Assembly: GCA_964016885.1 (NCBI GenBank)
Contig: OZ024742.1
Location: forward strand, 239,816,001 to 239,880,000
Length of the DNA: 64,000 bases
Reading direction: 5' to 3'
Source: Eledone cirrhosa
Lineage: Eukaryota
Shown here: positions 1-64,000 of the stretch, piece by piece
How positions within the stretch are numbered: the stretch's first letter is position 1
Layout: the number at the start of each line of letters is the position of its first letter
Translations under genes and position numbers: made by a program
The notes under the pieces: model-generated
What the model saw: only the letters and a program-made list of their open reading frames with translations
Told to the model about the DNA's origin: nothing
Databases searched by the model: none

Positions 1-274
1 TACACCACTTAGCCATACACCTTCAAATTATCTCAGTAGTAGACTAGAAAGCAAAAACGATCAACACACTTTGCTAAAATACTCACAATAAACTGACATT
101 GGCAATAGTATTGAAGTAGTTTTGAAGAGAACTTTTCAGAGAAATATTAATTATAAAATAGAAACATTTGCAGAAAAAATATTGGAATTCAGGGAGAATA
201 ACCAAGTTATATATGCATTAAGAGCAAACGAGGCAGTTGGTTCCTATTCAACATATGAGTAATATATATATAGA

Positions 275-319
<45 letters not shown>

Positions 320-957
320 TATATATATAAGCACCAACACCATACTTAGAATAAGGTATGCATTGCTGTGTATATATATATATAGGTTTGCCAACATAGT
401 TAAAACAATGAAATCTCCTGTGGGTGCATGTTCCAAGAAGAATTAATCGTGCTTACGTTAATATTACAAATGCAAATCAAAGAGATTCTTAACACTGTGC
501 ATGTATTTTTAACTGAACTGGAAACTAAGATATAAAAAAATAAAAATAAAAGAAGTGAAAATTACTTGTAGAATAAAAATACTATGAGAAAATTACCTCC
601 ATAAATACAACGAGAAACGATATTGTCTAAGTGAAGACTGACGCCTACTTTTATACTATTAACATGTCGGCAAAGCTTTAAAGAGGAAGGTCTCCAGAGT
701 AGTGGAAAGATGATTCAGGTTTAGCTAACATTTAACTATATCCATCTACCAGTAGCAGCATGAAAGGAAAGCAAATACACTACCAAAATTGCAAAGATTA
801 GCATCAGTTTGGTATTCCATTTATGAGAAACTATTGGCAAATCTAAACTGATTTTATTACTTCCAAGTCAGCTATTCAAAGGTGAACAAATATAGAAATT
901 AATGCTTTCGATACCAAACTGCCTGAAAGTGGCCCTAGTTCTACAAAACAAAACTGT

Positions 958-1198
958 CACTTAGGGTTAGAGAACTGAATTTGCAATTGTTAGGTTACGA
1001 GATTGATTCCCGGACCAGGCGATGCATTATGTCCATGAGCAAGACACTTTATTTAATGTCGCTCTTACTGCCAGAACTTGCGACAGTAGATAGTATCAGC
1101 TATGGAAAGACCAATGGAAACATTGTTTCCTTGGTCTGACTTGACGAGTTCCACCCCAATCGGTAAGTGAGTAAGATCTGAGATCTTGTTGATTGATT
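958..1198 (+). mobile_element. CORE-like SINE with (GATT)n tail; other copies at ~4730-4935(-), ~34470-34712(-), ~50586-50832(+)
   Basis: A/B boxes, GAGCAAGACACTTTATTT body, and shared tail ggaaacattgtttccttggtctga...gatcttgttgattgatt. Confidence 0.8.
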
Positions 1199-1494
1199 AA
1201 TATCTAAGAAAACCTTCCATCATATTTTCATGTAAGAACTTTTTTTAAATTATATTCCAAACATAAGATTTATAATGAGAAAGTTAGTTATTTTAGAATG
1301 ATTTGAAAATCTTTTTGCTGACATAGATTGAACGGGTTGTTTTGTTTCAAAACTAGACAGGTTAAGGAACCACATCTTGTTCACACATTCCATATTTGGG
1401 CATAGCATCTATGAAAGGGTTAATTGTAAGCTATATATTTTATTTATTTATTTATTTTCCAAATTAAACTTTTTCAATGAAGGCAGTCACTTAC

Positions 1495-1578
1495 CCTCTG
1501 TAACTCATTAGTTTGGTCAGTGAGACTCTGTTCAAGAGATAATAATTTCTCCTGGGCATTACCATGTTGCTGCTCAGC
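1495..1578 (-). CDS. PPFIA: Liprin-alpha coding exon (AEQQHGNAQEKLLSLEQSLTDQTNELQR)
   Basis: tttctag acceptor and gtaagt donor; 84 nt, phase 0/0. Matches the expected next segment AEERHGNIEERLRQxExQLEEKNQELQR. Confidence 0.92.
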
Positions 1579-1912
1579 CTAGAAATAATAAAGAAGACAA
1601 AGAAAGAAAATTTGAGATACATCAAAATACAATACACATCTCACATTTGTTTTTTATCACAAGGGTAAAAATATATCAATAAAAATTCCAATATGTTTTG
1701 TGTCTTTTAGCAAAGGAAAAAAAAGTGTCTTCTATAAAAAGGTCAAAATATCCGATATATTTTTAACTGTTCCTAATACAAAAAATATTGAAGCCAATCT
1801 AAGTTAGAAAATAGTGTTAAAACAAGAGTTAAGTGTTGTGTCTTTTAGAAAAAATTAAATGTTGTGTTATGCCCTGATATTATAGATGATATTGAAAGAA
1901 AAGATTACAGAT

Positions 1913-1952
<40 letters not shown>

Positions 1953-2000
1953 CTGTAAGCTACTTAATTTAAGGGACCAGGAACATAAATTTGATTAACT

Positions 2001-2219
2001 ATTAACATCCTGTAATGATTTAGTAGAAAATATTTAAAAACAGGTTTGTTAATTCAAATGTTCGTAATGTCTTTACTATTGAACAGATCATTGTGAAAAT
2101 TTGAAGTATTAAAGCAAATACTTCAATTTGTAATGTTATGCAGTCAAAGTGCTGTTTTGTACATTTTCAAGAATGTCTTGCTAATGCGATTTCATGTGGT
2201 ACAGGACATTAAGAGTTAA
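2001..2219. mobile_element. TTAA-flanked MITE family C; related copies near 14930-15200, 15670-15860, 18478-18650, 23545-23720, 42400-42630
   Basis: TTAACATCCTGTA...TACAGGA(T/C)(G/A)TTAAGAGTTAA inverted ends and a shared interior. Confidence 0.7.
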
Positions 2220-2799
2220 ATAATGATAAGACTGTGAACTACTTAATTCAAGGGATCAGAAAAATAGCTTTAATTAAATTAATTTAATAGCTTCAGGGAT
2301 TATTTATATATCATTAATTGAAAATAAATTAATTCCAAAAAATATATAAATAAATAATTTAAAAATAAAAAAACCCAAATTAGCAACAAATTTGCTGTTG
2401 AACAACAATTAAAAGAAGAAAAAAAAAACAGAAAAAGAAAACAAAACAACAGAGTTTGAAGGAAGATGTGTTTGGAAATTTTAAAATATCTAAATAGTGG
2501 GGGTGTGATTGTGTGTGACAAGAGATAGAGAGAAAGAGATAGATAGTCACAATATGAGGGAAAATGGTGAGATATATGTATGATAAAAGATAGCATGCTT
2601 GGTATAATATATAATATAATTGCAAGGTTTTAACAATTGTGAGGAGGAAGAAGAATGAGAAGACACAAATATGATTACAAAGTGGGGGGAAAAGAAAGAA
2701 ATTAAAAAATGGAAAGATTTATGAAGGATAGAGAGGAAGACATGCAGTAATAAGTAGGGGTGAGGTGAGTGAGAGAGATACTATGGAAAATTGAGGAAA

Positions 2800-2831
<32 letters not shown>

Positions 2832-2961
2832 GAAAAGTATGGTAATAAATGAGAGGTGGAGAGCTGGTGGAGAGAGAATATGGAAGAGGGAGGGAGTATG
2901 GTAATAAATGAGAGGTGGAGAGCTGGTGGAGAGAGAATATGGAAAATAGAGACAGAGAGAG

Positions 2962-3212
2962 AGAGAGTGACAGTGAGAGCAGAGAAAGAGAGTGACAGTG
3001 AGAGCAGAGAAAGAGAGTGACAGTGAGAGCAGAGAAAGAGAGTGACAGTGAGAGCAGAGAAAGAGAGTGACAGTGAGAGCAGAGAAAGAGAGTGACAGTG
3101 AGAGCAGAGAAAGAGAGTGACAGTGAGAGCAGAGAAAGAGAGTGACAGTGAAAGCGGAGAAAGAGAGAGGCAGTGAGAAAAGAGAGAGAGAGAGTGACAG
3201 TGAGAGCAGAGA
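2962..3212. repeat. 25-bp minisatellite (gtgacagtgagagcagagaaagaga)n
   Basis: Direct period-25 repetition, degenerating at the 3' end. Confidence 0.95.
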
Positions 3213-3427
3213 GAGATAGAGAAATAGTACAAATAAAAAAACTTATGTGGTGAGTGGAAGAAGTTGGGAGTAAAAGAGAGAACGAAAGAAGAAATGTGAA
3301 GATAAAAGGAGGTGGGTGAAGTAGTGAGACTGATAAGACAGAAGCATAGTTGAATAGACAGAGTAAAAGATCAGAGTAGGGTGGATGAGAGAATAATAGA
3401 TTATAGTGTGGAACAGGGAGAATGAAG

Positions 3428-4220
3428 CTTTGTGGTCTAGTGGTTTGGGCAATGAATTTGTAATCATAAGGGATGGGTTCAATTCCTGGAATTAAATTGG
3501 ACACATGATAATTTGGTCGTGAATTAAATTATTGGACTAGCTAATGCATTGTGTTCTTGAGCAAGATATTTCATTTCATGTGGTTGTTTATGATAGGGCT
3601 GGAGACCCTATCATTAAAGTACTCGAGAAATTTCCTATGAGGCTGCAAAAGGCCAGCTAAATGTACCTGCATAGATAATAACAGCATAATAGACTAGGGC
3701 CTCTATCATTAAAACACCTGAAAAACCTGATAGAGGCCAACTAACCTGGGCTGCAGGTTAATTGGTCTAAATTGGTGTGAGCTATAATAAGAACATACAT
3801 CTATGTATATGACAGAATTGGAGTGCTACCATTAAAATTCTTGAGAAACCTCCTATTACATTCAACTTCATATAACATCAGCTAAACCTGTATTGGTGTG
3901 AGTTATAACAACACGAAAGGTTGGAACCCATATCCTTAAAAGACCCATGAAACCTCTTGAGATGCAACCTCATAGGAGGTCAGCTAATGCTACATAGATA
4001 TGAGCCATAACAGCACACATGTATATGGATGATAAAACTGATTCCTGAATCATTAAAACACCTAAGACGCCTCCTATGAGATGCAACTTCATAAGAGGCC
4101 AATTAAATTTCCATAGATGTGAGTTGTGATGAAAACATATATGTATGTATGTATGTATGATAGAACAGGAGCTGGAGGTGAGGCCATTATTAAAACACCT
4201 TGTAGAGGCCAGCTAAACTG
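3428..4220 (+). mobile_element. CORE-like SINE followed by about six degenerate ~100-120 bp tail monomers
   Basis: tRNA-like head at ~3430, then recurring ctatcattaaaacacc..gaaacctcctatgagatgcaac..ggccagctaaac. Confidence 0.7.
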
Positions 4221-5159
4221 GGGGGGGGGGGCACAGTTAATTTATGTTTATTGTTTTCAATAAATAAGATTGGGGAGTGAGGAAGAAAGTAAGTGAGCAA
4301 TAAATCAGAGAAACAGGAACTTAGAAAGGGGTAGAGATACTAAAAAAGAGAGGGAATCTAAGAGATTGTGGAAGATGATGGGGGGTGGAGCAGAAGTTGG
4401 AAGATGAGTGTGGGGGGCGGCATTGAATTTGAAGCAGTGAAGATTGAGATAGAGGAAGTAAAGGTTGAAAGAGAAAGAAAGAAGATAGACAGAATGAGAG
4501 AGAAAGAAGGAAAAAGAGGGGGAGATAAGGAAAAAGAGGAAGAAGAGAGAGTAGGTGTGAGCAGATAGAAATAAAGATAGAGAAATAGAATAAGAAAACA
4601 CAGAAAAGAGGGAACCAGGGAGAGCCAGAGTAAGAAAAGTGGGGAGAGGCAGGATGAAGAAAAGACATTTAAGAAGTATAAGAAGTATGAAGCTGAGTAG
4701 ATGAGTTACCATAGTAACAAAGGAGTTGAGTATCAGCTCAGACCAAGTAAACAATATTTTAATTGGTCTTTCCATTGCTGATACTATCAGCCGAACACAA
4801 CTCCTGGCAGAAGGAGGAATGTGAAATAAAGTAGTTTGCACAAGAATACAATATGCAGCCCAGTACAGGAATTGAACCAGCAACCTTATGATTGTGAGTC
4901 CAATACCCTAACCATAAAGCCACGTGCTTTCACCACATTAAGTGTAACACAATATAAGAAGGAACCAGATAATTAAGAAATACAATTTATATATACACAT
5001 ACAAACACATACACACTTACATATGCATACATACTCATACATACATACATAATACACACACACACATATACATGTGTTGGATCTCTATTGGTTATGGCAG
5101 CCTGCTCGTGGAATTGATATGCAGGTGGCTGAGCATTCCACAGACACATGCATGCTTAA

Positions 5160-5369
5160 CCCATTAGCATTTAAACTGGCTGTAACCAGCCAGAATTCTT
5201 TCATCTCTTTCTGTTCAAACCAGCCATAACTGACCTCTCGTACTGATGTTAAGGTGTTGTTCTCAAAATAAATAACATCAAAATCTTTGTAGATTCGATA
5301 TTTATGTGAGGTAAAGCCTTTACCACAAAAATACAATAGTAAATATAGAGTAATGTAAATGTTAAAAGG
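5160..5369. mobile_element. piggyBac-like MITE family A; copies at 15861-16081, 31814-32033, ~35057-35252
   Basis: TTAA on both sides, with CCC(A/T)TTAGCATTTA...TAAATGCTAAAGGG-type TIRs. This copy interrupts a SINE exactly at a TTAA. Confidence 0.85.
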
Positions 5370-5897
5370 TTAAAGTAATTCTCAGGTAGATTCACTATGA
5401 CACAGCATGTGTGGCAAGGCTGACCCTTTGAATTACAGGTACAGTTCATATTTTTCCACATGAGTGGACTGGAGCAAGATAAAATATAGTGTCTTGCTAA
5501 TGACAACACACAAGCACTGGCCAAGGAAACAGGCTCATGACATCATGATCATGAGCTCAACACTCTAACCACTAATCCACATGCCTTCACATATATACAT
5601 ACAATCATACATTCTAAAAAAATAATCTGAAGTTTGTCTTGAGCTCAGAGGCTCATCAGACTGGTGCTTATCTCTGTTTTGCGTGATGTTAAAGCGACTG
5701 AGAATACAAGGCTTCCCCCTGGACAGGATGCCAGTCTCTTGCAGGGTTAAACTCCCAATTGCTGCTGGTATTCATTTCCTGCTAAGTATACTGAAGTAAT
5801 GTGAAATGAAGTGTTTTGCTCAAAAGCACAACAAACAACTCAGTTCAGGTATCGAATTCACAACATTATGATCCAACACCCTTACACACACACACCC

Positions 5898-5952
<55 letters not shown>

Positions 5953-8900
5953 ATATATGCTGACTTTAAAGAGATAATTAGCATTGTTACTGATTAATTA
6001 AAGAGAAAAAGAAGAAATAAATAAACCAAACAAGCCCTTTTTTTGTTGTTTAATTTAGTCAAACAATATTTTTAAAAAAATCTGAAGACTGTATATAAAT
6101 ATTCCTAATATCAAAATAGTTTTATATTTCTGTATTTATTAATTTACATCTTAATTTAGCACATTATTTGAATATACTGAGGTAACGATTTTAATGAAGT
6201 TGGATTTTATCTTTAAGTGTTTGTACAATTTTCACACACACACACACACACTGATTTGATAGAGTTGTTAGAGTAAGGATACATGTTCTGAGTTCAAATC
6301 CTGCCAAGATCCACTTTGTCTTTCATCCTTTTAAGATTAACAAATGTACCAGCCCAGGCTGATGCAGCCCTCTTTCCTTCCTGCTGTCACATCCTGGATA
6401 TTATGATGGATCAAAGGAGGGAGGATCAAGAGGTCTGTTCGTGACTGTATGGGTACCTAAAACCCTTAGGTCATATGTGATTATGAGTGGCAGTGTGCAT
6501 GTCTACATGTGTGTATGTGTACGTACAAAATCATCTTAGATCCACTTTTCCATGCTTGCATGGGTTGAACAGGTCTTTTCCAGCATAGCTTTCAAAGTAA
6601 AAAGTCAATTACCAAAAGCAACATTGTGGTTTGTGGCTTGCCATAGACAACATGCTTTGATAAAATATTCAAAGTTATGAGAAAAGCTTTGCGAATTAAA
6701 TCATATTAGCAATAAAAGAAGTTATGAAGGAGATAAGCAGAAATGTGAGAGTGTACATAAGTGAGACGCAGATCCTTGGTTTAGCTGGGAGGTCAGTAGG
6801 TCCGCTTCAGTATCCACTTGGTCTATCTAGACCCATCCAACACTTGCTAGCAGCGAAAGCCGATGTTAAACGATGATGATGTATGTATTTGATTTAGAAT
6901 AGGTACACTGTATCCCTGTGTTGTAAGAGGTGATTAAAAGGCTTGGCATGAAGGATATCCAGACATAAAATACCGCCTTGAGCTACACTCCAAGATGAGT
7001 GTAAAACCAGTCATGGAGACTGCAGGGATAACCTTTGCCTATGAAGAGAAAATAGCCTTGAAACACTCATTATTGTTATTGTATTTACAATGTAACATGT
7101 ACTTTAAATTGAGGTTTTGTGGGTCCAGTAGATATGTCAGACAAGTATATAGAGAATATTTTTAAAAGCTATGAAAGGGGTTGGTAAATATTTGGGCAGG
7201 ACTCACAGATTTAACAGAATGGTATGATATATATATATATATATATATGATATGATACTGATAGTTATTTTATGAACCCTATCCATGGCGAAACCTTGAT
7301 CATTCATAATCAATTCAGTGATCTACCAATGTCTTACTGTTCTGCCATTCATCTTTTTAGAAATGTTTATGTAATCATCATCATCATCTAATGTCAGTTC
7401 TCCGTGTAAGTGCTTAACTAGAGAAACTGACCTCTAAGACAAGCAGGGGAAATGACATCTTGCTTACATATATTCTTACGTTCCACAGAGTGTACAAGGT
7501 GCATTTTTCTTATTGCTTAGTCAGAAGGGAGGAAGGTATCCTCAAACTAGGAACTTGACCTGAATGCTTGCAAGAATAGACTCTCCTAAAAGTAGCCAAA
7601 ATGCCAGTTGGTGGTGTTGTGCCAGGTGATGGATTAAGTCTACTGTCCAAGTTGGCTACAGTGCAGTTTGAAATCAGAACATAAAGAACTGCAAGGCATC
7701 TCATCCAACATTAATAATTCTGCCAGTCCACCACCTTAATCATAGACCTCATGCCAAGGACAAGTTAGAGAATGATCGTCCGCAAGAAGTTGACAAATGC
7801 AAGGTAATTATGGGAGCAGGATGTACATCCTCCAATATAGTTGGAAAACAGCCAGTAATAATATTTTTTTAAAAATAAAAAATAAAAAAAAACCCTTTGG
7901 TCTTTAATGACCATGAGCTTTGAACCTAGAAAGCTCTCTGACGAGGCACCAGCTCGGGCAAGGTATTGTTGTGAAAAACCAGCAGTCGGCCATGCATACC
8001 TGTCTCCGCTCTCAACACCACTGATGTTGTCCAGGAGAAAGGCAAAGGCTGATTACAGCTTGGCACAAGTGACATCTCAACTCATTTCTACAGCTGAGTG
8101 AACAGGAGTACCGTGAAATAAAGTATCTTGCTCAAGAAGACAACACACCTCCCAGTTTGGGTATCAAACTCACGATAGTGAATCCAACTCTCTTACACCT
8201 AAACCACGTGCCATCACAGTAATAATGGCTTCTAATTTAGGCACAGGACCAATTATTTGGCAGAGTGGTCGTGGAATTAGTCAATTACATGGATCCCAGT
8301 GCAGAACTAATGCTTTATTTTGCCAACTCCAGAAGGGTGAAAGGCAAAAGTAACCTCAGCAGGATTTGAACTCAGAAAACAAAGAGCCGTAACTAAATAC
8401 CATAAAGTATTCGATGCCCTAATGCTTCTACCAATCCTCCCCAATGAAACCAAAAATAACAACATATTGAATGCAAATTATATAGGCTGAGTTTGGATTA
8501 GCTTGAATATATTTCAGAAGTGACAATGCTGTTTACAGTAAAGAACAGCTGAAGTGGTTTGGCTGCACATATTGAATAACAATATGCCTCTAACCCTTTT
8601 GATACCAGCAAAAGCCACCTCTAGTTCTATAAAACAAAACCACCCATTTTAAAAGGTTCCTATTTAAATTAAAATCTTCCAACATAATTAATTTTCTATG
8701 TTAAGTTTCAATCTTAGAAATGAAATAATTAATAATTTTAGTAAATCCCCTAAAATTCTTCATTAACTAATTGAAATAGTGTATTTCATCAGAAATACAG
8801 TCCCGAAAGGGTTAAATTAACACCTTCCAACATTATTTTATATAATAACTATGTTATATCTTCAAAACAGAATAATATTTTTAGAGAATCCCTTGGAATT

Positions 8901-9437
8901 CTTCAATAATTAATTGAAATACAGTCCCACTCATAAGGAATATGCTAACAAAATAATGAAACACCCAAAAAGGGTGTTTTAGTCTGCTAATTGCTTGGTT
9001 AGAGTTTGTCAATTTACTATATTATATATGAAAGACCCTACTGTACTAAATAACAATGAGCACAACTAGATAAGCAAGAACCGTGAAACTGTCATTTGTT
9101 GGTGTGAATGTAAACCAAGGTTGACGAAAACAATAAACAAACAACATTAGTTATTAAAGGAACATAACAACCAATCAATTTAACGAGGAAAAAAAATGGT
9201 GTTAAATAATTAATGATAATGCCTGTGTTAAAATATAATGCTTCATCTGAATATATTAATAGATATATAATTCAGTTGGCTTTAGTTTTTAGTTGGAAAT
9301 TTATATCCATGCTATTGGATCTCAACTCCCAATGGAGACGTAAGAACAGTGTTTTGACATACAGCATGTCTTGGGCATTTAAATCTGGTGGAGCCCATCC
9401 CTCTCTAGGTCAGAACACAGCCAATTTCTTCTGTGTG

Positions 9438-9820
<383 letters not shown>

Positions 9821-10162
9821 ATGTGTGCACATGTAAATGTGTGTGCATGTGTAAAAAACAATATAAAAGATAATACACAGCTTAAAAGTAGAAATCTAAA
9901 CATTCAATAGACAACATTAGAAAAGATATGAGGAACTCTAGCAGGTTCCATGCACTAAAATGGAGCAGTGATGACTACTAGTGGTGATTGTGCCCTCACA
10001 CACACTGATTGTGCCCTTACATTGACTGATTATTGCAAAAAGGTGGACCTTGGAAAAATGGAATAACATGATAATTGAAACCCTCCCCAGATTATTAAAT
10101 CATTAAACTTTGAGATGAATTGGATTTTTAAAAAAAAGGAAAATGTTTTTGGAGGTCAAAAC

Positions 10163-10217
<55 letters not shown>

Positions 10218-10347
10218 CAATAATAATAACAATAAATAAATGGAATCCCCCCCTCCCAAATATTGTCTATAAAAAGATTAGTTATAAACTATCTTCATTA
10301 CAATATATTTATATGGGGAATTTGAAAATAATATCACCACATTGCAG

Positions 10348-10390
<43 letters not shown>

Positions 10391-12308
10391 TAATAATAAT
10401 AAAAGAATAGTTGAATAAATCAGGTAAAGTACTCCCGGAGATGGTAAAAAGTGAACAGAGATGCTTGAGGTGTCTCCAGAGGTACTTTACCTGATTCATT
10501 TAACAATTATCATTAATAATATCTGCATTGTCCGTCTACGTTTTTCCATATCCAGGTGTTCTCGAGCCAATTTAGTCAACTTTCATTATCATTATTATAG
10601 TTATCTGCATTGTGGTGATTATATTTTCAAATATTTATATCTCTGTTGCACAGATACTGAGATAATATTTATTGTTCCCCAACAAATTCAACTTAGTTCT
10701 TAGACACTAAGAAACATTCTTTTAAGACAATTATCTCATCACAGCTTTTGTTTTTAACGCTAATGAATTATGTGATTGAAGTTTTGTTGTCTTCTTTAAA
10801 AAAAATCTAATATATTGCTAAGGCTGAAAAACAAACAATACTAACTAATAAACAAAAAAAATATTCTTTGAAGATGAAAAAACCTTAATTTGATCAAATG
10901 CATTTACATTTATATATATATGTGTGTGTGTTGTATTTTGTGTGCATTGTAGAATGCATACATTTACACAACCACCCCCCAATGTGTGTCTACACAAATA
11001 TTGAAGATACTTCTAATTGCTTCATCTCAATGGAACATCACATAGTTGGAGAGAAGATGAAAAAAATTGTTTTCCTGTTATGTATGAACTAAGATTCTTC
11101 TTCTTCGATGTGGAAATCATATTTTGTTTATTATGCTAATTTCTATTTTTCCAATTGTTTTGTCAATTGCACATTGTTCAAAACAGATGCACACCTTGTT
11201 GGGAGTCAGTGAAAGATGGTGTAAAAAACACAAACAGGCTCAGCAGAAGTGGGATACTCACCTGAGATCCTCTAGCATTCTAGTGATAAGAAAAAATACT
11301 TGTTAACCTTGGCTAATATTTAGTTGCACTAAATTAACTCATATACCAGTCAAGGTTTTTAGGCACATAAATATAGGTTGGTTTTGGAGTGGACAATTGT
11401 TGGATATATATTGGACAATTGATATAATTGCCAATGTCTCCTATCTTGTTATCAGTCAACCAATGAAATAAAGCTCATTAAATATTTTGATGAAGAATAT
11501 TAACTGTAACATGTTAATCCTTTCCTTGTGTAATAGAACTGTATTGCTATTCTAAACAGAGAATTCATAATGAAAACCAAATAGCTAGAAGGCACTAACT
11601 GAAAGAGCCAAAGAAATAAACTGCAGCACTTAAAATTACAAATTGTAGTGGGAGTTGTTTCTACGTTCCATTATATTCAGTAGAGTGATTTATTATTCTA
11701 GTGGTAGAGCACAACATGCAGCTAATGCCATCATTATATTTTGGTCCACAGAACTTCACTTCCACCTATCAATAGGAAATATGAATAAAAGCAGGTCATG
11801 TTGGTGTACCTTATGGAGAAGTCTAACATTGGTAAGAAAATAGAAATTATACAGAAAATAGTCCAATGTCTATTCTTATTAATTTACTAACATATTTGCT
11901 CTTTCTAACTGAGCAAAGGAAAAATATTTTCTGACTGCCACTCTTTCAATTAATTTAGCAAAGAGTCACCTGAGACTCAAAGGAACAGGAACTTGGTTTA
12001 TTTTTGAATTATTCATATAACTACAGATATATTGAAATAATGTCCCACTGCCACTATAAAGTTCATCCATTGTTTGTTTTAAAAAAAATCAGATTATTTG
12101 AATCATGCTAACTAAAAAAGAAAGCTATAGCAATTAAATAGAGCAGGGAAACTAAATTAACTGTAACTATTTGAGTTTCAGGTTTAATTGTTTTGTGAAA
12201 ACTTTCTGTCAAGAACTTGCTATATGAAATTTTAAACTAGATAGGTTTAAGGTTAAATAAAAATTAATATTTTACACTTGATTGTAGTTAATAATTAGCA
12301 TTGGAAAA

Positions 12309-12560
12309 TTTAAGCCTTTTGATATCAAGCTGCCAGAAACTGCCACTGGTCTAAAGATAAAAAGTTGTGTTTTAACATCTTTATATTTATCTTTCTATCA
12401 TAATTTTATGTAAGAACTTTTAAGTTATGTGCTAAACACCAGTTTAAATAATGAGAAAGTTAGTTGGTTATACTGTTAAATCTCATGATTATTTAAAAAA
12501 AAATTAGTTGAAAATCATAGGCAGTATCTTTCATTAGAAATATAGTCATGAAAGGGTTAA
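12309..12560. mobile_element. AT-rich piggyBac-like MITE family B; further copies near 8590, 13000, 18653, 21403, 22884, 23067, 23983, 25461, 30817, 35250, 48486, 49902
   Basis: Recurring TTAACCCTTT(T)GATACC... start and ...TTTCATTAGAAATATGGTAAxGAAAGGGTTAA end. Confidence 0.75.
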
Positions 12561-13784
12561 TGAATATGGTTTTGATGAAGCTATATACAAGTTACATATA
12601 TGAAAATATTAAAAATATAGGCAAAGAAAATTATCTAAAGCAATATTAATAGATAATCTTTTTCTCTATTCCAATATTCATTTGTAAACGATATCAATTA
12701 ATTACTTTGTAGCCTAGAAAGAGTTCATTATTTTCTATAAACAGTATTCTTTTTAATTATTTCTTTGCTTTGTCTTTTGATGATGACTGCATTAATTTCA
12801 TCAAATATATTATAATCTATTTCTGTATGCAATTATACTTTTTGTTCTTGAAATTACAATATAAAATGATGATAATTGATATTTATTTTTACTTAGATTT
12901 AATGATTATTTACATTATACTTAATTTAACGAAATATATCTCATCTTTCTTAGAGAGGATAAATACCACCACCATCCCTCGTTATTTTAATATTTTTATA
13001 CCAACTCAGCCAAACCTGCTTTGCTTCTATGAAACAAACCCACTCATTTCAAAGGGTTTCTGTTTAAATTAAAATATTCCAGCATAAGTTTATATAAGAA
13101 GCATATGTTAAGTTACTTGCTAGTAATGGAAGTAAATAATTTTAGTAAAGCAATTTATTTTAAAGTGTTTATTTATATTTATCTAAAAGCCTTCTATCAT
13201 AACTTTATAATGTAAGAAGTTTTCTTAAGTCATATTCCAAAATTCAGCTTAATAAGCAAGTTGTATTACTAAATCCCTCCAAATTGTTGATTATTTTCAA
13301 AAGTACTGGAATATCATAAGCAAAACCTTCCATTAGAAATATTGTAATAAAAAGGTTAACATTCTAAAATTATTCACAACAATTGGAATTAGTGGCAATT
13401 GTCAATGTAAGATGAGGAATACAATCAGAGATTTTCAAATTATATTCGACAGTGACTCCATGTTGAATTTTATAGTTTTATATCATAGAACTTCTATATA
13501 GATTTAGCTTTTAATATCTAATTATAAGCATAAATTTAAAATCATTTAAAAATTAAACAGAAAAAATATGTATTAACCTTGTTATGATTTTATACCCTTT
13601 AGTTAATGAAATTAGTTTATAAGCTAATTAGAAAGCAATCAAATATTTTAAAAAATGAGAAAGCACAATAGAAAATAATCAAAAAAATATGTTGGAATGG
13701 TTATAAAATTAAAGATATGAGAGAGAAAACCTTAATGGAAATGATGTCAGAAGGAAAGAGGGAGGGAAAATATCCTATCTTTAC

Positions 13785-13919
13785 CTGACTAAGAGCTTCC
13801 ATTCGCTGCGCTAATTCAGCTTCTACAGTTGGTAGAGCTTCTGCCTTACGTAATGATTGCTGTAACTTCTGTTCTGACAACTCGAATTTTTCTTGAATAA
13901 CTCTTATTTTTTCTTCACT
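13785..13919 (-). CDS. PPFIA: Liprin-alpha coding exon ([45 protein letters not shown])
   Basis: tttctttcag acceptor and gtaaag donor; 135 nt, phase 0/0. Carries the conserved [24 protein letters not shown] motif. Confidence 0.96.
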
Positions 13920-14289
13920 CTGAAAGAAAGAAATCAAAAAGTGCCAAAATAAAATTATATATTAAAAATCAGTAATGAAATGATAAATAATTTTAGTAAA
14001 TCCATCAAAATTTTTCATTAATTAATTGAAATACGGTATGTTTCAATAGAAGTATAGTCATGAAATTAGAAGTAAGAATAATTTTTGAAAGAATTATAGA
14101 GATAAGGAATTACAGACAAGAAATACAATAAATCTGATTGACTTTTATCTATTTCTTTTAAGTTATAGTGTTTTATATAAGGTACATTTATATATTTTCA
14201 ACTAACACCTGATATTGGTTTAGCAGAACATATCTAAAAATAGGTTTTATTAATTTAAATATTTGTAGCAATTTTACTAGTAGACAGAT

Positions 14290-14322
<33 letters not shown>

Positions 14323-15053
14323 TTAACATCCACTTTCCCTGCTAGCAATGGTTGGATGGATCTACATAGACCAAGTCATTACTGAAGTGGGACTACTGAC
14401 CTTCCAGGCTGGCTGAGGGGTCTGCATCCTGTTTACGTATGGTCATACGTTCTAGTGAGTACAAAGGAGAAGTTGTCATGTCTTTTGGCGCAAACCGAAG
14501 GGTCTTCCCAACCCCTTGTTTAACAAGCTTTCTACAGCTGGATGCCCTTCCTAACACCAACCACTTTACAGCATGTACTGGGTGGTTTTATTGTGTAGAT
14601 CACCAGCAATAGGGAGGTTGTCATGTCCTTGACACAACTGAAGGGTCCTCCCAACCCTTGAAGGTTGTTCGTAAGGAAACTAGACAGAAGCAATATGACA
14701 AAGTGGGTAACAGAGGAGAGATTGATGATGGGAGAAAAAATCTGGTAGTTTAGAGTCTCTTGCACCAGTGGTCTCTTGCATTTGTATTAACTGCAGATGT
14801 TGCAAAACAATATTTTTGCAGAGTGTACTAGGTGTATTTCATCATGGCACCAGCACTAAGGAAGTTGCCATATCACTGGCAGACTAAAGAGTCTTCACTG
14901 TCCTATAAAACAACACTATGACTGCATCACATAAAAAAATTAAAGCCTTTGCTCTAATACTGCAAATTTTCACAACAATCTGTTCATTAGTAAAGATACT
15001 ATTAACATTTGAATTAATAAACCTAGTTTTTAGATATTATTTGCTAAATCATT

Positions 15054-15166
15054 CTGAGTTCAAATCCCGCCAAGGTTAACTTTGCCTTTCATCCTTACGG
15101 GGTCGATAAAATAAAGTACCAGTAATACACTGGGTATTTGCTGGCCTTGTGCCAAAAGTAGAAATA
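15054..15166 (+). mobile_element. 5'-truncated SINE of the same family, inserted in a MITE
   Basis: Perfect 18-bp TSD attatttgctaaatcatt at 15036-15053 and 15167-15184. Confidence 0.9.
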
Positions 15167-18009
15167 ATTATTTGCTAAATCATTACAAGATGTTTAGAGT
15201 TAAATATGTTTGTAGTGAAATCAGATCTACAGTTCTTATTGATAAACAAACGGATACATGATAATATTTAATACTATTTTCAAGTCGAACTGATTTTAAT
15301 GAGCAATTTAGAGATGTTTTTTCACAAATAAACAAATTAAAGCTAATAATTGAAATCTTCCTATAATTTCATGGCAGAAGTTGTCAAAAACAATTTAGAA
15401 AGAATAAAAACAACCACTTATATTGTATACCATTTATAAGTATATTGATTATTTAGCATTTTTTAAAATGGATTTTGATATCATCATCACAGATTTTGTG
15501 TCTATTTTCCATACTAAACAGTTTAGGGGGGGGGGGGACAATTACCTTCTAAGACTAAACAGAGCAGGTGGCCACATCTTGCTTATGCATTTCATTTTGG
15601 CAGGATGCTTTTCCTAATGCCAACCACTTTACAGAGTGTACTAACAGCATTTTATCATGGCACTAACATACTCAATGTAATGATTTAGCAGAAAATATCT
15701 AAATAGTAGGTTTGTGAATTCAAATGTTTGTAATCATTGCGAAATTTGCAGTAAAGTAAAGACTTCAATTGTTAATGTGATGCAGTCGTAAGTGTTGTTT
15801 TACACTTTTCAAGAATTCTTTCAAATGTGGTTTCATTTGGTACAGGATGTTAAGAGTTAAGCCTTTAGCATTTAAACCGGCTGTATCCGGCCAGAATTCT
15901 CTCACCTCTTTCTGTTCAAACAAGCAATAACTGGCCACTCATACTCACATTAAAATATTGTTCTCAAAATAAATAACATAAAAATCTTGTAGATTTGATA
16001 TTATGTGAAATAATTATGTGCGATAAAGTCTTTACCATGAAAATATAATAGTATATATAGAGTAATGTAAATGCTAAAGGGTTAAACATACATGTTAACA
16101 CTAATTCATGAAAAGCAAAATACAAACTACAAAACAAATTTTTTTAAATCTATTATCTTCTACACTGATCAAATTAGACAGCTTTTTGTGTGGGTCATGA
16201 AAAACAATACAGATTGTTTTAATGTAATTTCAGAAGTGATTTAAGTGATAGACGCATCTGAGAAAATTAACAGTAAAATATCTTAGAGCTTTAGATGTTA
16301 AAAGGTTTTGTTTTTTTTATTTTATTTTATTTAAGTCTAAATAACTTGAATAAACCTTACAATATGAGGTAAAAAGTGGCAGAAACCTTTTAATAAATTC
16401 ATCCAAATTCTTGATTATTTTCAAAATAATTATTTGAAATACATAGGCAATGTTTTTCATTAGAAATATGGTAACGAGAGGATTAAAAATGAGTTTGTTT
16501 AATGATAAAGAGACAGGTCCTACTAATCCTTGTTTTCAGCCCTTGCCATTTAGTCCATCACGAGAGCAGGTGTAGGTACTAGTGTGACTGCATCGTGAAT
16601 GAGTTCACTTAATAGATAGAGAAGTGTCTGACTAGACCAATAAACAACTTCCGTGATAAAATGCACCCAGTGCACTCTGTAAAGTGTAGAAACATACATA
16701 AGCAAGATGTGTACATGAGGACAGCGGCTTCAAGTGCTGATTTCGACTGTGACGACCCATCCAAGCAACACTAACAGGGAATAGTGGTCGTTAAATGATG
16801 ATAATGATGATATCTGGCACCTTATCAGAAAAAAGCTATTATGAAACAAGAAATCAATACTTTGACTGATATGGAAAATTATGGGAGAAAATAAAATCTT
16901 AAAAATTAATTAATACTGATCTACTATTGTTATATTGCTTTTTGTTCTTCTAAACAAGTGAAAGTATAAGACAGATGTAAAGATGAATGACTAAGTGGTT
17001 AGGGTTTTTAAACTCCCAATAGTAAGGTCATAGGTTCAATTCTTGGTGTGTTGTGTTCTTAAACAAGACCCTTCATTTCACATTAAAACACCCAAGAAAC
17101 CTCTTAAAAGATGCAACTTTGTAAGAGATCATGTAAACCTACAAAGGTGTAAGTTATTCATTTTGTGGTAGGATTGGGACCCTATCATTAAAATATCAAA
17201 TAAACACCCTCATAAAAGGCTATCTAAACCTATTTAGGAGGGAGCGCTTCTTTTCATGACAAGATTAGTCTCCCCATCATTAATACATCAGTGAAAACTC
17301 CTACTATGAGATGCAACCTCATAGGATACCAGCGAAACCTATATAGGTATGAGCTGTAATAAGGAAAGGAAAAAAAAAAGAGAGCCATTAACTCTCACTG
17401 GAGTTGTAGGGGAGCTATCCTTACACACAATATTATGTCTCAGACATTTTTAAGCTTGGCAGAGCCCATCCCTCACCAGAACCCAGCCAATTTCTTCCAA
17501 AGAAGTAAAGGGACAAAAAAGTGAGAAAGATATTAAGGAAAAATCGACCTCAGTACTGGACTAGTACTTTATTTATAGACCTTAAAAGGATGAAAGGCAA
17601 AATTGACCTCAAAGCAAATTCTGAGGCATTTAATCCAGTATCCTAACAACTTTGCTAATTTGCTGCCTTGAGCTGTAACAATATAAACCTGTAAAGCAAT
17701 TAGATAAATATTTTCATTGGTTGCTAAAATGGTCAGTTTAACATCTATGTGACAGTTCAACTTTTCAACAGCAGTATTATTTTGTATAAAAACCTTTAAA
17801 CCAATAGCTGTTTATATGTCATTTAAAAATGGGGAGGGGGAATGAAATTTACAGCTCTCACTTATGCGGGCTCATTTTGAAAATAGGAAGGAACATGAGA
17901 ATTTGAAACATAAGAAAGAAGACATTTTTTATAAACTGAAATGAAAAAATGTTTCCAAACAATGGATTAAAAGAAAAAGAAGGAGAAAGTTAAGAGAGAG
18001 ATAACTTAC

Positions 18010-18156
18010 AGACTTTAACTGCGATTCTTTTGAGGCGAGTTCATTCTCTAATTTATCATTCAAGTCATGTAAAGATGTTGATTCCCTCTGCGCATTAATA
18101 TACCGTTTTTCTAAGGTTGCTATTCTTTCTTCTTGATCTTCTTTTTGAGCAACAGA
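18010..18156 (-). CDS. PPFIA: Liprin-alpha coding exon ([49 protein letters not shown])
   Basis: Polypyrimidine-cag acceptor and gtaagt donor; 147 nt, phase 0/0. Carries the highly conserved AQKEDxEERIxTLEKRYxxAQRE motif. Absent from the ORF track. Confidence 0.96.
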
Positions 18157-20479
18157 CTGAAAGAAAGAAAGAAAAAATAAATAAATAAATGGGAGAAAAT
18201 GATACTTTCATATATGTGCACAGAGTTATATAGAAACCATGTAATATGATGGCTGGAGCCAGATGATGACCAGTAATTAGTGTAGGTTTGATTGTTTTGT
18301 GACTGTTTTGGGTATCATTCTGAAGGTCATGATTAATTTTACTTTATGTCCAGTATGGTATGTATCTGATGGGTATGGTGAAGTGTAGGTGTATGGGTTA
18401 CATTTGCTTGAGTTGCTTTGTTTGGGTTTAAGGTAGTCATAGTTATATATAAATATACATACATACTATTAACTCCTAACATACTTTACCATAGGAAGCC
18501 ACAAGCAGAAAATGACACTATGACTATCACATTAAAAATTGAAGTCTTAACTTTAATACTTCAAATTTTCACAGATAAAATTATGAAAATCATTTGAATT
18601 AACAAACCCATTTTAGATATTTTCTTCTAAATCATTACAGGATGTTAAGAGTGAACCCTTTTCATACCATCCTGCCTGAAACTACCCATAGTTCTATGAA
18701 GAAAAACATTTGTTTTAAGCTGTTCATAATTAAATTTAAATTGTCCAGAAAAAAATTTTTTGTAGAACATTTTCTTTAGTTCAATACCAACTTACCAATG
18801 AGAAAGTTAATTATATTATTAAATCTCTAAAATGTTTGATTATTTAAAAAAGTAATTGGAAATCATAGAAATATGGTAATGAAAGGATTAATATCAACTG
18901 AAGTTGGGATGGTTTTGTCTTCAACTTTATAAGAATAAGTTCAGTATCTTTAATGTGGACATGGCTATATGGGTAAAGAGTTCACCTAACAACCCCATGG
19001 TTCTGGGTTCAGTTCTAGTGTACAACACCTTGAGCAAGTGATTTCTATTGTAGATACCCATATTAACCATTACCTTGTGAGTGGAATTTGGTAGGTACAT
19101 ACTGTGTAGAAGACCATCATGTATGTGTGTGTATGACCATGGTTACATTTGTGTCTGTGTTTATATCCCATAACATAGTGGCTCAAGAAAAATTAAGTAC
19201 TGGATTAGTATGATCAACTAAATGAAAGTGATGCTATAGCATGGCCACAGTCTAGTGACTGAAACCAGAAAAAGAATAGCAAAAACATAATGCCCAATGT
19301 TTTAGTTGGTTGGTCTCTCTCTATATGATGACATGTTTAACATCATATTAAGTAAAAGGGAGACACAGAGAGAATTAATATAAAGGCTATTTGAACAATG
19401 AAATAGCCTGTTTGTGAAATTAACGTGTAAGTGGCCCCATAACATAATTCTCAAGGAGATTCAATTGGGTAAATAAACCCAAGAGACAGGGGAAGGGAGC
19501 ATATGCAGGGTTCAATTCCTGTAGATGCCTGATCCAGTTTTTATTTATTTATTTGTCTCTTGTATTTACTTAATTGAAGCTCCCTGAGAATCATGTTATG
19601 AATTGACATGCCTATGGAATGCTCAGCCGCTTACATGTTAATTTCACAAATAGATTGTTCTGTTCAAACAACTAGAACACTTGTTATTGGAACCAATGGA
19701 GGTCCAACAACAACATTTTCCTAAATGTGGCCCCAATAGATGTCAGTAAGTTCAATACAGCCTCCCACTATATAAAGTTTCCTCGCCTCAGACTTAACCT
19801 ATCAAATTTTAAAGTCAATTTAATTTGTAATGATATTGATCAGGACATTTTTTTTTTTTTTTTTCATGCATTGATCATGAAAGAATGGAATATACACAAT
19901 GACTACATGAGTCAGATGTAAAGGTTAGATGAGGAGACGATCGGTTTGGAATGGTGTCATCCAGTACCCATAGTTCAGTAAATTATTGCAACATGACTAA
20001 AGATCAAATCAGATATTATTTTGACAATTGGAGATTGAAGTCAACCATTGTGCTGTGCCAATGAACTGAATAGTGGGTGGCTTTTTATTCAATCTTTCAG
20101 AAATATGAATGACCTTTGCTAAACTGAAGAATCCTGATAAAGTAACTCGTTTGTTTGAATTGATTTTTCGCAGTGAAATAAATGGCCATGCAGGTTTGGT
20201 GAATATAATCAATGCTCTATTTTGTTAAATCGAATATAATTAAATGACAAGTAAATAAGAAAAATCATTAGCATCATCGTCATCATTTCATGTCCTCTTT
20301 CCATGCTGGCATGGATTAGACAGATTGTCATTGCCAGTGATTTAGACATATTATAAAAACCTATCATAAATGAAGAATCAGACTAGCAATCCTGCAGCAA
20401 ATATTTCATTCTAAATGTTATTTCATCTTAGAAAAGAACACAGGTGCCAACATTTTTGTGACTATGAAAAACCCACTAT

Positions 20480-20940
20480 CTTATATCAATTACCAGTGGG
20501 GCCTCATTCTCAAGAAATTAAGTGAAAACAGTGCTGCTCCCCTCAACAGGAGTATGACTATCAACTGTGCCTGGAATGCAATTATCCTAGCAAAGCTACC
20601 TGCCAACAGGCTCCATCTGTCTCTCATTCTTTAATCAATGGCTTCTTATCAGAGCACACCTTACACTGAATTCTGATAGTACTCACTCTCACCTTTACTA
20701 TCAACTCATGTACCTTAAGGGTTTGGCCCCCTCCCACCCCATCTATCAATGGCTTATTTGCCATATGTCATCACTTCCAACAGCACACACTCCTATACAG
20801 ATGATACCACCCATCTCTCTAAACTTCTATATCCAAGCATCCTTCACATACAACCACACGCATACAGCCTCACATCAAATGTGCCTCAACTTCCTGAAGA
20901 AAGACCTAAAAAATATCCTCCAATCAGATTATGCCAGTCT
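20480..20940 (+). mobile_element. Highly decayed CR1/Jockey-type LINE RT fragment
   Basis: Degenerate GVPQG-like segment near 20710 followed by HSYTDDTT (YADD-like). Confidence 0.5.
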
Positions 20941-22229
20941 TGCATCATCATCATCATCATTTTATGTCAACCTGCCATTTAAGCATGGGTTAGACATGTT
21001 GTCAAAGCCCAAGATTAGACAGGTAAGAGATACCTTGTCTTGCTCATATGTTCCCTATTTCGCATGGTTTTGTATGGCTGGATGCCCTTCCTAAAACCAC
21101 CCACATTACAGGTGTGTTTTATCATGTCACTAGTACTACTCCTTTACAGAGTGTACTGGGCACATTTTATAATGACATCAGCACTACCACAGTATACTTC
21201 CATGGTATAAAGACACAATCACTACATTATAACATCCCATACTCTAAAGATGAAGAGTACATAACAAGAACACTCAAGGTTGCTAGAAATGTTAAGATTC
21301 ACCATCATATATGAGTGTGTAACCTTTGTATAGCCAAAACTGCATCACAAATTACTGGGTTTCCTTTTACCATCCAGGAAATACATCAGCCTCCAATAAT
21401 TATTAACCCTTTTGATACCAAATTGTTGGCAACCAAACCTGGTTCTATGATATAAAGCTGTTTGTTTTAAAGTGTTTATATTTATCTAAAATCCTTCCAC
21501 CGTAATTTTAAGTAAGAACTTGTGATGTGCTGAATTCCAAACATTTTCTGGACACATATTTTGCTCAGGATTGAACATGTAATCCCACCCTCATTCAATT
21601 ATCATATTTATCACATACTTACATGACCCCCCCCCCCCACCCCCCTCTGCATGCACACACACACAGATCTACTACATAATGGAACATACCAGACACATCT
21701 TAAGACACCTGCATTGTCTGACAAAACAGTCACATAGCTGTGACCTCACCACCACCACCATTTATGGTTATGCTATTTAATACACCTTTTGTCTACAGTA
21801 AACAACTTCTGACTTAGACAGTTTTATTGGTGGCCACTCCTCTCAGGACAGGCTTAACTTGACAGCTAGTTTTACTCATTTCAGAACCATTAAGTTGTGC
21901 TTCAAACATGAACTCAATAATGAGTAAGTTCATTATTATGACTAAATTATTCCAATTTCTTTATTATTTTCAAAATTATTCGAAAATCACAATGTTTAGA
22001 AATATGATAAAGAAAGTGTTAACCTTTTTCAACCTATGGTGAGAACTACAATTAAGGCACCTAATTAAACTGACTCCAGTGCTGGACTGGGACTTTATTT
22101 TATCAACACCAAAAGGATAAAAGCTAGAGTTGACCTCTGCAAGATTTGAACTCAAAACACAGACAGTTCGAATGAATATGGAGAAGAATTCTACCTGGCA
22201 TTCTAATGACACTGACTATACTATAATAA

Positions 22230-22452
22230 TCATTTCTGATTTAGGCACAGGGTCAACTTTTTTTTTTTTTTTTTGAGGGAAAAATGATTAAATCAACCCT
22301 ACAGTATATTACTGGTACTTTATTTTATCAACTCCGTGGAGATGCAAGGCAAATCTTACCTCATTGGGATTTGAAATCAGAATGTAAAGAGACGTAACTG
22401 TGTACCGTGTAGCGTGGTGTCCGACGCCCTACCGATACTGCCACTCCGCTAC
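22230..22452 (-). mobile_element. tRNA-derived SINE related to the 23786 family
   Basis: Reverse complement shares the head GGCAGTATCGGTAGGGCGTCGGAC and the core. Confidence 0.75.
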
Positions 22453-23785
22453 CAGCTATAATATCCTCCACCGATTCAGTCTATCTACTGCCCTGGTGGA
22501 GGTAGTGGGGGGGGGGGGGGGGGGCAATGAGGATGAAGCATTAAACAGTTGAGCAGATGCTAAGAGCTCAATACTGATGTACAATAAAAAGTGAAGTAAA
22601 AGTTGATTCTAATGAAAACTTAAACTCACAGTTCATTGCACATTGAGATTAGTTATTTTAAAAATAGAATATGTAAACTTTGTAAGCATATGTTTAAATA
22701 CTAATTTACTACTCATATTCACCTTTCTCTGCAATAGAAAAATATTATTTTGTTTACCTAGCATCAAATTTGTCTCATACAGCACACTACACCAGAAATA
22801 AATATTTTCCTCCTCAGTGTCATGTTGGCATGACTATTTTAGATCTTACAGTGCAGAAATCTGTATAGTTGAAGACAGTTTACTTAACCCATCTGATACT
22901 AAACTGCCTGAAACTGCCCCTAGTTCTATAATGAAAGTTGTTTTTAAATTATTATATTTATCTAAAAACTTTTCATTATTATTTTAATATAAAGTTATTT
23001 GTTCAGTTATGCTCCAAACAACAATTATAGCTAGTGTCTTTCATTAGAAATATAGTAACTAAAGGATTAACCCTTCTCATACAAAACCACTTTAAAGTGC
23101 CCCTGGTTCTATGATATGAAATTGTTTATTATTTTAAAGTATTTATAGTTATTAAAAACTTTTCTATCATAATTCTATGTAAGAAACTTTGTTATGTTCC
23201 AAACACCAGATAAATGACAAGAAAGTTAGTTATATTACTAAATTCTTCTAATTTTTTTAATATGTTCAAAATTATTTGAAAATTACAGACAGAGTTTTTC
23301 ATAAGAAAAGGATTTAAGTATTTTTATCTACAAATATCACTAATTTGAATTATGTGTTTAAATAGGCATTTGTGAAGATTCTGCAGATAGCTCCTTTCTC
23401 TTTAGTTGTTTAGATCATCACTAACCATTCAAGTCTATGGGAAATTATGATCCACAAATCCAAAAGGCAAACTGAATCATTGTATAAAATTTATGAAAAG
23501 CTTTATGTAAACTTTCTTTTGTTCTTGTCATTGTTGACAATTAATTCTTAGCATCTCATACTGCATTAAACCACATTAAAAAGACATTCTTGAAAAGTTT
23601 TTACTTCAGTTTACAGCAAATTCTCCACAACAATCTTGTAAAGATACTATAGATATTTGACTGAATAAACTTTTTTTTTAAACAGATATTTTTTTGTTAA
23701 ATCATTCCCGGATGTTTAAAATCAACAATCAGAAACCCCAAAAAATTTCATCAGTTAAATATACAATATTATTATTTTAACCCTT

Positions 23786-23973
23786 AACTGGCGGTGGATT
23801 GGCAGTATCGGTAGAGGGTCAGACGCCATGCTTTCCAGCATAGTTATGTCCCTTTACGATCTGAGTTCAAATCCCGCCGAGGTTGACTTTGCCTTTCATT
23901 CTTACGGGGTCGATAAAATAAAGTACCAGTAATGCACTGGGTATTTGCTGGCCTTGTGCCTAAAGTAGAAACA
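23786..23973 (+). mobile_element. Full-length tRNA-derived SINE (family with CTTTGCCTTTCATCC..GGGGTCGATAAA core)
   Basis: B box GAGTTCAAATC. Perfect 18-bp TSD attattattttaaccctt at 23768-23785 and 23974-23991. Confidence 0.9.
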
Positions 23974-24158
23974 ATTATTATTTTAACCCTTCTGTTACCA
24001 TATTTCTAATGAAAGACACTGCCTATGATTTTCAAATAGGTTTGAAAATCATCAAGAATTTGGAAGCATTTAGTAATATATCAAATTTTTTCTCTTTATG
24101 AAGCTGGTGTTTTGGAGCACAACAGCAAAGGTTCTTACAGAGAATTATGGTGGAAGAT

Positions 24159-24160
<2 letters not shown>

Positions 24161-24191
<31 letters not shown>

Positions 24192-24828
24192 GTTTAACGT
24201 CCATCTTCCACGCTAGCATGGGTTTGGACGGGAATGTTCCCACTTGAGGCAAGATTGGTTGTCTTGCTCGTATAGGACTGTCTGGCGGGTTTTCTACGGC
24301 TGGATGCCCTTCCTAACACCAACCACGTTTACAGTGTGGACTGGGAGGTTTTTACCGTGTTACCTACACGGCCACATTACGGCATGGACTGTGTTTTTTT
24401 TGTCGTGACACCTACACGACTTCATTTATTTCGGACTGGATGTTGTGGTACCAACATAACTTTACATCGAGGGGGGGGGGGGGGGGGGGGGTATTTTGGT
24501 AAGAGGTCCCTACTGACTGTAGGTTTCGCTTTGCACTTAGGAAAGGCGGGTCTTCTGTATTACTGTGTAGCGCCAAAGATCTCGATCCAGTGACATTGTC
24601 TTGGAGAGGTGTAAGTGTGTGAGGTCGGAATTTATCAAGTCATCCCAGGTTTTTCTGGGTCTGCTACCATCTATTTTTATTGGCCTGCACTTTTTTATAC
24701 AGTTGTCGTCTTTCATGCGCATCACGTGACCATACCAATGTAGTCTTCTCTCGAGTAAACAGCATCTGATCCCTCTTATTCCTAATTTCTCACTTAGTTC
24801 ATTTATGCTTTGCCGTTCATGTATATTA
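24161..24828 (-). mobile_element. Short 3' fragment of the same RTE subfamily as 43110-44895, inserted in a MITE
   Basis: Near-identical to 43110-43790 by eye; RRLHWYGHVMRMKDD translation; (CAT)n tail. Confidence 0.92.
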
Positions 24829-26533
24829 TCGATAAATATAAACATTTTAAAATAAACAGCTTAGTATCATAGAACCTGGGGTATTTTCAAGTGATTTGGT
24901 ATTTAAAGGATCAAATTCAAATTACATGTTGAAATTTGACAAACGCCCATGGCCTTTGCACACACCCTCTGACTAATGAGATGGATGTTGTTAACATTCC
25001 AATTAATTTGTGAGGTGAGGTAGTTTATAAGCTGTGCACTGCAGGAAATTGTCTTTTACTTTCCTGATAGCATTAAAGAAGATAAGAAGGGTTGGGGTGC
25101 AAATACTTGCCAGACAATGTTAATGGGTGGGTCCCTAAGGTGTTACAGGCTGTATCTCTGCCTATACAGCTGCCAGTGAACTAGATGGGGGAGGGGTTAG
25201 AGGGCATGTAGAATATGGAGAGACATACCTAGGATAGTATTAGTTACCTTTTAGTTGTTTCAAACAACAGATAAATAATGAGAAAGTTCTTGTATAACTC
25301 TTTTTTTCTCCTTGTCATAGTTGATCATTGACAACCACAATTATATTACTAAATTCCTCCAAATTCTGATTTTTTTTTTTTTTTTATGATTTAAAAATTA
25401 TAGGCAATGTTTCACAGTAGAAATATAGTAACAAAAGAGTTAAAATAATCATATGTTTTTATCCTTTTGATACTAAACCACTTGAAACCACCACTGGTTG
25501 TACAATATAAAATTGTTTATTTTAAAGTACTTATTTTTATCCAAAAATATTTCATCATAATTTTATGTAAGATCCTGTGTTAAGTTTTGCTTCAAACACC
25601 AACTTAGTAATGCGAAATTCAGTTTCATTCCAAATTCTGGATTTATTTTCAAAATGATTTGAAAATCATAAACAGTGTCTTTTATTACAAATATGGCAAT
25701 GAAAGGATATTATTGTGTATTTAATTCATGAAAATAAACTTTAGTTAAAAATAATTTTGCTTCTGGTTGTCAATGATCAACTATGACAAGGAAAAAAGAA
25801 GAGTTATACAAGAACAAAAGAAAGTACATAAAGCATATGATTGATCAGGGTTTTAAAATTTTGGATTGCTTCAGTTGGGGTTTTGGATTTTGGGGATCAT
25901 AATTTCCTTTAGTTTTGAATGGTCCTAGAAGGATCTAAACAACTTAAAGAGTCAGAAGTTAAGGGCAGAATCTTAACTAATGCCTAAGAAAGGGAGGGGT
26001 AGGGATTAGATAACATGTGGAGAGACATACCTAGGAGGATAGCATTAATTACATATTTAGATAAAGTAGATGGGTTGGAAAGGAATTTTAACTCCAATTC
26101 ATATAATAGGTTCACCACATCCGTGTGTGTTGTAAGAGAGGTGACTAATAAAGTTGGCACTAAAAAGGGTTGACAGTAAAAAGGGCATCCTGCTGTAAAA
26201 CATTGTCTCAGAACATCCCATCCAACCCATGCCCTATGTAAAAGTAGAGATGATGATGATGATAATGATTCTTAATATTTATTTGAAGTAACAGTGATTG
26301 TATCAGTTTCACCCAAATGTTCTAGAGCTTGTCTTTGTTATATCATCATCATCATCATCAACATCCTTATTATGGATCAGCATTGTGACTCTAGAATGGT
26401 AATACAGTTTTAGAAACCCTGCTAAAATATAACATACAAACAATGTCTAGTTATACAACCCATCCAAGCCATACCAGCATAGAAAGCAACATAAAATGGT
26501 CACACACACACATAATAACAGGCTTTCGTACTA

Positions 26534-26902
26534 CTGTGTTTCCCCTATTATACGACCTACTCCAAAAATAAACCCGACTGAAAATAAGCCCGGGTACTTT
26601 TTTTTTTTTTGTGAGAAAAATTAATATAAAAAACAATATAAAATGCAGATTTCCAGAGTCTTGCTAATTACTAATATAATACATTTTTTAATGATAATAT
26701 TATATAATATATATATATGGATGGCTGGATGGACATCTTTTATTTATTTTTGACATCAGTATAATGATACTTTTTATCAAAACTCTAAGCTGTTACTTTT
26801 TGTGTAAAAATATAAGCCCTACCCCAAAATAAGCTTTCATGTCTTTTTTTTTTTATAAGGGAACAATAATATAACACCTGTCTTAAAATAGGGGAAACAC
26901 GG
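26534..26902. mobile_element. Tc1/mariner (pogo-like) MITE
   Basis: TIRs ctgtgtttcccctattatacgac and gtcttaaaataggggaaacacgg, with TA on both sides. Confidence 0.85.
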
Positions 26903-27872
26903 TAGGTATACAAAAATGTAGGTCTTCAGTAAAGAATTAGATATGTGTATATGTGTAATGGATCACTATTTGTTCCGACAACTGTTCCAGTTCTTTGAAT
27001 AACAGAATAGCTTTTTTGCGAAATTAACAAGTAAGTGACTGAGCATTCAATAGACACATGCACCTGGAACAGAGTTCACAGGGAGATTCAGCAAGGCACA
27101 GTGGGTGACAAAGGTAACCCTTTGAATTACAGCTGAGTGGACTGAACCAATATGAAATTAAGTCACAACTTTATGATCATGAACCCAACATCCTAGAGCC
27201 GCATGCATTCACTGATGATGAGATGGTACTTCAATGATTGGAGAATTGGTGTCATAAATGTTACAATTTGAAATAGTTCATGTAACAGATGAAAACAAAC
27301 AGAATATCTCATCAATGGTCATCTCATATTCTCTACAAAGAAGAAAAAGGGAAAGGAGCCAGTTGTCAGGTTTGACCAAGGAAACTGTTTCCATTGGTCT
27401 TTACATAGTTGTTACTATCAGTTAGTTTGACAAGAAAGTGGGGTTTGAACTTAGAATGCAAAGAACTGATCAGATACTGCAAAGCATCCCAGCTGAATCT
27501 TAAACAAATCCTACCAATTCACCAACTGTAGCCTGGACTGGTACTTCATTTTATCAACCTTGATAGGATTTGAACTCAGAACTCAGAGGGCTAAAACAAA
27601 TACCAAAGTATTTAATCTGAGACTCTAATGACCCTGCCAATTTGCTACTTATATCGACAAAAAATTAAGAGTTTTAATTTTAGGTTTGTTTTTCCTGTTA
27701 AAGCTGCCCTATTATATTAGCTTTCATTTCCTCCTCCAATATTGCCAGCCATGTATTTTTTATCTTCCACTTCCTCTACTTCCCTCCACATTCATCTCCA
27801 TCATATCTCTGTGGAAAATGTGGGCTATATACAGAAATAGGATAATATAAAAAAAAAAAACATTAAACTTAC

Positions 27873-28094
27873 CTCTCGAAGATCTCTTTGAAGTTTAACT
27901 AATTGTTCTTGAGACTTTATTAAATCTTTCTGAGTAGATGTTAGAGATTCTTCCAATTCTGTACATTTGTTTGTTAATTCTAAAATGTTTGTTCTAGTTG
28001 AAGTTAATTCTGAGTTCTGTTTTTCCACTGTTTCCTGGAGCTCTATCACACGGTTAACATCAGAATCAGGGTCTATCGATCCATTTGATAGCCT
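27873..28094 (-). CDS. PPFIA: Liprin-alpha coding exon (RLSNGSIDPDSDVNRVIELQETVEKQNSEL...LQRDLRE)
   Basis: AG acceptor and gtaagt donor; 222 nt, phase 0/0. Contains the RLSNGSID motif and coiled coil typical of liprin-alpha. Confidence 0.93.
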
Positions 28095-28761
28095 CTAAAA
28101 TATCGGAGAGTTGAAATGAGAGAGAAAGAGAAAATAATAGTGAAGAGTTATTAATATGACAACCACTTCAACAACTGAGTATATTAACACAATTGAAAAA
28201 TCATCAATAAAACAATGGAAAAGTATTATTAATTACAGTTATACAATAACAAAGAGAAGGAAAACATAAATAGATAAACAATAAAATATGTTAATGAGAA
28301 ATGTGGTTAAAAAGCAGATTAGTAAGAGTGACACAAGCAAAGTTTCATTAAGTTATATTTAAATACATTTATGTTTAACAGAAATGTATATGAAAGCATA
28401 TACAATATATTTATGTATAATAAAAAGCATACATAGGTCTCAGTGTGGGCATTTTAAGCTGTCACCACTATCTCAATAACCATGTGAGGATGACAAACAC
28501 TTATATTTCAGGATCTTTATCCATCTTTAGTGATGTTTACTCACTCAGTACTCATTCAATACATTTATATTATATATGCTTTCACATACACCTCCATTAT
28601 GAATCACGCTATGTTAATGCTACTGTTAAGTTAATTAATATGTTTGGCAAATCACACAGTTCAATATTATTTTATACAATACTAGCTGACACTGTGGAAA
28701 TTCCAGTTTAATTAGAAACAACTACCAAGTATTAACGATCAATGTTTTATTTGTAAATCAT

Positions 28762-29520
28762 ATCATCATCATCGTTTAACATCCATTTTCCACGCTAACA
28801 TGGGTTAGATGGGTTGTCCCGTTGTGAGACCAGTCAGATCAGATGACTGTGTCTTGCTCAAACAGAACCGTTTCTGGCTTGGTTTTTATGCATGGATGCC
28901 CTTCCAAATGCCAACCACATTTACAGTGTGGGATGGATGCTTTTTGTTATGTCAGCAACATGACCACTTGCATTGTGGGCTGGGTGTCTTATCGTGACAC
29001 CGCAACAACCACTTTACAATGTGGGCTGGGTGCTTTTTGTCATGATACCAACATGACGACTTTACAGTTTAAACTGAGCCCTTTTTTGCTGTGGCACCAA
29101 AACAACCATTTTACAGTGTAGGCTGGGGACTGGAGCAGGGGGTGTGAAGGTGTGGGTGGAGTGTTAGGGTTTGGGCGGTGTATGGAAAGAGAGAGGGAGG
29201 ATAGGTGTTAAGTAGTGCATACTATATATATGCTTCAACCCAAGCACTTCTGTACTGTTGAACAACGCCAAAGATCTCAATACTATGTCATTGCAATTGT
29301 GCAAGGTCAGTTTTTATCATATCATGCCAAGTCTTCCTACTCCATAGCTTTCATCAACTTTGACTGCCCTACACATTTTTATACAGCTGTCATTCTTCTT
29401 ATGCATCACATGCCCATACCAATGTAATCAACTTTCCTGCAAACTGCATCTGATCCCTCTTATGCCCAGTTTCTCTCTCAGTTCATTTTACACTTTGCAG
29501 TTCATGTATACTACTATTAC
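28762..29520 (-). mobile_element. Decayed 3' fragment of an RTE LINE
   Basis: Degenerate LRWYGHVMR region, ~48-bp 3' UTR repeats, terminal motif and (CAT)n tail. Confidence 0.8.
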
Positions 29521-31813
29521 ACTTTACTCTTTGACAAGTTAACTTTAAGACCTGATTCCAGGTTTGGAGTTTTTTAAGCTATAAGCTTTAATCTGCATAC
29601 AGCCATGGGCAATATATATATATTTATATATATACACACACACAAGTTTAAGACTGGCTGCCCCTGAGAATGTGTGTGTGTGTGTGTACATATATATACA
29701 CACACAGTGCCGGAGACAGGTAACTTTTTATATCATTATCTATTTACTTATTTTGCCTCTTTCTCTTCATCCTCTCTATCGCCCCTCTCCCATGTTATTA
29801 CCATTGCTACTGCTACTAAATAGAGTGTTTGGCATTAGGAAGGGCATTCAGCCATAGAAACGATGAATAAAATATGGAATATATTAGCAAGGGAGGCATG
29901 GTTATCTGATGCCAACACAGAAAACAGACAAATAATGATGATGGTGGTGGTGGTGGTGGTGGTGTTTTTCTGCATCTAAGCCATAAACATTTTATAAATG
30001 ATATGTGGGAAAGGGAAGTATGCAGGGACACCATCTACTTCATGCAAAACAGCTCAAAAATTGCTGTAAATATTTTATAATGCAAATTTTTAGATAAATT
30101 TCAACAATTGGATCAGACTTTTTGTGAAGTTCAAATTCAATAATTGCAATCTTATGCAAGCAACTACTACTATAAAATGGTTTGCATATATGTGTTGATG
30201 AGCTCGTAGGATTGGGTTAATAAATAATGACATTCTTCACAAACATCTAAGTAAAACAATTACATTTCAAGTGTATTTATATTGCTAGATGTAATAGTGC
30301 AGAGGAAAATTCTATATATGCAAGAAAAGCAACTATATTATGAATAAATTATAGGCAAAATATGACACATACTTCATATGACCATTAAATTAAATTAACT
30401 TTGGTAAAAGTATTTAAATATAGTTTCTGCCTAAATCTATATCAAACATAATTTAATATATGTGTGCATTATGTTGGTCTACCTGGAACTAACTTCAGCA
30501 AAATTTGACAGCTTTGCACAGGCTATTCTACATAAAATATCAATATATCAAAACATTGAGACTTCAACTGCAACAATGCTGATAGCACAACAACAGTGGT
30601 CAAATTAGGTATATTATGATGGGAACTTTAATATTGTTGAGAACTTGAGCTCCAAATCATTGCAGCATGTTTATATATAATGGGCAAGTGACTGCTACCG
30701 TATTCTCAGGTTGATCCAAGCCTTGGCAGTAAAATTTGGTAAAATAGAAACTGTATAGAAGCCCATTAGATTGACTATATCTTTTCTTGGGTACTAGACT
30801 TAATTTGTCACTTATTTAACCCTTTTCATACCAGCCTTGCCTCAAACTGGCTCTTATCCTATGAAACAAAACCATCTATTTTAAAGGACTCCTATTTGAA
30901 TTAAAATCCTCCAACATAATTTTATATAAAAACCAAATGTTAAATTACTATTGTAATTTATAATTTAAATAAATCCTTCAAAATTCTTCATTAATTAATT
31001 AATTAAAACAAATATGATTTTGAAAGGGTTACACCACTATCTGGCTCTTGGGTGTCTTTCAGAATGCACTCTGTCAGACTAGATATGTAAACTGTAATCT
31101 TTTATTGAAAAAATAGAGGCAATTACACAGACTATCCTGTAGATTCATGCAACACATCTGGGAACAACTTAATTTATACATGATAATTCTTAGAATATTA
31201 TACACATCTCAAAATTCATGGCTAAAAGTTGAACATTAATCTGTAAAAAATAAAAAAATCTACAATTTCTGTGTTTATAAATCCATATCCTTGGATTCAG
31301 CCAATCACAAACAACTTGGTAAAGCAATTGACCAATTGCAACAGCGATATTATGTGGTTGATGATCAAGATGTTAGTGTTTGCAAATAACAACATCTTAT
31401 CAGTTAAAATCTTTGCAGATTGGGTTCCAAATAAATTCCACTCCAGAAAAATAGTTTCTATGTAACTTCCTCCATGATTTTAAAAATACTTTTTAGGCTA
31501 ACAGCAAGAAGGTCACTGATAGGAAAGTTTAAACTGTATGATGATAAGAAGCCCAAGTGGTCTAGTGGTGATGATGATCATTATCATGATTTAACATTCA
31601 TTTTATCTGCTACCAAGAGATGAGCAAGTTGTCGTGACCCAACCCAGTATTCAGTCAGAGCTATAAGCCTTTTACATGGACCAGACCTGCATCTCACCTA
31701 CATACCTTCCTGCGCTCTACAGTGTGTAGATTGTGGAAGCAGTACTAGGGATGTTGTCAAGTCTTTAACACAACTGAAGAGTCCACTTAATTCTTTGTTA
31801 TTTGAACACTTAA

Positions 31814-32033
31814 CCCATTAGCATATAAACCGGCCATATCCGGTCAGAATTCTCTCACCTTTTTCTGTTCAAACTGGCTGTAACCAGCCACTCATATTGA
31901 TGTTACGGTATTGTTCTCAAAATAAATAATATCAAAATCTCATAGATTCGATATTATGTGAGATAATTATGTAACATAAAGCCTTTACCACAAAATATGA
32001 TAGTAAATATAGAGTAATGTAAATGATAAGGGG
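31814..32033. mobile_element. piggyBac-like MITE family A copy
   Basis: TTAA at 31810-31813 and 32034-32037, with TIRs. Confidence 0.85.
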
Positions 32034-33044
32034 TTAAGCAAGAAATGCAGTCTGTAAAGACCTGATGAGATACAGATCTATAATAAAAGTTCCAAAATTG
32101 CTGGATTGCAGAAAATTATTCTAACAAATAGCAAACTTCAATTTTCAATTAATGCTATGAGTAATTTTAATCATGATTAATGGGATTTCTGAAAACTGAT
32201 AGAAGCTTCTGAAGGCTTCTGTAATTTATTTTCTTGATTAAGATAGGACAAATCAACCTGGTTTTTGTAACATATTTTATCAAACAAAAGTTGATGTTAC
32301 ACACCCTAAACATCAATTTTTTCATGTGTGTATATATTGATGTATGGGGTGGAATGGAAGGAGGTTTTAGATCAACTTTTCCAGGCTGGCATGAGTTGCA
32401 TCTGACTGGTTGAGGCAACGTTTTACATACAAAAACACACACACAAGAGTAAAATAGGTTATCTTACAACTGCTTTAGATAGAGTGACTATAGTGTGAAG
32501 TAGTTCAGGAAAACAAAAGATAGTCTATATACTCTTTAATCATTAAAATAATTAAGTAATGGTTGAGGTGTTTAATAAAAATAGTTAATTCATAGTGAAG
32601 GCATGTGGTCTAGCGGTTGTGGAGTTTGAGTCACAATCATAAGGTTGTGGGCTCAATTGCTGGACTATTGTGTTCTTGAGCAAGACACTTCATTCCATGG
32701 TTCTTTCCATATAATGGTTGTGGCTCCTATCATTAAAACACCTGAGAAACCTCCCATGATATGCAGTTAATCCATGTAGGCATTAAATCAACTTAGGATT
32801 GCATTTTCTTACTTGACAACACAAACAAACTGTTGAGAAAAAGAACAGGGTTGGTTCACAGACAAAGAATATATGTGTGTAAAGGTGGGGTTAGATGTAG
32901 AGATTAGTAAGAGCACTAAAACTGTGATCCAGAATAAGTCATCTATGAACCTATCTACAATACATTTATGTATAATAAATATACGTCTAGTCCTGCCATG
33001 AGTATCTTAAGTTAGACTAAATATATGTTAATTATATATAACCA

Positions 33045-34198
33045 CTAGCAGCAGGAACCAGTGTTGTAAGGGGTAGGAAGTGTGAAATAGCAACATGCAT
33101 ATGTAAAGAGTGAGGAATGTAGCTGTGTACTTTTTGAATTCCCTTATTCTCAGGGAATGATTGTTCATCTACTGGAAACGTAGAACACCAGCAGGCCGAA
33201 TCCAGTAGTAGCAGTGTCAGTGGGCTGATTGCCGAAATCATGTATGAGAAAGGAAATACAACTGTTGTGGGGGCGATGTATGTCGTAAGTCTGTTCCCGA
33301 ATTACGTCACTGATGGGGGGACACATAGTCTGAAGGAACGACGTAGTCAATTGTGTGAAAACCAAATACGGATGTACGTTTAAGTAGGGATATTGAGATG
33401 ACGAAATCAGTGTGGCAATGCAGTTGCAGCAGAAGGGGGTCATAGTGCAATTAGCACAAACGCTGGGCAGCACTGGTTGCACTGCATTTACACAGCAACA
33501 AAAGGGGTCACCGCGGAATTAGCACAACTGCTGTTCAGCATACTTGCGCAGGGCGTTCATACTGCAGTGTAGGTGCAACAAAAGGGGTCATAGTAGAAGT
33601 AGCACAGACATGAGTTTTACGGTGTCAATAACACGGCAATGTACACAGGGCCCTGATTTACACGTGATGAAAGCACGAAGCGTCAACAAAGCGCCGACAA
33701 AAGTTTTAAGGTCCTCCTCATTTCCTCAATCCCCTGAAAATGGTCCTGCTTAAAAGTAAGTAAGTGTTGTGTCCTCTGTTAAATAAATCAAATTTTTAAC
33801 AAAATATTATACGCTACTTACAATGTTTTTAACTAGCATTTATATTGAAAATGAAAATGGCATGTAATGCCCAATGCTAATTCATAAATTTCCTAGAACC
33901 ATTAATGGAATTGGAAATTTTTTTTGGTCCACAGCAATGCAAGAGGACTAACTAATGTGTGGTGCAAATTTTGAGAAAATCAGCTGGATTATCTTTAAGT
34001 TACGCCTCAAAAAAGGCTAAAAATGCCTTTAAAATGCAGTTTTTCGCCTATGCGGGCCCTAGGGCAGAAGAAGTTTTTTTTTTAGCCCATTGCACTTCAA
34101 GAAATATAAGTAACGGATATGTAAAGTTTGAAAAAAATCGGTCGGGTACTTCTCGAGTTTTAGGGATTTACACAGACAGACTGTTTTATATATATAGA
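33045..34198 (-). mobile_element. Non-autonomous Helitron
   Basis: On the minus strand: 5' A|TCTATATATATAAAA and 3' CTAG|T, with a degenerate subterminal hairpin. No TSD seen. Confidence 0.75.
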
Positions 34199-36696
34199 TA
34201 TTGTATACAGGTTCGTATATGCCTTTATTCTGAATCACATTGTGTTCGTACTATCACTAATCAACACTTAGCCAGACAAGCTTGCACTATATGTATGAGT
34301 CTTTGTCAAAAATAGTTCCTTTAAAAAATCTATAAAATGATTCTGGCTTTCCTGGTTCAGCAACTGGGTATGAGTAAGAGAGTGCTGACAAACAGTAACA
34401 ATGGCATGCATCCACTGCTCTTATCCTAATGTTTAAGTGGCTGTGACATATATATACATATATATGTAGGAATCAATCAACAAGATCTCAGATCTTATTT
34501 GCTTACTGAGTGGAGTGGAACTCATCAAATCAAACCAAGGAAACAATGTTTCCATTGCTGATACTATCTACTAGTCGCAACACCTGACAGAAATAGCAAG
34601 GTGAAATAAAGTGTCTTACTGAAGGACATAACACATCACCTGGTCTGGTAACAGAACTTGCAACCTCATGATTGTGAATCCAACTCTCTAACCACTAAGC
34701 TATGCACTTTCCCAATGTAACTTCTAATGAGCCTTATATATTTATTATACATAACCATATTATATATAGGTTCATACACCTTTAAAATATTCTTTAATAT
34801 GTTACAAATGAATTTTAACCAATGATTATATTATATTTATTTGAGTCAAATGTCTAATGACTACTTCTCATCTACTTCAAACTTCCACAAAATAACAATC
34901 ACAACAATACCATTAGAATCATTATCAATTTAATATCTAATGTGGAGTGGTTGGTATATATCGTAATGAAAGAGTTATCCTTCTTGATACAAACCTTCCA
35001 GATACTGCTTCTAGTCCTTAGATACACAGTGTCCCATTTCAAAAAATGCATATTTAACCTTTTAGCATTTACATTATTCTATATATGCTATTGTATTTTC
35101 ATGTTACCTCACATAATATCGAATTTATGAGATTTTGATATTTATTTTGAGAACAATACCTTAACATCAATCAGTATGAGCAACCAATTACATTCAGTTT
35201 GAACAGAAAAAGTTGAGAGAATTCTGGTCGGATACAGCCGGTTTAAATGCTAATACTTTTATGCAAAAATATTTCAAGTTAGTTCCTAACACCAACTTAA
35301 TAATCAATTATTAAGTTATTTTATTGAATCCCTTCAAATCTTAATTATTTGCAAAGATGATTGAGACATGTAAGCAGTATACTTCATTAGAAATATGGCA
35401 ATAAAAGGGTTAATTAAATATTAAACATATGAAAGAGACAGGCTATAATTTTCAAACACTTTTCAAAATAATCAACTTTCTCATCATTAAGCTGGTGTTC
35501 GGAACAAAATATAACAATATTCTAACAGAAAATTATGTTGGAAGGTTTTTAGATAAATATAGACATTTCAAAATAAACAGCTTTGCATGATAGAAACCAG
35601 GGGCGATTTCAGGTGGTTTGCTGGCATCAGAGTTAAAAACAAAGGTTTAATAAAACAAAAAATATGTTTCTGCAAAACATATAATGTTAAACAATTGTGT
35701 AATTCTCACGAATTAAAATAATCTATTTTAATTTGTGCTAATGAATTATCTTTCTCTATTTCCAGATTTCACCAAGGAAACTATGCTCTGTATTGGATAC
35801 AATGTGCTTGCTATACAGTGGAAGTAGAACAGAATAAAAAAACCAATCTGCATGAATTGGTAAAAATCCTAGTTTTGATATGTTGCACATTATCCTCATC
35901 ATTATTTTATCATCATTGTTAGTGAATCAGTCCCTAGCCACTTTATATCAACAAAAGTTATTTTTATAGCAATTAAAACCACCAGCAGTAGCCTACACTC
36001 AATTCCTAATTTACTTTGGGAGGCAGAAAACAATAACAGAAAAGGCTAAATATCTCAGCGAAGTCTCTGGAGGATAAACAGACTCGGCTGCCTCGGTTGG
36101 TACAGCCAATCTAATAAATTAAAACAATGGAAATGAAGTAAAAACTCTTAATTGCAAAACAAGCTAAGCATATTGTTAAACATTATTCTTCTAACTTCAC
36201 TGTCTCGTCCAATCAGACCATTATACTGAAAGCTTCCGGCATTGGATGTTTCAAAGCAACCATTCGCATTTAGTTGGAGTTATTTTTTCTCACATGAAAC
36301 ATGTTTGTTGCTTTGTTTCAATATAGAGAAAGTGTGTGGAATAGTGGTTAGGGTGTTGAGCTCACAATCATAAGGTCATGGGTTTGATCTCTGGACCAGG
36401 CAGCCCATTATGTTCTTGAGCATTATTTTACAGGAGCCATTATCATTAAAACATCTATAAGTTGCAACCTCAGAGGAGGCCAGCAAAACCTGCATAATTT
36501 TCCTATTCAATAATTAAATAAATACATCCCTCAGTAGTTTAACATTTTGAAAGCAAGAGATAAATCTTTTGGAAACCTATTTTACTATGTAAGATGCTTT
36601 TTGGAAACAGGAACTATGACCTAGGTCAAACGAGATTCATCTAGCCAGAAAAATAAACATCAACTAAGTACTCATTTGCACCATCCTTATATATAA

Positions 36697-39600
36697 TCAT
36701 CATCACTGTTTAACATCCATTTTTCCACGTTAACATGGGTTAGACAAGTTCACCTGTTGTGAGAAATGCTAGGTCAGGTGACCATGTCAAAACTGATTTT
36801 GGCTTCATTTCCACAGTCGGATGCCCTTATTAACGACAACCACATTTACAGTGAGTACTGGGTGCTTTTTGTCATGACACCTACTCAACCACCTTACAGT
36901 GCGGGCTGGATGCTTTTTGTTGTGACACCTACATGACCACTTCACAGTGTGGGCTGGGCGCTTTTTGTCATGGCACCAAAACAACCACTTTACAGTGTGG
37001 ACTGGAGGCTCCACTAGATGTATGCTTCAGCCTGTCCTCATGGTAGATGTATGGAAGGGTGGGGTGGAGGTGGTGCATACTATATCTATGCTTCAGCTTC
37101 AGCCTATGCCTATGGGAAAGCAGGTCTTTTGTATTACTGCATAACGTCAGAGATCTTGGTCCTGTGTCGTTGTCTTTGAGAGATGCAATTGAACAAGGTC
37201 AGCATTTATCACCTCATCCCAAGTCTTCCAACGACTTTGAGCGCTCTGCACCTTTTTATACAGCTGTCATGCATCACATGTCCATATCAACACAGTCTGC
37301 TCTCCTGCACACCACATCTGATTCATCCTATGCCTAGTTTCTCTCTGTTTGTTTATACTTTGCCATTCACATATATTACTATTACACATCCATTGGAGCA
37401 TGCAAGCTTCATTTCTTTCCAATCTACACAAGTCTTCTGCACACAGCGTTCAGGTCTCACTACCATGCAACATTGCTGTTCTTATGCACGCATCGTTCAG
37501 TCTGCCTTTCCTTTTGAAAGAAAAACCTAATTTGGTCACCCAGGTAGAAGAAGCTGTCTACTGCTTCAACCGAACCTTCTCGAAATTTGATAGCGCTTAT
37601 TTCCTGCAGTCATTTGCTGCTTACTGATCCAATGCAACAGCTACATGTAAAACCTACATTCATAGCTAAACTTCCTGAGATCCCACTACATCCCTTCCAT
37701 AACCATAGTTTGCATTTGGACAGTGGATGCAATTTCTACTGACACCTTTCCTACATACTGAGCAAAGTCATTTCCCAGAGGAGATGAGGCTTTGTTTTCT
37801 CTTCTACTTACTAGGACCTTAGTCTTTGTCAGGTTACCTTTAAGACCATGTTTCTATGACATGCTTCCAGTTTGGGAATTTCTTCACTAGTTACACCATA
37901 GACTCAGCCATAGACTCATTCGCATACAGGAGTTCCCATGGGCACAGTCAGTCTTACATTACTCTGTTATAGCCTGCAGTACAATAATATACAGGAGAGG
38001 CCTAAAAATAGAGCCTTGGTGGATGCCAACCTGCATGCTAAATACCTTGCTATAGTCATTGTTAATTCTAACTTTGGTGACTGCTCCATTATACATGGCT
38101 TGTACAGCCTTTACAAGCCACTCATCTGCTCCTAGTTTTCTAAGAGCCCACCAGATTATGACACAGGGCGCTCTGTCAAAAGCTTTCTCCAGATCAACAA
38201 ATGCCAGATAGAGCGGCTTACTTTTAAATGAATACTTTTCCTGTAGCTGGGCGCTCTGTCAAAAGCTTTCTCCAGATCAACAAATGCCAGATAGAGCGGC
38301 TTACTTTTAAATGAATACTTTTCCTGTAGCTGCTTCACCAGAAAGAGAGCATATGGTGCTTTTACCTGGTACAAGTCCGAACTGCATCTCATCTAGATTT
38401 ACTCGGTCCCCAATCAGCTGTGCTATAAATTTCTGTTACTTTCATGGTCTGGTTCATCAACTTGATGCCTCTATAGTTTCCTCTATCTAGAGCATCTCCT
38501 TTACTCTTGTAGCAGTTGACAATGATGATGATGATGATGCGCCAATGATTCGGTATGACACCATTTAGAATTACTTGGTTTACAATACATGATTAAAGTG
38601 TGGCCTACCGACCCAGATGCTTTCAGCATCTTGGTTACTATTCCCAATGGATTGGCTGCTTTCCTGGTCTTTGTATCCTTAATTGCCTTACAACACTGCT
38701 GCTGACTTGTACAGCTGGGCCCTCTGTAGGGCCCACATAATGTAGTGTCACTTTCTCCCATGCATTCTCCTCATTCATTAATCTTTCGTAATGGCTCTTC
38801 CATGCACCTTTCTTTTCGGAATCTGTGAAAGCAAGTGCACCTTTATCACCATGGACACACTTCTCACCAATGACATCACAATTTTCCTTAACTCATTGCC
38901 TTGCAATCCTGAACACCTCATGTTTCTGGTCTTCACGCTGCAAAACATGCTTGGATTTTTTTTGTCTTCTGATTCCCTCCTTACTTAGTATACTTGTTGT
39001 CTAGCTTCCCTCCTGGCCTCTATGTAGTGTACCCTGCTTCCTCCATTCTTCTATTTTTTCCATGTCTGTCTCTTGGCCTTAATTGTCACATCTACCTTAT
39101 TGTTCCACCACCACCAAGTCATTCTCCTTCTCGCTGTTCCATCCACAGATCTCATCTGTTGCCTTAAGTAGATTATTTTTCAGGAACTTCCAATGCTCTT
39201 CTATATTGAATGTCTCTGTTTTTCCTTACTGTCATAGGTGTCGAGCAAAATATCTCTAAATCTGTTACTGGTTGAGGATTCTTTCAGCTTCCATATCCTT
39301 ATCCTCCAGGTTGCCCTCTGTTTCCAAGTTCGTCTAGCTCTGACAATGAAGTCACTAATTACTAAGTTATGTTGAGATGTGCATTCTTCATCAGAGAAGG
39401 ATTTCATGTTTACCACCATCACTTTATCTCATCCTCTGGTAAGGATAAAATCTATCTGACTATCATGTTCACCAGATCTATAGGTGATCAGGTGGTTATC
39501 GAGTTTTTTGAAGTTTGTGATACATATTGATAGGTCATTAGCGTCACGGAATACTGGAAGCCTGAAACCTTCTTCATTTCTTGCACCAAACCCATAGCCT

Positions 39601-40427
39601 CTGTAAAATGTAATGTAATGTAATGTAATGTAATGTGTCCATTAAAGACCCCTGTGATGATCAGGAAATCAATGTCATTCGTTAGTGCAGTAGTGTGCAC
39701 TAGGGATTCGTAAAAACCTATCTTGTTTGTCTCACAACCCAGATTGCAGATATAATTGTGGTAATTGTTGTATTTATGACTAGTCTGATTTTTAATGATT
39801 CTCACATTCACTCTATTTACAGAGATTCTACCAATTTGACAGCTAATAAGATACCTACTCCCCAACAGTCAGTTGTCATTTCCTACCAAGAAAAATTTAT
39901 AGCACTGTTTTTTGCCTACAAGGAATCTAGCTGACTCTCCTCTCCATTTAGTCTCTTGCACACAACAATTTTCTTCTGCTCTAGCATCTCTCCTGTTCTT
40001 TCTTTCATTGTGCTCACATTGATGGTGCCAATTCAGATATTTGGGTATTTGCCGTCATTGATAGAGGAAGATGAGGATGGGCACTTGTGGAGGTTGGGGT
40101 GGGTGTATGTTTTCCGTATTTGAAATAAAGAAGGTTCACATGGTCGCCTGGAAATACATTGTTTCATATATTTGTATTTAGGATTGTTCCATCATTTCAG
40201 CCCGTCCATAATAAATGAAAATCTCCAAGAACAAAAAAGATAGTAGCAGCAGTAGTCGCATTTAGCAGTTACTGCCACAAATAGTGGGATGAAGGGATCT
40301 TTGTATTGCTGCGGTTTGATTAGCCTAAGAGGGTAGATCAAATGTTTATAGAAAGTATGAAATAGATACATGAAATAGGATAGAGCTGTTGTTGTAGTAA
40401 ATTTTGGAGTTTGTAAGTTACACATGA

Positions 40428-40430
<3 letters not shown>
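36697..40430 (-). mobile_element. Decayed, near full-length RTE LINE related to LINE B
   Basis: Fragmented translations EECTSQH, KMLKASGSVGH and KPLYLAFVDLEKAFDR; many stops and frameshifts; same 3' UTR module and tail. Confidence 0.9.
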
Positions 40431-41350
<920 letters not shown>

Positions 41351-41663
41351 ATAATTACGAAGACCAAAATCCAAAGAGGGCTCGATGAAGATTAAAACGA
41401 CAGACCAAATATTATTATTAGTACAGATTAAAGTTCAGGCAAAGATTGCTGCTTTCATCCTATTACGGGTTCTTCTGAAACTGAGAAAATTTGATCTGTA
41501 GACGCAGAAGAATATATTTTAAAAAGCGTAACAGCCCAAAGAAAACAGGAAGAATATATATATATAGAAAAGACAGAAGCGAAAAGCGAAAACCAACCAA
41601 ACAGTGAGTGTGTCCTGTTATTAATTCTGGCAATATTACACAAATATGACCCTCCCCAAGTAT

Positions 41664-41699
<36 letters not shown>

Positions 41700-41705
<6 letters not shown>

Positions 41706-42250
41706 TCAAATGCAACAAGTGACCAATGACAGCAGCAGATGTATTTGATCACTTTGACCATCATTAAACCTTCCATGTTCCTGCATAAGATTTTGTGTCA
41801 AACTTCGAAATTTCCCATTGTTGCCAGGCTGACTCCTTTCAACAACAATTACACAAAAGATGGCTCTGTGATATCCCCAAAGTTTCAATATAAGGGTTAT
41901 GGTCATTCATAACAATGGTATCCATAATACTAATATTAGGTCTTTTCAACCTTAACTGTAGAATAAATCCATAGAAAAAATACTCATATCTTACTCAACA
42001 GTCTTCTGAAGACCACAAATTCATTAAAGTTGAAATTGACAATATACTAGTCAACGAAATAATAATTTTATCTTCAAAGCTGTCATGGCCTTCTTGTAGT
42101 TGTTGAAGTCTACAAAGGCAGTAAAATGTATTTAGTGATGTTTTAAGCCAAACTCAGAGACATCACCATTTCTGTGCTGTTAACCTTCATTCAGCATCTT
42201 ATTAAGTGTACTTGTATCCGTGAGCACAATATTGCCCGGCCTTTGAAGAT
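41700..42250 (-). mobile_element. Very decayed LINE RT remnant
   Basis: Only an HFTAFVDF motif near 42100-42128 is recognisable. Confidence 0.3.
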
Positions 42251-43109
42251 AATAATGACTTTTAGCAATTTACATGATTGTTTTACAAATGTAGCAGCAA
42301 TTTTTAAAAGGAATGAGAGAAACAGTTAAGGATCTGAAAGGAGTAGCTCATTATCTTGATAATATACTCATATGAGGTCAAAATAAAAAGATTCATCATG
42401 AAATTTTGCAAGTTTTCTTAACATTTGAAGTCCTGTACGACATGAATTAGCAAGACATTCGCAAGTACAAACAAAATTATTACTGCATCATATTAAAAAT
42501 AAAAGTCTTTACTCTAATACTGCAAATTTACATAATCTGTCCACTCCTAAAAATATTATAAACATTTGAATTAGCAAACCTGTTTTGATATATTTTCTGT
42601 TAAATCATTACAGGATGTTTAAGAGTTAAATCTTGAGCTGAGGTAAAAGTTAAAAGCCAATTGAAAAAAAAAATATCAAAAACCTACCACTACAAGCAAT
42701 GAAAGGATGAAAGTCATAGTTGACCTTGATTTGAACTCAGAATGCAGTGGGCCAGAACAGATACCAAGACATTTATAATCGGATTCCCTAAAGACTCAGC
42801 CAATTTGAAGCCCTCATGCATATACATACGTATGTAATAATTATGTATACATGTATGCACAGGTTTCCTTAGGCACATACAAAACAAACCAAAACATAAT
42901 TCACTATTGAATGCATGAACAAACCCAAAACTAAAAACTAAATTGAGATTTTCAATTTAAAACTTTTGTCTGGATCATTCCTTTTCTCAAATGTTCATCA
43001 TGGTCGAATGTGAGAAAAGAGGGAGGGGAAGAAGGAGTACAAAAACCTGCAACAAACACATACATACAAATTTGTGTGTGTCTGTGTAATTTTATATATA
43101 TATATATAT

Positions 43110-44895
43110 CATCATCATCATTTAACGTCCATCTTCCACGCTTGCATGGGTTTGGATGGGAATTTTCCCACTTGAGGCAAGATTGGTTGTCTTGCTCGTA
43201 TAGAATTGTCTGGCGGGTTTTCTATGGCTGGATGCCCTTCCTAACACCAACCACGTTTACAGTGTGGACTGGGAGGTTTTTACCGTGTTACCTACACGCC
43301 CACATTACAGCGTGGACTGTGTGTATTTTTTTTGTCGTGACACCTACACGACCTCATTTATTTCGGACTGGATGTTGTGGTACCAACATAACTTTAGTTC
43401 AAAAGGGGTGGTGTGAATGCGTGTGTGTGTGGGGGGGGGGGTATTTTTGTTAGAGATGCCTACTGACTGTAGGTTTCGCTTTGTACTTAGGCAAGGCGGA
43501 TCTTCTGTATTACTGTGTAGTGCCAAAGATCTCGGTCCAGTGACATTGTCTTGGAGAGGTGTAAGTGTGTGAGGTCGGAATTTATCAAGTCGTCCCAGGT
43601 TTTTCTGGGTCTGCCTATTCCGTGGCTACCGTCTATCTTTATTGCCCTGCACTTTGTTATACAGCTATCATCCTTCATGCGCATCACGTGACCATACCAA
43701 CGTAGCCTTCTCTCTAGTAAACAACATCTGATCCCTCTTATTTCTAATTTTTTCCTTAGTTCGTTTATGCTTTGTCGTTCACGTATATTACTATTACACA
43801 TCCAGCGGAGCATGCAAGCTTCGTTCCTCTCCAGTCTGCATATATCCTCTGCACACAATGCCCAAGTCTCACTGCCATGTAACATTGCAGTTCGTATGCA
43901 GGCATCATACATCCTACCTTTCATTTTTTGAGAGAACCCTTTAGCGGCCAAAAAGTGGTATAAGCTCTCTGAACTTTTTCCATCCCGTTCTGACTCTAGC
44001 TACTGTACTTTCAGAGCACCCTCCACCACTGCTGATTTTGTCACCCAAGTAACGGAAGGTGTCCACTATTTCTATAGAACCATCTGTGCAATGGAATGAG
44101 CTAGTATTCTGTGGGCACTTGCTGCTACTTATTGCACCTGAGCACCGGCCACATATAAAATCTATATTCTTAGTTAGCTTACCTGTGATCCCACTACATC
44201 TTTTATGCACCCATACTTTGCATTTGGGACATAAAATGGAGTTTCTGCCTACTCCTTTCCTACACACTGAGCATGGCCATTTCCCAGATGGGACCAGTGC
44301 CCTATTTTCCTTCCTACAAACTAGAACTTTAGTCTTAGACAGGTTAATTTTAAGGCCTTTTGATTCTAGGCCATGCTTCTATGTTTGGAATTTTTCTAGT
44401 TCAGCCATTGATTCAGCTATGAGCGTTAGATCATCTGTGTATAGAAGTTCCCATGGGCAGCCGGTCTTGAACTCCTGTTATAGCCTGATGGGCAATAATA
44501 AATAGTAGGGGCTAAGGACGGAGCCCTGATGAACACCAACTTTTATGCTAAACGCTTCACTATATTCGTTGTTAATTCTAACCTTGCCGACTGTTTCTTT
44601 ATACATGGCTTGTATAGCTCTCACAAGCCATTCATCAACACCTAGTTTTTTAAGAGCCCACCAGAGCGAGGTACTCTGTCAAAGGCTTTCTCCATGTCAA
44701 CAAAAGCTAAGTATAGGGGTTTACTTTTAGCTAGGTACTTCTCCTGTAGTTGTCGTACAATGAAAAGAGCGTCTGTTGTACTTTTACCTGACACAAGCCC
44801 GAACTGCATTTCATCTAGATCAATTCTCTCTCTGATTAGTTGCGTTATTACTTTTTCTGTAACCTTCATGACCTGGTCAATTAATTTAATGCCTC
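43110..44895 (-). mobile_element. 5'-truncated RTE LINE copy (RT, PHD and C-terminus, frameshifted)
   Basis: ORF fragments 44642-44869, 43941-44267 and 43487-43951 are homologous to LINE B. (CAT)n tail at 43110, flanked by (TA)n. Confidence 0.93.
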
Positions 44896-45015
44896 TCTCT
44901 CTCTATATATATATATATCTAGGGAGTGTAACTTGGAGTTACTGTAGGTTCACCCGGGTGAGCACTCGATGTTTAGGTTCACTTCTGTGTCGAGGTGTAG
45001 AGCTATAAATAGTAT

Positions 45016-45286
45016 TATATTGAAAAGATAACAAGGACGATTGGTTACTCCTTCATTACAAATTAATGGTAGGTGACGCGCATTTCGCCACTGATCAGCT
45101 CAAGGTTCGATTTGTATCGATCTTGCCCGACTCAATAATCCGCAGCTCGATGGACCCCTTATTGCGGATTATTGAGTCGGGCAAGATCGATACAAATCGA
45201 ACCTTGAGCTGATCAGTGGCGAAACGCGCGTCACCTACCAATAAATGTAATGATGAAGGAGTAACCAATCGTCCTTGTTATCTTTT

Positions 45287-45293
<7 letters not shown>
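45016..45293. repeat. Long near-perfect inverted repeat (~130-bp arms, 18-nt spacer)
   Basis: 45016-45144 is the reverse complement of 45163-45293 with only a few mismatches and indels. Confidence 0.95.
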
Positions 45294-45319
<26 letters not shown>

Positions 45320-45320
<1 letters not shown>

Positions 45321-46013
45321 TAGTTAAACTACCCGTCCTTTGGACGGTTCAAGTAGCTTTCGATGTAGTTCATTAAACTAAACAAAGTAAATTTGAATAC
45401 ATAGAAGAAAAACGTAATTTATGTAAACATGAAAACCTTAGGCACTGTTCCAGCGAAATAATTAATATGTGAACTCTGTGTTTTTTTTTACAACAGTAAA
45501 AGCGCATCATGAAATAGAGAAGTGAAGTGAATAATAGACACTATGTACAAAGCATAATATTGTAAAAGTTATGACTTCACTTAATGTATGAACATCAAGC
45601 TTGAAACGATAAATTATACAATGTCAAATCTATAACTTAACTTAGTTATTAACTAAGTTAGAAATTGCTGGTTGTGAAATATACAAAATGATATTGTTAG
45701 TCTCAAGGAAGCGTATCTTTTGTTTCAAATACAACTAGTAAATTGAAATCCGAATGAGCCGAATTACGAAAGATAACTCTTGTCTTACTTAATCACGAAA
45801 ATTCATACAAATAACCAAAGTGTTTTTAATGTCTCCAAAGGCCCCAATATCGATTTTTGAAAGCCTTTGTAGATCGTGTACAGGTTTTGTGTAAGGAGAA
45901 GCTCTGTAAAAAATTTCAAAGAAATCGCATAAATGGTTTAGAATATATGAGCCCTCATTAAAAATTGTCCATACACACACATACAGAAAACTTTGTCTTT
46001 ATATATATACAGA
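45320..46013 (-). mobile_element. Non-autonomous Helitron
   Basis: On the minus strand: 5' A|TCTGTATATATATAAAG and 3' hairpin CCGTCC-AAA-GGACGG followed by CTAG|T. Confidence 0.8.
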
Positions 46014-46269
46014 TGTGTATGTGTGTGCATTTACACACACACATTTATATACATATATACACACACACATATGTACATATGCCTATAACACAAATATCAA
46101 CCAAAATAAAATCATCTCAATTTAGTTGTACCATAAAAGCTGAATGAAAATTGAATGCAAAAATACAATTCAGAACCACTCATACAATATTATCATGGAA
46201 ACAACGATAATTATATTTTATAATACATATGACCAGCTAGGAAAGTAAAGGACAAATTTTCACATACAT

Positions 46270-47668
<1,399 letters not shown>

Positions 47669-47869
47669 CGTAATATAATTTTCAATTGCATATGGAATGT
47701 TTATTTTATATTATCTCTTAAAACCTTGTACCACATGAGACTGCATTAACAAGACATTCGGAAAATGTATGAAACAGCACTGATTGTATCACATGAAAAA
47801 TTACAACCTTTACGCAAGCCAATAAAATAGAAGTGGTTACTGGGAAGGCAAAAAAGAAAGACAAAGAGA

Positions 47870-48130
47870 ACATAATTCAAGGAGAGAGAAGATGGTGACT
47901 GATGTTGCTTTTGAATTTTTTGCAAATTGTAGTAGCCAGGAAAGAAAGAAGCCAGGTGATAATCCCATTGGTGAGATGCGTGAGGAAAGAGACTATCAGA
48001 ATTGAATTTATGATTGTATTTTGGAACTTCAACTGTAAAAGGATGAGACCTAGTCACCAATCTAGTGCTCCATTTAAATTCATGAAGACTAGGCAACAGT
48101 GTGATAGTGATTAAAGCTGGCATGAAATCA
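47870..48130 (-). mobile_element. Decayed CR1/Jockey-type LINE 3' end
   Basis: Translation HPFTVEVPK...DSLFPHASHQWD...FPGYYNLQK resembles the SFFPRTxxLWN..YNLQxFK C-terminus. Confidence 0.55.
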
Positions 48131-49363
48131 ATACAAGATTATTCTAATTGTTGTTTTTAATTAAAGCAGTGTACAAATTGTCATGAACATATTTCCTTCA
48201 TTTATTCCTATTTATTATTATTGTGTTCAGCTCTGTCCATGATTAACATAGAAACCATTTCAGGATCTGGTCTTTCTATCTACCATTGGAGTGACCCATT
48301 TCACTATCCATACATAATAATACACTCTAAATAAATTTTTGACATTGGAATAAGTTCAAGCCATTTTAGGATCTGGTCTCTGACTGGAGAGTATATCTAG
48401 AGGACATCCCAATAGTAGAGGCAGAGTTTAGAGATGCCAGAAACTGAATGTTTGATGTAGTCAAATAGTTTGAGAAAGTTGCCTTTAACCTTTTTCATAC
48501 CAAACTGCAAGAAACCACCCCTTCTTCTAAGATACAAAACTCTTTTATTACATTATAATTTTTCTTAAGCTTTGTTCCGAACACCAGCTTACAAATGAGA
48601 AAGTTATTTGTATCACTAATTTCCTTCAAATTCTTGTTTATTTTCCTAATGATTAGAAAAATCATAGGCAGCATCATGTTTCATTAGAAATATGGTAATG
48701 AAAGCATTAATTATATTTAGAATTAGTTGTATCATTTCTTGTTGGTGTAACAGGATGTTAAAAGTTAAATAACATTCTGCACAGCCTACAGACATATATT
48801 TCAAGGACATGCATAACAAAGATACAATTGATATTAGTCAGAAAAAACAAAAACACAAACACACACAAAACATACAATGGAAACCATTTCTTTTTACAAT
48901 TCAAATTTTTTTTGCAGCATAAACTATAGTTGTTGCTGGAATTTAACAGAGTGTAAAGCTGCTGTGACAAAAATTAAATGAAGCAAACCAAAATTAAAAC
49001 CAAAGTTGAAAAAAAAAAGTGTAAGGGAGATGTGGAATAGCTATTCAAAATAAATAATTTGTGTTTTATGTGTGCTCGTGCACACAAATTCATACACTAT
49101 ACATACATATGTGTATGTATGTATGTATGTGTGCATATCTTGTGGTGGTGTGAGTGTGTGTGTTCATACGTATGTGTGTATATACACACACTCATTGTTC
49201 AGTCTTTTACTAATACTAAGTTAGTGTTAGAATCCCATATTCCATGATTATATATATATATATATATGAGAAACAGGTGAAAGAATCATCAAAGAGGGTT
49301 AGATAGAATTAGTGAAATGTTGAAAATGAAAGCAGGCCATCTATCAGACTGGGTCGATGCTAT

Positions 49364-49421
<58 letters not shown>

Positions 49422-49603
49422 CATACATATATATACATACATATACATATATATATATATATATAGGAAGAAGAATTCTTCCTTGCAAGAATAACCAGAG
49501 GAGGAATTTGTCTTCTGAATTCACCTATTAGAAATTTAGACCTAAGGTTATGTTATTGATTTTTCTAATGTTTGAAAAGCAGGGTTCAATGTCAACCACA
49601 TAC

Positions 49604-49732
49604 CTTAGGATGAAGATCTTTATTATCACCATCTTGTGTACCCTCCAAGGAGGCTCCTTTAAGGAGTTTACCATCTTCAGTGCTCCCACTTGAATGCCTG
49701 GACTTTGCTTGCTGCTCCCGCAGTGTGAACAG
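49604..49732 (-). CDS. PPFIA: Liprin-alpha coding exon (most 5' exon found; LFTLREQQAKSRHSSGSTEDGKLLKGASLEGTQDGDNKDLHPK)
   Basis: ttttttttctatatag acceptor and gtatgt donor; 129 nt, phase 0/0, open frame. Resembles the vertebrate liprin-alpha segment IVALREQN...SSEGSTE...HEK that precedes RLSNGS. Confidence 0.85.
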
Positions 49733-51772
49733 CTATATAGAAAAAAAAATTGTTTCTCTTCAGTGTCTGTATTGTGTTGGAGCACTTAGACTTGTGTACA
49801 AAACCTTGCTTTTGGTTGGCACCTCAGTCCAATGCCCTGTTGCTTGCTTGTAAGATTTCATAAGATAATACATCCACTGATTGTAAGGATTATCATGTAC
49901 TTAACTCTATAGATACCAAACCATCTGAAACTGTCCTGGCTTTTATGATATGATGATGTTTATTTTAAAGTAATTATGTTGATCTAATAAGAGTGCCAAA
50001 ATAATTTTATGTGAGAACCTGTGTTAAGTTATGCATAAAATATTAGCGTAATAATGAAAAAGTTAGCTATATTACTAAATCTTTCCAAATTGTTATTTTC
50101 AAAATGGTTCGAAAATTATATGCAATATATTTCATTAGAAATATAACAGAGGTGTTAAACTAAATTTTCCAGCTCATCAAATAATTAATTTTATTTTGTA
50201 TTTTTCATATCTGTGAATGTCTTGTATCCAGGGTTTATTTTTAGGAAATTCTAGAACTGCATAAATATTTGTGTTTGATATTCTCTGAATCTTAGAACCA
50301 TTTATAATGACTATCTAACATTTTAAGCATTTTAAACATTATTTACCATATAAATTTACAGTACAAAATTAAATTTAAAACTGCACAGAATTAGATCTAA
50401 AACTACAGAAGCAGGGGTCAAATACACTTTCAATTAATCACTGCTCATATTATTGACAACACAACAATGTAGTCCATTAATAAGTTTACCATTTATTTAA
50501 AAACATTTTTCATAACCCTGCACCCAAGCACTTCTTGTTTTGTTTTGTTTTGTTTTTTGCTCCTATTTTTCTCTCTCTCTTTCCCCCACATGGCTTAATA
50601 GTTAGAGAATTGGATTCACAATCATGAGGCTGGAAGTTTGATTCCCGAACCTGGTGATCTGTTATGCCCTTGAGCAAGACGCTTTATTTCAAATTGCTCT
50701 TTCTGTTGGGTGTTGTGACTGGTAGATATTATCAGCAATGGAAAGACCAATAGAAACGTTGTTTCCTTGGTCTGATTTGACGAGCTCCACCCCACTCGGA
50801 AAGCGAATGAGGTCTGGGATCTTGTCAATCAATTCCTTTCCTCTAGACTGAAACATAGCCATCGCACGCAGACAGCTATAATACTACTTTATTACTATAA
50901 ATAATAGTTGAAGAAAATCATATAAAGTATCCCTGGAGATGGAAATCATTGGACAGAGGTGCCTACAAGGAACCAAACCCTGTACTCGCTGGCATCTAAG
51001 AGATATGGGGTGCAATTTGCTGCCATCATTTCAGTCCACTTTTTTTCTATCTCCAGGGGGCGGGGGGCTTTATGCAATTTTCTTAAACTGTTATAGTGAT
51101 TGACTATTATTATAGTCATCTGTGTTGGGTCAGCTACATTTTAAATTCCCTCGATATTTAGTCAACTGGATGTTTACACTTTTTATACACCTTTTTCTAA
51201 GCAAGCTATTGATGCAGAATACTGAGCAAAAGAATGAAACTACTGGCTGTCATGTGTTAGTTTTGTGTATGTGTTCGATAGATTTTCTGTCTGTGTGTGT
51301 GTGTGGTTTAAACCTTCATCAGATTCAAACGACAAGTGTTCCAGTTGTTCAAATGACAGAACAGCCTGCTCGTGAAAATAATATGCAAGTGGCTGAGCAT
51401 TCCAAAGATGTGTTCTCTTGACAGTGATCTTGGAGAGATTCAGTTTGATACAATGGAACAATGTCAGCTCTCTGAATTACAAGGTTGCTCGTGAAATTAA
51501 TGTGTAAGTGGCTGAGTATTCCACAGGCAAATGTACCCCATAAAGTTCTCAGGGAGATTCAGTATGACACAATGTGTGACAAGTTTGGCCCTTTGAATCA
51601 CAGGTACAACAAATTTTTTCCAGCTGATTTCCACATGAAATAAAATGTCTTGCTCAAGGACACAATACAATGCCTGAAATCAAGCTCACGGCATAATTGT
51701 AAACATATGTGCATCTGATGTAGATTCTGATTTATTGCTATGTAATTCTTTGAGTGTAATATGACTTGAGTA

Positions 51773-51958
51773 TAATTGTTTCTACTTTAGGCACAAGGCC
51801 AGCAATTACCCAGTGCATTACTGGTACTTTATTTTATCGACCCTGTAAGGATGAAAGGCAAAGTTAACCTCGGCGGGATTTGAACTCAGAATGGAAAGGG
51901 CCGTAACTCTATGCTGCAAAGCATGGCATCAGACCCTCTAACGATTCTGCCAAGTCAC
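51773..51958 (-). mobile_element. tRNA-derived SINE, same family, inverted orientation
   Basis: Reverse complement closely matches 53313-53497. Confidence 0.88.
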
Positions 51959-53312
51959 GAGTATAATATAAGCCCTGTTTCTGAAGCAAAAAATAAATAA
52001 TAAATTATGTGTTTGTGTACTTCACCCCTGGAGTGTAGCCATGTCCATGTAAATTTTTTCTAAACTTTTACTATCTTATCCATCAAGATCTTGTGTATAA
52101 TATGACCTGTTTTCGAAAGCTAAAAAAGAAGGAGGGAGGGGTAAGTTATATCCTTGTACATAATATGAACCCGGAATACAGACATTTCTATGACATTTCT
52201 ATACTAGTATCATAGTATCCTTCAAAATATTGATCTCACACGTATATTCCACAACAATATTCAGTTTCTTATGTTAAAGAATGTAAAACAACAGATCTTA
52301 TGTTGTCCCATATTTTATTTCATCAATTTCCTGTCTTTGAGACCAACGATATTCACTTACACTGATTCCCCAATCACAAATATTGTCGATATATATCAAA
52401 TAACATCAGGAAACAACTCTTTTCAACATAATTTGCAATCTTGACATTTAAAATGAGTATTTTTAAGCTCAGTAAAATAAAAAAATTCTAAAAATGTGTA
52501 CTCATGTATAATATGATACTTGTCTTTTGTTTTTCCTTTAATTTCAATTCAAAATTTTTCATTATGCACAAGAAAATACGGTATGTGTGCATATGTATGT
52601 ACGTGAAGGTGTATATTTTTATTTAGACTGTTTTATACGATAAACTTAAAAAGTACTTTCAGCTATATAGAAGAGAAGAAAAATAGTTTAATTTTTGTTT
52701 GTTTTTTCCTTAGGGATAAGAGAGGAAAGGAGGAGAGGGATAGGGCAAATAACTCTCTGAACAATGAATGAGGATGTGATAAAAGTGAAACATAAAACAA
52801 CAAACAGAAAAAAAATCTAATAAATATACTTGGTAGCAGCAACTTTAGAGAAATACTACAACATAATTTATTAGGTATGACATAAAAAGATATTTTGTTT
52901 TGTTTGTTTTTTTCTTGTCGATTTTGGGGGAAAGGAAGCAAAATTCAGTAATAAACAACCAAAAATATAAGAAAAATAAATTTAAAAAATAATGTTGACA
53001 TTCAATATAGACAGTGACAGAATATAAAACATGATGAAAACAAATCAACAAGTGCTCCAGCTGCCGCTGCTGCAAATGGAAATTGTGCAACATTGTTTTA
53101 ATAATTTACATCAATGTGCATGGATGCAAATGTGACAACATTTTCACACACAAAAAAACACAAAAAAAAAATTTTAAGTAAATGTATTTTTTTTTTTCAA
53201 TATCAGATTTCAATAATAACAATAATAACAACAACAACAAAAAGAATTTAAAAGGTAAAGTATGTAAATACAAATTTGACACAGAAGATAGAGAAGTTTT
53301 ATCATTATTTTT

Positions 53313-53497
53313 GTGGATTGGCAGTATCGGTAGAGGGTCGGACACCATGCTTTGACGCATAGTTACGGCCCTTGCCATTCTGAGTTCAAATCCCGCCGAG
53401 GTTAACTTTGCCTTTCATCCTTACGGGGTCGATAAAGTAAGGTACCAGTAATGAACTGGGTAATTGCTGGACTTGTGCCAAAAGTAGAAACAATTAT
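53313..53497 (+). mobile_element. tRNA-derived SINE, same family as 23786
   Basis: Highly similar to 23790-23973. Confidence 0.88.
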
Positions 53498-53620
53498 TTT
53501 TGGCAGTGGGCTCTTCATCAATTTGATATTCACTTTATTCACGGTACTCAAATTGATTTAAAAATAAAAATGAATAAATAGATTATTTATCTATCTATTC
53601 CTCTAAATATATATATATAT

Positions 53621-53965
53621 CATCATCATCATCATCATCATCATTTTACATCCACTTTTCCCTGTTTGCAAGGGTGGGACGGGAACTGATTCTGGCTTGA
53701 TTTCTACAGCTGGATGCCCTTCCTAACACCAACCTCATTTACAGTGAGTGCTGTGTGCTTTTTTGCCGTGGCACCTCCACGACCACTTTACAGTGGAATG
53801 ATAGGGACCCCAGTCCTATCATCTCATTTCTACAGCTGAGTAAACTGGAGCAATGTGAAATAAAGTGTCTTGCTCAAGGAAACAACACATCATCCGGTCT
53901 GAGAGTTGAACTCACAACCTTTCGATTGCAAGGCCAATGCTCTAACCACTAAGCCATGTGCCTCC
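53621..53965 (-). mobile_element. Young mosaic tRNA-derived SINE with RTE-derived tail (copy 2)
   Basis: Near-identical to 40671-41015 and also embedded in (TA)n. Confidence 0.9.
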
Positions 53966-54333
53966 ATATATATATATATATTTATTTATTTATTTATGTG
54001 TGTGTACTATCATCATTAAATGATGATATGTAGGTGTGTGTGTGTGTATTATCATCATTTGTGATGATATATGAGTATGTGTGTGTATCATTGTCAACAT
54101 TAAATGATGAGATGAGTGTGTGTATTGGGAGAGGTTGAGGTAAAGAACAAGTGAAATAACTTTAAATTGAATGCTCTAAAATATTTGTTGACAATATAAT
54201 GGTGAACAAGTGGAAAAGAAGAACAAAAGTGTATATGATATGGTATGGCATGATTTATGCAGACAAAAATATATAGGATATAATATGCCATGATATATGT
54301 GGAACAAAATTGTATATGATATTATTATTGTTA

Positions 54334-57300
54334 TTGTTATTATATACAAGCCGAACTGGACTGGGAAAGGTCAACAGTTGACATGATAGTGATTTTGACG
54401 ATTTTGACTTTGATTTTGATTTTGTATCAGAACTGTCGGTAATATATGTATATATATATATGTTTGTGAGTTGTGTGTGTGATTGTATGCATGAATGAGT
54501 GTTGGTATGTGTGGTTGTGGTTTGTATGCATGAGTATTAGTGTGTGAGTCGTGTCAATAAGTTTTTTTTTTTTTTTTTTTTTTTTTTAAATGACCATGCT
54601 GTAAAATGGAGGGGTAGAGAGGGCCCTTGAGTCTAGTAAGACATCCTCTCTAGTGCTGGTGGCACAAATAAAAGCACCCAGTCCATGCTGTAAAGTGGCG
54701 CTGGTGTTAGGAAGGGCATCCAACCAGTGTATCAATGCCAAAAAGCTTATCAGCACAGCAACAAAACAGCATAGAAAAAAAAAAATATGAAGACGTCGCA
54801 TCTCAGAGTTGCAACACTTAATGTTGGCACTCTCAGAGGTAGATCTGCTGAAATAGCGGAGATGCTGGAGAGAAGGCAGGTGGATGTGTGCTGCGTGCAA
54901 GAGGTGAGATGGAGAGGTGCCTCTGCGAGACTAGTCGTAGGCAAGCGTCTTAGCTATAAGCTATTCTGGGTAGGTAAGGATGATGGGTTAGGGGGAGTAG
55001 GCATTTTCCTGGCTGAGAAATGGATCAATAAGACAATAGAGGTAGTTCGAGTTAGTAATCGAATAATTAAGCTTAGATTAGTTGTAGGTAGGAGACTACT
55101 GACAATCATCTCGGTCTATGCTCCCCAAGCAGGCCTAGGCAAAGATGAGAAAGACTGCTTTTATGAGCAACTTTTGCAAACAACCACAATGACAGAGGAC
55201 GGAGACATCGTTATGCTAGCAGGAGACTTCAATGGTCATGTTGGACAGCTCCAGGATGGTTACACTGGGGTACATGGTGGGCATGGTTACGGTTCAAGAA
55301 ATGAAGAAGGAGTGAGACTTCTTGAATTTTGTGATGCAAGTACATTGACTATTTGCAACACAAACTTCCAGAAACCTGCCAATCACCTAATAACCTACAA
55401 ATCTGGTGAGCACATAAGCCAGATTGACTTCCTGCTAGTTAGGCAGCGGGACAGGCAGATAGTGTCTAATACCAAGGCATACCCTGGGGAAGAATGTACC
55501 CCACAGCATAGGTTAGTTGTTAGTGATATCTCAGTAAGCAAGAGATGGAATGAGCCATATAGGAAGGTGTGGAGAAGAAAGGTCTGGAAGCTAAAAGACC
55601 TTTCACTAAAATTCAAATTTAGGAAAGCCCTTCAAGATGTATATGACGAAAAAGAAGACGATTTAGAGACGTATGACATAGATAATAACTGGAAGTTCTT
55701 ACGTGACAACTTGCTGAAGGCTACTGATGAAACTTGTGGCTGGAGCAGAGCCCCAACCAGACAGAGAGTGACCTGGTGGTGGAACAGCAGTGTAGATAAG
55801 GCTATTAGAGACAAAAGACTAGCATGGAAGGCTTGGAATAAGGGTGGGAGTAGGGAAGAATATACAGCCACTAAGAGAGAAGCTAGACGTCAGGTGTACT
55901 TAGCACGCAGGGAGGCAGAGAGTAGGAGGTTTGCCAATGTTCTGCGACGGGAAGATCAGAGGCGTGCGGTGTTCCACATTGCAAGGCAGTGTGTCAATGC
56001 AAATCAGGATGTTGTTGGTGATAAATGTGTCCGGGATGATGCCGGTGTACTTAGTGTCACGAATGACCAGAAAAAGGAGGCCTGGAAATGCCATTATGAG
56101 AGACTGATGAATGTGGAGAACGAATGGGAGAGAGAGAAATTACCCTTGGTAGATCCGACAGAGGGACCAGCTATTGAGATTGACGAATATAGGGTCCAAG
56201 AGGCGATTAGGGAAATGAAAAATGGTAAGGCGGCCGGACCATCGGGAATAGTTGCTGAGATGCTGAAGGCATCAGGGGACGTAGGCACTAAACTGGTTGC
56301 ACGCATAATCAATCAGGCTATATATGGTGGTGTCATACCCAAAGACTGGTGCAGCAGTATTCTCATAAATTGCTACAAAGGTAAAGGGGATGCTTTGGAG
56401 AGGAGCAATTATAGGGGTATAAAACTGATAGATCAGGTTATGAAAGTGGCAGAAAGGATTTTAGCACAACTAATTAGAGAAAGGGTCAAACTAGATGAGA
56501 TGCAGTTTGGTTTTGTGCCTGGGAAGAGTACAACAGATGCCCTCTTCTTGGTGAGACAAATGCAAGAGAGGTTCTTAGAGAAGAATAAGCCACTATACTT
56601 GGCCTTTGTTGACCTAGAGAAGGCCTTTGATAGGGTACCCCGATCTGTCATCTGGTGGTCCCTAAGGAAGCTGGGTGTTGAGGAATGGCTTGTAAGGACA
56701 GTGCAAACTTTGTACAGAGGTACTCTCAGTAAAGTCAGGGTAGGAATGGAGTTTAGTGAGGAATTCCAGATACAAGTAGGAGTACATCAGGGTTCGGTCC
56801 TCAGCCCGCTCTTGTTCATTATAGTCCTCCAAGCCATAACAGAGGAGTTTAAGACTGGCTGTCCATGGGAACTTCTCTATGCTGACGATCTGGCTCTTAT
56901 GGCAGAATCAGTAGAGGAGCTAGAGAATAAATTCCGGCTATGGAAACAGCAGTTGGAAGCAAGAGGACTGAGAGTAAATCTAGCTAAGACAAAAGTGTTG
57001 ATGAGTAGAAAAGATGACAAAACCCTGATTCCGTCAGGGAAATGGCCATGTTCGATATGCAGAAAAGGAACTGGCATAAATTCTATAAAATGCACACAAT
57101 GTAAGTCCTGGGTACACAAGAGATGTAGCGGGATAGCAGGCAAACTAACAGGTAGGGAGAAATATGTATGCAGTAGATGTACAGGGAAATTAGACAGTAG
57201 AAGTCGCACTGATAGACACATTTTTCAAATGCGAGAGGGCGCTATAGAAGTGGTGGATAGCTTCCGGTACCTAGGAGATCAGATTAGCATGGGAGGAGGG

Positions 57301-57878
57301 TGTTCCGAGGCCATAGTATCTAGAATAAGGACGGGTTGGAAGAAGTTTAGGGAGCTGCTTCCTCTGTTGACGAAGAAGGGTTTCTCCCTGCGTACGAAAG
57401 GCCGGTTGTATGATGCCTGTGTGAGGAGCGCGATGCTGCATGGTAGTGAGACATGGGCAGCTACCGCAGAAGATATGCGACGGCTGGAGAGAAATGAGGC
57501 AAGCATGCTCCGTTGGATGTGCAGTGTAAATGTGCGTGAACGACCCAGCATAAATGTGTTGAGAGAGAAACTGTGTCTGAGAGGGATAGAATGTAGTGTA
57601 CGGGAGAGGAGACTGAGGTGGTATGGACATGTGATGCGCATGGAGGATGACCGATGGGTGAAGAAGTGCCAGGAAATGCCAGTTGAAGGAAGACGTAGTA
57701 GAGGTAGACCACGAAAAACATGGGCGGAGGTGGTGAGAACAGACCTCAGATCATTGAAGCTCACGGTGGAGATGACGAGGGACCGTGACGAGTGGAGAGA
57801 TGCTGTGCTGAATAAGACCCGTCCCACCCTTGCAAGCAGGGAAAAGCGGACGTAAAATGATGATGATGATGATGATGG
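54334..57878 (+). mobile_element. LINE A, putatively full-length RTE retrotransposon
   Basis: Intact single ORF, (GAT)n tail directly after the stop, and a candidate 11-bp TSD tattattgtta at 54323-54333 and 57879-57889. The 5' boundary is tentative. Confidence 0.85.
54787..57855 (+). CDS. LINE A ORF: RTE-clade APE endonuclease + reverse transcriptase + PHD-like zinc finger (1022 aa, intact)
   Basis: APE motifs TLNVGTL, CCVQE, YAPQ, GDFNGH, SQIDF. RT motifs NYRGIKL, QFGF, AFVDLEKAFD, GVHQGSVLSP, YADD. RTE-type C-terminus RRLRWYGHV and RGRPRKTW. Confidence 0.96.
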   Translation: MKTSHLRVATLNVGTLRGRSAEIAEMLERRQVDVCCVQEVRWRGASARLVVGKRLSYKLFWVGKDDGLGGVGIFLAEKWINKTIEVVRVSNRIIKLRLVVGRRLLTIISVYAPQAGLGKDEKDCFYEQLLQTTTMTEDGDIVMLAGDFNGHVGQLQDGYTGVHGGHGYGSRNEEGVRLLEFCDASTLTICNTNFQKPANHLITYKSGEHISQIDFLLVRQRDRQIVSNTKAYPGEECTPQHRLVVSDISVSKRWNEPYRKVWRRKVWKLKDLSLKFKFRKALQDVYDEKEDDLETYDIDNNWKFLRDNLLKATDETCGWSRAPTRQRVTWWWNSSVDKAIRDKRLAWKAWNKGGSREEYTATKREARRQVYLARREAESRRFANVLRREDQRRAVFHIARQCVNANQDVVGDKCVRDDAGVLSVTNDQKKEAWKCHYERLMNVENEWEREKLPLVDPTEGPAIEIDEYRVQEAIREMKNGKAAGPSGIVAEMLKASGDVGTKLVARIINQAIYGGVIPKDWCSSILINCYKGKGDALERSNYRGIKLIDQVMKVAERILAQLIRERVKLDEMQFGFVPGKSTTDALFLVRQMQERFLEKNKPLYLAFVDLEKAFDRVPRSVIWWSLRKLGVEEWLVRTVQTLYRGTLSKVRVGMEFSEEFQIQVGVHQGSVLSPLLFIIVLQAITEEFKTGCPWELLYADDLALMAESVEELENKFRLWKQQLEARGLRVNLAKTKVLMSRKDDKTLIPSGKWPCSICRKGTGINSIKCTQCKSWVHKRCSGIAGKLTGREKYVCSRCTGKLDSRSRTDRHIFQMREGAIEVVDSFRYLGDQISMGGGCSEAIVSRIRTGWKKFRELLPLLTKKGFSLRTKGRLYDACVRSAMLHGSETWAATAEDMRRLERNEASMLRWMCSVNVRERPSINVLREKLCLRGIECSVRERRLRWYGHVMRMEDDRWVKKCQEMPVEGRRSRGRPRKTWAEVVRTDLRSLKLTVEMTRDRDEWRDAVLNKTRPTLASREKRT

Positions 57879-57892
57879 TATTATTGTTAATT

Positions 57893-59165
57893 GACGTTAT
57901 TATTGTTAATTTTACTGATGTAGTATTAACTTATTAACTTGGATATTTACCATGCGGTATTCTAATCCTATTGTAATCCTATTCTAATCCTATTGTATCT
58001 CTCTCAGTTATTTACCATGCGACCCTCAGTTCCTACCCCCCCCCCCTCTCTATGCACTTCTTTAAGGCTTACTACCCTGTCTTTAACCTAATTCATTCAA
58101 TCTGAAAATATTGAAGAGATAAGATACTTTCCCATTCTTCTCTGCTAAAATGTATCACTAGAGCTGATTCCAATTATTCCAGCCATCTACGAAGGTATTT
58201 TAGCCTACATATTGTCGTTAATATTATGATGTTCCCTGCTGTATTAGCGTTAAATTTTCCCTGCTGTATTAGCGATAAATTTTCTAGGGTTTCTCTTAGT
58301 AGTTTTTTCATGACATTATTATTGTTAATTTTACTGATGTAGTATTAACTTATTAACTTGGATATTTACCATGCGGTATTCTAATCCTATTGTATCTCTC
58401 TCAGTTATTTACCATGCGACCCTCAGTTCCTACCCCCCCCCCCCTCTCTATGCACTTCTTTAAGGCTTACTACCCTGTCTTTAACCTAATTCATTCAATC
58501 TGAAAATATTGAAGAGATAAGATACTTTCCCATTCTTCTCTGCTAAAATGTATCACTAGAGCTGATTCCAATTATTCCAGCCATCTACGAAGGTATTTTA
58601 GCCTACATATTGTCGTTAATATTATGATGTTCCCTGCTGTATTAGCGTTAAATTTTCCCTGCTGTATTAGCGATAAATTTTCTAGGGTTTCTCTTAGTAG
58701 TTTTTTCATGACATTATTATTGTTAATTTTACTGATGTAGTATTAACTTATTAACTTGGATATTTACCATGCGGTATTCTAATCCTATTGTATCTCTCTC
58801 AGTTATTTACCATGCGACCCTCAGTTCCTACCCCCCCCCCCCCCTCTCTATGCACTTCTTTAAGGCTTACTACCCTGTCTTTAACCTAATTCATTCAATC
58901 TGAAAATATTGAAGAGATAAGATACTTTCCCATTCTTCTCTGCTAAAATGTATCACTAGAGCTGATTCCAATTATTCCAGCCATCCATCTAATCTACGAA
59001 GGTATTTTAGCCTACATATTGTCGTTAATATTATGATGTTCCCTGCTGTATTAGCGATAAATTTTCTAGGGTTTCTCTTAGTAGTTTTTTCATGACGTTA
59101 TTATTGTTAATTTTACTGATGTAGTATTAACTTGGATATTTACCATGCGACTCTCAGTTCCTACA
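57893..59165. repeat. Tandem array of three near-identical ~385-420 bp units plus a partial fourth
   Basis: The unit start ttattattgttaattttactgatgtagtattaac recurs near 57897, 58316, 58714 and 59098. Confidence 0.95.
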
Positions 59166-59189
59166 TCACAATTTCCCCCCCCCCCCCAC

Positions 59190-62100
59190 CCCCACACACC
59201 ACCATAGTCTATTCGACCAATCAAACCTAGCATGCCATTTCCACTGCTGCTGCTACTACCTGCCTAACTAACTCTCTCCTCCTCTGGCGCATCCCAACAC
59301 ACCCTGCCATTACCCCACCACCACTGTTCTTCTAGCCCTCAATTTTCCCACCGTTATGGATGGATGAGCTGGGAATACACGAGCAACTCTGAATCAATAG
59401 ATGAAATATGAATCTGCGAGCTACCAAGCACCCACGTGAAGCGCCAACCCAGAGACCCTCCCCTACGAGTGTCGACAAATGCCCAAAACTCCGAGTTGGT
59501 ACCATCAATGTAGGCTCAATGAAAGGAAGAGCAGGAGAAATCGTAGAAATGCTAGAGCGAAAGGAAGTTGATGTATGCTGTGTGCAAGAGGCTAGATGGA
59601 GAGGAGGGTCTGCTAGAGTCCTTGTAGGAAAAAGCCAGTGCTACAAATTTTTCTGGGTGGGAAATGACGATGGGATGGGTGGTGTAGGTATACTATTAGC
59701 TGACAAGTGGGTAGATAAAGTAATCTCAGTGTACAGGGTAAATGCAAGAATCATTAAACTCAGACTAGTCCTGAATAAGACAATTACCACAATAATATCA
59801 GCTTACGCACCCCAATCGGGGCTGCCAGACGAACTTAAGGATAGGTTTTACGAGTCCCTAATACACACTACTGCTCTAACAGACGACAAGGACTTCCTAA
59901 TCATTGCAGGAGATTTTAACGGACACGTAGGTAAACACTGCGACGGCTTCAATAGAGTACATGGAGGCCATGGAGTTGGCACAAGGAATGAGGAAGGATT
60001 CAGACTTCTAGAATTCTGCGACGCCAATGACATGTCGATATGTAACACAAACTTTAAAAAACCCGACAACCACCTGATCACCTATAGATCAGGGGAGCAC
60101 TCTAGTCAGTTAGATTTTATCCTCATCAGAGGACGTGACAGATGGACGGTCGTAAACACAAAAGCCTTCCCTAGTGAGGAATGTACATCCCAACATAGCT
60201 TAGTTGTCAGCGACCTCACGGTCAGAACTAGACGAGCCCTGAAACAGAGGCCAACCTGGAGAAGAAAGATCTGGAAGCTGAAAGTCCCCTCAACCAGTAA
60301 CAGATTTAAAGATATTTTACTCAACGCCTACGACAGTAAAGAAGAACAGATAGAGACATTTAACGTAGAAGAGAACTGGGAGTTCCTAAAAAATAACTTA
60401 CTAGAGGCGACGGATGAGGTTTGTGGCTGGAGTAAGACCTCAAGCAGGAGGAGAGTGACTTGGTGGTGGAACAATAAGGTAGATGAAGCAGTCAAGGCCA
60501 AGAGACAGGCATGGAAAGAATGGAAGAACGGGGGGAGCAGGGTACATTACATAGAGACCAAGAGGGAAGCTAGGCGACAAGTATCCTTAGCTAGGAGGGA
60601 AGCAGAGGATAGAAAATTCAAGCATGTTTTACAACGTGAGGACCAGAAACAGGAGGTATTCAAGATTGCGAGGCAGTGTGTCAGAGATAGTTGTGATGTC
60701 ATTGGAGAGAAGTGTATCCGGAATGATAAAGGTGAGCTTGCCCTCACAAGTGCTGAGAAGAAAGATGCATGGAAGAGTCATTATGATAGATTACTAAATG
60801 AGGAGAATGCATGGGAAGAAGAGACCCTACCCCACGTAGACCCTATAGAGGGACCAGCAGTACAAGTCAGCGGCAGCGTAGTAAGTAAGGCAATCAGAGA
60901 TATGAAGATAGGGAAGGCAACCGGTCCATCGGGTATAGCTGCCGAGATGCTGAAGGCATCTGGGTCTGTAGGTCACACTATAACCACACGTATCGTTAAC
61001 CAGGTAATACTAGAGGGGGCCATACCAAAAGATTGGTGCAGTAGCATCATTGTCAACTGCTACAAAGGTAAAGGCGAATCACTAGATAGAGGAAACTATA
61101 GAGGTATAAAGTTGATGGACCAGGTCATGAAAGTAACAGAAAGAGTTATAGCACAGCTGATTAGGGACCGGGTGAATATAGACGAGATGCAATTTGGGTT
61201 TGTACCAGGGAAAGGCACCACTGATGCCCTCTTCCTTGTGAGGCAATTACAGGAAAAGTACCTAGCTAAAAGTAAGCCACTCTACTTGGCATTTGTCGAC
61301 CTTGAGAAAGCCTTTGACAGAGTTCCACGTGCAGTAATCTGGTGGGCTCTTAGAAAACTAGGAGTAGATGAATGGCTTGTGAAAGCGGTACAAGCCATGT
61401 ATAGGGGAGCAGTCAGCAAAGTTAGGATTGGCAATGAGTATAGCGAGGAATTTAGCGTACAGGTTGGGGTCCACCAGGGCTCTGTTCTTAGCCCTCTCCT
61501 GTTCATCATAGTCCTGCAGGCAATAACGGAGGAGTTTAAGACCGGATGCCCATGGGAACTCCTGTATGCTGATGACCTCGCACTCATAGCTGAATCTATG
61601 GTAGAACTAGAGAATAAATTCCAAACCTGGAAGCAGGGACTAGAGAGAAAGGGCCTCAAAGTCAACATGACAAAGACTAAGGTCCTTGTAAGTAGACGAG
61701 AAAACAGAACCCAGATCCCCTCAGGGAAATGGCCTTGCTCAGTATGTAGGAAAGGTGTAGGTAGGAACTCCATTCTCTGCCCCAAATGCAAACAATGGGT
61801 ACACAAGAGATGTAGCGGGATCTCAGGAAGCTTAATTAAGAATGTAGGATTCACATGCAGCAGCTGTGCTGAAACAGCAAGCAAACAGCCACAGGAAACA
61901 AGTACCACCAATCTCTGGGAGGGCCCTGTAGAAACAGTAGACAGCTTCTGCTACCTAGGTGACCGAATTAGCAACGGAGGTGGGTGCTCAGAAAGTACAA
62001 TAACTAGGGTAAGAACGGGATGGAAGAAGTTTAGGGAACTACTACCACTGCTAGCTGCAAAAGGCTTCTCCCTCAGAATGAAAGGCAGACTGTATGATGC

Positions 62101-62840
62101 GTGTATCCGAACAGCGATGTTGCATGGTAGTGAGACCTGGGCGCTGAAGGTGGAAGACTTACGTAGATTAGAGAGAAACGAAGCCTGCATGCTCCGATGG
62201 ATGTGTAACAGTAATATACGTGAACGACAAAGCATAAAGGAATTGAGAGAGAGACTGAGCATAAGAGGAATCAAATGCTGCGTGCAGGAGAGGCGGTTAC
62301 GCTGGTATGGACATGTGATGCGTATGAAGGATGACAGCTGCATAAAAAGGTGCAGAGCACTAGAAGTTGATGGAAACCGCGGAGTGGGGAGACCCAAGAT
62401 GACTTGGGATGAGGTGATAAAAGCCGACCTTACCCAACTACACCTCTCAAAGTCAATGACACACGACCGTGACTTCTAGCGTCACGCAGTAATACAGGGT
62501 ACCCGACCTCCCATGGGTACATGCTGAAGCATATAAACAATATGCCCCCCCCCCCCCCCCCCGCAAGGTGGCCGTGGAGGTGCCACGGCAAAAAAGCACC
62601 CAGCCCACACTGTAAAGTGGACGTGTAGGCGCCACGAAAAAGCACCCAGCACTCACTGTAAATGAGGTTGGTGTTAGGAAGGGCATCCAGCTGTAGAAAT
62701 CAAGCCAGATCAGTTCCTGTATGAGCAAGGCATGGTCAGCCGACCAGACACTGCCCACAACAGGACAACCCGTCTAACCCATGCTAGCGTGGAAGAACGG
62801 ACGTAAAACGGTGATGATGATGATGATGATGATGATGATA
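59190..62840 (+). mobile_element. LINE B, near full-length RTE retrotransposon with ~330-nt 3' UTR
   Basis: ORF, poly-C tract, GTTAGGAAGGGCATCC module, terminal CCATGCTAGCGTGGAA..CGGACGTAAA motif and (GAT)n tail. The 5' end may extend through the upstream tandem array. Confidence 0.88.
59408..62479 (+). CDS. LINE B ORF: RTE-clade APE endonuclease + RT + PHD-like finger (1023 aa)
   Basis: Same motif set as LINE A but a clearly different subfamily. Ends at a TAG where relatives have TGG. Confidence 0.95.
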   Translation: MNLRATKHPREAPTQRPSPTSVDKCPKLRVGTINVGSMKGRAGEIVEMLERKEVDVCCVQEARWRGGSARVLVGKSQCYKFFWVGNDDGMGGVGILLADKWVDKVISVYRVNARIIKLRLVLNKTITTIISAYAPQSGLPDELKDRFYESLIHTTALTDDKDFLIIAGDFNGHVGKHCDGFNRVHGGHGVGTRNEEGFRLLEFCDANDMSICNTNFKKPDNHLITYRSGEHSSQLDFILIRGRDRWTVVNTKAFPSEECTSQHSLVVSDLTVRTRRALKQRPTWRRKIWKLKVPSTSNRFKDILLNAYDSKEEQIETFNVEENWEFLKNNLLEATDEVCGWSKTSSRRRVTWWWNNKVDEAVKAKRQAWKEWKNGGSRVHYIETKREARRQVSLARREAEDRKFKHVLQREDQKQEVFKIARQCVRDSCDVIGEKCIRNDKGELALTSAEKKDAWKSHYDRLLNEENAWEEETLPHVDPIEGPAVQVSGSVVSKAIRDMKIGKATGPSGIAAEMLKASGSVGHTITTRIVNQVILEGAIPKDWCSSIIVNCYKGKGESLDRGNYRGIKLMDQVMKVTERVIAQLIRDRVNIDEMQFGFVPGKGTTDALFLVRQLQEKYLAKSKPLYLAFVDLEKAFDRVPRAVIWWALRKLGVDEWLVKAVQAMYRGAVSKVRIGNEYSEEFSVQVGVHQGSVLSPLLFIIVLQAITEEFKTGCPWELLYADDLALIAESMVELENKFQTWKQGLERKGLKVNMTKTKVLVSRRENRTQIPSGKWPCSVCRKGVGRNSILCPKCKQWVHKRCSGISGSLIKNVGFTCSSCAETASKQPQETSTTNLWEGPVETVDSFCYLGDRISNGGGCSESTITRVRTGWKKFRELLPLLAAKGFSLRMKGRLYDACIRTAMLHGSETWALKVEDLRRLERNEACMLRWMCNSNIRERQSIKELRERLSIRGIKCCVQERRLRWYGHVMRMKDDSCIKRCRALEVDGNRGVGRPKMTWDEVIKADLTQLHLSKSMTHDRDF

Positions 62841-64000
62841 GTATGATATGATATGGTGTAGATCCAAAATGTATATATGGTATGATGGGATGTAGAACAA
62901 AAATTTATATGATGTAGTACGGTCTAGTATGGTGTGATGTAGATAAAAAATGATATGGTGGAATGTTGGACAAAAATGCATATGGTATGGCATGATATAT
63001 ATATAGAACAAAAATGTATGTATGATATATGTAGATCATTATTTAATGTAACACAACACAGGATGCAGTAAAAAAAAAATTGGGTTAAAAGGTTTGATTA
63101 AAAAAAAAAAAACCTACAGCTATCACTTTCAGTTGAGTGTCATCTGGTGGTAGTTACTACGTTTTCACTAAGGGTTTTACAGCCATAAGCTGACACAGAT
63201 ACCCTCTCAACCCTTCCTTTCTTGATCCAACAGAAAATCGAAAATGTGACAATTGGAAGGAGAGAAAGCCACACCAGCACTTGGCTGGTAGATACATTCT
63301 TTATCAACTGCAAAAGGGTAAAAGACAAAGTGGACTATGGCAGGATTTGGACTCAGAATGTAAAGACAAGTAACAAATAACCAGCACTCTAATGAGTATA
63401 TCAAATTGACAGTGGGCATATTCTGAGCCCAAACAGTTTACATGACCACATCTTGCTCACATGTTCCATTATGGCATGGTTTTATGACTGGATGTCATTC
63501 CTAATGCCAATCCCTTTACAGCATATACTGAGTGTATTTTATTGTGACACTAGCATTACCACTTTACAGAGATATTAGATATCTTTCTCAGTCTGTCATG
63601 GCTTACTAGTTTTACAATGAAAGACATTTCAATCGATTAAATAAACAAATAAAATACACCAAATATTTTATGGCAATGAAATTGTAATTATGTACACATC
63701 AAAGTGAGAGAGTGGGAAAGAGAAGGGGGAAAGAGATGGATAGATGGGAGCATTATTTAAATCTAAAATCTATAAACACTAAATTGCCAGAGTAAAAGTC
63801 AAAACACCAAACAGATGAAGAAAAACATTTGGAAATCTTTCCACTTTCATTGCATCCAAGAAAACAAGAAAAGAGAGAAGGGAAAAGGAAGATAAATTAT
63901 ATTTTTAAAGAAAGATTTTTCCAAGAATTTAATATTCAAGAAATACAATAAGTATAGTTGCTTACTACAAATGATTGATGTTTAGTAGCTATGTACTTGA

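What the first reader, a model, noticed from the sequence alone, without database searches (positions are those of the whole stretch)
62480..62840. The same RTE module lies in the 5' UTR of LINE A but the 3' UTR of LINE B
The block aaagcacccag..ctgtaaagtgg..tggtgttaggaagggcatcc lies upstream of the ORF in LINE A (~54670-54722) but downstream of the ORF in LINE B (~62590-62700). In LINE B it follows a vestigial-looking end (gtacccgacctcccatgggtac) and a poly-C tract, and precedes a second terminal motif and (GAT)n. The four minus-strand relatives (24161, 28762, 36697, 43110) share the LINE B layout, so this is a stable lineage feature. Bipartite non-autonomous RTEs (5' UTR piece plus 3' tail) are known. 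The inference is that an autonomous LINE lineage adopted such a bipartite element as its new 3' end. Each insertion could then carry a potentially independent mini-element or SINE tail. Short stand-alone versions occur near 14292-14620 and 20943-21190.
Basis: partly seen in the sequence, partly recalled or inferred. Interest (0 to 1): 0.72.

Follow-up and report, generated by a model that had tools for sequence, protein, structure and literature searches.

The report
RTE jumping gene with borrowed tail
Two young RTE-type jumping genes share a 70-90-letter non-coding module that lies before the gene in one lineage and after it in the other, where it likely arrived when a small gene-less RTE derivative was fused behind the element's original end; this is a new variant of a known way in which such elements swap parts.

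Summary
A 70-90-bp module in LINE A's 5' UTR (54653-54744) is homologous to LINE B's 3' UTR (62623-62709) and to the 3' UTRs of four older B-like copies.

LINE B's 3' UTR is flanked by two homologous RTE ends. The first is the element's own, and it is still coding. The TAG at 62477 is private to this copy: 20 of 20 other copies read TGG and run to 62527. The second end (62762-62811) keeps a fossil ORF end, RTTRLTHASVEERT*. LINE A ends in [14 protein letters not shown].

A discrete non-autonomous family (14295-14659) has an A-type 5' UTR piece plus an A-type tail, so bipartite donors exist in this genome.

The "independent mini-element" idea found no support: 0 of 20 sampled copies stand alone. 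Within the B lineage the module's box is more conserved than the tail. A hairpin and two other helices covary; a pseudoknot is inconclusive; Rfam finds nothing.

This is a new variant of Kojima's bipartite-RTE/SINE-body scheme, of moderate interest.

The parts
54321..57877 (+). LINE A, a full-length RTE-type element with a compact 3' end
   Evidence: Of 12 fetched long copies, 10 begin homology exactly at 54321 (the other 2 at 54343 and 54366); 4 copies chosen for a shorter match begin at 54563-54572. Single ORF with Exo_endo_phos and RVT_1 domains. The ORF stop lies 2 nt before the (ATG)n run.
54653..54744 (+). Module inside LINE A's 5' UTR (5' UTR 54321-54786; ATG at 54787): hairpin, A-run, GCACCCAG, CTGTAAAGTGG, and the box GGTGTTAGGAAGGGCATCC
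   Evidence: It lies in all 40 long genomic matches. The pattern module-ATG-AATGTNGG gives 1046 hits against 0 for the control, with at least 4 subfamily variants among the 100 rows listed. It is homologous to five B-lineage 3' UTRs.
57815..57877 (+). LINE A 3' tail, which overlaps the last codons ..[13 protein letters not shown] and runs into (ATG)n
   Evidence: 84% identical to LINE B's distal tail, 91% to the SINE tail and 86% to the NA1 tail.
57878..59407 (+). LINE B 5' UTR: about 2.7 tandem 398-bp monomers (57980-59066) plus a unique part, with no module
   Evidence: TRF. Genomic copies carry monomer arrays. The regex scan finds no box between 54722 and 60908.
59408..62527 (+). LINE B ORF (APE + RT). 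In this copy it is cut short by a private TAG at 62477-62479; the family frame ends at TGA 62525-62527
   Evidence: 20 of 20 other copies read TGG. Nearly all contig depth in 4 runs reads G at 62478.
62498..62545 (+). LINE B's original RTE end, now internal. It encodes GTRPPMGTC* and is followed by a decayed tail remnant, gaagcatataaacaatatg
   Evidence: tblastn with the LINE A protein reads through to 62521. It is colinear by eye with compact B-like ends found in the genome.
62546..62563 (+). Poly-C spacer, whose length varies between copies
62572..62667 (+). Two tandem units of about 47 bp: hairpin, A-run, GCACCCAG, and a CTGTAAA loop closed by CCAC/GTGG or CTCA/TGAG
   Evidence: The number of units varies (2 to about 4) among B-lineage copies, and among contigs there are joints that skip 44-47 bp or go back 37 bp. 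Helices covary.
62668..62709 (+). Conserved box ttggtgttaggaagggcatccagctgtagaaatcaagccaga
   Evidence: It lies in the best-conserved block of five B-lineage 3' UTRs: the block 62656-62690 that overlaps it has mean pairwise identity 0.87, against 0.78 for the tail and 0.51-0.70 for the other blocks.
62762..62840 (+). Second (functional) RTE tail, with a fossil ORF end RTTRLTHASVEERT* (62762-62806) and (GAT)n
   Evidence: Read from the sequence. 84% identical to LINE A's tail over 61 bp.
53619..53965 (-). SINE: tRNA-like head, CORE-like body, 117 bp that are 92% identical to LINE B 3' UTR 62608-62720, and a LINE A-type tail. A second copy lies at 40669-41015 (-).
   Evidence: 40 of 40 scored genomic matches (the window's own copy among them), the other 39 at 91-98% identity. 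Rfam tRNA 27.3 bits, below the cut-off of 29. ARAGORN finds none.
14295..14659 (-). NA1, a discrete bipartite non-autonomous RTE: an A-type 5' UTR piece plus an A-type tail
   Evidence: 121 bp at 77% to LINE A 54612-54722, and 63 bp at 86% to LINE A's tail. Most of the 39 other full-length genomic copies start at the same base. No RT remnant nearby.
20943..21190 (-). NA2, an old RT-less copy of the unit array, box and tail
   Evidence: Genomic relatives are 71-82% identical and most start at the first unit.
24162..24827 (-). Old B-lineage copy with the same 3' UTR layout. Three more lie at 28757-29487, 36693-40101 and 43108-44896 (all on the minus strand).
   Evidence: tblastn: all four are closer to LINE B than to LINE A. 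3' UTR alignment.

Best explanation
The 3' UTR of the LINE B lineage likely arose when a small, ORF-less, RTE-tailed element carrying a piece of an A-type RTE 5' UTR was joined behind the original 3' end of a compact RTE, and the composite then became the master copy. Shown directly: LINE A and LINE B are single-ORF APE+RT elements with 66% amino-acid identity. The module is part of LINE A's 5' UTR in every copy examined, and part of the 3' UTR in five B-lineage copies. LINE B's 3' UTR lies between two homologous RTE ends. The proximal end is its own coding C-terminus plus a decayed tail. The distal end is a second tail that still reads as the last 14 codons and stop of an A-like RTE. A bipartite non-autonomous family, NA1, with both A-type parts exists in the genome. 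Inferred: the join was made either by insertion of the small element at the LINE's terminal microsatellite followed by read-through transcription, or by template switching of the reverse transcriptase. After the join, reverse transcription would start at the distal tail, so the proximal tail was free to drift at the DNA level while staying coding. Also inferred: the module is kept by selection as a cis-acting element that works on either side of the ORF. It is most likely an RNA fold (hairpin units plus an invariant box) bound by the element's protein or a host factor. A SINE in the window combines a B-type module with an A-type tail, which shows that these parts are still being exchanged.
For: Module integral to LINE A: all 40 long matches span it. 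Of the 12 fetched long copies, 10 start at 54321. There are 1046 module-ATG pattern hits against 0 for the control, in at least 4 subfamilies. Module in the B lineage: five 3' UTRs match LINE A 54653-54744 at E 1e-8 to 3e-11, and all have RT remnants nearer to LINE B. Three further B-layout copies turned up among 30 random module sites (L039, L041, L066). Two ends: the LINE A protein aligns through LINE B's stop to 62521; the distal tail is 84% identical to LINE A's tail and reads RTTRLTHASVEERT* against LINE A's [14 protein letters not shown]. The proximal end gives no BLASTN hit to LINE A's tail, as expected if it was released from tail function. Donor type exists: NA1 is a discrete family with both A-type parts. 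The old end can serve as an end: among 14 loci with a B-type C-terminus followed within 25-55 nt by (TGA)n, six have a B-like ORF upstream, and some stop at the old-tail position. No B-type 5' UTR module. Constraint: box core identity 0.87, tail 0.78, the other blocks 0.51-0.70. Structure: 76% of cells paired against 69% in shuffles and 27-49% with slid partners; 132 against 54 double-sided changes; 0 of 500 shuffles reach the observed values. The window also shows one RTE lying head-on against another RTE's (GAT)n tail, at 57877/57878. Precedent: bipartite RTE pieces are appended to other retroelements (Kojima 2018, PMC5786205, sections read; Kojima 2020, PMC7245038, passages read).
Against: The direction of transfer is not proven. 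No RT phylogeny with outgroups was made, and B-layout copies are both old and numerous: 2386 forward-strand hits for the extended form against 12 forward hits for compact forms. The compact forms may therefore be secondary deletions or internal priming rather than ancestors. No (GAT)n remnant is clearly visible between the old tail and the appended part. The 5' UTR piece comes from the middle of the 5' UTR, not from its 5' end, unlike classic internally deleted RTEs. The core motif of Kojima's conserved RTE 5' UTR domain is absent, so his evidence that such domains are at home in 5' UTRs applies only by analogy. A function for the module is untested. RNAalifold gives only a weak consensus (-1.97 kcal/mol). 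The pseudoknot stem shows little covariation. The helices were counted on an alignment fitted to them. The conservation estimate rests on five sequences.
Confidence: 0.62

Rival explanations
1. Reverse flow. The module's original home is the long 3' UTR of B-type RTEs. Short 3' fragments and SINEs spread it, and the A lineage later took it into its 5' UTR, for example by 5' transduction or template switching onto a short element.
For: B-layout copies are old (about 75% identity among subfamilies) and abundant. Of 30 random module sites, 3-4 are in the B layout and none in the A layout. LINE A's 5' UTR looks composite: it has a poly-T tract at 54562-54587, where 5 of 40 copies begin.
Against: This does not explain why LINE B's 3' UTR is bracketed by two RTE ends with a fossil ORF end in the distal one. 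LINE A's 5' UTR has no tail or microsatellite remnant next to the module. NA1 pairs the module with 50 more bases of LINE A 5' UTR sequence and an A-type tail. Published cases run from RTE 5' UTR to SINE body (PMC5786205).
Confidence: 0.15
2. Independent capture. The module belongs to an abundant SINE or non-autonomous body of unknown origin, and both LINE lineages picked it up separately, A in the 5' UTR and B in the 3' UTR.
For: Most module sites are short RT-less elements: about 26 of 30, out of 1804 pattern hits. The SINE shares 117 bp at 92% with LINE B, so exchange with short elements is going on now.
Against: Neither LINE carries the SINE's tRNA-like head or CORE-like part. The A-lineage position is fixed relative to the ATG across at least 4 subfamilies. 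For the B lineage this rival is the same as the main explanation.
Confidence: 0.15
3. Chance neighbour. The sequence upstream of LINE A is an unrelated adjacent insertion.
For: None found.
Against: All 40 long genomic matches contain it. 16 of 16 fetched copies carry it, and in the 12 long ones homology runs a further 300-350 bp upstream to a shared start at or near 54321.
Confidence: 0.01

Closest known systems
Bipartite non-autonomous RTEs and RTE-derived SINE bodies (Kojima 2018, Genome Biol Evol, PMC5786205; sections 7, 15 and 22 read, supplement searched)
   Same: Pieces from the middle of RTE 5' UTRs are joined to RTE 3' tails. They occur alone or behind a tRNA head and CORE domain, as in WALLSI2, MAR1 and SINE2-2_ACar. 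Here NA1 and the window's SINE have these architectures. That paper also describes tail exchange between lineages.
   Different: Here the recipient is an autonomous RTE. The bipartite piece sits behind the LINE's own retained end and has been kept through several subfamilies. The sequence is not Kojima's conserved domain: its core motif is absent from the window.
Stacked chimeric SINEs of hagfish (Kojima 2020, Mob DNA, PMC7245038; passages read)
   Same: A bipartite RTE derivative is appended to the 3' side of another retroelement, by DNA recombination or template switching, so that parts from two RTE families lie in series.
   Different: The recipients there are SINEs, not a coding LINE, and no duplicated coding end is described.
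LINE 3' transduction and read-through (human L1; recalled, no paper read here)
   Same: Sequence downstream of a LINE is carried along when transcription runs past the element's own end.
   Different: L1 transductions are one-off events that end in poly(A). Here the added piece supplies a specific RTE tail and became a fixed part of a lineage.
Stringent LINE 3' tail recognition (zebrafish ZfL2, eel UnaL2; PMC4176376, search listing and start of abstract only)
   Same: The reverse transcriptase recognises a specific 3' terminal RNA that is shared with partner SINEs. This explains why a borrowed tail can work.
   Different: Recognition by these RTE proteins is not tested here. The conserved module lies 60-150 nt upstream of the tail, and in LINE A it lies in the 5' UTR.

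Membership tests
RTE-clade LINE (LINE A and LINE B) | Single ORF with an N-terminal apurinic-type endonuclease and a reverse transcriptase, and no ORF1 | tested here: met
   Exo_endo_phos and RVT_1 in both ORFs. One long ORF per element.
RTE-clade LINE (LINE A and LINE B) | Very short 3' UTR that ends in a short tandem repeat | tested here: inconclusive
   LINE A meets it: the stop lies 2 nt before (ATG)n. LINE B ends in (GAT)n but has a 3' UTR of about 313 nt, so it departs from the rule.
RTE-clade LINE (LINE A and LINE B) | Placement inside the RTE clade on an RT tree with reference elements | not tested
No reference LINE set (Repbase or Dfam) was available.
Bipartite non-autonomous RTE (NA1, and the piece appended to LINE B) | A 5' part homologous to an autonomous RTE's 5' UTR | tested here: met
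   NA1: 77% over 121 bp to LINE A 54612-54722. LINE B piece: 77% over 70 bp. Five B-lineage copies match.
Bipartite non-autonomous RTE (NA1, and the piece appended to LINE B) | A 3' part homologous to the RTE 3' end | tested here: met
   NA1: 86% over 63 bp. LINE B distal tail: 84% over 61 bp to LINE A's tail.
Bipartite non-autonomous RTE (NA1, and the piece appended to LINE B) | Retains the very 5' end of the parent LINE, as is usual for internally deleted RTEs according to PMC5786205 | tested here: not met
   The shared stretch starts at 54612 or 54653, about 300 bp inside LINE A's 5' UTR. In this respect it resembles SINE bodies rather than classic internal deletions.
Bipartite non-autonomous RTE (NA1) | A discrete family with fixed ends and no ORF | tested here: met
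   Most of the 39 other full-length copies begin at query positions 241-252. No RT hit nearby.
[quoted passage not shown] | The conserved core sequence (motif taken from the paper's supplement alignments) | tested here: not met
   0 matches in the window with up to 3 mismatches. Only a loose resemblance by eye.
[quoted passage not shown] | Lies in the middle of RTE 5' UTRs and recurs in SINE bodies behind a CORE-like part | tested here: met
   LINE A module at about 330-420 of a 466-nt 5' UTR. SINE layout.
Self-cleaving ribozymes and other Rfam families | A match to a covariance model | tested here: not met
   No hit at gathering score in the whole window. At E up to 1 in 53500-64000, the only hit is a tRNA-like match in the SINE head.
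tRNA-derived CORE-SINE (53619-53965) | tRNA-derived head | tested here: inconclusive
   Rfam tRNA 27.3 bits against a cut-off of 29, E 0.029. ARAGORN finds none. A-box-like and B-box-like motifs were seen by eye against recalled consensus sequences.
tRNA-derived CORE-SINE (53619-53965) | CORE domain | not tested
   The resemblance to the mammalian MIR core is recalled from memory only. No reference sequence was available.

The most novel reading that the evidence does not exclude
The module is a position-independent cis-acting RNA element that RTE machinery needs on its template, for example for RNP assembly or template choice. The B lineage swapped its 5' UTR for promoter-like tandem monomers and survived because it had the module in its 3' UTR. 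The same requirement would explain why RTE 5' UTR pieces persist as 'bodies' in so many SINEs.
Probability: 0.2. Interest if true: 0.75.

Novelty: new variant of a known kind. Interest (0 to 1): 0.45.

Why it matters
Why SINE bodies and RTE 5' UTR pieces are conserved is an open question. In this genome two active-looking autonomous lineages carry the same module on opposite sides of the ORF, alongside partner SINEs and bipartite elements. That is a natural position-swap experiment. It suggests that the module acts in cis wherever it sits, and it offers ready constructs for a retrotransposition assay. It also documents an autonomous LINE renewing its 3' end by taking up a non-autonomous relative. 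This is the reverse of the usual flow, in which SINEs borrow from LINEs.

Tried and rejected
- Rfam found no ribozyme or other family, both at gathering score on the whole window and at E up to 1 on 53500-64000.
- ARAGORN found no tRNA.
- RNAalifold on 42 module copies gave only a weak 7-pair consensus without covariation.
It is 72.6% paired, but its covariation is not clearly above shuffles: 10 of 500 shuffles reach the score and 88 of 500 reach the count of double changes. I leave it open.
- The core motif of Kojima's domain is absent.
- A literature search for the module's letters found only unrelated primer matches to the 11-mer and nothing for the two longer strings. The module's letters are also not in the Kojima 2018 supplement.
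- Three topic searches turned up no description of an autonomous RTE with a 5' UTR module in its 3' UTR. Repbase and Dfam could not be searched, so this is not proof of absence.
- No RNA holder was listed for LINE B's 3' region, so expression and internal transcription starts could not be examined. The contigs laid cannot show starts or levels.
- The similarity between the poly-C spacer and LINE B's own 5' UTR is low-complexity only.
- The LINE A-LINE B junction occurs nowhere else: 0 of 14 other hits span it. The pair is therefore not a propagating composite.
- Searching earlier findings by sequence gave only unrelated hits, and the search by place near the finding gave nothing.
- Stand-alone mini-elements starting at the poly-C tract: 0 of 20 sampled copies. 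That sample consists of the best-scoring matches, so it is biased.
Full report
**Setting.** The window is G000:C3:239816001-239880000 of a roughly 3-Gb animal genome that is full of retroelements. I did not test that.

**The two LINEs.** LINE A (ORF 54787-57855) and LINE B (ORF 59408-62479) each have one long ORF.
- Both ORFs have an N-terminal Exo_endo_phos endonuclease and an RVT_1 reverse transcriptase. Both also give a weak PHD-finger hit.
- They are 65.7% identical over 1000 residues.
- Both families are young. Genomic LINE A 5' regions are mostly 97-100% identical to the window copy. Forty of 40 scored matches to LINE B's 3' UTR are 99-100% identical.

**Checking the observation.**
- BLASTN of 62480-62840 against the window hits 54670-54722 upstream of LINE A's ORF (83% over 53 bp, E 6e-9).
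- With gentler scoring the match grows to 54653-54722 against 62623-62689 (77% over 70 bp, E 6e-11).
- The same query hits the four minus-strand relatives over 260-273 bp at 74-77%.
- Each of those relatives lies just downstream of RT remnants that are closer to LINE B than to LINE A.
- A MAFFT alignment shows one shared layout in all five: ORF end, a C-rich spacer, 2 to about 4 units of about 47 bp, a conserved box, a variable stretch of about 60 bp, the tail and (GAT)n.
- All five 3' UTRs match LINE A's 5' UTR at 54653-54744 (68-78% over 70-91 bp, E 1e-8 to 3e-11).

It is not.
- A genome search with 54400-55100 returned 40 long matches (self included), all spanning the module. Thirty-five reach back to position 71 of the query or earlier, and five start at the poly-T tract.
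- Sixteen copies were fetched with 2 kb of upstream flank: 12 long ones and 4 chosen because their match began at the poly-T tract. Of the 12, ten begin homology at exactly 54321, one at 54343 and one at 54366. The other four begin at 54563-54572.
- LINE A's 5' UTR is therefore 54321-54786, and the module sits in its second half.
- A pattern that links the box to an ATG 40-70 nt downstream and then to the conserved AATGTNGG of the endonuclease start gives 1046 hits, against 0 for the reversed control. The 100 listed rows are almost all A-type and fall into at least four linker variants.
- The 5' UTR position is thus a stable feature of the A lineage.
- LINE B's 5' UTR consists of about 2.7 tandem 398-bp monomers plus a unique part and has no module. 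Neither does the 5' UTR of the near-full-length old B copy.

**Anatomy of LINE B's 3' side.**

1. The TAG at 62477-62479 is private to this copy.
   - Twenty of 20 other genomic copies read TGG there.
   - In contigs of four public runs, essentially all depth reads G at 62478.
   - The family ORF continues ..FWRHAVIQGTRPPMGTC* to the TGA at 62525-62527.
   - So the 'vestigial end' is coding. It is nevertheless the element's former end. tblastn with the LINE A protein aligns through to 62521, and in LINE A the matching codons (..[20 protein letters not shown]) are the 3' tail itself, with the stop 2 nt before the microsatellite.
   - Behind LINE B's stop lies gaagcatataaacaatatg. By eye this is colinear with the ggaagaacggacgtaaaacgatgatg of compact B-like ends elsewhere in the genome.
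2. The distal tail (62762-62811) reads RTTRLTHASVEERT* in one frame. That is 8 of 14 residues plus the stop shared with LINE A's end. It is 84% identical to LINE A's tail over 61 bp, whereas LINE B's proximal end gives no BLASTN hit to LINE A's tail. The 3' UTR is therefore bracketed by two homologous RTE ends, and the outer one is the better preserved as a tail.
3. Between the two ends lies the sequence that is homologous to an A-type 5' UTR.

**A donor of the right kind exists.**
- The element at 14295-14659 (minus strand) shares 121 bp (77%) with LINE A 54612-54722 and 63 bp (86%) with LINE A's tail. It has no RT remnant nearby.
- It belongs to a discrete family. Most of the 39 other full-length matches start at the same base, at 81-86% identity, out of 5372 first-look candidates.
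- This is a bipartite non-autonomous RTE in the sense of Kojima 2018 (PMC5786205, sections 7, 15 and 22 read), except that its 5' piece comes from the middle of the 5' UTR.
- The window also holds two copies of a SINE (53619-53965 and 40669-41015). Its order of parts is: a tRNA-like head (Rfam 27.3 bits, below the cut-off; ARAGORN finds none); a body that I recall as CORE-like; 117 bp at 92% to LINE B's 3' UTR; and a tail at 91% to LINE A's.
- The SINE family is confirmed by 40 of 40 scored matches (the window's own copy among them), the other 39 at 91-98% identity.
- This is the tRNA-CORE-RTE 5' piece-RTE tail architecture that Kojima lists for WALLSI2, MAR1 and SINE2-2_ACar. The mix of B-type and A-type parts shows recent exchange.

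**Mechanism of origin (inferred).** A bipartite, A-like element became joined behind the end of a compact B-type RTE, and the composite took over as the master copy.
- The join could come from insertion at the terminal microsatellite followed by read-through, or from template switching. Kojima 2020 (PMC7245038, passages read) proposes the same two routes for stacked SINE chimeras.
- The window offers a picture of the first route. LINE B's first monomer abuts LINE A's (ATG)n at 57877/57878, and the pair sits in one 40-bp minisatellite. That junction is unique in the genome (0 of 14 other hits span it), so it only illustrates the idea.
- Compact B-like ends exist but are rare. Sixteen pattern hits at 14 loci have a B-type C-terminus followed within 25-55 nt by (TGA)n.
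  - Of the ten distinct loci fetched, six have a B-like ORF directly upstream (70-97% amino-acid identity to LINE B), two are short truncated copies and two look unrelated.
  - Some end at the old-tail position. Others join the coding end straight to a distal-type tail.
- By contrast the extended form gives 2386 forward-strand hits.
- The compact forms may be relics, internal-priming products or deletions between the two homologous ends. I cannot tell which, so they support the homology of the two ends more than they support the order of events.

**Does the embedded piece act on its own?** In a sample of 20 near-identical copies of 62560-62840, all 20 continue upstream into LINE B ORF sequence. 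Their ends are either beyond the fetched 600 bp or at scattered truncation points (62019, 62029, 62248, 62324, 62456). None starts at the poly-C/unit boundary. The sample consists of the best-scoring matches, so it is biased, but it gives no support to an independent mini-element. No RNA run was available.

**What the module is.**
- A pattern for the A/NA1-type module gives 1804 genomic hits against 0 for the control.
- Of 30 sampled sites, three are in clear B layout (L039, L041, L066), one is ambiguous, none is in A layout, and the rest are short RT-less elements.
- Among the five B-lineage 3' UTRs, the box core has mean pairwise identity 0.87, the tail 0.78 and the other blocks 0.51-0.70 (only five sequences).
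- I built a covariance model from a hand-proposed structure and used it to align 96 hits, 95 of them distinct.
  - On that alignment 76.3% of cells pair, against 68.6% in shuffles (0 of 500 reach it) and 27-49% with slid partners.
  - There are 132 double-sided changes, against 54 expected.
  - The unit hairpin has 11-16 double changes in four of its six pairs. The 3-bp CAC/GTG stem that closes the CTGTAAA loop is 88% paired. The long-range TTGGTG/..GCCAA helix is 81% paired.
  - These helices were in the model, so the counts lean towards them.
- The pseudoknot stem (hairpin loop GGTGC with GCACC behind the A-run) was not in the model. It is 72.6% paired, but its covariation is weak. I call it possible, not shown.
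- Rfam has no match.
- The invariant box TTAGGAAGGGCATCC does not vary enough to say whether it is read as structure or as sequence.
- The core motif of Kojima's pan-metazoan RTE 5' UTR domain is absent. This module is therefore analogous to that domain in place and behaviour, but it is not shown to be a member.

**Verdict.** Two side points are corrected: the 'vestigial' end is coding, and there is no sign of autonomous mini-elements. Against what is in print, this is a new variant: an autonomous RTE lineage that renewed its 3' end by taking up a bipartite relative, with the same module kept on opposite sides of the ORF in two active-looking lineages. The searches found no description of this. 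Repbase and Dfam could not be consulted.

Noticed in passing
window 57878-59066; e.g. G000:C1:341365812-341373151: LINE B's 5' UTR is built of tandem monomers of about 400 bp (2.7 copies here). Other genomic copies carry long arrays, with about 18 successive matches at one locus. This recalls the promoter monomers of mouse L1.
   Followed up: partly
window 62477-62479: This LINE B copy has a premature TAG at a codon that reads TGG in 20 of 20 other copies and in nearly all contig depth of four runs. The window copy is therefore truncated by 16 codons relative to its family.
   Followed up: yes
window 54220-54322 and 62842-62986; junction 57877/57878: LINE A and LINE B lie head to tail inside one 40-bp minisatellite, and LINE B's first monomer abuts LINE A's (ATG)n tail. 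The junction is unique in the genome.
   Followed up: partly
LINE A aa 755-798, LINE B aa 777-820 (window about 57049-57180 and 61736-61867): Both RTE ORFs give a weak Pfam PHD-finger hit just above the cut-off (25.5 and 27.2 bits against 24), downstream of the RT domain.
   Followed up: no
window 62572-62667; G000:C4:338862405-338862910: The unit of about 47 bp varies in copy number between LINE B copies (joints skipping 44-47 bp or going back 37 bp).
   Followed up: partly
window 54562-54587: A 26-base poly-T tract divides LINE A's 5' UTR. Five of 40 genomic copies begin there, which could mean a truncation hot spot, a second start site or a composite 5' UTR.
   Followed up: no
window 62000-62600 (runs X4, X5): Contigs from runs labelled as two other coded organisms cover LINE B's ORF end with only 2-4 differences in about 550-600 bp. 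The young family is therefore shared by, or the samples are very close to, the window's species.
   Followed up: no
window 47139-47749: A stretch of about 600 bp is open in all six reading frames (six ORFs of 158-189 aa). It is presumably a stop-free simple or low-complexity repeat.
   Followed up: no
The window holds at least 14 module sites in 64 kb.
   Followed up: partly
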